This document shows, piece by piece, positions 1 to 64,000 of a stretch of 64,000 nucleotides of DNA. This DNA comes from Geosiphon pyriformis uo1 (taxonomy: Eukaryota > Fungi > Glomeromycota). Positions within the stretch are counted from its first letter, which is position 1; each line of letters starts with the position of its first letter. The notes below the pieces were generated by a model. That model saw only the letters and a program-made list of their open reading frames with translations. It was not told the origin of the DNA and did no database searches. The DNA lies in NCBI GenBank assembly GCA_016748015.1, contig JAAOMT010000664.1, positions 1,974,576 to 2,038,575 of the forward strand. Reading direction: 5' to 3'. The translations under genes were made by a program, and so were the position numbers.

Positions 1-3000
1 ACGCAATAGCCAATGTATCAACCACCCATATATCAACCTCCAGTTTATCAACTGCAGCCACCAATAATATATCAACCACCGCAGTCACACATAATTTATC
101 AGACACCCACAGTTCAAACACTGCCAGCAAATCCAGCTCAAATGACATCAGGAAACTTTAGATCGAAAGTCATCCAGAACTGAAGATCAGCAATGGTTGT
201 TTACCAACTGATTCCCAGTTCATCTAACCAGTCATCAGAACCATGACAGCAGAGTTTAGAAATGGGATATATGCAAAACCTGGGTTTCCAAAACTATTTA
301 AGTCTTCTGGTTATTCCAGAAGACACCCAACCCAATAATCAAGAAACCAACCAAAAACAATTACTTGCCAACAACATACCTCCAGCCATTGTCACCAACA
401 ATAAATCACTAATAGTGATTTTTCCATTCAAACTCAAGGAAACCACACCAGTCCTATTATTTAGTGAAGCTGCTCTTGATACCAAACCAATTACTGTCAT
501 GTACACTGATGCCAAAGTTAATGGCCATGCCATCAAACTGATCCTAGATAGTAGATTAGCTGGCAGTATCATCACATGACAACTCATGGACCAATTAGGT
601 TGCCGAGTTGATTGCACAGCTAGTGCATGCATAATCATTGCTGATGGAGTGACTAAAATTCCAATTGGCGAAATTGACAACTTCTCTTTCAAAGTTAATA
701 GCATTATTATGTCCATCAAAGTTTTAGTGATGAAAGCAACCCAAATATTAAACATTGGTAAACAATGATTGGTTATCCAAAACTAATGCTATACTTTGGA
801 CCACTCAAGAATTACAACTCAGTTAAAATAGATGACACACATGTGTACCAGCCACATGTGGCCACTTCAAAACCACCAACTCGACAACACCACTCATTGA
901 GTTTAAGGAAGAAGAGAGAAAACCTACTTGGAAAGCCTATCAAGTATCATGGACTGAAGCAGATCACAACAAGCTGCCACCAATACTATCATGGAACGAA
1001 CCAGAAAAAAGAAAACAAAGAGAAGAACTCATTTGGGAAACTGAAGATCTGACATGGACCAACAATGACAACAACAAACTGACATTAAATTGGGAGTAGA
1101 AAAAAGATAAAAGAAAAGACAAAAGGAAAGGGAAAGAAAAAGACACCACCCAAGCCAACAACACTTATATCCCAGCCACTTACGCTCTATCACAACAGTC
1201 TACCTACTGCTGACCCAAATTAATATGCACCAATTGCAGCAAGAAATTGTTGTCAATAGGCATATGCTGTGGCAACGATGAGGAATACCAAATGGTGACC
1301 AAATTTTACTACTGCATATGTGTTATAGAACACTTTGGATGACCAAAAAAGCAAGGAAAATGGAACAACAAACCTTGTCTAGCTTGTGGAGAAATCTTAC
1401 TCAATGAAGGAATGTGGAACAACATTCCTAGTCGAGAAGGAACATGTGATGCTTTGTGCCAGTACACGATCCTCATCAGCAACTGGATTAAGAAAGGGAC
1501 TCCAATAAAAGCCGCCTGGAGAAAAGCTGTACAGCAATTAGACAGTTGTCTATATGACAATAACAAGATCTGGAGAATGATGATGGCCAAGATAGAAGGA
1601 GCATCACCTGAAAAAATCAGAGAAATCAAAAACAACCCACCAGAACCCATAGAACTTGACTGGAACCCAGAACCAATCATAAACCTCCTAGATCCAGAAC
1701 AATTCTATGAACATTATCAAAAGCTAGCACCTACGAGAGAAGAGCAGAAACAATGCTTGGAAGAAATAAATACAAAACTATGTAACTATTGTTTAATTCC
1801 ATGTGACTTCTAATATTGTAATGAGTGTAATCTTATTTACAATCTACCATCATGCATGATCTACATGATCCCAAAAGAAAAAAAACCAATCAGCAGCTGC
1901 GCATCAAAATTGGAACCAACTTTTAATCCTGATTCAAACTCCGACAATGATGACAATAAAAACAATGGTTTTAGCTTCACTCCAATTAGCAACAAAAATT
2001 ATAACAATTCAAACTCCAATTCATATCTCAAAACATTTATCGCACTTCCTAACCTCACCAAGGAACAGGAACTTAAATAGTTCAGCAATAATGGTGAAAG
2101 TATTATGTCAGAATGCACACACAATACTGATGCAGGATTTGATCTAAGATATCCAGGGAAAGATCCTCTCAAATTGGAACCACATTTGCATACTTGCATT
2201 GACCTGAAAATAGCACTGAAAATTCTAGCAACAACCATGGTTCAATTAGCATCCAGGAGTAGTTTAGCAAAAAAGGGAATCAACATCAAAGAAGGAATAA
2301 TTAACACAGGATATGTAGAAAATATCATTGCTATGCTACAAAATGACTCAGAAAAAGCATATATCATAGATTCCAACGAAAAGATAGCACAAGCAATATT
2401 CCTACCTCTGGTAAAAGTAGCTCAGCTAGTGTCAGTGGGAAACAGGGAAGAATTAGGGATTACAGCTAGAAAGATATAGGAATTTGGATCAACAGGTAGA
2501 ATAGATATACCAGTTAATATGACAGAGGAAGAAATTGTTAACAAAGGAGAAATTATCTCAATCTGTTAATCAATTTCCATTCCACCATATGACCAGTACA
2601 TGTTAGCCATAAAGAGAGAAATAAAAAATCAAGCTCAGTTGTTTGAAGCAGAAGTCACTATTTGTGAATCAGGAGAGATTGGATTCACTAATTTCTATAT
2701 ATCAGCCAAAAGCCCCAAAAATATTAAAATTCCCATCTACAACACAACTGAAAATGTCATTGAGATACCAAAAAAAACCATTATCAGATACTTAACCACT
2801 GAAGTTGAGGACCAACCACCAAATCACATTTCAAATTTTCCACAACTTTGCAGATATGTGGACATTACATCACAGACTATATACAAATGAAATGAATATT
2901 ATCTACTCCAACCAGAACAATTGGAACATATCAACATGGAGAATCTAGACCCACTCCAACAAATGCAACTAAAGATGTTACTCAGCAATTTCAACAACAT

Positions 3001-4330
3001 CTTTGCAAGTGAAAATGAATTTGGCCACACCAACATCATCCAGCATCAGATCAAAACTAGAGATGCAATGCCAATTAAGCAAAGAGCATACAGAGTACCA
3101 CCAGTTAGCCATGAGATCATTCATCAAGAAATCAATTGAATGCTTAACAATGGGCTAATTCAGTTATTAATGAGTTTATGGTCATCACCAGTGGTACTAG
3201 TCTAGAAGAAGAATGGAAAAATTCACTTTTGTGTAGATTACTGGAAGTTAAATAGAGTAACCAAAAGAGACAGCTACCCAACTCCAAAAATCCAAGAACT
3301 ATTCGATGCTTTTGGAGGAAATAAATGGTTCTCAACACTAGATTTAGATAGTGGCTATTGACAAGTAGCCATGGACCCAACTGACAAAGAAAAGACTGCA
3401 TTCATGACAAGAGAAGGGAATTTCAAATTTGAAGTCATGTTATTTGGCTTAATGAATGCTTCAGTGACATTTCAATGACTTATAAAAATTGTCTATACTG
3501 GATTACTATGGAAATCAGTAGTCATATACTTAGACAACACAAATATATTTTCTAAGACATTTGATAACCATCTACATCATCTCTAACATGTATTTGAAAG
3601 ACTCAGATGAGCAGGATTGAAACTAAATGCCAATAAATGCTTTTTTGGCAAAACTGAGCTTAAGTTTTTGGGACATGTGGTAAGCAAAGATGATATCAAA
3701 ACAGATCCAGATAAGATTGTGATAGTAAAAAACTTTTCAGTACCAACAAACTTGTTAGAACTAAGGGCATTTTTGGGATTCACAGACTATTATTGCCATT
3801 TCATCAAGGACTTTTCTAAACTAGCCCAGCCACTTCACTATCTACAAACCAAGAATGTGAAGTATGAATGGATTGAAGCTCAACAAAAAACATTTGACAC
3901 ATTGAGAAAAAAACTTATTCAAGCTCCAATGTTGATGTATCCAGACCACAGCAGATGATTCATCATTACTACAGATGCATTAGGTCAAGCATTGGGAGCA
4001 GTACTATCACAGAAAAGACCAGATGGAAGAGAACATCCAGTAGCTTACACCAGTAGAAGCTTAAGTCCAGCCGAAAAGAACTATGGAACACCAGCACTGG
4101 AACATTTAACAATTTATTGAGCAGTCATAAAATGGAGAAAATACTTGAACCAAAAGTTTGAAATATATATAAACCACAAGAGATTGACTTCAATTCAGAA
4201 ACAAAAATTTGCAGACAATTGCCATGCCAGATAAAAAATAGAACTTTCACCATTTAATTATACAGTACATTATAAAAAAGGAAAAGACAATGAAAATGCC
4301 AATGGATTGTTGTGAATGAGACAAATCTAA
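1..4330 (+). pseudogene. A ORF1 remnant: gag tail, aspartic protease, Cys-rich domain, dUTPase, RT, RNase H
   Basis: ORF fragments at 1412, 2105, 2600, 2921 and 3617 share one frame; motifs AGFDL/ASRSSLA/KIAQAIF/FGSTG, FCVDY, YLDN(D), KCFFG..FLGHVV, TDALG, ending ANGLL*MRQI TAA at 4328-4330; many stops consistent with CGA/CAA/TGG mutation. Confidence 0.9.
2105..2497 (+). pseudogene. dUTPase domain of element A
   Basis: All five trimeric dUTPase motifs recognisable: DAGFDL, ASRSSLA, GIINTGYVENI (GIIDxGYxGxI), KIAQAIF, TARKI*EFGSTG. Confidence 0.92.
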
Positions 4331-4788
4331 AAACATTTCAACCCAAAAATATAACAAAACATGAATACACAAAAATACCAACAACTTCAACATTATATAA
4401 ATATTCAATTGTTCAAGGAAATTATCTCAAAAAGAACAAAACAACATAAAACAACAATCAAAATATTTTATCAATCATCAAAATATACTTTACTGAAAGA
4501 ACAGAAAAAATCCAGATCAACCAACCAGAGTAATCACAGAACCAAAGAAAGAGACAATATTATTCAACATGCACTCAGACCCAATAGCAGAACATTTTCA
4601 TAAAGAAGCAACCATGGAAAAAACCAGAAAAAAATACTATTGGCCATCAATGTATCCAAACATCATCCAATATGTTCAAAATTGTAATGCTTGTCAGAGA
4701 AGAGAAAGAACAAGACCCAGTGAACCATTAAGATCAATCAAAGTGGGACAACCATTTGATCACATTGGAATTGACTTAGTCAGACCAT

Positions 4789-5769
4789 TGTTACCAAACA
4801 AAATTAGAGATATTATTTAGCATGAAATTATCTTATAAATCCTATCATTAATTAGCATATATTATCGTTTCAAATTATCACTTATTACATTAACAAAATG
4901 TCCAAAATTATCATTTAATTAATAACCCAATTTGTACACAACACAAATATAACCTAATTGCGATAATCAAATCATGCAATACCCCGAACTATGTAACATT
5001 CAAAAGTTCACCAAAATTTGTAGAAATTTGCCGAAATAATTGATAGTTCATTGAAATATCTAATAGTTTGCAGAAATAACTTGTAGTTCACCGAAATGTA
5101 TCTTTAGTTCAACAAAATTGTAGAAAATAGCAAAGTTCAAGTTCATAGAATAATGTTATGACAAGTTGTATAAAAGAAGAGCATCTCTTTTTGAGAAAAT
5201 GTATCTTACTTTAGATTTATCTCTTAAAACCGTTCCTATACACACAAAAAGAAATAAATATCAAATAATTCGAAAAAACCAAATTTTTTAATTATTGTAC
5301 TTGGAAAATCCCCAAAACCCAACTAACGTTTTGAAATTGATTAGCTACCAATTTCAGTAAACTGTTAGTGACTCCAGGCCTGGATAGAAAAACGTTTCTC
5401 TTGATAAAATCCTATTTCTTTTACATTTCTTTTCTTTTTTTTTTTTTTCTTATTACAATTATTAGGGTAGCCTACAGACGAGATTCTTGTAGAAGAGTTG
5501 ACTTTTACAGTAAAGTAACTACACATTCTTAGTAAGCTTCCAGACGAGCAATTCCTGGGAAAGAGTTGACATTTATTACAACGTAACTACATAAAGCAAC
5601 TGGCATGGAATTGGCCATTCCACTCATAAGCTCAGCAAGTTCAAATTATAGGAGATAATTTGAAGATAAATTCAGTTACTGGAGGTTCAACTACTTTCTG
5701 GAAATGTGAATTTACAACAAATCAACATTAACAACATTTAAGAAAAGAGACCAAAAACCTCCGGTAACA
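4789..5769 (+). repeat. B 5' LTR
   Basis: Starts TGTTACC, ends GGTAACA; colinear with 13597-14577; TATA-like TGTATAAAAG near 5167. Confidence 0.96.
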
Positions 5770-5771
5770 TT

Positions 5772-5785
5772 TGGTGCTCTCCCAC
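5772..5785 (+). promoter_or_regulatory. Primer-binding site of B (TGGTGCTCTCCCAC)
   Basis: TGG (complement of tRNA CCA) 2 nt after the LTR end; decayed equivalents follow the 5' LTRs of D (~44061) and E (~28693). Priming tRNA not identified; tRNA-Thr-like is a guess. Confidence 0.8.
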
Positions 5786-5815
5786 AAAAATAACACAGCA
5801 ACAACAAAATTCAAA

Positions 5816-8800
5816 GTGGCAACCACACCAGACGCAACAACTCTAGAGTATTACCAATCAATTTACACCCACTGCAAGCAAAGATTCAACATTTCAGATG
5901 GAATTGAAGTTGTCAAGAAATCAGTATACCAATACATTGAAAACTGCATTAACAATTATCTTTTTGGAAATTACAATATCTCAGAAGTTAGAAGCAATCT
6001 TTACAATAATTTAGCACACTATTCACAGTTGGAAACTGAAGACCTTAACAGCAAAACATTTGCCACTTACTTTCACAAACTTAATTTTAACATTATCAAA
6101 TACTGTGAAAAAACATATCCAGTGCAGTCTCAATACTCTATTGATTTTGAATCAGAAACAGAAACAAGTAACAAAGGCAAAAACAAATTAAAGCAATACT
6201 CAAAAACCACCCCAAATACTCCAACACTACCAAAAACAACTGCCAAACATTTACAAACACCTGAACAAGGAACCAGTTTAAAACTTCCACTTACTATCAC
6301 ACCTTTTCCAGCTTCACTTACACAAGCACAAATGTCTAATTTACCCTTGAATCAATTTGCAAGACCAGAAGATTTTACATCACTCAGAAGTTCCATCAAA
6401 CAACAAGAACCCTTTCAAACTAGTTCCAATCTCCTTGACTTTCTAGCTGAAAATCAAAGTGAACACTTTGAAACAGCAGTAAATGAAGAAAATGAACCTG
6501 AAATATCTAAAGAAGAATTAATAGACAGTGAAAACGAAGAAGACAAAATGACAACATACATTGCAAAAATCCCTGAATTTAATGGAGAAGACATTGAGAC
6601 CAGTCCCCAAGAATGGCTTGACCAAGTTACTAAAGCTGGAGATGCAAATGGATAGAATGCTGCCAGAATGTTAAAAACAATTCCCTACTTTCTCAAAGAA
6701 ACAGCAAAAGAATGGTTTGAAAACTTGGCCACCCCATTCAATAATTGGAATGCTTTCAAAGCAGCCTTTCTTGAACAGTTTACCGACAATAATACCTCCA
6801 TCGCCCTTCGCAACTGTTTTCAAAATATCAAACAAGAACCCTCTGAATCTGTTATGACTTATATTGGGAAATTCAACAAACTTCTCAGACGAATTTGCTA
6901 ACTCAAAACAAACGATTATTATTCCAATGCTCAAATCTTGGATCAATTTATTGCTGGTCTAAAAGATAAACTAATTAAAAAGATTCACCCACATGCGCCA
7001 GAAGATTTAAACTCTGCCATACAGCATGCGAAAAGATACGAAATGGTCATGGAAGAAGCCAATTGCACAAAACTTGTAAATTTGGCAATTGGAGAAACCA
7101 GCTCAGCAGTTGAGGAAAAAATTGACCAACTTACAAAGAAGATTGAAAACTATTTTACCAATCAACAACAATAGCAACCCCAAAGATATCAACCACCCCA
7201 AAGATATCAACCACCCCAAAGATGAAATCAAAATAACTTTGCACTACTTTCCAATAACCAGCCTCAAAATTGCCATTACTGTAGAATCTCTGGCCACTGG
7301 AAAAGAGATTGCAGAAAGCTACAATGAAACCAACAAAATAGGAGTAATCAACGTTATCCTCCACTACAGCAATCTTATTATCAACCACCACCACCAGCTT
7401 ACTATCTACCAAGATCCCAATACCAAAATAACTATTATCAGTCTGTCCCACAGCCAATCCAACAGCAATACCAACAACCACCCACACAACATTATTAAGT
7501 ACCTGCTTGAAGACTGATTACACAAAATCAATTCACATTACAAAACTGATACCAAGTAAACAACAATAGAATCAGTTCAAACAACCAATTGGTTCCCCGA
7601 AATTCCACTCAACCAAGACCCAACCACTACCACACTTAACTCAGTTATTTAACAATGCCAGAAGAACAGGATTTTTACCATACTGCACCCTCGGAAGGTA
7701 GTGCTGCAGCACAACAACAAAACCCTTCCTATACTCCCACTACAATCCCACCAGCCAGAATTGCTGAAAACACTAACATTTCAGATATATTCCCTTTTGA
7801 GTTCGAAGCAAATGAGTCCCCATTCCTGCTTAGTAATGCAGCCGCCAATAAACAAAAAGCAATCACGGCTATATATACTGAAGCAGAAGTTGAAGAAAAG
7901 ACAATTTGCTTGATTCTAGACAGTGGATCCACCGGAAGCATTATTACTTACCAGTTAATGCAACAGTTAAAGAGAAATGTCAACCAACCAGCTCAAACAG
8001 TAATTGTCACTGCTGATGGCATGAAAAAGACCCCAGTAGGAGAAATTAACAATTTTTCATTTACTCTTGATGGAATCACCATTCCAGTCAAAGTTCTTGT
8101 AATGGACGCATCCCAGTACCAAGCTCTCATTGAAAATGATTGGCTTCAAAAAGCCAATGCTAATCTGAATTGGAAAACACAAGAGTTAACAATTTCCTAC
8201 CAAGGACAACATGCCCAGGTACCTGCCACTTGTGGTACATTCAACAAATGCTCTGAAAAAGCCCCGGCTTTTGAATTCAAACCGGAAGAAAAAAAACCTT
8301 TCATTGAAACATTCATGGCTCTTGGATCAACATCCAACTGGGCCGATGAAACAAAACAAGAACATTTTACCCCACACTGTGAACCTGAAACCTCTGGATA
8401 GAATATAGCTTACTCAAAACCCGAACCAAGGAAACAATGCCTCTATATTCCTCTTAAATGTAAGGACTGCCACAAGAAACTATTGTCAATGGGAGCCTGC
8501 ATTTCACCTGAAAAAGAATATGAAAATCATACTTGTTATTACTACAAAGCTTGCTACAGAGAATGATGGGGCCATCTAATAAAAAGGAGCAGAAAATGGG
8601 ACAACACCCCTTGTTTGACTTGTGGAGATATGCTACTGGAAGAATGCAATTAGATTGATGTAGCCATGAGAGGAGAAGTCTGTGATCAGACCTGCCAATA
8701 TGCTTTATCAATTTCAGAAAAAGTAAAAAGAGGAACACCCTTTAATGCGGCATACAACAGTGCTCTCAACAAACTTTATCACTACCCCCATAATGCCGAG

Positions 8801-11454
8801 ATGATTTTCAACCTAGCAATGGCATTAATTAATGGAGCTACCAAAGAAGATGTTCATCAAATGAAAGAAGCAGAATATATTGAATACATCATGGAATTAG
8901 CTGGATTCGATTACAAAGACAAAGTAGAAGTCTACCACCAAATTGCAAGTCACACCTACCCAACCCAAAAAGCTCAAATTCAATTATTAGAGCAAATAAA
9001 CATTAGGCTATGTGAAGAATGCATTATGCCTTGTAATAAACAGTGGTGTTCTGAATGCTATGCTCTTAGTATCCCCTTGCCCAGCAAAAATAATGAGAAC
9101 GAAATTGAATTTGGAGAATCTGAAGCAACAGAAGAAATTGAAATGACACCTATTTACCTTATCAAAAATCAGCCTGCTTTACAACTTAAATACTTCAACA
9201 ACAATGGACAAGGAATAAAACCTGAAAAAGCACACGAAATTGATGCTAGATATGATCTAAGATATCCAGACAAGAATACTCTTGTTCTCAAACCCAAATC
9301 TCTCACAAAAATCAATCTCAAAATTGCACTTAAAATCCCACCAAGAGCAATGGTCCAAATTACCTCCCAGTTCTTTCTGGCAAGCAAAGAAATCAATGTC
9401 AGAGGAGGAATAATCAATGCTGGATATACTGGAGACATTACAGTGATGCTTCAAAATGAAAATGACAAACCATTCAAGATTGAACATGCTAAAAAAATTG
9501 CCCAAGCTATTTACCTACCCCTAATCAACATTTCGGGTTTACAACTAGTCAATCAAAGAGAACAATTAGGAAAAAGCGATAGAGGAATCTAAGGTTTTGA
9601 TTCAACTGGACGATTCACAGTTCCAGTTAATATAGCTCTTAACACACAGAACAAATTCTACCAGATTCTCAGACTTCCACAACCAATTACCATCTTACCC
9701 TTTGGAAAACATCCAGAAATCTACATCTGTCCAAAGCCAACAACCACACAACAAATTTTTGAGTCCAATGAACAAGTCTGCTTGAAACATAATATTTTGA
9801 TTCCAAACATTTATATTTCAGAAGGAACAAAAAAAGTCCAAGTTACTTTTTACAACCCCAATAATTACCCCATAATTTTATAAAAAAAAATTTAGAAATT
9901 GGAGTTATTTACAGTAATATATTTCAACAAGAATTACCCCAAACAGTTCCCGATTTCTCTGAAATTATTGGACATTCACTACCAAAAATCCACCCAAACC
10001 CCAGCTCCGAAAACTACTATGTTGTTATGGAAAAACTATCTCGAATCAACATGGGACAACTTGAACCACAACAACAAACCCAGCTCAAAGAGCTAATTGC
10101 AAAATTTGCCGATATCTTTGCTGAAAACAACAATGACTTAGGAAGAACCGATTTGATCCAACACCAAATTTATACAGGAGATGCCAAACCAAGAAGACAA
10201 TAAGCATATTGAGTTGCTTTAGAAAGCCACCAATTCATCCAAGAAGAAGTACAACAAATGCTTAACAATGGGCTCATCCAACCCTCCATGAATCCTTGGG
10301 CTTCACCTGTAGTGCTAGTTAAAAAGAAAAATGGAAAGATCCAATTTTGTGTTGACTATCGACAACTCAACAGTGTTACAATTGAAGATGCCTACCCCCT
10401 TCCCCGGATTGATGACATGTTAGATGCCCTTGGAAAATCCAATTACTTTTCAACACTAGATTTAGAAAGTGGTTACTGGCAAGTTGCTATGGATCCCAAA
10501 GATTGCTTCAAGACAGCATTCACCACCCAAGGCGGAAATTACAAGTTCAATGTAATGCCTTTCAGATTATGCAATGTACCAGTAACGTTTTAGAGATTAA
10601 TGGATGTTGTGTACCAAAGATTTCTTTGGAAGTCAGTAGTTATTTATCTTGACAATACTGATGTTTATTCTCTATCATTCGAATTACACTTAAAACACTT
10701 GTGAGAAGTTTTTCAACGATTATGAAAAGCAGAACTAAAACTCAACATCAAAAAATGCTACTTTGGAAAAACAAGCTTGGCCTTCCTTGGGCATATTGTT
10801 AGTAAAGATGGAATCAAACCAGACCCTGGAAAAATCAGCATTGTCAAAAACTTCAAAACTCCTCAAAACACTACAGAACTAAGAGGATTCATAGAGTTAG
10901 CCTCCTACTATTGGAAGTTTATCAAAGGATTCTCAGAAATTGCAAAACCCCTCAACCAGCTCATCACCAAAAACGTTGAATACAAATGGACTACCAAACA
11001 CCAAAAAGCTTTTGAAATTCTCAAGGAAAAACTGACAACAGCTCTAATCCTCACCTACCTGGATTTTAACAACCGATTCCGATTAGCAACAGATGCCTCT
11101 TATACTGTCTTTGGTGCTATCCTATCACAATTGAATGACAATAAAAATGAGTGAATAATTGTCTATGCCAGCAGAACATTAAAACCAGCTAAGAAAAATT
11201 ATCTTGCCACAGAACTAGAAACAGCAGCCGTAATTTGGGCCTTACATCACTTCAATCTTTATCTCAAGCCTAAAGAATTTGATATTATCACTGATAATAT
11301 TGAACTCAAATGGCTTCAGAATAAAAATACTCAGCTGAATGCAAAACAAACCCAATAGACAGGATTTCTAGCAAACTATCAATACATAGTACATCACAAA
11401 CCAAAAAAACTCCACACCAATGTTGACTGTCTCTCCAGAATGAAACAAGATTAG
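5816..11454 (+). pseudogene. B ORF1: Gag (capsid-like plus CCHC knuckle)-protease-Cys-rich domain-dUTPase-RT-RNase H
   Basis: IPEFNGED..PQEWL, IKQEPSESVMTYIGKF, CHYCRISGHWKRDC (~7270), LILDSGSTGSII, GGIINAGYTGDI, WASPVVLV..FCVDYRQLN..DAYPLPRIDD, LATDAS, stop TAG 11452-11454; gag to dUTPase fragments share one frame. Confidence 0.92.
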
Positions 11455-11528
11455 AAAACACAAAAAAAAAAAAAACAAAAAAAAAACCAACACTCAACTT
11501 AACCAACCAAAAGAGCCAACAAAAAAAA

Positions 11529-12839
11529 ATGAATTCAGAAAACTACAACAATCTCAAACAATATTTGGAAACATTAACAATCCCAACAGATTGGTCTCCA
11601 GATGAAAAACATTGACTACAACAACAAGCCAAACAATATTTTCTACACAACAACATTATTTATTATCAAAATTTCAAAAACCCAAACAAACCACTCAGAT
11701 TAATACAAGAACAAGAAAAAGAGACCATATTATACAACATGCACTCAGATCCTTCATCAGCACACTTCGGAAAAGATAGCACCACCCAAAGAACACTAGA
11801 ATACTACTTTTGGCCTTGAAAGAAAAAAGACATTCACTAATATGTCGAATCTTGTAATAGTTGTCAAAAAAGAAGAGGAACACACCTTACTGAACCATTA
11901 AATCCAATCAAAGTTGGACAACTCTTTGACTGAGTTGGTATCAATTTAGTTAGACCACTATTTATCACCACTCAAGGAAACCGTTATATTGCAGTAGCTG
12001 TAGACTATCTTACTAAATGGCCTGAAGCCAGAGCCATTCAACGAGCAGATGCAAAATCAGTAGCAAGTTTCATCTACAAAGACATCATTTGTAGACATGG
12101 ATATCTAATTGAACTTTTATCCGATCAGAGGACACACTTTGTGAACAACCTGATATAAGAAATTTGCAAACGATTCAATGTCAAAAGACCTCTGTCTTTG
12201 CCCTACCATCCACAAACAAATGGACTTGTGGAACATTTTAACAGAACATTGTGTGAGTCATTAGCCAAAGTTTCAACTGATTTTGAGCAAGAGTGGGATA
12301 TCTTTATTCTATCAGTGTTGCTAGCATACAGAACACTAAAACAAGATACCACAAAACACACATCATTTGATTTAACTTACGGAAGGACAGCAACATTACC
12401 AATTAGTTTCACAGTGGAAACATACCCAGCACAACCAATTGATGAAAACAATTTCCAAGAAATGCTTTAGCAAAGAGCCTACATTCTGCTTAGCACATTA
12501 GAAGGAAAACGACAAATAGCAGCCACCCATATTGAATACTCCCAAGCTCAACAAAAAGAATGGCATGATGACAAATTGCCTCCAGTCACCAATGAATTTA
12601 AAATCGGAAACAAAGTTCTCTTACACAGAACTAAAGCTGAAAAACAATGGAGTGGAAAATTTGAAAATAAATGGGATGAACCATTCTTTATCCATGAAGT
12701 CCTAGGCAACGGATCATACAAGCTAAGACTTGATGACAAAATTCTAGCAAAAGTTGCACATGGAGATCATTTGAAACACTATCATTCCAGAAACAATCCT
12801 GAACCATTAATTCCACAAATTGGTACACATTCCTCTTTA
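11529..12839 (+). pseudogene. B ORF2 integrase
   Basis: ATG 11529 after a 74-nt A/C-rich spacer; MHSDPSSAHFG, CNSC, VDYLTKWPEA, PYHPQTNGLVEHFNRTL, KWDEPF; 3' end lost in the N gap. Confidence 0.9.
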
Positions 12840-12904
12840 NNNNNNNNNNNNNNNNNNNNNNNNNNNNNNNNNNNNNNNNNNNNNNNNNNNNNNNNNNNNN
12901 NNNN
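12840..12904. other. Assembly gap (65 N)
   Basis: Run of N; the homologous interval in D (~51090-51330) is about 240 bp, so the gap size is probably underestimated. Confidence 0.99.
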
Positions 12905-12908
12905 TATA

Positions 12909-13628
12909 ATGACTATTCCTCAAAACATTCAACAATTATCCCAAAAACTAATGTTAGCTTTAAAAACAATACCCGAATTATCCATTACTGTTACTGGAAA
13001 CCACATTAATTATACTCAAACAGAAGTAGTTACAAATTTAGCCCCAAATTCACAAAAATATCACCCATATAAGAAAAACACAAGAAGTTATTCTGGAATT
13101 CACCTGCCAGAACTTTTAAAGCTTGCTTTAAGAGAAAACTTAATGCTCACTCCAATTAGTATTCTACCAAATGCTACAATTCAACAAAGACTTCAACTGT
13201 GTCTCAATGAGAAAAACACTGAATATCCTCTAATCTATAGATATTTCCACATTGAAAAAACACTCTACAAATAGAAACTGGAACTTACAACAGCAAACCT
13301 CACAAAAAAAGCTATTCAGAAACAACTCTACAACGAATTCAAGACAACAGCTGGACCAACAAACAGTCACTACAAGCTCAGAGCTGCTTTTAGACTTTAT
13401 AACCTATTCCACACTTGTAAAAATATCTTACAAAACCCAATTTTACGACCTTTGAAGATTCAATACATTGGAAAGCTCACAGAACTGAAATTTCAACAAT
13501 TTTCAGACCAAATTTCTTCAATAATTTTGGATTACTATCTGGAAATTACAGACAGTACTTGGACTTTGATGGAGCTCAGTCTTGAAGAGGAGGTTATATT
13601 ACCAGACAAAATTAGAGATATTATTTAG
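12909..13628 (+). pseudogene. B ORF3, ~239-aa protein of unknown function overlapping the PPT and 3' LTR
   Basis: ATG 12909 to TAG 13626-13628 in one frame with a single internal stop (13272-13274); homologous ORF in D (51331-52027). Confidence 0.8.
13584..13593 (+). promoter_or_regulatory. Polypurine tract of B (GAAGAGGAGG)
   Basis: Purine run 3 nt upstream of the 3' LTR. Confidence 0.8.
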
Positions 13629-14577
13629 CATGAAATTATCTTATAAATCCTATCATTAATTAGCATATATTATCATTTCAAATTATTACTTATTACATTA
13701 GCAAAATGTCTAAAATTATCATTTAATTAATAACCTAATTTGTATACAACACAAATGTAACCTAATTGTGATGATCAAATCATGCAATACCCCGAACTAT
13801 GTAACATTCAAAAGTTCACCAAAATTTGTAGAAATTCGCCGAAATAATTAATAGTTCACCGAAATATTTAATAGTTCACAGAAATAACTTGTAGTTTGCC
13901 GAAATGTATCTTTAGTTCAGCGAAATTGTAGAAAATAGCAAATTTCAAGTTTATAAAATAGTGTTATGACAAGTTGTATAAAAGAAGAGCATCTTTCTTC
14001 AAGAAAATGTATCTTACTTTAGATTTATCTCTTAAAACCATTCCTATACACACAAAAAGAAATAAATATCAAATAATTCGAAAAAACCAAATTCTTTAAT
14101 TATTGTACTTGGAAAATTCCCAAAACCCAACTAACGTTTTGAAATTGATTAGTTACCAATTTCAGTAAACTGTTAATGACTCCAGGCCTGGATAGAAAAA
14201 CATTTCCCTTGATAAAATCCTATTTCTTTTACATTTCTTGTATTTTCTTTTCTTTTCTTATTACAATCATTAGGGTAGCCTACAGACGAGATTCTTGTAA
14301 AAGAGTTGACTTTCACAGCAAAGTAACTACACATTCTTAGTGAGCTTCTAGACGAGCAATTCTTGGGAAAAAGTTGATGTTTACTACAATGTAACTACAT
14401 AAAGCAACTGGTACGGAATTGGCCATTCCACTCATAAGCCCAGCAAGTTCAAATTATAGGAGATAATTTGAAGATAAATTCAGTTACTGGAGGTCCAACT
14501 ACTTCCTGGAAATGTGAATTCACAACAAATCAACATTAACAACATTTAAGAAAAGAGACCAAAAACCTCCAGTAACA
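13597..14577 (+). repeat. B 3' LTR
   Basis: TATTACC (TG mutated to TA)...AGTAACA; 981 bp; matches 4789-5769. Confidence 0.96.
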
Positions 14578-15589
14578 CCATTAACAATCACCAGCAGAGG
14601 CAACAGATATATTGCAGTAGCTATAGATTATCTCACTAAATGGCCAGAAGCAAAAGCCATTTAAAGAGCAGATACAGAATCTGTTGCCAAATTTGTTTAT
14701 CAAGATTTGATCTGTTGACACAGATGTCCAAAAGAACTACTATCAGATCAAAGAACTCACTTTGTGAACAGAACACTGGCAGAATTAAGTCAAAGATTTG
14801 GAGTTAAAAGACCATTATCATCACTATACCATCCACAAACCAATGGACTAGTTGAAAGATTTAATAGAACACTGTGTGAAGCAGTTGCTAAGATCAGTCA
14901 AGAAAACCAGCACGAATGAGATTTGTTTGTACTATCAGTATTATTTGCTTATCGGACAATAAAGCAAGACACTATACAAGCAACACCATTTGAATTAGTA
15001 TACAATAGAACAGCAACATTACCAGTTGAGATAAAAGTCAACACTTATCCAACAGAACCAATAACTGAAGACAATTTTCAGGAAATGTTGCTAAAAAAAA
15101 CATATGACTTGATAGAAACTCTAGAAAACAAGTGACGAAGAGCAGCTGATAACATTCAAAAGTCACAAGAGAAACAAAAAAAAAGACACAATAACCAACT
15201 ACCAGACAAACCAGTTGAATTCAAGATTGAAGACAAAGTACTTCTACATCGTACTAAAGTAGAAAAACAATGGAGTGGAAAATTTGACCCCAAATGGGAC
15301 GGACCATTTCACATTGAAGAAATTTTTGAAAATGAAGCTTATAAATTAAGATGGGACAACAGAATCTTAATCAAAGCAGCATATGATGATCAACTAAAAC
15401 CATATCACCAGATAACATCATTATCTACCAATAACATTTCACAACTGGGAGTACAAAGAATACTAGTCCAACCAGATGAAATTCTACGAGATCTGGAACC
15501 AATCATAATCATTAGACCAAACATGTAAAATTGAACAAACCGAAGAGTATATAAAGACACAGTATATATAACAAAAGCAACCAAGAAAA

Positions 15590-16224
15590 ATGGAAATATC
15601 AGATCATATTCACACTATAGCTCAACAATTATTCCAGGCCTTAAGTGAAAAACAGTTAGACATGGAAATTGTTATTAACAACCAAATAATTTGCTATCAA
15701 AACAACCAAAGAAAAACAAAGAATACATTATACCAGTGACCACCAAAAAACAATGAAAACTGGACAAATAACTTAATAGAAAAAGTAAAGAATACTTTTG
15801 AGAAAATCTTTATTATAACACCAACAAAAGAGCTTACAAAAAAAATTGGAAGCAATGAACAAAATGACTTCCAATATCATATTGCTACTACCAGTTAGGT
15901 CAAAAGTTGAATATTCAGGAGTTGTATACTGATAAATTCAAGAGAATATTTAACCAAAACATAATACAACAAATTGAAGAATTCATCGAAAAGAAAACAA
16001 ATTCAACATTATATGTTAAAACAATGTACTAACTATACAACATATTTCAAAATTATCCAGAAATACTGTTACATGCTGACATGAAAATCATAACCATTAA
16101 CCAATGGGGAAGAATAAACAATACACAAGTAGAAAACATGAAGAACAGAATTGAACAAACAATACTTGAAAAAAAAGTATTAGAATTAATTCAAAATAAA
16201 GATTTTGACAAAGCTCAATATTAA
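15590..16224 (+). pseudogene. A ORF3, unknown protein (MEISDHIHTIAQQLFQAL...DFDKAQY*)
   Basis: Homologous decayed ORF in C (26795-31346, split by E); preceded by two TATA-like boxes. Confidence 0.75.
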
Positions 16225-16238
16225 AAAAGAGAAGATAA

Positions 16239-17017
16239 TATTACTCATAAAAAGAAAACAGATATAGAAAATAGTAGACCAATAGGCGAGTAATAGTTAG
16301 CACATAAGCACATTGCTCAGCAATATAGAAAAATGTCAGAAATCATAGCACATTGCTCAGCAATATGAGCATTGCTTAAGAAATCATAGTATATTGCTTA
16401 AGAATATGAGCAATTTTGTAGAACATCAATTATGTATATATAACAGTAGTATTAAAAGTAGAAAGAGCAGAATCTTTCCATGAGAATCCATCAGTTAGAA
16501 ACCTTTCACATTACAAATATCAATAAATAATTATTTACTATCTCAATTCATTCTTCACTATCAACACTTCATGTTGATAGTAATTGATACTTAACTCCAT
16601 GAAAACAATAGCTCTTAATCATGACTATCAATGGAATACTAACTTGTGTATTTCTTTGGCTCCATTTTTTATTTTTTTTTCTTTCTTTGATTTTTATTGT
16701 TGTATACTAATCGATTAAGGATTAAAGTACTGAGATACAGATGTCATAGTGACTGGTAAAAGACCTGTGAAACAAGGATAGAACATTCATAGATTTGAGG
16801 ATAGCTTACCAGAAAGATTACTGGCCACCATGCTGAGAAAGAAATTTAATGAAACTGAGGTTTCAGGAAGCTACAGATAAAACCATCAATTTACTCTCTG
16901 TCTATTATACAAAAAATTCAACAACAAAACCTTCAGATATCAACACCAGAACACCAACCAAGCACCACATTACAGATTTGTTATTTGACCTGAGACCTCA
17001 AATAATCATCTGTAACA
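16239..17017 (+). repeat. A 3' LTR (family 1)
   Basis: TATTACTCAT...ATCTGTAACA after a purine tract; homologous to 31359-32280 and, inverted, to 29136-30093 and 54810-55639. Confidence 0.9.
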
Positions 17018-20000
17018 TCATAAATTATCTATTAACTCCAATTAATTCAAACACTATACCAAATTACTGTGCCAACTAAGAACCAAAGGCTGAAAATAAC
17101 ACATATACAATAAAATTGAAAATTGGCAATAGTCATGTATCAACCAATCTTTAATACATTAAATTAGTTATTAGGATTATGTTCAAAAAATTTGAGAAGT
17201 GAATACACCCAAAACCTGAATTTTCAGAACTATTTAAGCCTTCTAATTATAACCAACTTACTCAACAATCTGAATACCAATTACAAATTACTTATCAACA
17301 ATATTCTATTAGCAATTATTATAGAAGACAAATCATTTATAGCTATTTTTTTTTTTGAGTTAAAAAAATTAGCAATAATATTACTATTCAGTAAAGTCAT
17401 TCTTAACATAAAACCAATTACTGTAATATATACTGATGCCAAAGTTAATGGCCACTCTATTAAGCTAATTCTTAATAGTAATTTAGTAGGCAGTATTATT
17501 ACATGATAACTTATAAACCAATTAAGTCATTGAGTTGATCATGCTGTCAGCACCAGAATTATTACTGCTAATAGAGCCATTATGACTTTTATTGGTAAAA
17601 TTAATAACTTTCTATTTGAAGTTAACAGCATTATCATGCCAATCAAGATTTTTGTTATAAAAGCCACATAGTATTAAGCACTAATTGGTAATAACTGGCT
17701 GTCTAAAACCAATATTATGCTTGACTGAAACACCCAGAAGCTATAACTTAATTAAAATAATTAGCAAATTTGGGTATCTGTTACTTATAGCTATTTCAAG
17801 CCAACTATTATGCATCTACTAATAAATTTCAAGAAAAAAAAAAAACCTATCTGAGAAACTTATTAAGTTTTTTGGGCCAATAAAAATTACAACAAACTAT
17901 TATTAATCTTGATCTGGAAAGAAAAAAAACAATTTTATGTTATTATCTCAACATATACTCCATATGATATCACACTCCAAATAACCAAATTATTGGTAAT
18001 TCAAACTAATATGTGTCAATTGTAACAAGAAATTGTTAACAATAGGTGCATATTATAGCAATAACAAAGAATAGCCAATAGCAACCAAGTATTATTATTA
18101 CTCATGTGTCCTTGAATGCTTTGAATAACCCAAACAACAAGAAAAATAAAACAATGAGTTTTGTTTTGCATGTGAAATAAATTTTTTCAACAAAGAAATG
18201 TGGAATGACATTTCTGGACAAAGAAAAACATGTAATAAAGCATGTCAATATATAATTCTAATTAACAACTGAGTATGGAAAAGAACTTCAATTGATGCTA
18301 TTTGAAAACAAACACTTATATATTTGAAAAATTACTTATACAATGAACATAAAATCTGGAAAATAATGAGTGTTAAAGTTAAAAGTGCTTTATTCAGTAA
18401 AATATTAGAAATAAAAAATAATTCACCAATACTTTCTAAACTCAAATTTGTTCTAACTTTTGATGTTTCAATGATGTTATGAATAATTCAAAACAATTCT
18501 ACAAGTACTACCAAAACCTAGCAATGACTAAAAAAAAACAAGAACAAAAGCTAGAACAATTAAATATGAGATTGTACAAATATTGCTTAATTTTTAGTAA
18601 CTTTGAATATTGTAATAATTATGATTTCATCTACAATTCACCACCACATATAATCTATTTAATCTCCAAAAAAGAAGAATCAATCAGCAAATGTGCATCA
18701 AAATTAAAATCAAAAATCAATTGTAATTTAGACTTTAATAATAATAACAATAATAGTTCCAACTCTATTTACAATAACAACAATAACAATAACAATTCCA
18801 ATTCCAATTCTGAACCGTATATTATACTCTCAGATTTTTCAATAAAGCAGAAACTTAAATGGTTTAGTAATAATAACAAAAATATTATGTTAAAACACAT
18901 GCATAATACCAATACAGAATTTGATCTCAGGTATCTAGGAAAAACTGCTATCAGATTAGAACCCCATTTGTGTACCAGTATAAATCTAAAAATAATACTG
19001 GAAATTTTAGCAATAACAATAGTCTAATAAGCCTTTAAATTTAATTTAATAAAAAAAGAAATTAATATCAGAAAAAGAATAATTGATACAAAATATGTAA
19101 AAAATATTATTGTAATACTACAAAATAACTCAGAAAAAGGATATGTAATTGAACCAAATAAAAAAATAACACAGGCAATATTTCTGTTTCTGGTTAAAAT
19201 AACTTAATTAATATTAATAAGAACAAGAAAAAAGTTAAGAATTACAGCAAAAAAGATAAAAAGATTCAGATCAACAAATAAAATAGATACAGTGAACTCT
19301 CTTTATAGTTCCTTTAGTTATAGTCACTATCTTCTTATAATCACATTTTTTTAAAAACCAAAACCATTTATATATAATATTATCTTTTTATAGTCACTTT
19401 TACTATATATATCTTCTTATAGTCACTTTTACTATATATATCTCCTTATAGTCTCTATCTCCACAAATATGATAGCAGAATATAAGTAATTTCTACTCTC
19501 TATAGTCACACTATAATCATATAATATTAGATATGAACATCAGATATCATCTCATATTTAATCGAATATGTACAGTTAGGAAGATTTCCCAATTGTCAAT
19601 AGAAATCATTCTTTTTATGGTAGTAAAAAAAATTAGAGAAGTTTCTGGAAACAATTGTAGAACATTAAACAAAATTTTTCAAATATTACAACATTCAATT
19701 ACTCTTTTTTATAAGCTGCCACCACCATCAGAAGACAATGATGAAACTATTATATCTGGTTTGTTGTTTGCGGGTATTATAAGAGTTTTAATAATAGTTG
19801 ACATATGGTACAGTACTGCACTTTGGAGGCTGTTGTTGTGAGTATCAATGAAGTTACTTTGGATCAAACTTTGGCTAATGAGATTACTTTTTCTTTATAT
19901 TGGGAGAAAGAATTAACAGACCTACAAGTGAGAATAATGGCCCAATAGGATTCTCTGGGAACAAGTTTGTTAATGAGACATTGCTCGAGCAAATCAACTG

Positions 20001-20439
20001 AGAACAGAGTTTGAATTTATCTTTCCTTAGGAAGAGAAATGTGATCAGTAATAAAACTCAGAGCATGAGAATTCCAATATATATTCAATAAATACATTTT
20101 CACATCAACTTTGACATCTACAATTAAAAAAAGACTCCATACTAGCAATCATATTCATCATTTGACCAATATTTAGTATTAGTGAGTGAAATTTTGACTG
20201 ATAGTTTTAAAGATGTATTAAAAATCAACTTTTTTGGGGCAAATAAATCTGTGTTAAATGCTTTTTATAATCCAAACATAATTATGCAGAATAGAGATTC
20301 GGACCTAGACTCAACATATTATGTTTTAAAAATGCCAATTATAAATGGTAATGCACTTAACCCAAGGTAAATAAAACTGTACACAATACAATATATTTCT
20401 AACTTTTTGAAGGATATTTATTAGGCTGTCACATGATTA

Positions 20440-21480
20440 ACTTGATAAGCTTTGAAAACATAATCACTTAAAAGAGGTATTAGAGAGTTAATAATAGGCA
20501 ATAGTTGTGATTTTATTAACAGATTTACATTTTTTGATGATCTGCTTCTTTACTTGTTACTAGAATTGGTTTTCAAGTACTTAACAATGTTTTTTTAATT
20601 CGTTTTGCTTTAAAAAAGTCTATTTTTTTCATCTGTGCAATTTTACTGAATTTTTTTATTTCTTTACTTAATATCTATTTATGGCCAATATCACAAAAAA
20701 CATGATTAGAAACATTTGGATTTACAAACTGTGTCTTTCTTATCTGAACTTGAAATCGATTTGATTCAGCAATAAAGCTAAGACATGTATGAGACCTGTA
20801 TATTTCACTTTTAGAATATCCAATAACATTAAAGAGGTTAGTATGCAATCTCTTAAATTTGATACAGTTACATACTGCAATTTCCCAATGCCATTGTGAA
20901 AGTGTAGAAAGAATTAATGATTTAAGCATTTTGTTAATTTCTTCAAGTATTGCATTATGGCTTTGATGTTGATTTGAAAGTTTAAATTGAGAAATTACAA
21001 TTCTTTCTTAAATCAGCTTGTAAACTTCAGGCTTTAATTGTAGTCATTGTTCTTTATCAGCAATTTCAATTAATTGGTAAATAAGATAACACCAAGCAGA
21101 CCAAATTGGTCCAAACATTTGTCTAGCTGTGAGTTTTAATGAAAACCTATTGAAACAAACTCCAGTGCAAAAGTTAATAATTGTTTGTAAATAAAAAAAG
21201 ACTTGTTCATACTTTAACCTGAATATGGAATCTGTTTCATTTTGGGCTCATTCTAAATAACCTTCAACAGATAGATTTTCTTTAGAAACAACATATAACC
21301 ACATTAATTTGGAAGCCATTGCATGCTTATATATATTACATATCAAATTCCATGACTTATGATGATCAGGACATTTTTTAAAAAACTGCAGTTGACTTTT
21401 ACTCTGATATCTCTGATATTGTGCAAAGTATTTTATATCAATATTCCAATTGATATAGGCATTGCTGTGTTTGAAGGGCT
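20440..21480 (-). pseudogene. Cargo coding fragment inside the pogo element (uncharacterised, possibly transposase-like)
   Basis: Minus-strand decayed reading frame: WNIDIKYFAQYQRYQSKSQLQFFKKCPDHHKSWNLICN..YKHAMASKLMWLYV..FRLKYEQVFF..NQHQSHNAILEEINKMLKSLI...; includes ORF 20675-20929. Confidence 0.6.
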
Positions 21481-21835
21481 TAACAACATAACATTGTGCT
21501 ATCTTTTATGCAATTATGCAAGTATGCAGAGGATCAAATTGACAGCCTTCATTATTGATCATTAGTTGGGGGTAAGAGACAAAAAGTGTCACAGATGCAT
21601 TATCAAAATTAAGTTTCTTTTTACTAAGAATCTGTTATTTGCACTTAGAATCCTACAGTTAGATTAAAATTTTCATTTTTATAATTTGGCCACTTTTTAT
21701 AATCTGAGGCACTTCATATAACATAAGACACCTCACATGTTCGATTAAATATAAGACAAAATGATGTTTGAGACATAACAGATACATCAATACATTATAA
21801 AAGCAAAATGTAATAAAAAGTGTGTTCTTATTAAC

Positions 21836-23383
21836 ATGCCAAAAAATGCGAACCAAAAGTGAGCAGCAATCTCCTTGGAGACTAAAAAGGCTCTTTGCCA
21901 GTACAAACTAGAACATTCTGACTATTTAGCAAATAAACTTATTGAAATATTTAATCTAAAAGTTGACTGCTCTATTGTAACAAAGATACTTGCAAAATCA
22001 GACCAATAAATTGAAAAGAATGTATCTGACAACTCTGGTCAATTAACAAAGAACAGGAAAGAGATGTTTCTGAAGATAAATAATGTACTGGGAGAATGGA
22101 TGCTTAGAGCACTAGCTACCAACTGCATTTTTACTGGAAAAATTTTACAAACGAAAGCCTTCAAGTTTGTTGAAAAGTTTTCAGAAGAAAATAACTTTAA
22201 AGCATCAGATGGTCGGTTAGAAAAGTTCAAAAAATATCATAATTTGTACCACATTAAGATGCATAGTGAAGCAAACAGTGCCTTCTTGGAAATTTTACCA
22301 AAGGAACAAGAGAAACTGCATGAGATTATTAGTGAATATGATCTAAATGATATTTACAATGTCAATAAGACAGCATTATTCTTTAGAATGCCACCAAATG
22401 CAACTTTGGCAACAAGATCTACCTCTGACACCAAGCGTGATAAGAGTTGAATTACCATATTTCTTTGTAATGCAACAGGCAGCATCAAGTTGCAGCCTTT
22501 AATTATCAGCAAAGCCACAAAGCCACGATGTTTTCGCAATATTAATATGAATGCACTTCTAATCACTTATTATTACAATACAAAAGCATGGATGCAAACC
22601 AATATTTTTAGTAAATGGCTTAATTTATTAAATGAAGAAATGCATCACAAGAAAAAAAAATTTTGCTATTGCTTAATAATGCTGGTTTTTATGGTAGAGA
22701 ATCTTCTATATTATCTAATATTATGATTAGATATCTACTATCCAATACAACATCTCATTTATAATTATTAGATGCAGGAATTATTGCATTTTTTAAGGCA
22801 CAATACCAAAAGTTGTTTCTTTTTCATCTTATTAATCAGTATGATGGCAAGATTCCAATATCAACAGTAATATTAAAGAATGCAGTTGACTTTCTAATTG
22901 ATGCATGATCAGCAGTAACAACAACTACAATCCAAAACTGTTAGCATCATATGGGAATTCTGAATAATAGTTAGCCCATCTATTAGATATTAAACAAGAA
23001 CTTTTATAAGAAGTACAAGTTTTTATTGAGCATATTGATATTAATAAGCTATTGGCAATAACTTTATTAATATTAACAAGTTTGAACTATTATTTACTTA
23101 TGCCTCAAAAGATGAAATTGTGGATCTTATTAACAACAAGTATAGTGGAAATTCTAATGCAAATGAAGATTTAAAAAGTGAAAATGAAGATAAACTTTTG
23201 CCTTTGCTATCTACACATCAAGGTAAAATTGCACTTGAAGATACATTGCACTATTGTAAAGAGCAGTAGAATGTAAAAGTTGATTCAGACTTTTTTAAAA
23301 CTTTAAGAACATTAATTCGTAATACTGTTCTCAAAGTTCAAGAAGAGAAAAAACAATTGCAAATAGATAGCTTTTTTAAATAA
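21836..23383 (+). pseudogene. pogo/Tigger transposase (CENP-B-type HTH plus DDE)
   Basis: FKASDGRLEKFKK, IYNVNKTALFF (YNxDETGL), RITIFLCNATG, YYYNTKAWM, LLLNNAG, NTTSHL*LLDAGII, C-terminal PIP-box QLQIDSFFK*. Confidence 0.92.
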
Positions 23384-26300
23384 AATATATATAATTGGTT
23401 ATTATATTATGCATATGATATATAGATCATGTGATAAGATATTGATCATTTTTTATAGTTCTATCTTTCTATAGTCATCACAAATGTGCTGACCAAAAGG
23501 TGTGATTATAAAAAAAGTTCACTGTATATCAGTTAATATAACAGAAAAAGAAACAATTGATAAAAAAAAATTATTTTTACTCATCAATCAATTACCATTC
23601 TATCATATAACCAGTATATAGTAGTAATAGAAAAAAAGGTAAAAGACAAAACCAAAATTTTGAAGTTGAACCAACTATTTGTAAATCAGAAGCAATTAGC
23701 ATTACCAATTTTTACATACCAGCCAAGAATCATAAACACATCAAGTTTTTAATATAAAACACAACTAAAAACTTCATAGAAATACCAAGTGAAACTATCA
23801 TTAAATACTTAAGCACTGAAATTAAAAACAAATTACCAACCACTATTTTCAATTTTTTACAACTTTGTAAATATGTAAATATCATATTACAAACTATATA
23901 CAGATAAGAAAAATGCTATTTGTTGTAATCAAAGCAATTAAAACAAATAAATTTGGAAAACTTAAATTCACTTTAATATATGCAACTCAAGATGCTATTT
24001 AACAATTTTACTAACATTTTTGTAAATAAAAACAAATTTGGCAGAACTAATATTATCTAGTATTAGATTAAGACTAAAGATATTATGTCAATCAAACAAC
24101 AAGCATACCAAGTACTACCAACTAGCCATAAGATTATCTGACAAGAAATCTACCAAATATTGAATAACAGATTAATTTAATTATTAATAAGTTCATAATC
24201 ATTACTAATGGTACTGGTTTATAAAAAGAATAAAAAAATCTGCTTTTATGTAAATTATAGAAAGCTCAATAGTATTATTTATAGAGACAGCTATTTGATT
24301 CTATGGATCCAGGAATTATTTGATGTTTTTGAAAAGAAAAAATGGTTTTCAACATTAAACTTAGATATTAGTTACTAACAAGTAGCCATAAATTCAGTCA
24401 ACAAAGAAAAAACAGTATTCACCACCAGAGAAAAAAATTTCGAATTTGATGTTATGCCCTTTGGCTTAATCAATACTTCAGTTATCTTTCAATGGCTTAT
24501 AGAAATTGTATATACCAAATTACTATAGAAATTAGTAGTAGTTTACTTAGATAACACCAATGTGTTCTCTAAAACATTTGATAATTATTTCTACTATTTT
24601 CAACAAGTGTTTAAAAAACTAAGAAGAGCTGAATTAAAGTTGAATACAACTAAATACTTCTTTGGCAAAATTAAATTCAAGTTTTTGAAACATGTTGTAA
24701 ACAAAAATGGCATCAAAACAAATACAAACAAAATTAAAATAGTTAAAAACTTTTTAATACCAACAAACTTAACAAAATTAAAAACATTTTTGGAATTTGC
24801 TAATACTATTGCTGTTTTATCCAAAACTTTTTTAAACTGGCTCAATCACTTTACCAGCTTCAAGCAAAAAATATGAAATATAAATGGATAAAAACCCAAT
24901 AAAAAGCTTTTGATATCTTAAGAAGAAAGTTTATTCAAGCACTAGTACTAATCTATTTAAATTATAACAAGCTATTTATTATTATTACCAATATATTTGG
25001 TCAAACATTGAAAGCTGTATTGTCACAAAAAGAAACAGATAAATAAAAACATCTAGTAACATATGTCAGCAAAAGTCTAAGTTTAGCTAAAAAGAACTAT
25101 AGAACTTTAGTATTAGAATACTTAGCTATCTATTAAGCTGTTATCAAATAGAAGAAATATTTGAATTAGAAATTTAATGTATACATTAATCATAAAGGAT
25201 TAACATTAATCCAAAAACAAAAATTTGGAAACAATTGCCATATAAGATAAAAAATAAAACTATTACTATTTAATTATACTGTACAATTTAAAAAAATAAA
25301 AATGCTGATGGTTTGTTATGAATAAGACAAATTTAAAAAACATTTCAATCCAAAAATATAACAAAAAAATGAACACACAAAAATATTAACAATTCTAATA
25401 TTATATTAATACTCAATAGTTCAAGAAAAAATTATCTTAAAAGAAACAAAACAACATAAAACAATAAGCAAAATATTTTATAATTTACCAAAATATATTA
25501 TATTAGAAAAACAGAAAATATCCAAATTAGCTACTCAAAGTAATCACAGAATTAGAAAAAAAACAATACTATTCAATATGTATTTAGATCCAATAACAGA
25601 ATATTTTTATAAAAAAGCAATCATAAAAAAAAACAAGAAAAAGATATTATTAGCTATCTATATATCCAAATATTATTAATATGTTCAAAATTGTGATGTT
25701 TGTTAGAGAAAAAAAGGAACAAAACTTAGTGAATTATTAAGACCAATTAAAGTGAGACAACTATTTAATTAAATTGGAATTGACTTAGTTGGATCATTAA
25801 CAATAACCAGTAAAGACAATTAATATATAACAGTAGCCATAGATTATTTTATGAAATAACCAAAAGCAAAAACAATTCAAAAAACAGATACAGAATTTAT
25901 AGCTGAATTTGTTCATTAAAATTTGATTTGCCAATACAAATATTCAAAAAAATTATTATTAGATCAAGAAACTCACTTTGTAAACAGAACATTAGCAGAA
26001 TTAAGTCAAAAATTTGGAATTAAAAAACTATTATCATTATCATATTATTCACAAACAAATGGTTTAGTTAAAAAATTCAACAGAACATTGTGTAAAGCAA
26101 TAGTTAAAATCAGCCAAGAAAACCAGGACAAATAGAATTTGTTTATACTAACAATATTATTTGCTTATTAGACAATAAAACAAAATATCATACAAGCAAC
26201 ACAATTTAAGCTTGTTTATAATAGAACAGCAATATTATCAGTTGAAATAGATATTAATACATATTTAATAAAACCAATAATAGAAGCCAACTTCCAAAAA

Positions 26301-27280
26301 ACATTGCTAAGAAAAACATATGAGTTAATAGAAACTTTAGAAAACAAAAGCTAATAACATACAAAAGTTACAAACAAAACAAAAAAATATGATATAATAA
26401 TCAATTACCAAATAAACCAGTTGAATTTAGAATTAAAAACAAAGTATTCTTATATCATATCAAAATAAAAAAACAATGGAATAAAAAATTTGATCTCAAA
26501 TAAGATGAACTATTTTACATTGAAGAAATTTTAGAAAATAGAACTTATAAATTAAGATAGAACAACAAAATTTTAGCCAAAACAACACATAGAAATTAAT
26601 TGAAACTATATCACAATATAGTATTATTATCTATTAGTAATATTTCACAACTAAAAGTATAGTAAATATTAGTCCAATCAGATAAAATTTCACAAAATTT
26701 AGAACCAATTATAATTATTAACATAAACACATCAAATTGATTTACAAATAATATATAAAGACATGGTATATATAACAAAAGCAACAGTAAAAAAATGGAA
26801 ATCCCAGATCACATTCACACAATGGCTCAACAACTATTTTAGGCCATAAATTAACAACAATTAGACATAAAAATTGTCATTAATTACCAAACAATTTGTT
26901 ATTAAAACACTAAAAAAAAAACAAGAATTACTTTATATTAAAAATTACTGAACCAAACAAGATACTAGTCAGATAAAGTTATAGAAAATATAAAAAACAC
27001 TTTTGGAAAAATACCACCAATAATCTCAACAGAGAAGCTATTTAAAGAAAACTAGAAGCTATAAATGAAACAACTTCCAGTATTATACTGTTATTATTAA
27101 TTAAAACAAAAACTGAATATTCAGAAATTATATATTGACAAATCCAAAAAAATATTCAATTAAGAAATAGTACAACAAATTGAAGATTTTATTGGAAAAA
27201 AAACAAATTTTAGACTATACATTAAAACAATTTACTAACTATACACCATATTTTAAAATTATTCAAAAATGCTACTATAC

Positions 27281-30200
27281 TGTTACCAAAAGATTTTCAC
27301 ATTTTTCAATACAAAAATTACAATATATACAATAAAAATTAACATTAAAATCATGCAAAAAAGGCTTATATTATTGCACTTAATCAACAAAATCAGCCAA
27401 TAATCTAAAAATAAATGATTAGTAATCAGTCTAATTATAATAAAAAGATATAACACAATTCAACAGTTTAACTAAATTGGATACAAAGAAATTTTGGCAA
27501 ACCAAAAAAACCAATAGAAATAAACAATTGATGTATGTAATCTGATAACAACAGACTTTGTTATGCTACAAGATTCTTATACATCTTTATAAAAACAATC
27601 TAATATTTTAGATCTGTAATTAATAATTAAAAATAATTACCAAAAAATATAATCAATTGATTTACTTTTGATTATGTTAATTATAATTATAATTGATATT
27701 ATTGATTTACAATCAATGTTTTAGATCCAGCCATTTAAATTTGATTATTTTAAAATTATTAACTCTTAAAAAATAACATGTCAAGTAAGCTTATTATAAA
27801 TTAATTAAATTAAAATATATAAATAATTAATGTATCTTAAATAGTCTTAATATAGTATGTAAATCTGATGTAATTTAGCTATATATACAGCTTTTTTGTT
27901 AGCTCAGAAAAGTATTAATTAAATACTAAGCCAACTCTTTGCTATAGTTTTTATAGTAAGCAGTTAATTTTTTTTTCTATATCTTATTCTTTTTTTTCCT
28001 CTTTCTATGCTCTAAATACTTGTTATTACAATCTTAAATATGCCTTCCCATATTCTTTATTACTATTTGGAATCATGTTGTTTATGATTTTTTACTTACT
28101 TGTTATTACTATTTCAAGTTTTTCTATTACTTTCAATCTTTAAATCATGTATTATTACTATTTTACATTAAGTTTTGTTTCATTGAACAAGTTGTTAAAT
28201 ATTAAAATAAGTAATAAAATATTATGTTATTAGAGAGTGGTCTTAACAATAAAAAGTTTAATTAAAATCTATTTCAGTTATGTTTTTATTTTTACAATTT
28301 TTTTATAATTTCTATAACTTTGCTTTTAAAGCTGGATATTTGAACACCACATCCTTTTAACAACTAATTGAAAAAATTCTGGTTATGTATTCATTAAAGT
28401 AGTTTGGTTTCACTCTCGTTATTGGTTGTACTTTTGATATATATAAAAAAATATAACTTCTCTTTTCTTTTTAAAAAATCTAAAACTGATTCTTGTCCAA
28501 AAACAAATAATAATAACAATACTTTCTCTTACTTTTAATGACTTTATCATGTATTTCTTTTTACTTTCCCACTTATTAAAATAGTCTATACACCTATAAT
28601 ATGCTATATTTAATAGCATAATTATGGTTATGTGTATTATCAGTTGAGCTAAAAAATGTTTTCAAATATTGACAAAAACCATTAGTAACATATGGTGCTT
28701 TTTGTTGTTAGTATAAAAACAACTATAAACATTTTAATGACTTTTAAATATTTCAGAGGACTTCAATTTTTTCTAGAAAAAAAAAAAATTTAAAAATTTA
28801 TAAGAGCTCATTTTTTAAAAACAGAGAAAATATTACCAGAAGATTTTCATACTTTTCAATGCAAAAATTACAATACATACAATGGAAATTAATATTAAAA
28901 TCATGCAAAAAAAGCCTATATTATCACACTTAATCAACAAAATTAGCTAACAATCTAAAAATAAATGATTAACAATTAGTCTAATTACAACAAAGAGATA
29001 TAACACAATTTAATAGTTTAACTAAGTTGGATACAAAAAAATCTTGGCAAACCAAGAAAAACCAATAGAAATAAATAATTAATATATGTAATCTAATAAC
29101 AACAGACTTTATTATGCTACAAGATTCTTATACATTGTTACAAATGATTATTTGGGGTTTGGAAACAAATAACAAACTCGTAACTTAATGCTTAATAAGT
29201 AATATAGTTGATAATTTCTGAAGATTTTTGAATTCTGAAGGTTTTGGTTGAATGAATGTATTCTTTGGTGATGTTCTTAGTGTTTTATCAATCCTCAAGT
29301 TGGTGTACTTGTTTTTTTATCACTTCCTGAAATATTTATATTTCATTAATTTCTTTTTCAGCTTGATAGCTGGTAATCTTCTGGTAAGCTATCCTCAATT
29401 TGAGTGTTTACTCTTATTCTTGGGTCTTTTATCAGTGCTATATTCTGATGTCAGTACCCTGTGCATTAATTTTTTTAATCAATTAGTAAATCCACAATAA
29501 AACAAAAATAAAAGAAAAATAAAATAAAAAATAAAAAAAATAATGAAAATAATGAAAAAAAAATAAAAAGATAAACCAAGACAAGAAAGAGTTGGTATTC
29601 TGTTAATAGCTGTGATCAAGAGCTATTGGTTTAGTATAGTTAAGTATCAGTAACTATTAACATAAATTGTTAATAGTAAAAAGATAAATTGTGATATTTA
29701 ATAAGTATTTTATTGGTATTTTCTGTTTCCATTTTAAGTTATAGAATACTATTATATGAAAGGATGAATGAAAAATTGGAACTAAAGGTTTTAACTAAAG
29801 AGTCTGTTTTTTTTGTTTCTAATATTACCACTATATATACATAAATTTCATTATACAAAATTTTTTGAATTCCTTAATTTTCTAGCCAGAAATTCCAAAA
29901 TTCCTGGAATTTTGTAATTCTTTGAAAGAAATCCTAAAATTCTGGAATCTTATGATTCTTTATACTGGGATTCTGTAATTTTGAAATCCTGTAATTTCTC
30001 TAAGAAGAATTCTGAAATTCCATTTTTACTACATTTTATTTTAATTGGCTAATTTGTATACTAATATATAATTTCTATATTCTATAAGTAACAACATCTT
30101 TATAGAAACAATCTAACATTTCAGATCTGTAATTAATGATTAAAAATAATTATCAAGAAATGTAATCAATTGATCTACTTCTGATTATGTTGATCATAAT

Positions 30201-31192
30201 TACAATTGGTATTATTAATTTACAATCAATGTTTTAGATCCAGCCTAAATCTAATCATCTTAAAATTATTAGCTCTTGGGAAATAACATGTCAAGTAAGT
30301 TTATCATAAATTGATTAAATTAAAATATATAAATAATTAATGTATCTTAAATAGTCTTAATATAGTATATAGATCTGATGTAATTTAGTTATATATACAG
30401 CTTTTTTGTCAGCTCAAAAAAGTATTAGTTAAATATTAAGCCAATTTTTTACTATAGTTTTTATAGTAAGCAGTTAGTTTTTTTCTCTATATCTTACTCT
30501 TTTTTTTCTTTTTTTTATGTTCTAAATATTTGTTATTACAATTTTAAGTATGCCTTTCTATATTTTTTATTATTATTTGAAATTATGTTGTTTATAATCT
30601 TTTACTTACTTGTTATTACCATTTCAAGTTTTTCTATTATTTTTAATCTTCAAATCATGTGTTATTATCATTTTACATTAAGTTTTGTTTCATTGAACAA
30701 GTTGTTAAATATTAAAATAAGTAATAAAATATTATATTGTTAAAGAGTAATCTTAACAATAAAAAGTTTAATCGAAATTTATTTTAGTTATGTTTTTACT
30801 TTGACAATTCTTATAATTTTGCTTTCAAAGCTAGGCATTTGAACATCACATCCTTTTGATAACTAATTGAAAAAATTTTGGTTATGTATTTATTAGAATA
30901 GTTTGGTTTTATTTTTGTTGTTGGTTGTGCTTTTGATACATATAAAAAGATGTAACTTCTTTTTCCTTTTTAAAATATTTAAGATTGGTTTTTGCCCAAA
31001 AACAAATAATAATAATAACAATATTTTTTCTTACTTTTAATGACTTTATTATGTATTCTTTTTCACTTTTCCACTTACTAAAATAGTCTATACATCCATG
31101 ATATGCTATAGTTAATAATATAATCATAGTAATATGTATTATCAGTTGAGCTAAAAAATGTTTTCAAATATTAACAAAAACCATTAGTAACA
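27281..31192 (+). mobile_element. Non-autonomous LTR element E (two ~1.4-kb LTRs, 140-bp interior)
   Basis: LTR1 27281-28690 (TGTTACC...GTAACA); interior 28691-28830 with TGGTGCTT PBS and GAGCTC-purine tract; LTR2 28831-31192 split by a solo LTR; TSD ATAC/ACAC; removal restores C ORF3. Confidence 0.9.
29136..30093 (-). repeat. Solo LTR (family 1), inverted, inside E LTR2
   Basis: TGTTACA...GTAACA flanked by ACAT/ACAT (29132-29135, 30094-30097); empty site visible in E LTR1 (cttatacatcttt). Confidence 0.92.
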
Positions 31193-31358
31193 ACACCAAA
31201 AAATAGAAACAATAATTGTTAACCAGTAAAGAAAAATAAACAATTTTTAATATAAAGAAATAAAAAACAGAATCAAAAAAACAATATTAGAAAAAAAAAC
31301 AATAAACTTAATCCAAAATAAAGATTTTAACAAAGCTTAATATTAAAAAAAAAGATAA

Positions 31359-32280
31359 TATTACTCATAGAAAAAGTACAAAAAAAAACCAAATAAAACA
31401 AATAAAAAAATAAACCAATTTGAGAATAATACTTAGTAAGTAATTACAATATCAAAAAATTATAATACATTGCTTAACAATGTGTATATTGTCAGTAAAT
31501 TATAACATGTTGTTTAACAATGAACATATTGTTAGAAAATCATAGTATATTGTTCAGTAATAAGCATATTGTCAGAAAAAATAGTGCATATTGCTTAAGA
31601 AAATATGAGATTTTATATAATAAGAATTATATATATATAGTAAGAATATTAGAAGCAGAAAAGGCAGAATTGATACCAATAATCAGTTAAAATTTATTAA
31701 TTATTCAATACTTCTTCTTTCAAAAGATAGTTTTCTATAACTTGAAGTAGAATTAAATTACATATCAATAAAATATTAATTATTACCTAAATTCATGTTA
31801 TCCTTATTTAATTAAAAAAATATTAATTATTTCCACTCTATCAACACTTTATGTTGATAAAATCAAATACTTAATCTTACTAAACCAATAGCTCTTAATT
31901 ATAGCTATTAACAGAATACTAATTTCTTATTTTTATTTATTTATTTATTTTTGTTTTGTTTTGTTGTTTATTAATTGATTAAAAAGAATTAAAACACTGA
32001 GTAATTGATATCAAGAATAGCCTAGTAAAAAACCCAGAAATAAAAATAGAAATTTAAAAATAGCTTATCTAAAAGGCATGACTGTTTAAACTAACTATTA
32101 TGTTAAAGAAAAAAATTCACAGAAAAAACCATTAATTAAATTTCTGTTTATTATATAAAAAACTTAACCAAAACTTTTAGACTTTAAAATCTTCAGAAAC
32201 TACTAATATCATCAATTATTGAGCACCAAGTTATGGATTTATTATTTGTTCCAACTCTTCCCAAATAATTATTTGTAACA
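31359..32280 (+). repeat. C 3' LTR
   Basis: TATTACTCAT...TTTGTAACA; similar to the A LTR. Confidence 0.88.
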
Positions 32281-33250
32281 TTATATACACTAAAATTTTC
32301 TTGATTAAAAATGACTATCTTGCTGTCAATTGATTTGCTTAAGCCAATTTAGCAAACTTCACTACAGTCTTTTGTCACAGTCTAATTAATTGTAAATGAA
32401 TTGACACAATTTGACCAAATTTAAAAACTGTGGTAATGATCATTTTTTTTGACATGTTTATAGAAATTTTTTTAATTATTATAGCTCAATTTGACTTAAT
32501 TTTTTGTCTTTTGATATTATTGTTTATAATAATCTCTTTTTTTTTGGCCAATAATATAGTTTTTTCTATGCTTTTTTTTAATGTAAATATAGATTTAATG
32601 GTTTTTTTAAAACTATTAATTAATGAAAAATTTTTTTTAATTGTCTAAGTCTTTACAATTACTAATTTATCTTCTACAGTTAAGAAATTTATGTTCAATA
32701 CAAAAAATTTTCTGATAAATACTTCTATTTAAGTTTTAGTAATCTTATAATCAATTTATTTCTTGTTTAAAAGCACTAAAAAATAAGAAAAAAGCAAAAC
32801 TTTATTATTATTCAAACTGTATTCCAATGTTTTAATAGAAAAGTTAACTATTTTACTAATATTAATTTTTTTGGCTTTAAAAATATTCATGTTTGGATTA
32901 AAATAACTTTTATTTTTGTTGTTAGCTCTATATTTAGCACTATTATTAGCAAAAAAAATTATTGACACTTTCTTATTAATATCTATTTCATTAAACTGTC
33001 TAACTATCTGTTTAATTTCTTCAAATTTCATATTTGTTTTATCTTTTAAATGTTTAACATTTCCCAAAGATACTTTTTATTACTGAGCAAGACTTTTACT
33101 AACTAAACTTAATGCCAAAACTCTTGCTAATTTTTTTTTAAACACAGAATCATTTATAGTAATAGTCAATTTAATAACAAAAGAGTTTGTTTTTTAAGAA
33201 ATAGTGAAAGTTATTGCAGCAAAAACAGAAAAAACTTTTTTCAAAAATGT
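32281..33250 (-). mobile_element. Probable LINE ORF1 5' remnant, truncated by C
   Basis: Minus strand reads as decayed VFKFGQIVSIHLQLIRL*QKTVVKFAKL..*SFLIKK, a pattern I recognise from fungal LINE ORF1; ORF 32756-33067 lies upstream on the same strand. Confidence 0.55.
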
Positions 33251-33959
33251 TGACTCTTTTGGAAATTTGAAATAAAAGAAAAAAAGAAGTTTTTATTATT
33301 ATTACAAATATTAAAGTTTAAATTATATATTTTTAAATTATAATATATTATTAGTTTTTTTTTAAGTTTGTTGATAATTTTAAGTTTTTTGTGTTATTTT
33401 ATTTTAATGTAAAATTTATGTTAAGATTTCTGTTTTTTTGGCTTTTTTTAATATTATATTTTTAAATAAATTTGTAGTTATTACTGTTAATTTATTGGTT
33501 TTTTTTTAATTTATTTTTTTGAAATTTAATTTAAAAAATTGGTTAATATAATTAAATTTATTGTTGTTTTTATTGGTTTTTTGATTTTTGTGTTTAAATA
33601 ATTTTTTAAAAATAAATATAGTTTTAACTAATTTTTTGGAAATAAAATTAATAAGTTTGTAAAACATATAAATGCTTTTAATAAAATTGTTAATAAAATA
33701 AGCAGAAATATAGTAATATTAAAGATAAAATATAATATAAAAGACAAATTTAATGTGTTTAATTTTGCTGTTAACACTAATATAAATAAAAATTTAAGTT
33801 GTTTTAAATATAAAAAGATGTTTAAGAATTTAATAATACTTTAAAAGCATAAAACTTATAAAAAAATTAAGTTTAATTTTATAAAAACTGTTAAGTAACT
33901 GACTGGTTTAATTTTAAATAATTATAAAATAATTAAAATAATTCAAAAAATAATTTTTC

Positions 33960-34110
33960 TGAATAAGTTTTTTATTGTAGTTTAGTCTTAACTGGCTTAA
34001 ATAGCTGGTTATATGTAAAAAAGACATAAATTATACTTATTTTAAAGTTTTATTTGATTATTTATTAATAGATAATAGTTGAATTATGTTTGTTAAATAA
34101 TAATAAATAA
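33960..34110 (+). mobile_element. LINE 3' terminal remnant
   Basis: tgtagtttagtcttaactggcttaaatagctggttatatgtaaaa matches the reverse complement of the LINE 3' ends at 55700-55760 and 63195-63250. Confidence 0.65.
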
Positions 34111-35523
34111 TTATACTACTAATAAAAAATTAATGTTGATTTTAATAAAACTAAATCTTAAAAAAAAATAATGTTATTTAACAGAATTTAACATATAATA
34201 TTATTAAAATTATTATTATAAATTAGTTAATCAGTAATTATAACATTTAATAAAATATAAATAGTATAAATTTATACATAATAATCAGAAAATATAACGT
34301 AACATAATAATACACAAATACATACAATTGTATTTAATTTCATAAAATTATTTGAAAATTGGTTCAAAAGACATTTGCTAACAAAAAAATAGTCCAATAG
34401 CTTAACAATTACTTACAATTTAATTAGGATTGGCCCATTTATGTATAACCTAAAATATGTATATATATAGTAATTATAAATTGTAAAAAAAACATCTAAC
34501 TATCTATTTATTCAATAATAAAAAATTAAGCAATTAAAAAACTTTTTTTTTATTATTTAATTTCTTTTTTTTATTATTTAATTTCTTTTTTTTACAATTT
34601 TTTGGTTTGAAATTTAATTACACTAAAAAATAAAATTGTTATTTCGATATTCTCCTTCGCTATCTTACTAAAACGAGTTGGTTTAGACTGCTTACAGAAC
34701 TTGCATATTACCTAATTTAATGATATGTCAATCTGCAAAATGAACTCACGGTGCAAAATCTATCAGAATGCTGCATTAAAATCACATGACTTATATGTAG
34801 GCGAATGAATTTGGGCACATATAAAAAATTGTTACTCGCCTTTCACTCCAACCAGAGTTCTGCAAGACGCGTAGAAAGTGAAGATTCTTAAATTCAATAA
34901 TAGAGATTGCCAGCACCCATTTCTACGTGGTTCGAGCATAAAACTTCCAGCTATAGCTCGAGACTCGAAATATTTTCGTTTCGCTTAAAATAATTTGATT
35001 TAAGCTGCTCCTAATTAAGTCGCCCTCCTCACGGTTAAAATTCGGAGTCTTAATACCGTCAATTTAACCTGATCGCGTCCGCTTTTTATTATTTCAACCC
35101 AATTCCCCTTTACCGTTCAACTATGCACTCACTGGATTTCTGAATACGTCCTCCCCACGGTTCAACTTTGCGTCCTAGAAGCTAAATATTTTTGACTCAC
35201 TCAGCCAAATTACCTTGGACATTTAAGACCACTGGCTACATGTGGCTCAAAATAATTGTATTACTTCTCCTTACGGTCATTGTTGGAACTCAAGACTCTG
35301 GGCGCATTTAGTCGTGTTTCTGCCTATTATTTATTAATAAAATTTTCCCCTAAAAAATTTATTTTTCCACTCTCAAGACCGCTGATTGCGTTTGTCGCCT
35401 CTACTTTATTTAATATAATTATCTCTTGCGGTTCACATTTTGGGTCTTAAATATCAAGGAAACCTCAAACCCTTTTGATCTATTTAACGATAATCCCTGC
35501 TATACACGAGCCTAAGCATACAT

Positions 35524-37034
35524 ATGGGATCTAGTCCAAACAGCAAAAAGAGAGTCTTTGATCAAGTTAATGAAACAGGAGAGGGTAGCTCGTACTCAAG
35601 ACATTGCAATGCAGAAGAGGATAGTTCCCACTCAACATATTCTAGTGCAGAAGAAAGTTCAAACTCGATGCATTATACGCTAGTTCTGAATAAGAAACAG
35701 CGATTTTTTTACGCAAATCAAGTGCCTCAATGGATACGTACCATACAATTGCCTTCTGGGTCTCGAGCCTTCTCACCACCAAGAAATGAGAATTTGGTGA
35801 ACGAGGTTCAATCGATAAACATAAATGAATCCTCAATGAGTGAGGTTGAAACTATAGACCTTTCGCTTCATTCTGTTGATACGACAGCAGAAACCCTTAC
35901 CTCAGACATTGTTTCCTTCAATCATACGGTAGAAAAAATTACACCTAGCTTTATCGTTGATGGCCCTTGTTATACAGCTGGACAAAACTTAAATGGTGAC
36001 ATGTTTCTTGGGGTTCGGGCGTGGTTTGGTCCACACGTGGATCGAGAGTTTATTTACATGTGGGGTATGTAATAAAAGAATTTTTTCATAATTCTCACAT
36101 TTCTAATAAGTATTGGTAATCTTCTATACCTCAAAATAGAGTGGCAAGGAGGGATTGCCCAGAGTAATTATGATGTTTTAGGGGCAAAAATCTTTTTTTC
36201 CAAATTGGAGGACTTGCGGATACCAGGGTAAGCATCAATACATATTCTTTTACATGAAAAGATTTTTTAAGTTTTATTAACATGAAATTAATTTTTGAAA
36301 CATCATTTTTTTCTCAAAGCAAGTGCCTGAACAAGACCCCGCTGATTTTCGATCCCCAGTGGATTGAAGACTCTATCGAGGCCGGAAAACGGGAGCCACT
36401 AGGAAACTATATAGTTTCCGAATATCCAGTTAGTCAGTACATATGTTCTTTATTAGACATTAATTTTTAATTATTTTAAATAGAGTTTTCCTTTCTCAAA
36501 CTAGGCCCCTATGATGGGCGCCGTTACATTGTCGGCCTTAATGGAACAGAGCCAATTCTATCGATAGCGGAAGATTATTACAGGTGGCCCCCATCGCCGG
36601 CTACAGTAGAAGAATTCCTACCCTCCCCTAGTACCATTCGGTCGGATTCGGACGAGGAGTCATTGGTAGGGGAGGAATTCCCACCCTCTCCTAGCACCAT
36701 CCGTTCGAACTTGGAAAACGATGATGGAGTGATCGCGGCGGTAATTGAAAAACTCGGGAAATCTATTTGTTGTCGCCACAACCGTTCCCTGAAAAATAAT
36801 AAACGTTCCCTGGTCCAAGAGGGCGATAGGGACGACTTTTTCGAAGAGATGAAAGACACGTATGTATCTTTAATAATTTTCTAATTTTTTAAACATTTCA
36901 TATTAAGTCTAAATAATTCTTTCAGCCCTGAGCGCCCAATCCAAACCCTCCCATTACGGGGCGTCCCTAGGGTATCTAAGAAAAAAAAAGTGGTGAGGCG
37001 GGGAGTTTTGGGAGAGGTAATATTAGGGATGTAG
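35524..37034 (+). CDS. 5-exon, ~401-aa protein with a central BRCT-like domain resembling the TERB2 N-terminus
   Basis: Exons 35524-36064, 36140-36227, 36320-36432, 36505-36859, 36926-37034 (GT-AG introns, 1206 nt, open frame); domain MFLGVRAWFGPHVDREFIYMWEWQGG...AKIFFSK...LIFDPQWIEDSIEAGKREPLGNYIV; CpG retained. Confidence 0.75.
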
Positions 37035-37113
37035 GGGTAATTAAAAATTAAAATTTTTTTAATCCTGCCCTATTTTAAAATAAATAGGCAACTAACCAAG
37101 AACTGTTTAATAT

Positions 37114-40069
37114 TCAGTGCTTTGATCTTTTTCGCAAAACGTTAAATATTTGTTCTATGCAATTCAGTGCTAGTTGCATATTGAGTAATTTTGTCTGTAA
37201 CATCTGCATAAGAAAACATATGTTAGCTATGATAATAAAAATTGCAAAATGCCTCGTTTTATTATATTCACCTCTTCCTTTTCTGAGTATGTCAAGAATT
37301 TATTAGCGTGATCTTCGTTTTCATCGTCTCCCATAGGAATTTCCAATTCTATCATAGGAGTTTTTGGGGAATTATCCTTGAAGTGTGTTTCTTGATCGAG
37401 GACTTGGTCTATCAAAAAACGATAAATATTGTCCCCACGATGAACAATAAAATAACGAAATGATACCTTTCAGTTCATCTTGCAAATCATTTATTTTTTC
37501 CTTATACTCCTGGGCCCATTTCTCAACAGCCCTTTGCAAAGGGTCCAAAAAATTTTTGTTGGTTTCCTGAATCTGCTCCATCTCCCAGATTTTTGTCTAA
37601 TAAATAAAATTAAAATATCAACCGTTCAAATAGAGAATTTGGAAAAATCTTATAACGCTTACCACATTATCCGGATCCTTCGAAAGAATTAAATAGTAAA
37701 AATTTAGCGCCTGCATGATAAAACTGTAATGTTCGGTAAATGCCCCTTCGTCCTCAGTAAGATCTATCGATCTTTTCTGCTTTTTTTGTTGGGGCAGTCG
37801 AAGGATTTTGGGAAAGAAGGTTTGTACAAGAAAAGGACTTGCGAAAAGCGATCCAATGGGCTAATTAAAAATTTTTTTATTCATCGGCTATAATTTCGTG
37901 GCAAATACAAATAAGATGTAGTGTAGACAACCACAGACCTTTCTTTGAGCGTCGGTATCATATACCTTTTCAAGACTCTTCATCACATTTTCTTTGATGA
38001 TTATAATCGCAGCAGTTTTGATGGTTTCAAACGGACAATTAGTCAATAATTCATTAAGTACTAGAGCTTTGATGTTATCAATGCAAAGATCAATTATCCG
38101 CGAGAGAAGCCGAAAAGATATGAATCGAATATGAGCGTGTGGGGAGGATGCCGAAAATGAAGCGACAGCCTGAGAAAACTTTATAAGTAGTCTTGATCAA
38201 AACTTCGTTTAACATGATAACAAACTTAAATTGATCACCTGAATTAACATCAAAATTGTGGTTTTTGAATCCCCCACTTCTTTGTTGAAATATTCAGTGG
38301 TTATGGTACCCTCTTCAATCCGCTCCGTGAAATATAATAGAACAAAGAGAGTTTTATCTGCCAAAGACCCTTTCAAAGGATCACTAAAAATAAAAAACAT
38401 ATTGGTGATCGATTAAAAGTATAGATAAGAAAATTAATTCAAAAAAATTACTTTTGCAGGGAGTTTTCAACCATCGGTAAGATCTTATTGACCAACCATG
38501 TAGGAGTCAAAATCGAAGGGATTGTTATTCGACATTGTGTTTTGGGTTTCTTTAGTTCCCTGATCTGATGATATAATATGGAGGCCAAATATACCAAGAT
38601 GCTATTGGAAGGAATGGAAAAGTCTCGCACTTCAAAAGAATTCACGGCCTCTTCATCATCTAATTTTGATTTTTATTGCTCCTTGAGATTATAATATATT
38701 AATGATTTATACAAATTCTTGAGTTTACCTGGAGCTTCAACATCATAAAAATCTAAATATATGAGCAAATTATCAATCGAGACGCCTCCCTTTATCGCTG
38801 CTGCCTATAATTCACCAGGATATATCCCATTAGTCGCTCAAAGCAAGACAAACTTGTTTACATAAAAAACCAACTCTTACTAATAAGTGTTCCAGGTGTT
38901 TTTTATAGACAGGTCGAACATTTTCACTTGGCTTCTGTCGACGGGGAATATTATACTTTGGATGATAAATCTCGAAATAAGTCGATGCCATTTCAAAATT
39001 GGTGAACGCGAAAAACTGCTCGAACAACGACAGGATAAAATAATTGAACAAATAATATCTTTTTTCATCAGGGCCATTAGGGGATGATTTGAGAGAAATC
39101 GTCTGTAGTTCAAAATGAGAAGGCTGATCTGATGAGATTGAAGACAAAAATATGATCAAGGCGAATTAGACGTTTACCTTGAGGTCAACCTCAATCAACG
39201 TTGCTAATAAATCGCACAGTTCAAGGACCTTCTCGATCACAGCCAAATTAAAGTTTTCCTCTGTATACTTTACGTTTGATGTAATTCTGAGAATGGATCG
39301 TAATAAATCGGGAATAAATTTGATCAAGTTCTTGCGTTCAAAAAGAGATAAAACTGTGGGAAAAGCAATCTCATTATATCATCACTCAAACTCTGCGTCG
39401 ATTTTTTTTAATATCAACAAAAATAAAATCAAGTAATACCAATGACCAATGCATTAAATAATCCTAAAACTTCTTTCAAAGCTGTTTCCTCTGCTTCACA
39501 ATCAAGACAACTAAAATTTTCCAGAATCAGGAGTAATGTCTCTCGAGGAGGATTATTCTTCGCGATTCCTTTCAATATTTCTTGAGCCACAGATGCAGTT
39601 TCTAATGATAAAGATAGGTAAGGAATTGTTATATTAAAAATCTCCCATGAGATTTGGTTGACCAATTTGCGCTATTAAACATGGGAAAATTTTAGTTTCG
39701 AAATCAAAGTTTAATATTAAAACCCTTTTTAGGTTCTCAATCACATTATTAAATGCTGCAACCTTTTCTTGATCTTGATCTGATAAAGGGATGATTCTAT
39801 CTCTTAAACATGCGAGCATTTCGGCTTGTTCTTGGTGCGAAAGATGCGAAAGATTGGAAAATATTTCATTGAGTAAATTGGAATATTTTTTAAAGCATTC
39901 GATATCTTCATGATGTTCGATTTGCTTTTGATTTCATAAGATCATGTAAGTTGAAAAGATTTTTGTTAACTCTGTGACATAAATGAATTAGATATTAATT
40001 TTTGTATACCTGAAGGCAATCCTTGGTACCGTTTTCGACCGCACTTTTTAACTGTTCTAAACTTGACAT
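37114..40069 (-). CDS. YAP-binding (Ybp1/2)/ALF4/glomulin family protein, multi-exon
   Basis: ATG at 40069, TGA at 37114-37116; family-like motifs NQISWEIF, IAKNNPPRETLL, SSPHAHIRFISFRLL, LTNCPFETIKTAAIIIIKE, IMQALNFYY; GT-AG introns; exon borders not all resolved. Confidence 0.8.
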
Positions 40070-40539
40070 AACTATTGGGCTTTTCGTTTGCTTTAGATTA
40101 CTTGATTTTAAATCTGAAATTTAGAGTTACACTCCCAAAGTTTTAGCTGATAAAAATACTAATTAGTTGGTTAGCAATGCTTATCAATAAATCTACATAG
40201 TAATATTAGGTTAGTATTTTAAATTCTAAATTAGTTATATTACATCAAAAAATTTCCAATAAATCTTTTGCAAATTAATTAAAAAGTATTAGTTTAATTA
40301 CTTTTTCTAAGGACAACACGTGTTGTGTTTATTTATACCATAAATAATTAAAAAACTAAAATAATAATAAATTATTAAACATAAATTTACATAATATGTA
40401 TTGAAATAATTTAAATTAAAAAAATATAATAATAATTTAATTAAAAATTTTTTATATTTTTAATATCAATTTTTATAAACTACAATTTTTTTTTGCAATA
40501 ATAAATATGATACAATCACAAATTTTGTTTTATTTTATT

Positions 40540-43089
40540 TTTTATTATTATTTAACAAGCACAATTCAATTATTACTTATTATAATACAATTACAAAAGA
40601 TTTTAAAATCTGTATAACTTATATTTTTTTTACATATAACCAGTTACTTAAGTTAATTAAAACTATATTATACAACTATAGCATTAATAATATTAAAAAA
40701 TTTGCAAAATTTCTTAAAAAACAATTGTAAATTAGCAATAAAACCAAAACCAATATAAATTTTTTTAATAAAATCTTCGATATAACTTAAATTCTTAAAA
40801 TTAAATACAACAAAGTTATTAATAATTAAATAATTTTTTACAATTAATTCTAAGCTTAATATTTAATTATAATTAAATATAAATCTCTTTTTTTTATTGA
40901 TTTTCTGATCATAATAAGAATTAAAAAAAGCTGAAAAAATATTTATTTTCTTTTTTTATCTTATTTTTTTGTAAATTATTTCTTTTAAATCATTTTTTTT
41001 GTAAATATAGATTTAACAAGCCTTTTTATTAACAGTTTAAATATTGACAAAACTAAAATAAAAAATAATTTTAATATTAAGAAAAAAAATATATACATTC
41101 ATATATTTATAAAAGTACTAACAAAAAAACCAAAAACTTTATTAATATTCTTAACTTATCTGTTAATTTTTTGGTTATAAATATGTTTAAATTTGATAAT
41201 AATTTAGTAATTAAGTCTTAAAACAATAAAATAAATAATAAAACAAATAGTATTAAAATATTAAAAAAATATATTTGATATTTAAACAAAGATTTATGTT
41301 TCTTAACTTTACACAAAAAAAAATCATAAAAAATTCTTTAAAGCAGAAATAAAAAAATTTTATTCCAATTTAAATTATTATAAATCTTATACTTATTAAA
41401 TAGGTCAAAATTTGTTATAATTTTATTAATGCAATCATTGTAAATATAGTCAAAAAATCTTATAAATCTGTTATATATTTTTATTTTTTTTATATTATTA
41501 TACAAATATATTTAATTTATAAAATTATAAGCTTTATACTAAATTTTTTTGCTTTTTTTAAAACATTTTTAATAATAAATTTAACAGCAAAAATAAAAAA
41601 TTAAATAAATATTTTTTTAAAAACTGAAAATTTGTTTTTTTTTTAAAATATTATACTTATTGTAAACCAAAAAAATATGGTTAAATAAAACTTTTAAGAA
41701 AATTTTATATGTAGTTTTAATTAAAATAATAAGTTTAGTAATAGTTAAAATATTTTTTTATTAATACAGTTTTAAAATTATTAATATTTAAGTTTTTTTT
41801 CAAGCATTAGAAATTATTTTTTATATAAAACACCTATTTAATAAGATTAAAAGCAAGTTTAAAACAATTTTATTATTGTGTTTCTATATTTTATTAAAAA
41901 TATCAAACAAACTTATAGTTTTTTTATTTAATAAATTTTTAACAATTAATAAAAACTTAATTAAACCAATTTTTTTTATAATATCAAAAAATATATTATT
42001 ATTAATATAGTTAAAAAAAGCAAATTATTATTGTTAATATAAAAAAATATTATTTTTAACAATACATTTTTTAGTCTAATGTTTTATTATTAAATTTATT
42101 TTGTTTTTAATTTAATTTAATATCAAAATTAACTTATTACTATTATCTAATTAATCTAATATAATTTTTTAAAAAAATTTTTCCAATATGTTTTTAATTA
42201 TGTGTTTTTTGTTTTCAGTAAAATTTTTTATATACTTAACAATAACAGTTTTAATGTAATAATATTTGGCAAATTTAAATTTAAATATTTTATAAAATCT
42301 ATAAATCTTTTTAAAACAAGCTAAAAATTGTTTAATATTAGTTTTATTAAAATTATTTTAAAAATTTTTCTAAATTTAATAGTCTAAACCAAATTCAACT
42401 TAATATATTAATTTAATAAGAATTAAAGTTTATTTAAATTATTCAACTTAAATGTTTTTAAAATTCTAAACCAACAACTTTATTTTAAAAATTTTAGAAA
42501 AAATAGTATTTTTAATAATTTTATTATTCTAAAATTATATCATAAAAAGTATAATATTAGTAATAAAACTTATTATATAATAAAATAAAAATTATATTTT
42601 ATTGAAATTTTTACTTATCTTATATTCTTTAAAATCATTTACAATATTCAATATAATATTTAAAAATATATTATTAAACTTAGTTTAAATATTCTTATTA
42701 ATACTATTAACTTTGTATTTTTATTTGTTTTTATTAGTTTATTTAAAATTAAATTTTAAAAATTTTTATTAATTAAGATAAAATTAAATCAAGTTAAAAC
42801 TTTGTTAAAAAAAAAACTATTAAATAAATTAAAATAATTCAGATTAATAATTTTTCTAAATTTAACATAATAATTAATATTATTTTTGTTAAAATTACTT
42901 ATAATAATTATAAATATGCTATTTTTTAAAGCTTTAATTATTATTAAATTAATATTATAGACTTAAACAAGTTTTTTTTTTAGTAAAACGCTAGTATATA
43001 AATTAAAAATTACAATTAATAAATTATTTTTATACAACAAACATAATAACAAAAACTATTTAAGAAATTTTATAATCTTATATATATAC
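40540..43089 (-). mobile_element. Extremely AT-eroded LINE remnant
   Basis: 40620-40675 aligns to the LINE 3' end at 63195-63250 mostly via C>T/G>A changes; minus strand at ~42885-42960 reads NSIFIIIISNFNK, a decayed APE endonuclease GDFNE motif. Confidence 0.6.
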
Positions 43090-46000
43090 TGTTACCAGTA
43101 AAATTTTAGCTATTAATTAGCATAAAGTTACTTTTATAATTTCTATTATTAATTAGTATATATTATTATCATTTTAATTATTACTTATTATTTTATTAAA
43201 CTATCAAATATTATCATTCAATTAATAATCCGATTTGTATCATAAAAATTAAGATGATCAAATTACACAATACCCTAAACCATTTAATATTTAAAAATTC
43301 GCCGAAATTAGTAAAAATTGGCTGAAATAATCAATAGTTTGTAAAAATAACTTGTAGTTTGCCAAAATGTATCTTTAGTTTGCTAAAATTATAGTAAAAA
43401 GAAAAGTGCAAGTTCAAAAACTAATATTACAATAAGTTGTATAAAAGAAGAGCTTTTCTCTTTAAAAAATGTATCTTACCATAATATCTTACTCTTTAGA
43501 TATCTTAATTAGAAACAAATCATCTTTTACATATTTTTACAAAATAAAAATTAAAATTAAATATATGAAAACCAAATTCTTAACTATTATACTTGAAATT
43601 TCCTTGGAACAACTAACATTTTGAAATTGATTAGCTACCAATTTCAGTAATCTGTTAGTGATTTCAGGCTTGGATAGAAAACGTTTCCCTTATTAAAATT
43701 CTATTTCTTTTATATTTTTTTATTTTCTTTTACTTTCTTTATTATATTTATTAGAATAGCTTACAGACAAAATTTCTGTAGAAGAGTTGACTTTCACAGC
43801 AAAGTAACTACACATTTTTAGTAAGCTTCTAAACAAACAATTTCTGAAAAAGAGTTGATATTTACTACAATGTAACTACACAAAACAACTGGCACAGAAT
43901 TGGCCATTCCACTTATAAGCCCAGCAGTTCAAATTATAAAAAATAATTTGAAGATAAATTCAGTTATTGAAGGTTCAACTACTTCCAAAAAAACGTGAAT
44001 TCACAACTAATAAACATTAACAATATTCAAGAAAAGAGACCAAAAATCTCCAGTAATATTTGGTATTCTTTTATAAAAACAACACAGCAACAACAAAATT
44101 CAAAGTGGCAACCACACTAGACACAACAACTTTAGAGTATTATCAGTCAATTTACACTTACTGCAAACAAAGATTCAACATCCAAGATAGAATTGAAATT
44201 TTCAAAAAATCATTATACTAATATATTGAGAACTATATCAACAATTATATTTTTGAAAACTACAATATTTTAGAAATTAAAAGCAATCTTTACAACAATT
44301 TATTGCACCATTTACACTTGGGAACTAAAGACCTTAACAATAAAATACTTAACACCTATTTTCAAAAACTCAACTTTAATATTATTTAATCTTGTGAAAA
44401 AAAATATCTAATACAGTACAAATACTCTTTTAATTTTAAATTAGAACCAGAAAATAGCAACAACAGAAAGCAAAAGAAAACATTTCGAGTTAGCTATACA
44501 ATTCACAACACACTAAAAACAACTGCCAAACACTTACAAACACCTGAGCAAGGAACCAATGTCAAATTACCACTTTCTATTACATCATTTCCAATTTTAT
44601 TTGCTTAATTACAAATACCAAATTCACCACTTATCTATTTCTCAAGACTAGAAAATTTTCAGTTACCTAAAAGTCTTACTCAATAGCAAGAACTAATATT
44701 AACCAACACCAATCTTCTTGATTACTTACAAGAAAACCAAAGTAATCATTCAAAGAACTTGAAAAGTAAAAAAACTGAATTAGAACAAAAAAAAACTACT
44801 GAAAACAAAGAAGAAATAATAACTGCTTATATTGTAAAAATTCCTAAATTCACTAGTAAAAATAATAATACTAGTCCACAAGAATGGCTTAATAAAGTCC
44901 AGAAACCAAAAGATGCAAATGGATGAAATACTGTAAGAATGCTTAAAGCTATTCCCTATTTTCTTTAAAGAACAGCAAAAAAATGGTTTGAAAACTTAAA
45001 AAAACTATTTGAAAACTGGCAAGCATTTAAAGATGCTTTCTTACAACAATTTACCAACAACAATACCTCTATTACTTTTTAAAATTGCTTTTGCAATATT
45101 AAACAAAAAACATCTAAAACTGTTATGATTTATCTTAGGAGATTCAACAAACTTTTTCAATGAATTTAACAATTGGAAACTAATGAATACTATTCCAATA
45201 CCCAGATTTTAGATCAGTTTATAGCAGAATTGAAAGACAAATTGATCAAAAAAGTTTGTCTTCATGTTCTAGCAAACTTAGCTACAGCTATTAGATATAT
45301 AAAAAACTATGAAATGACAATAAAAAAAGCAAACTATACCAAACTTGTAAATCTTGCTATTGAAGAAATCAGCTTAGCAGCTAAAAAAAAAATAGACCAA
45401 CTTACAAAAAAGATTGAAAGTTATTTTACCAACTAACAGCAACAGCAACAGCAACAACCACAAAGATATTAGCCACTTTAATAACAAAATCAAAACAACT
45501 ACACACTAATACCAAACAACTAATTTTAAAGCTGTCATTATTGTAGAATTTTAGGACATTAAAAATGAGATTGTAAAAAATTACAGTGAGACCAACAAAA
45601 CAGAAGTAATTAACATTACTCTTTACCACAGCAATCTTATTATCAACCTCTGCCACCAACTTATTATCTACCAAGACCACAAAATCAAAACAGTTACTAT
45701 CAATCTGCTTTAGAACCAATGCAACAACAATATTAACAGTTTTTACCAGTTTAGCAATATCAATCACCATTCACTCCACAATATCAAATATCTGCTCAAA
45801 AATTGGTTCACCAAAACCAATTCATTCCTCAAAATCAATTTCAGAATAATAACAACAGAATCAATCTAAATAACCAGTTGGTTCTCCAAAATTCTGGTTA
45901 ACAAAGACCTAATCACTATTACACTCAACTCAGTTATTTTACAATGCCTGAAAAATCGGATGTTTAATAGACTGCACTTTCTAAAAGTAAAGCTGCAACA

Positions 46001-49000
46001 CCAAAATCAAATCTTTTCAACAATATTATTTTACCAGCCCAAATTGCCCAAAATGCCAATCTTTCAGATATATTTCCATTTGAATTTGAAGCCAATAAAT
46101 CACCATTCTTGTTTAGTAATACAGTAGTTAATGAACAAAAAACAATTACAGTTATGTATACTAAAGCTGAAGTAAAAGAAAAACCAATCTATTTAAATCT
46201 AAACAGTGAATCTGCTGGTAGTATTATCATCTACCAACTAATACAACAACTTCAACAAACTGTTGACAGACCAGCTCAAACTGTAATTGTTATAGCTAAT
46301 AGTATAAAAAAACCCCAGCAGAAAAAATTAACAACTTTTCATTTATCATCAATAGAATTACTATTCCAGTTAAAGTTTTAGTTATAAATGCACTCTAATA
46401 CTAAGCTCTTATCAGAAATGATTGGCTTTTCAAGGCCAATACAAATCTAGATTGGAAAACCCAAGAACTAAAAATTTTATACCAAAGACAATACACCAGA
46501 GTACCTGCCATTTGTGATACTTTTAATAAATAATCTGAAAAAGCCCCAGTATTTGAATTTGAAAAGAAGAAAAAAATCCTATTACTGAAACATATATGGC
46601 TCTTGGATTAACATCTAATTGAACTGAAGAGACAGAACAAGAAATCTTTGAAGAAACCAAAGGATAGAATGTTGTTTGATACTCTATACCAAAATTATAA
46701 AAACAACCACTTTATATTTTACTTAAATGTAAAGATTGCAAAAAAAAACTTTTATTAATAGAAGCATGCATATTCCCAGAAGAGGAATATGAAACACACA
46801 TCTGTTACTACTATAAAACATGCCATAGAGAACGATTTGGATATTCCAAATGAAGTGGAAAATGGAACAACACTTTTTGTCTTATATGTGAAGATATGTT
46901 ACCAAAAGAGTGCAACTGAATTGATGTTGCAATAAGAGAAGGAGTATGTAACCAAATCTGCCAATATACCCTATTAATTTCAGAAAAAATCAGAAGAGAA
47001 ACACTCTTTAATGCAGCATACAACAGTGCTCTCAACAAACTCTATCATTACTCTTACAATGCTAAAATAATCTTTGATTTAGCAATAGCTTTAATCAATA
47101 GAGCCATACAGGAAGATGTCTGCCAAATAAAAAAAGCTGAATACATTGAATACACAATAAAATTAGCTGGATTCAACTATAAAGATAAAGTAAAAACATA
47201 TTACCAAATTGCAAGCCACACTTACCCAACTCAAGAAGCTTAAATTTAATGATTAAAACAAATAAACATTCAATTGTGTAAAAAATACATCATGCCTTGT
47301 AATAATAAATAGTGTTTAGAATGCTATGCTCTTAGTATTCTCTTATCTAGCAAAGATAACCAGAAAAAAATTGAGTTTGGAGAACCTAAGCCAGAAAAAA
47401 AAATTGTAACAACTTCAATTTATCTTACTAAGAATTAATCAGCTTTACAACTTAAATATTTCGACAATAATAGTCAAAGAATCAAGTCTGAAAAAGCTTA
47501 TGAAATTGATGCAAAATATAACCTACAATATCTTGACAAAGACACTTTGGTCCTCCAACCAAAATTTTTAACAAAAATCAATCTCAGAATTGCTTTTGAA
47601 ATACTACCAAAAGCAATAATTCAAATTGTATCCAAATCATCATTGGCAAGCAAAAGAATCAATGTTAAAGGAAAAGTTATAAATGCAGAATACATTGAAG
47701 ACATTACCATTATGCTATAGAATAAAACTGAAAAACTATTTAGAATAGAACACATTAAAAAGATTGCTCAAACAATTTACCTACCTTTAATTAATATTTC
47801 AGAGTTGCAATCAGTTAGTAACAAAGAACAATTAAGCAAAAATGAAAGAAAAATACAAGGTTTTGGTTTAACTGGACAATTCACAATTCTAGTAAACATA
47901 ATTCTTAATGCACAGAATGAATCTTACCAGATTCTTCAACTTTTCTAATCCATTATTATTTCATTTTTTAAAGAACATCACGAAATTTACACTTGCTCAA
48001 AACCCACTACTACCCAACAAATCTTTGAATCCAATGAACAAATCTGTTTAAGACATGAAATCTCAATTCCAAATGTTTATATACCAAAAAAATAAAAAAA
48101 TCTTGAGTTATATTCTACAATCCTAACAATTACTCTATTGTTTTATTAAATAAATTAGAAATTGGAATTATATATAACAACATTTTTCAAGATGAAAACC
48201 CTCAAATTGTCTTTAATTTTATCGAAATTGTAAGACATATACTACTTTCTAACCCAAACATTATCTTTACTACTGAAAACTACCATTTTTTGAAAAAAAA
48301 ACTCTCTTGTATCAACATGGGTCCCTTAGAATCCCAACAACAAAGACAATTGAAACAGCTAATAGCTGAATTCATTAATATATTTGCAAAAAACAACAAT
48401 AATTTGAGAAAAACTGATATTGTTCAACATTAAATCCACATAGGAGATGCTCTACCAAAATAACAACAAATCTATCAAGTTCCACCTGCCAGCCATCAAT
48501 TTATTAGAAAAGAGGTCCAAAGAATACTTAATAATGGATTAATTCAATCATTAAAAAGTCTATAAGTCTTACCAGTAGTTTTAGTTAAAATGAAAAATGA
48601 AAAAATCAGATTTTGTATTGACTATTGCCAATTGAACAGTGTGACAATTGAAGATGCTTACCCTCTTTCAAAAATCAATAACATGCTAGATGCTCTAGGA
48701 AAAGCTAAGTTCTTTTCAACTTTAGACTTGGAAAGTGAATACTGGCAAGTTGAAATAGACCCAAAAAATTGCTCTAAAACAGCATTTACCATCCAAGAAA
48801 AAAACTATGAATTTAATGTTATGCCTTTTGAACTCTATAATGTACTAGCAACATTCCAGCAACTCATAGATGTTGTATATGAAAGACTCTTATGACAATT
48901 AGTAGTTGTCTATTTTGATAATACTGATATGTATTCACCAAGTTTTAAAGCTTATTTTATTTATCTGTAAGAAGTTTTTCAACAATTATAGAAAGCAGAA

Positions 49001-52000
49001 TTAAAGTTAAACATTGAAAAATGTCATTTTGGAAAAACAAGTTTAATTTTTCTTGGACATATTGTTAACAAAGATGAAGTCAAACCAAATTCTAAAACAA
49101 TCAGTGCTGTCAAAAACTTTCAAACTTCCAAAAATACCACAAAGCTACAAGAATTTGTAGAATTAGCCTCCTACTATTAGAAATTCATAAAAAAATTCTC
49201 AGAAATTGCCAAACTACTCAATTATCTTACCAACAAAAATGTGTTATATCAATAGACTGAAAAACAACAGAAGTCTTTGAAACCCTCAAAACAAAATTGA
49301 CAACAGCTCCAGTTCTTATTTACCCAAACTTCAACAAATAGTTCTAACTAGTTACTGATGCTTTACATATAGCATTTGGTGCCATTCTATCACAATTAGA
49401 TAAAAATAGCCAAGAACAAGTTATTGTTTATACCAGTAAGACACTCAAACCAACAAAACTCAAATATGACTCAACTAAATTAGAAGCTATTACAATCATT
49501 TGGGCTCTTAAATACTTTCAACAATACTTGAGGAATGGAAAAGAATTTGACATTATAATTAACAATATTGGCCTTAAATGGCTCAATAAAAAAAAACTAA
49601 ACAAAGTGTCAAACAGTCTTAATGGAATAATTTCTTAACAGACTACAAGTATATTATACATTACAAACCAGAAAAATTACACACCAATGTTGATAGCCTT
49701 TCAAAAATAAAACAAAATTAACACCAACAACAATTTCACCACAACTTACCAATCTACCAACAAAATAACCAAACAACAATAGATTTCAGAAATTACAACA
49801 ACATTAAAAACTATTTGGAGACTTTTATCATGTCAGAAAATTGGTTTTCAAGTAAAAAACATCGGTTACAACATCAATCAAAACAATATTTTATATACTA
49901 CAACAAAATTTATTATAAAAATTGCAAAAATCCAAACCAATTACTCAGATTAGTACAAAAAAATAAAAAAAAAACAATTCTATATAACATGTACACAGAT
50001 TTTTCTTCAACATACTTGAAAAAAGATAGAACAATTCAAAAAACCCTTAAATATTATTTTTAGCTCTACATATAAAAAAACATTTAACAATATGTAGAAT
50101 TTTGTAATAGTTGTTAAAAAAGAGAAAGAACTTGCCTCATGGAATCTTTAAATCCAATCAAAGTTGAACAATCTTTTGACAGAATTAGAATTGATTTAAT
50201 TAGACTATTACCTATTACAACCCAAGAAAATTGTTATATTGCAGTTGCAGTAGATTATCTTACCAAATGGCTTAAAGTTAGAATCATCCAAAGAGCAGAT
50301 ACAAAATTAGTAACAAATTTCATTTATGAAGACATTATTTGTAGACATAAATGTCCAATTGAACTTTTATCTAATCAAGAAACACATTTTGTAAACAACT
50401 TGATACAAGAAATTTGTGAATAATTTAATGTCAAAAGATCTCTATTATCACTTTATTACTCCCAAACAAATAAACTTGTAAAACGTTTTAACAGAACATT
50501 GTGTAAATTTTTAGCCAAAGTCTTAACTGATTTTGAGCAGGAATGAGATATATTTATTTTATTAGTGTTACTAACATACAAAACACTAAAACAAAATACT
50601 ATGAAACACACACTATTTAATCTTACTTATGGAAAAACAACAATATTACCAATTAATTTCACAGTGGAAACACATCCAGTGCAACCAATCAATAAAAAAA
50701 ACTTTCAAAAAACACTTCAAAGAAGAGTCTACACTTTTCTTAGTACTCTGAAAGAAAAAAGACAAATAACAGCCACTCATATTAAACACTCTCAAGCTCA
50801 ATAAAAAGAAAGACATAACAACAAACTGCTACCAATTACCAATGAATTTAAAGTTGGAAATAAAGTTTTCTTATACAGAACTAAAACTGAAAAACAATAA
50901 AGTAAGAAATTTGAATATAAATGAGATAGACTATTTTATATTCATAAAATCTTAGACAATAGATCATACAAATTAAAACTTAATAACAAAATACTAACAA
51001 AAGTTGCATATAGAGATTGATTAAAACACTATTATTTCAAAACAAATTCTGAACCATTAATTTTACAAATTGGTACACATTCTTCTTTAATTAATCCTAA
51101 AGATATTTCTTAAAATTTAGAACCAATAGTTATAATAGAACAATAACCAAACTTGGACACTTAATTTAACATTTTTATAACAATCCCTTTAATAATACAC
51201 AAAATGTAAAACAAAAATAGTAAATAATTACAAAAAACACCCAACTCCAAAAAACAAATAAAATCTTATATTCAAAAATTATTTTTTTTATTTTTTTTAA
51301 AAGTTTTATTTATTAGTTAGTTATTTTATTATGATTATTCTTCAAAATATCCTAAAAATTAATATTAGCTTTGAAAACACTTTTTAATTTATTTATAATG
51401 ATTAATAGAAGTCAAATTAATTACATTCAAAAAGAAACCACAGCACCAATAGTAAATAATTCTTAGAATTATTACTCTTATAGAAGAAATACAAGAAGTT
51501 ATTCTGAAATTCAATTACCAGAACTTTTAAAGCAAGCATTAAAAAAAAACCTTTTATTTGCCTCTATTAACATTTCACCAAATACTATAATTTAACAAAA
51601 ACTTTTACTATTTCTCAATAAACAGAACAATAACTATACTCTTATCTATATATATTTTCATATTGGAAAAACACTTTATGAACGAAAACTGGAACTTAAA
51701 ACAACAAACATCACTCTTGAAGCTATATAAAAACAAATTCACAATGAATTCAAGACAGCAGCTGGACCAATAAACACTTACTACAAAGTTAAAACAGCTT
51801 TTAAACTCTATAACTTATTTAATACTTGTGAAAATGTCTTACAAAATCCAATACTTTATCCAATAAAGATTCAGTACATTGGAAAGCTTACAGAACTGAA
51901 ATTTCAACAATTTTCAGACCAAATTACTTTAATTATCTTGGATTACTATCTTAATATTACAGATAGTACTTGGACTTCAATGAAGCTTAGTTTTGAGAAA

Positions 52001-52976
52001 GAGATTATGTTACCAGTAGAATTTTAGCTATTAATTAGCATAAAGTTACTCTTATAATTCCTATTATTAATTAGTATATATTATTATTATTTCAATTATT
52101 ACTTATTATTTAATCAAAATATCAAATATCATTATTCAATTAATAATCTAATTTGTATCATAGAAATTAAGATAATAAAATTACACAATATCTTAAACCA
52201 TTTAATATTCAAAAATTCGGCAAAATTAGCAGAAATTGGCCGAAATAATTAATAGTTTGTAGAAATAACTTGTAGTTTACTGAAATATATCTTTAGTTTA
52301 CCAAAATTATAGCAAAAAAAAAAGTGCAAGTTTAAAGACTAGTACTATAACAAGTTGTATAAAAAAAGCTTTTTTCTTTAAAAAAATGTATTTTACCATA
52401 GTATTTTACCCTTTAGATATCTTAATTAGAAACAAATTATCTCTTACACATTTTTACAAAATAAAAATAAAAATTAAATATTCAAAAACCAAATCCTTAA
52501 CTATTACACTTGAAATTCTCTCAGAACAACTAACATTTTAAAATTGATTAGCTACCAATTTCAGTAATTTGTTAGTAACTTCAGGCCTGAATAGAAAACG
52601 TTTCTCTTGTTAGAATTCTATTTCTTTTACTTTTCTTTTATTTTTTTTTACTTTTTTTATTATAATTATTAAGGTAGCTTACAGACAAAATTTCTGTAGA
52701 AGAGTTAACTTTTACAGCAAAGTAACTACACATTTTTAGTAAGCTTTTAGATAAGCAATTCCTAAGAAAAAGTTGATATTTACTATAACATAACTACACA
52801 AAACAACTGGCACAGAATTAACCATTCCACTTATAAGCCCAGCAGTTCAAATTATAAGAGATAATTTGAAGATAAATTCAGTTATTGGAGGTTTAACTAC
52901 TTCCAAAAAAACATAAATTCACAACCAACAGGCATTAACAACATTTAAGAAAAGAGACCAAAAACTTCTAATAATA
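43090..52976 (+). mobile_element. Full-length Gypsy-like copy D (family 2, more decayed than B)
   Basis: 969-bp LTRs 43090-44058 and 52008-52976; ORF1 44105-49721 (dUTPase ~47480-47880), integrase 49779-51146, ORF3 51331-52027; colinear with B; no matching TSD. Confidence 0.94.
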
Positions 52977-53224
52977 CCAGAACTGAATTTTAAATATTTT
53001 TTTTACTTCTATTGCTACTGCTATATATACATAGTTGGTATTATACAAAATTTCTGAAATTCTGCAATTTTTTTAAAGGAATTCTGGAATTCTGTGATTT
53101 CTTATGAAAAATTCTGGAATCTTGCAATTTCTTTAGAAAAATTCTGGAATTTTTCTGTTATTATATTTATTTCTAATTGGCTATTTTTCTAACTATATAC
53201 TACTTCTACTTTTTATAAGTAATA
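52977..53224 (-). repeat. Truncated family-1 LTR (5'-most ~250 bp), inverted
   Basis: Matches ~29800-30093 including AATTCTGGAAT repeats and the terminal GTAATA. Confidence 0.75.
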
Positions 53225-53899
53225 CTACTAATATCATATAATTAATTACTTTATTTTTAGATAGTAATTATTAATCACTTTTAATAGTTATATAAATAAT
53301 AACTTTTTTAGCTATAAAAATATATAATTAAAGTAATAAAATAAAATTCACTATTAATTACTTTTTTTTATATTATTTATTTACTTTTCTCTATCTTTAA
53401 GTATCTAAACATCTTGAAATAAAAAATTATTTGTTGGTATTTACATATCTATTTTTTTTTTGATTTGTATTGTTAGATTAATCTTAAAAGTAATTGCTTG
53501 CTCTTGTAATTTATTGAATAAAAAAACGATTAAAAAACACAACAATATTATTATTAATTTTAAAAATCATTAAGTTAAAGCATAAAATAATAGCAGTAGT
53601 GTTATTTTATTGACAATTATAAATTATTTCTCTATTTTCAGATTTTCAAAAAAGATTAGCAACTGTAATTTCTATAAGACTAGTTATGTATATTAAATTT
53701 ATATATATTTAATTTGCTCTTTTATTGTAATTTTTCTTTAATTATTTTTATTATTTTACAACTTTGTTTTTATTTGCTATCTGTTAGCTTATTACTTTAA
53801 TTTGTAACAATATTTTAATCTTAAGTAAACTATTTTTAAGTAATATTAACCAACAAAATTATAAGTTTTTTGCATATTTTATAGAACCAATAAAAACTT

Positions 53900-54805
53900 A
53901 TAATTTTTTTTTAGTGTATTTTTTTTTATTGAATTAATAGCAAAAATTAATAATTAAGTTATAATATTTTTTATAATTAAAAAACTATTATCACAAAAAA
54001 TATTAAATCTGTTATAAGCCAAAAAAATTTTATTAAAAAAAATCTTAAAAAAACTTTTTTTTATTTATATATCTTAAAAATTATTAATATTTAAACTTTT
54101 TTAAGACTAAAAAACTGATTTACTTATTAAATAAAAATTCAAAAAATTCAAAATTATTTTTAAAATTTATTAATAATATTAAACAAGTTAGCAGTCTTTT
54201 TAAACAAGTCTTTAATTATATTCAATATTTTCTTATATTTAATAATTTTTATAATATTAAAAAAGATTTTATTATCAATATAAGTTAAAAACATATACTA
54301 ATAATATTATATAACAAAAATATTATTTAAAACTAATTACTTTTTTGTTTAATTTTTTATAATTTTATTAATATTAGCTTTTTTTTAACAACTAAATAAT
54401 TTAAAACCTGTAAAATAGATATTTCAAAATGTTTTTGATAGTATGTTTTTTATTAATAGTAAAATCATCTATTTAATAAATAATAACAAATTAAATTTTG
54501 GATTTTTCAGTCTAATAAAATTTAATAAGCTTAAATACATAATAAAATTTTCTTATATTAGATAAAACAAATCTAATATTATTAAAACTAATATTTAAAT
54601 TCAACAAAATTCAAATCTTTAAAGTTTTTACAATATTAAAAAAAATTCACTAATCTATTAAAAAACAAATTTATTATTAAATTTTAAATATAATACTTTA
54701 ACAATTTTAAAATCAGAATTTTTAACTTATAAAACCTAAAAAATATTTTAATAAAAACATTATTATATTTTTTATGCCATATATTTTTTTTTATTAAAAC
54801 ATTTA
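53900..54805 (-). mobile_element. AT-eroded LINE ORF2 fragment
   Basis: Minus strand ~54160-54230 reads IIKDLFKKTANLFNIINKF*K, consistent with a decayed LP..KAAGLSGIxNELWK motif upstream of RT. Confidence 0.5.
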
Positions 54806-54809
54806 ATAA

Positions 54810-55639
54810 TGTTATAGATAATTATTTGAGTCTCAAAGCAAATAACAAACCCATAACTTGGTGCTCAATTGATAGTTGATGTTGGCAATTTCTGAAGGTG
54901 TGGTGTCTGAAGGTTTTAATTAAGTTCTTTGTATAATAAACAGAGATTCAATTGATAGTTTTATCCATAGCTTTCCGAAACTGCAGTTTCATCAATTTTT
55001 TTCTCAACATGATGGCTGGTAATCCTTCTGGTAAGATATCCTCAATTCAAAGTGTCTACCTTTATTCCTGGGTTTTTTACCAGTGCTATATTCTGATGTC
55101 AGTACCTCCATATGTAAATCCTTTTAATTAAGTTAACAAACAACAGAGAAAATAAAGCAAGAAAAAAAAATAAAAAAAATAAGAAAAATAAGCCAAGGCA
55201 ATTTGCACATTAGTATCTCATTAATAGCCATGATCAAGAGCTATTGTTCTAATGTGGTTAAGTATCAATTATTATCAACATAAAGTATTGATAGTAAAGA
55301 ATAAATTTGAGATAGTGAATAATTATTTATTAATATTTGCAATATAGAAGGTTGCTTAAATCAAATCTAAACTGAGAGGTCTTGAGAATTCTAATAATTA
55401 TGACTTGCAAGTCTAATTGACTCTAAGAGTCCTATTAACTCTGGAAGTCTAATTTTCTAGCTTTTAATACTACTACTATATATACCTAATTTATGTTCTA
55501 TGAAATTGCTCACATTCTCAAGCAATGTGCTATAATTTCTTGAGCAATGCTCACATTGCTGAGCAATATGCTTACATGCTAACTACTACTCTCTTATTGG
55601 TCTATTATTTTTCTATATCTGTTTTCTTTATGAGTAATA
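54810..55639 (-). repeat. Solo LTR (family 1), inverted
   Basis: TGTTATAG...GAGTAATA, reverse complement of the A LTR; TSD ATAA/ATAA (54806-54809, 55640-55643); sits at a LINE 3' tail. Confidence 0.9.
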
Positions 55640-55643
55640 ATAA

Positions 55644-57460
55644 GCACAGTCTAATTACTATCTAAAGATATAAAATCAGACAAGATTCTTAGTTAAGTAT
55701 GGCTTATGCACTTTCTATATATAACCAGCTACTCAAGCCAATTAAGATGATATTATACACCTAAATTGTCTATCAAAAAAATATCATGCAAAAAACCAAA
55801 ACCTAATCTAAATAGACAATAACATAAACCAAAGCAAACATGAATACCCAATCTAACACCAAAACTGTAATATAAATCAGAAGACCACAAGAACAACAAA
55901 CCAGATACCAAAAGAACAACAGAATTATCATAAAGCAAAAAATTGTGTTTTTTATAGAAAGATCTAAGCTTAGCCACTGGCAGCCAAATATTATGCCTGT
56001 AACTTTTAGCAAGACCCCAAATCAATTTAATGACTACTGCTTTATTATTAGATTTAGCACCCAAATATTGTACAGTATTAATTATCCAACTTTTTAACAC
56101 AAAACTTTTAGCTAGTGTTGTATATAAATTAATTAACTATTTAGTTTTATTTAGAGACAAAAAAATCACACTACCATTGGCAAAAGTACTACATAGCTTA
56201 TTTTATTTTAACAATATGTCCAACAATAAATTTTTTTTAGTACCACTATTATATATATATAAGAATATATGATTAAAATTCTTTATTTTTTCATATTAGA
56301 TGCAAGCCACATTAGGATACTTGGAATTATACAACTTTTTTCTCTTAGCCATAAGCAATTAATAGTGCAAGATTTTTATAAGATAAAACTGAAGCATAGC
56401 TAAAAATATGTTGGTGTAATCAGAGTGAACTTTGCCATTAGAATGCCAAACACTAAAAGTTTTGATTATATCAAAACTATTATTAATATCTATACCCATA
56501 ATGTTGTCAACATATCTGAATTCTTATCTAATAAAGTCAACTGTCTTAAACAAACTTTTGACAAAATAATGAGCATTTCTAAAGACAGATCTGTTTTTAA
56601 CATTAAGAAAATAATATGGTATACTAAGAGATAGTATGAAACTAAAAACAGTTACAGTATTGGCATAAAAATTGGCATGCTTATTTCTAACAATGTCAAA
56701 ATAATTTTTAACTTTTTTCTATGTAACCAGTAATCCATTTTTTGAAATAATTTGGTGAATATGCTTCTTCTTAATCCAACACTTACTGTAAAAATTGAAA
56801 CCAAGTACACTCAAGCCAAAGTTACATATATTCAAAAACACTTAGCTGTCTATAAATAAGATAACAGAACTGGAAACAAATATACAATCCAATGCAAGAA
56901 CAATAGTCTGTAGTTCCACTAAAATTGAAAACAGCAAACCATTTATTTTGACTTCAACACTAATATTAATAGCTGAGAAATAGACAGCAATACTACTACA
57001 AATACTTATTAAATCCAAATTTTTGATAGAACTATCTGTGTAAATTTTTACAGATCCTGATTTGAAACTTAGCAAATAAACATAAACATAACCAAGATTA
57101 CAAAAGAAGTTAACAGAAGTAATACAAGAAAAAAGCATCACATTACTAGCCAAACTGTCATTTCTAATAAACTCTATTAATAATTTGAATCAAACAGGAA
57201 CTAGATCTCTAAGATCCAGTTTCTTCTACCTATAAAAAGTGTTCTATATAAAGCATATGTTATAATGATTTAAAATTTGGTTTACAAATATTATGCTGTA
57301 TTTTTTAAGAGAACCAACCATATTTAAATAACTATTTAAACTCAGTATGTTCAAAACTACAACACTATTTCTAGCCAGAAAAACATCAAACAGAATATTA
57401 CTTAAAAACAGATTGCACAAAGCTAAAACACATATTGTATCTGTTAGAAAGCAAATGTTA
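55644..57460 (-). mobile_element. LINE 3' portion with RNase H domain
   Basis: ORF 56842-57153 (-): VKIYTDSS...LVELQTIVLAL..VILFIDS (RNase H D/E/D pattern); downstream RHNIWLP; conserved 3' end. Confidence 0.8.
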
Positions 57461-58793
57461 TAATTTAATAAATATTTTATTAATTAAAAAATATACAATT
57501 TTTTAAATAAAATTTTTTTAATAAAATTTTTTTAATTATTTGAGCAGTAAATAAAAAAAATTAATAAAAAATAATACAACATATTATTAAAAATTTTGAA
57601 ATTTTTTATAATAATAATAATTATATTAAAATTAATTTTAAACAAAAAAAACTTTTATTTAAAGTCAAAAAAAGTGCTTTTTAATAATTAAAAACTGTTT
57701 TATATTTATAATACTTAAAAAAAATATTATTTATGTTTTTTTTATATATAATTAATTATTTAAATTAATTAAAACTATATTATATATTTATAATATAAAT
57801 TTTTTTAATAAACTTACAAAATTTGTCTAAAATTAATTACAAATCAGTAATACTGCCAAAATTAATAAACTAATTTTAAATAAAATTTATATTATAAACA
57901 AAATTTCATAAATTAAATCTTATTAAATTATATATATTAATTAAATTTGAATTAATAATAATAATTAAATTTTTTTTTATATTTAATTTCTAACTTAAAA
58001 GTTAGCAACCAAATATTTATTTTACAATATATAATAAAACTCTAAACAAGATTTACAATACATAAACCAACTTTAATTGTATTTTTAAATATTAAAAGTA
58101 ATTCAAAAACCCAATTCTTAAAAATAAGTCTCTAATATTAAGCATATATACATAATTATTAACAGCAATATTATAAAACAATTAAAAAACAGAGATATTT
58201 ACAAGTATTTTATCTGTTAAAACAATGCATTTATTGAATTTTTATATTTTATATAGTATTTTTAACAAAAATATAAACAATATTAATAAATAACTATAAA
58301 TAAATTATTTTTATATTTTAAAAATAAAATAAAAGGCTTGATAATTAATAAAACAATAGTTTAAATATATTAATTATGTATTGTTATTTATTTAAAAAAC
58401 AATAGCATATATATATAAAAGTAATTTTAATTTTTTGGAAAAATAATAAATACTTTTTAATAAAATTTATTTTTTAATAAATATTTGTATTTAATTATAA
58501 ATCTTAATTTTATGATTTGAAATATTAATTTCTAATTTTCAATTAATAAAATTTTATATTTAAACATTATTTTCAAATACAAACACTCAAACATTTATAA
58601 AAATTAAGCAATTACATAATTTTGATATGTAAATTTTTTCCAAGAAAATAAACTCGTAAATAAATAAATAAAACAGATATTCAAATATAAAACAAACACC
58701 ATTTTAAAATGTGATTTAAATACATATTTGCTTATTCAGAAATTTCATTTTTTTGCCTGCCTATTATATATATAAAATTCAATTGCCACGAGA

Positions 58794-60362
58794 ATGGCGA
58801 GTCAATTTTCAAAAGAATGTCTTTCCAACATGTTTGAGTTTTGCGACGAAAAAACTTTATATTATTGTCTTTTTGTGAATCATGAGTGGTTGGTTGCTGC
58901 CGTCCCTACATTATGGGCAGACCCGTTTGGTGAATGCCTCTCACCCTTTGATGAGGATGAGGAGGTGGAACGCTTTGAGCGAAAGTCAATATTTCTCATT
59001 AGAACTTATGTATCATGTTTATCCGAGAACATAAGGGTATCTTTGTTTGGAGAAAACTCCAAAAACACCATGCCTACATCGATCAAACCAATGTTTGATT
59101 ATGGGTCATTCCTTCAAAATCTCGATTACTATCAACTCTATAACTTGGTTGGGCTTTGGTTAGAAGAAACACAAATGGGTCTTGGGGCTCAAAAGAGCAA
59201 TACTTCAAAATGTGATTTGCAGAACAGGTTGCAAACCAAAGTTACTCGAGAACTTTGTAGGTTGTTTGTGGCCCAATCAATCGGAATTAAGCAACTTCGT
59301 TTACATACCAAGCTACGAGGACCATTTGGCTTCGAGTCAGCCCCGGCAATTGTGTTTACCGAATTTCCTGGTGCTGTGAAGGCGTTTGATCAACTGGAAT
59401 ATCTTCAATGCATAGTAGAAAAAAATTTCTCCGAAGTTTTCGGTGGATTAGCAAACATCTGTCATAATATTCGCGATGTGGAGGTCATAGAATATAGGCA
59501 AGACAATCAGGATTTCGCGAATCTTATCGGTGCACAAAAAAGGTTGACTGGTTTGGATTTTTTTAGCGGAATCTCTCAAACCCCTCTTATCACTCAGTCA
59601 CTTGGGGTGAAGGCACATTCACTTCTGGAACTAAGGCTTACTGGTAATCACTCCATCCCCCTCAACATATTTAATACCTCCCAGAGTTTATATTCGCTGG
59701 AACTGGTGGGCGATTATAAGATTGCTGATTTTAGAAAGTTGTCAGAATCATCGTTTAAATGTCTGCATTCATTATCACTTTCTCTTGAAAATATGCATAT
59801 CAAGGAATTAAAAACCATTTTGAGAAATACTCATGGGAATCTAAAAGATATTGACATTACCTGGAATTTACCTCTTAGCCCAAAAGTTTGTGAACAAGTT
59901 ATTGAGGCAATTCGACACTTTTGTCCAGGAGCTTTGTCCCTTGAATTGTCTTTGGAGCAGGAAGCCATGAAAAAAATCCCATCTCTCCTGAAATCTTTGA
60001 CTTCTCTCGAATCACTGACTATTATAGGAAAGTATGAAGAAGAAAACATGGGCTTCAAATTCAATGATCTTTTAGCCGAAGTTGGGGACAATCTCCCTTG
60101 CTCACTACACGTACTTGACTTAAGTGAAAGTTGCTGGATTATAGACGGTCCTGAATTAGAAAATTTCCTTACTCAATGTGAAGTTAAATTGAATGTTCCT
60201 TTATATTTAGAACTTTCTCATATGACTGATGAAATTCTAGAGATTGGCAGACGCTATCAAAAAAAAGGTATCCTAAGGGAGAACGAGTGCATGAAAACTT
60301 ACATTCCCAATCAAGGTATCAGAATAGAAATTGGGGATCTTGCTCCATTTACTGAAGAATGA
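58794..60362 (+). CDS. F-box/RNI-like leucine-rich-repeat protein, intronless, 522 aa
   Basis: N-terminal F-box-like FSKECLSNMFEF..LYYCLFVNHEW..AVPTLWADPF, PMFDYGSFLQNLDY, then LxxLxL repeats; uninterrupted ORF. Confidence 0.88.
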   Translation: MASQFSKECLSNMFEFCDEKTLYYCLFVNHEWLVAAVPTLWADPFGECLSPFDEDEEVERFERKSIFLIRTYVSCLSENIRVSLFGENSKNTMPTSIKPMFDYGSFLQNLDYYQLYNLVGLWLEETQMGLGAQKSNTSKCDLQNRLQTKVTRELCRLFVAQSIGIKQLRLHTKLRGPFGFESAPAIVFTEFPGAVKAFDQLEYLQCIVEKNFSEVFGGLANICHNIRDVEVIEYRQDNQDFANLIGAQKRLTGLDFFSGISQTPLITQSLGVKAHSLLELRLTGNHSIPLNIFNTSQSLYSLELVGDYKIADFRKLSESSFKCLHSLSLSLENMHIKELKTILRNTHGNLKDIDITWNLPLSPKVCEQVIEAIRHFCPGALSLELSLEQEAMKKIPSLLKSLTSLESLTIIGKYEEENMGFKFNDLLAEVGDNLPCSLHVLDLSESCWIIDGPELENFLTQCEVKLNVPLYLELSHMTDEILEIGRRYQKKGILRENECMKTYIPNQGIRIEIGDLAPFTEE

Positions 60363-60769
60363 AAGACACTTATTTAGAGATTGATTGCATACGTCACGCG
60401 TCATTTAGAGTTCATCATCGTTGGCAATCCTTAAGAGGCATGAAAACCCGACTGCATCTCAGAGTAAAGCATAACTGGATAATTTTCCAAAATATCTTTC
60501 ATTTCATCCTTATGTACTCCCTTTTGCATTTTCTCAATATAGAACTCAAAATTATAAAATAAATGTTCTGGGAAGACTTTTATTGGATATGAATCTAAAC
60601 TCAACAACAAATCTTAGCTTGCATTTACTCTTCAAAATTTCTAATTTTCATGTAATATTTATAAAAAACTTCTATTTGAAACTCTCGTTGAATGAAACCC
60701 CCAAAATGTTTGCGGGATTTACTAGTGGCAAGAAATTTTAAATCGATCATAATTTCTATTATGAAGCCG

Positions 60770-62552
60770 CTAATTCCTTGCTCCCTTACCATCTCGACTC
60801 CCATGACTAGAATGATGATGGTGGGGATGATGATGACGTCTTTCAGCTGATCTTGATGAGGTGGAGGAAGACGATGTAGCAGGTGGCCTAGATAGAGCGG
60901 GTACATCCCACTTACTTGTGCGCTTTTTACCTAGGGCCATTTGTTCAATGGAGCATATAAAATAATCGAGCTGAAATGTTGAACTGAAACAAAAGTGACG
61001 TAAAAACCCGACACTCATTGAAAGCTTTCTCACCGGAAGGAAGAGATCCAGAAGCTAATGAATTTGTGACAGCAGGAATAACCATGGTGCTCTTTTCAGC
61101 ACGAGCTGCCAAACTTTGCATCACATGTCGACTTTTCGAAATGCTTACAGAGTTGGTAGCAGATGAGCCAGGTACAAATTGTATCTGTGTACGTTGTTGC
61201 AGTTGCTGTGCAGCTGAGCGTTCTTCTGCTATCCTCTTCTGAGTTTCGGCTAAAAAAAAGTAAAGGACTTGAATATTTTTTATTTTAAGAAAATCTACGA
61301 ATTAGCAACATAATTACCTAATTTATCAGCATACATTTCTCTCGGAAAGCCATACGGGTCAAATACATTCTTTGGAAAGTTGGAACCAATCTCGTCTAGT
61401 TCAACAAATTCTACCAATTTGGAATAGATATGCGGGTTACGAAATGCTTTGTTTTTCAAAAGATTTTCGTTGAAATGTACGCCCTTTTCTTTTAATTCGT
61501 GAAAGTGTGAAATTTTGGCCTTTCCCCAAAATCACGTCGCGACAAAGTTCCCCTGTTAGTATCAAAAACAAAAATTAAAAATTCGAACTTAGAAACAAAA
61601 ACTCAAATACAGTACCTGCAGAGCCGGATCACATTCTTTTTCGGGTTCCGAAGGTATACCCCAGTTTTCTAAACCAAGAATAGGTTTAGGGCGCAAAAGC
61701 TGTCGCATAAGCGTTTGTTCCCTTAATTCTTTGTGAGATTGATCCAAATCCATCTCTATAATATCCGTCGATTCCATAAGATTTGGTAAAGTTCCAGATG
61801 AATCAGATACTTTCAAAGATGAATAATTGGGGTGTCCCCCTGAAGAAATGTTTGCTTGTGGTGATAGAAATGAGTTATTATAATCCTCCAGAGGAACGTA
61901 TGTTGGCGTTTGTACTGATAAATGGGGTTCCGGTTTGGGGGTGTTAGTATTATAATTGCTTTCATGATTTCGTCGACGGACAAGATTGGAAAAATCGTGA
62001 GGGGATGGTGAATTTGGTTTAGTGTGTGTAGTAGCTGCTGGTACCAGCCTCATAGGGGATATTTGATTTTGCTCCAAATCTGAAATAAATATTCCCAATT
62101 ATTTAGCTAATAGTAAGACTCCACAGAACAGAATATATATCTAGATCACCTGCTACGCGATTTAAGGAAACAAGAGACTTAGATGAACTCTATTAAGAAT
62201 CAAATCGGAAAACACTTGTCAACCAACAGACTCTGTTCCTAACCATGCCAAAGTCAATAATCAAAAAGTGCCTTCAAAAAACCATACTACGTTTTTTGTG
62301 TTTAAATTTCCAGTGTCTTCATCCTGAACTTGTAGTGTAAGACCATGTGTAGTTGAGAGCACTAACGGAAATGATCAAGATCTTTGACGTAAAAAAGCTT
62401 AAAATCAATTCGTGGAAACAAGAAAGATAAACTTTACCGGCCATGTCGTTAGGGTTAAGGGTCTTTGTTTCAAGGGTTGAATTTTCACAGCTAATCTCTT
62501 GCGCTTCCTCTTCCTCCTCGTCGTAATAACTAAGACCTAATAAATTATTCAT
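60770..62552 (-). CDS. SAP30-binding protein (HCNGP family), multi-exon
   Basis: MNNLLGLSYYDEEEEE start; WGIPSEPEKECDPALQ|AKISHFHELKEKGVHFNENLLKNKAFRNPHIYSKLVEFVELDEIGSNFPKNVFDP (HCNGP core, ~61318-61690); C-terminal KKRTSKWD. Confidence 0.9.
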
Positions 62553-63109
62553 AATGAAAACTTGAGAAGTTGATTTTGTGATTTAAGAAGTCGCAGATTT
62601 TGACTTTACAATGCGGAAATAGTACAGGGGACCTGGCGATGGATTTTTCATAATTAATGATTTTTTTTATTTTTGAGCCTAAAATTATCAAAATATTATA
62701 TGTATTGTAAACATATAGCTTATACATCTTAATATAAATTTTGAGTACTACTTAATTAATATATAAAATAATATTTCAATAAAGCCATAACTTAAATATT
62801 TTATTCTAAAACACAATATTAATTTTTGTTTACATATTTGTATTAATTTTTTTATATAAAAATATTTAGAACAAAAAGTAAATTAATTGTAATCTTAATT
62901 GTTTTTACTGGTTTTAATATTTAAAAAAAATTTTAAAAGTAAAAACAGCTAAATAATATTTTTTTTTAAGTGTTTTTTAAGTAATATAAATTTAAAATAA
63001 TTTTTAACTACTATTAAAACACTATTTTTAACTTTAATAAAAGTTTTTTTATTTAAATTTTTTTTTAAATAACCAATTAAAATTAATACTAGTATAATTA
63101 TTATTATTA

Positions 63110-64000
63110 TTTTTTTTTATTAATTTAATAAGTGCAGCCTAACCACTATCTAGTATACAGAAAAAAAGCAAAATAAATCAAACTAAACTTGGTTTATGTG
63201 CTTTCTACACATGACCAACCACTCAAGCCAATTAAGGCAACACTATACACTCACAAAAACTTTATTATCATTATTCAAATCTGAAAAAAACAAACACCAT
63301 TTTCTAGAACCAAAATTAACAACAAAAGACTTGATTATACCAAGCATGCGAACCATATCTTCAGAAAACAGACTGGGCAAACCATGTAGAGAAGCAAAAA
63401 TCCCATCTGTGTCACAAACCAAACTACTTTTTTCTGTGTCAACCCAAAATTTAGATCTTAATAACCATGTTCTACTATAATGACTCTTAGCCAAACAGCA
63501 GACAAACTTGATGACAATTGAAATGGCATTCTTTCTATTACCAAAGATAGCAATAACTTCCCTAATCCAATCTATGAAAATAAAATCTTTGCACAACTTG
63601 TGTACACACTGTCATTTGAGGTCTTTGCAAGAGTAAAGAGCACCAAAGACAAAACCAGGAGACAATTGTTTACCAAGGATTTCCACAAGTCCATGTAGTT
63701 GGAAATAACCTTAAAATGCACCATTTTATCAGCAGAGCACATAAAAGCATGGTCAAAAATTCAATATCACCACACATTAGGCACAAAACACTCAGGTAGC
63801 ACTTGTTATACAATCTCTTTCAGATGGCTACTGGCAATCTCTTATGCACAGTTTTTATTAAATAAGTATGTAAGGCAGCTAACTTTCTACTAGTAAACTC
63901 TGTCAACATATGAGAGTCAAAATGCCAAACAAAGGCAATACACTCCCAATTAACACATCAGATGTCCAAACTGTCCAAAACATTAGCACTAGGCCCAGTC
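63110..64000 (-). mobile_element. LINE 3' end (least decayed copy), continues beyond window
   Basis: Minus strand LHKRLPVAI*KRLYNKCYLSVLCLMCGDIEFFDHAFMC (CCHC finger), ORF 63243-63596, 3' UTR and A-rich tail near 63110-63130. Confidence 0.82.

Follow-up and report, generated by a model that had tools for sequence, protein, structure and literature searches.

Integrase (IN) usually enters the retroelement particle within Pol, and a lineage in which it has been freed must make, package and time the enzyme in some other way. In foamy viruses Pol is separately expressed, from a subgenomic RNA; as in the elements described here, an enzyme gene is uncoupled from the Gag polyprotein and its product has to reach the particle independently, but the foamy-virus gene comprises all of Pol (PR-RT-IN) whereas here IN alone is cut off. 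Stand-alone Gypsy-type DDE integrase ORFs are also a feature of Ginger and Polinton elements; in such DNA transposons IN lies outside any LTR element and terminal inverted repeats are present, whereas here complete LTR elements that encode Gag and RT (B, D and the relatives L017 and L021) carry it between RNase H (RH) and their 3' LTR.

For Ty3/Gypsy elements, IN as part of Pol is the usual description in the relevant part of one account (PMC3248453). Two dUTPase-bearing fungal Gypsy elements, PosPlaTy3-5 and Tmt1, were compared with the families reported here. PosPlaTy3-5 likewise carries a dUTPase between PR and RT, but its description, in the part devoted to this element, places the dUTPase in Pol and does not mention a separate IN (PMC2864245); in the present families the dUTPase follows a Cys-rich domain. 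The fungal viruses CHV1 and HvV190S and the non-LTR retrotransposon SART1, which the pertinent section of a further source lists under a stop-start overlap type for reinitiation after long ORFs, resemble the present elements in that the second ORF begins at or near the stop of the first (PMC10275272). They belong to other element classes, and many gaps here exceed 30 nt in elements known from sequence alone.

RESULTS

Four Ty3/Gypsy-type elements with a separate IN gene

The window, by which we mean the whole 64-kb stretch of DNA analysed, from a Glomeromycotina-type fungus, contains four decayed Ty3/Gypsy-type LTR retrotransposons (A, B, C and D; Table 1). The preliminary description counted four copies in two divergent families; the families stand (A/C, family 1; B/D, family 2), but as independent cases there are only two. 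Element B is inserted within the IN gene of element A, which resumes at 14578. Like Ty3, these elements have direct LTRs with TG...CA ends (TGTTAC...GTAACA in B), a 4-bp target duplication (CCAT in B) within the 4-6 bp given in the corresponding part of PMC12440569, a primer-binding-site-like motif, a polypurine tract, a Ty3-type capsid and the order PR-RT-RH-IN with an RVT_1-type RT. In Gag, Retrotrans_gag and Ty3_capsid score above the cut-off and zf-CCHC below it in the decayed B, and among solved structures the IN of a relative matches Ty3 Gag-Pol best (E 3e-26). The differences from Ty3 are that IN is outside Pol, behind a stop and with its own ATG, that an extra conserved ORF follows it, and that a chromodomain was not seen, none being listed for the IN of B, whose end lies in an N gap, or among the 120 near-length homologs listed. 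The CG...CG ends and 3-bp duplication of Troyka/Kuafuorterviruses differ from the TG...CA and 4 bp of B. Since IN within Pol is a descriptive and not a phylogenetic criterion, we file the lineage as a Gypsy-like variant.

Table 1. Positions of the elements and their parts in the window
Feature	Position	Strand	Remarks
5' LTR of B	4789..5769	+	TGTTAC...GTAACA; 94% identity to 3' LTR
Target duplication of B	4785-4788 and 14578-14581		4 bp, CCAT
Primer-binding-site-like TGG motif of B	5772..5783	+	just inside the 5' LTR; from sequence; no tRNA assigned
ORF1 of B, decayed	5768..11454	+	N-terminal extension through RNase H; stop TAG 11452-11454
B ORF1: Gag capsid and zinc knuckle	from 6548	+	after N-terminal extension
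B ORF1: protease	about 7840-8200	+
B ORF1: Cys-rich domain	about 8440-9080	+
B ORF1: dUTPase	about 9220-9590	+
B ORF1: frame break	near 9880-9890		before RT; D without break at that point
B ORF1: RT	about 10320-10800	+	then RNase H
Spacer of B	11455..11528	+	74 nt, A/C-rich; zero ATG, no predicted structure
Integrase ORF of B	11529..12839	+	own ATG; H2C2, rve core, SH3-like; end masked by N gap 12840-12904
ORF3 of B	12909..13628	+	239 codons, one stop; extends into 3' LTR
Polypurine tract of B	13584..13593	+	from sequence
3' LTR of B	13597..14577	+
Element A junction (family 1)	4328..4363	+	RNase H stop, 30-nt spacer with second in-frame TAA, IN ATG
Element C junction (family 1)	25334..25371	+	RNase H stop, spacer, IN ATG
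Element D junction (family 2)	49719..49781	+	RNase H stop, spacer, IN start position
Element D	43090-52976		LTRs 89% identical

In all four copies the frame stops 3-4 codons past the RNase H end, after a degenerate xDxLSR motif (4328, TAA; 11452, TAG; 25334, TAA; 49719, TAA, in A to D), and IN begins 30-74 nt further on, with ATG at 4361, 11529 and 25369 and ATA at 49779, leaving spacers of 30, 74, 32 and 57 nt. These positions agree with those first reported, as do the single frames from Gag to dUTPase in B and from the Cys-rich domain to RNase H in A. The spacers had also been called non-alignable, which is not true of all, those of A and C aligning nearly letter for letter. They are short and unstructured and contain no G or hardly any, and that of A holds a second in-frame TAA at 4352. 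The cut falls exactly at the site of the RH-IN linker in fused relatives, and IN begins at its own first helix. For family 2, a programmed frameshift ahead of RT was ruled out, since D is in frame there.

The layout is fixed in one family and kept in intact relatives

That the split is the genuine layout of these elements and not decay is confirmed. Of the 700 RT/IN codons that could be aligned across the four copies, 33 are stops in a single copy, 10 in two copies and 2 in three; no position has a stop in every copy. The upper-bound Gln-to-stop rates of 0.08, 0.11, 0.35 and 0.24 give a product of about 7e-4. In 2,166 family-A contigs no variant was seen at the stop or the IN ATG at a detection floor of 3% of depth, so the C of a CAA or CAG at the stop, by which the preliminary description would have recognized a lesion, does not occur there. 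Fixation in family 2 is judged from B and D, the contig comparison having passed over the poly-A spacer 11448-11496.

Three points are established: the layout itself, that it is fixed in family A, and that intact relatives, whose RT-RH and IN frames are open, share it. Close IN homologs have a Met start at the same place in 99/119 cases, and Met1 is invariant in 69/69 aligned INs, a set chosen as full-length. Of the 19 closest metagenome loci that include the junction, 18 are split; the gaps range from -11 to +727 nt and fall in all frames. In other members of the clade Gag, PR and RT are joined by one frame, by a likely -1 frameshift or by likely UGA readthrough, and three relatives have a single in-frame TGA-CTA, a readthrough context, between PR and RT. 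The proposed plan [Gag-PR-Cys-dUTPase-RT-RH][IN][ORF3] is supported for the two families in the window, but dUTPase and Cys-rich domain are confined to them, and the split may or may not be ancestral for the whole clade, two fused relatives (P0126 and P0129) lying in or near it. RT monophyly varied with the model in the RT trees built, one of them a quick mixture tree; the trees were unrooted, with fused relatives as the only comparison set and without named Gypsy references. Viral contigs yielded three weak, unrelated loci. We found no paper describing this layout, Repbase reports, most subscription papers and supplements being outside our coverage.

The ORF3 products of B and D are 62% identical and may be assigned, weakly, to an unnamed family of all-helical proteins that relatives encode behind IN. 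No consistent Pfam family emerged among 105 members, and ORF3 gave no Atlas match and no Foldseek match against PDB and viral libraries at E 0.001, the best VIA match having Z 5.2 and rmsd 3.4 over 69 residues; these negatives need not mean a new fold.

DISCUSSION

We propose, with a probability of about one half, that this is a fungal Ty3/Gypsy lineage in which ribosomes terminate at the RNase H stop and restart at the next AUG of the full-length RNA to make IN, which would enter the particle without a polyprotein tether. A low IN-to-Gag ratio would follow, and IN may be recruited through binding to the genomic RNA, to RT or to the ORF3 protein. Reinitiation is favoured because stop and ATG overlap at some junctions and the spacers are depleted in ATG. 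The ATG lies -11 to +5 nt from the stop in 5/18 relative junctions (one being the TAATG of L017), in L002 an ATGA overlap joins IN to ORF3, L018 has such overlaps linking two ORFs to IN, and in 14 spacers of 20-200 nt one ATG was observed against 8.2 expected from shuffles. Against this, the gaps of three relatives measure 365, 521 and 727 nt and contain ATGs about as often as chance predicts; scanning from the RNase H stop would cross them with difficulty. Reinitiation of the TURBS type declines beyond about 30 nt according to the section on that mechanism (PMC10275272), whereas gaps are at least 30 nt in 13/18 relatives and 30-74 nt in the window. Where Pol itself is made by frameshift or readthrough, reinitiation would yield very little IN.

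This stoichiometry problem would be solved if the same layout were expressed through a subgenomic RNA, spliced or from an internal promoter, encoding IN with or without ORF3, a route we regard as possible but clearly the less probable. Such an RNA would suit L005, L021 and L025, whose gaps are long and have ATGs at the chance frequency, and the long extra RNase H tails of L003 and L021; a short spacer free of ATG is just as compatible with a subgenomic leader. However, no YAG occurs within 40 nt upstream of the IN ATG in 4/4 window copies and 12/18 relatives, several ATGs lie just upstream in the RNase H end of A, and stop-start overlaps would be superfluous. A splice acceptor directly 5' of the IN ATG was considered and set aside: family 1 has AG-ATG, position 4360 being G in 64% of depth, but family 2 does not.

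An internal start on the full-length RNA through a structured element, with no need of upstream translation, appears unlikely. The candidate element is a bulged hairpin in ten loci of one sub-clade, L003 among them, whose 3' side lies about 2-14 nt ahead of the IN ATG; it covaries (93% of cells paired, 8/10 pairs changed on both sides, 0/500 shuffles as high), in a structure drawn by eye from the same ten sequences scored. Single folds are not more stable than shuffles, neither the window nor any other split locus searched has the hairpin, and it may equally bind protein or aid reinitiation. Rfam gave no match to ten loci, nine of them hairpin loci, and the pattern gave none in viral contigs; two matches in prokaryote genomes were rejected, the stem being missing and the score against the model weak.

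Low-level RT-RH-IN fusion by stop readthrough or frameshift is very improbable, and on the junction sequences appears excluded for most junctions. The spacers of A and D are multiples of 3, that of D open, and the TGA-CTA of three relatives suggests a clade able to recode; but in-frame gaps occur in only 4/18 relatives, two with a second stop, the second stop of A has no listed variant, TGA-CTA occurs at zero RH-IN junctions and Met1 is invariant. To the idea that convergent C-to-T lesions produced the four stops in an ordinary single Pol we give practically no credence, for although 57/60 differences between the LTRs of B are transitions, with CA the commonest C-to-T context, the stop is invariant in family A where the private stop of A at 4313 has C in 29% of depth, no internal stop is shared by all four copies, homologs start with Met, and metagenome and intact relatives are split.

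Particle entry of a freed IN is a route that Ty1 and Ty3 appear to lack, as trans rescue of cDNA synthesis failed with a CA-IN fusion in Ty3 and with IN alone in Ty1 in the experiments covered by the part of PMC5371799 that bears on this. With a successful lineage in which IN has been freed, one can test directly why the enzyme otherwise remains attached to Pol. The split layout may be why mycorrhizal fungal genomes contain many gene models annotated as a stand-alone 'integrase core domain', and pipelines that splice out the stop or require a single Pol frame would misread these elements. More tentatively still than reinitiation itself, the elements may represent an undescribed, Glomeromycotina-wide polycistronic LTR branch in which IN is translated alone under the control of the upstream stop, with a new hairpin in one sub-branch, and in which a helical, lineage-specific ORF3 protein of unmatched fold would bring IN to the particle or the target.

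The RNase H-Integrase Junction in the Window

Self-comparison reveals the window to be a nest of decayed LTR retrotransposons belonging to two families, elements A and C (family 1) and elements B and D (family 2). Element B encodes Gag, protease, a Cys-rich domain without a Pfam match, dUTPase, reverse transcriptase (RT), RNase H (RH) and integrase (IN), and has a third ORF (ORF3). Among the matches listed, the named protein closest to its IN belongs to Geosiphon pyriformis (85% over 37% of IN), the others being from Rhizophagus, Cetraspora, Paraglomus and Entrophospora, which makes a fungus of the Glomeromycotina the likely host. The stop shared by both family-1 copies just before RT may be a recoding site, or else a single codon whose decay the two copies share.

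Features located in the window and in metagenome loci of relatives
Feature	Sequence	Position	Description
Element A	Window	1-4788, resuming at 14578	Family with C; self-comparison
Element B	Window	4789-14577	LTRs 94% alike; target A's integrase, CCAT duplication; self-comparison
Element C	Window	about 17200-27280	Family with A; self-comparison
Element D	Window	43090-52976	Family with B; self-comparison
Cys-rich domain	Window	8440-9080; 1200-1830	Lies after protease and ahead of dUTPase in each family; roughly 210 residues; without Pfam match
Stop before RT	Window	2885-2887 and aligned C codon	In frame, TGA/TAA, same codon in both family-1 copies
Further LTR element	Window	27281-31192	Same TGTTAC...GTAACA ends; no evident coding region; inserted into C's ORF3
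Open frame	Window	58776-60362 (+)	528 codons; no Pfam match
TGA-CTA	L005; L021; L029	870; 3358; 1585	Single in-frame TGA then CTA, between protease and RT
ORFs chained to IN	L018	3-2433	Two ORFs, ATGA overlaps
Hairpin	L002	186-223	Before IN ATG
Hairpin	L003	4464-4501	Before IN ATG
Hairpin	L004, L007, L012, L019, L023, L028, L032, L040		Before IN ATG

The preliminary description proposed a Gypsy-like lineage with IN split off from Pol, and the four RH stops, IN starts and spacers (30, 74, 32 and 57 nt) on which it relied are all as claimed. Its statement that the spacers are non-alignable fails for A and C, which do align, so that the junctions represent two independent cases rather than four. 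Its caveat that the stops could be C>T lesions is fair, since the heavy decay is mainly by transitions (57 of 60 LTR differences in B), but of 700 codons of RT and IN that align across the four copies, not one is a stop in every copy. When 2,166 contigs of sequencing run X1 were aligned to A's junction, the 27 variants that reached 3%, tabulated in full, included none at A's stop (4328-4330), nor at its second in-frame TAA (4352-4354) or the IN ATG, while a stop private to A at 4313 has C at 29% of depth; these results cover the family A junction only and, as X1 is perhaps the source sample, reflect other copies in the same genome and not independent support.

The Split Form in Relatives

A search for proteins of near-IN length gave 1,137 matches, and among the best 120 listed, less one chimeric gene model, Met stands exactly at B's IN start in 99 of 119 homologs, later in 16 and otherwise in 4. 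From 572 confirmed metagenome loci 80 were kept, in 39 of which both the RH end and the IN start are visible. Those scoring ≥375 bits to the IN profile are split, with IN as its own ORF behind the RH stop, in 18 of 19 cases, and those below are fused in 15 of 20 and look broken in 5; because the cut-off was chosen with the data already in view and stand-alone INs were the source of the profile, the counts establish the split form as common and intact and give no unbiased frequency. RT-RH frames of split loci are long and open (157-1,164 codons up to the RH end motif), their INs are mostly stop-free, and two of them, L017 and L021, amount to almost entire elements whose LTR ends resemble those of B.

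The ORFs behind IN in these relatives are mutually homologous (518 representatives at 50% identity), and their confidently predicted all-helical domain (pLDDT 96) gave no clear match in comparisons. B's ORF3 is the sole window match to this family, at E 0.25, and as the match is weak (HH probability 43%, E 2.5e-4) its membership is probable rather than established.

Directly before the IN start, ten loci have in common a hairpin whose bulge is A-rich and whose loop is CANNGUGA; it is absent from the window and has no match in Rfam. Across them 93% of cells are paired and 8 of 10 pairs covary, a count inflated by relatedness as the nine present in the IN tree form one group at 97. In at least five members of this sub-clade RNase H is followed by a conserved tail that contains Trp, His and Cys.

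Fused Relatives and Origin

Close fused forms are few among the best 120 of 980 matches from a longer-protein search. Three fungal gene models (P0122, P0123 and P0125) lack both the RH end motif and the IN start, the stop likely having been spliced over by gene callers, and P0127 keeps the motif with a long linker. Two proteins seem to be genuine fusions. One, P0129, is Gag-PR-RT-RH-IN, and the other, P0126, is a single chain of RT, RNase H and IN together with the ORF3 domain; the latter fusion hints at a joint role of ORF3 and IN.

With FastTree (143 RT-RH rows) all 17 split rows, three gene models and P0129 form one group at 99. The split grouping does not resolve with IQ-TREE LG+G4 (44 rows), and under a mixture model P0126 and P0129 fall, at 90, in a group with all of the split rows but L009 and L043 (13 of 15). 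The two window families are sisters in all three RT-RH trees (97-99). In the IN FastTree most of the split and stand-alone rows cluster together at 94, and this cluster takes in P0126 but neither P0129 nor L043. Together, the RT-RH and IN trees suggest that the split form likely arose once.

Expression of Integrase

The stop-to-ATG gaps of 18 junctions (L004 included via homology of its upstream ORF, L042 left out) are -11, -8, -1, 2, 5, 30, 39, 62, 63, 63, 74, 82, 89, 110, 163, 365, 521 and 727 nt. Stop and ATG overlap or nearly touch in five, and spacers 20-200 nt long (14 of them) together contain one ATG against 8.2 expected (Poisson p about 0.002). Both features fit termination-reinitiation as reviewed in PMC10275272, whereby ribosomes would terminate at the RH stop and reinitiate at the IN ATG; we give this reading a probability of about one half. 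In L018 the middle of the ORFs chained to IN matches the Mrr_cat_2 restriction endonuclease (E 5.5e-9).

A subgenomic RNA as the source of IN is a more doubtful proposal, to which the three long gaps (365, 521 and 727 nt), a reported limit of 30 nt in TURBS cases (PMC10275272) and the low IN yield expected from reinitiation behind a recoded Pol all lend weight. Stop readthrough or frameshifting at the junction is unlikely because only 4 of the 18 gaps are in frame, two of these with a second stop, and because TGA-CTA is never seen at the RH-IN junction. TGA-CTA is a readthrough signal context, and its occurrences between protease and RT are likely readthrough sites. Gag of L011 and L017 ends with TTTAAAC before the stop, likely a -1 frameshift site.

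The route of IN into the particle is one that we wholly infer. According to a Ty3 review (PMC5371799), CA-RT-IN rescued cDNA synthesis in Ty3 and CA-IN did not, and Ty1 IN alone failed in trans.

The split layout was not found in the literature searched, the scope of which excluded Repbase, subscription papers and supplements, and is not described in the available portions of PMC3248453, PMC5911963, PMC2864245, PMC12440569 and PMC11673190 or of the preprints 10.1101/2021.03.30.436303 and 10.64898/2026.05.21.726589. It is a real, variant form of Ty3/Gypsy-type elements, for which the mode of IN expression is a proposal.
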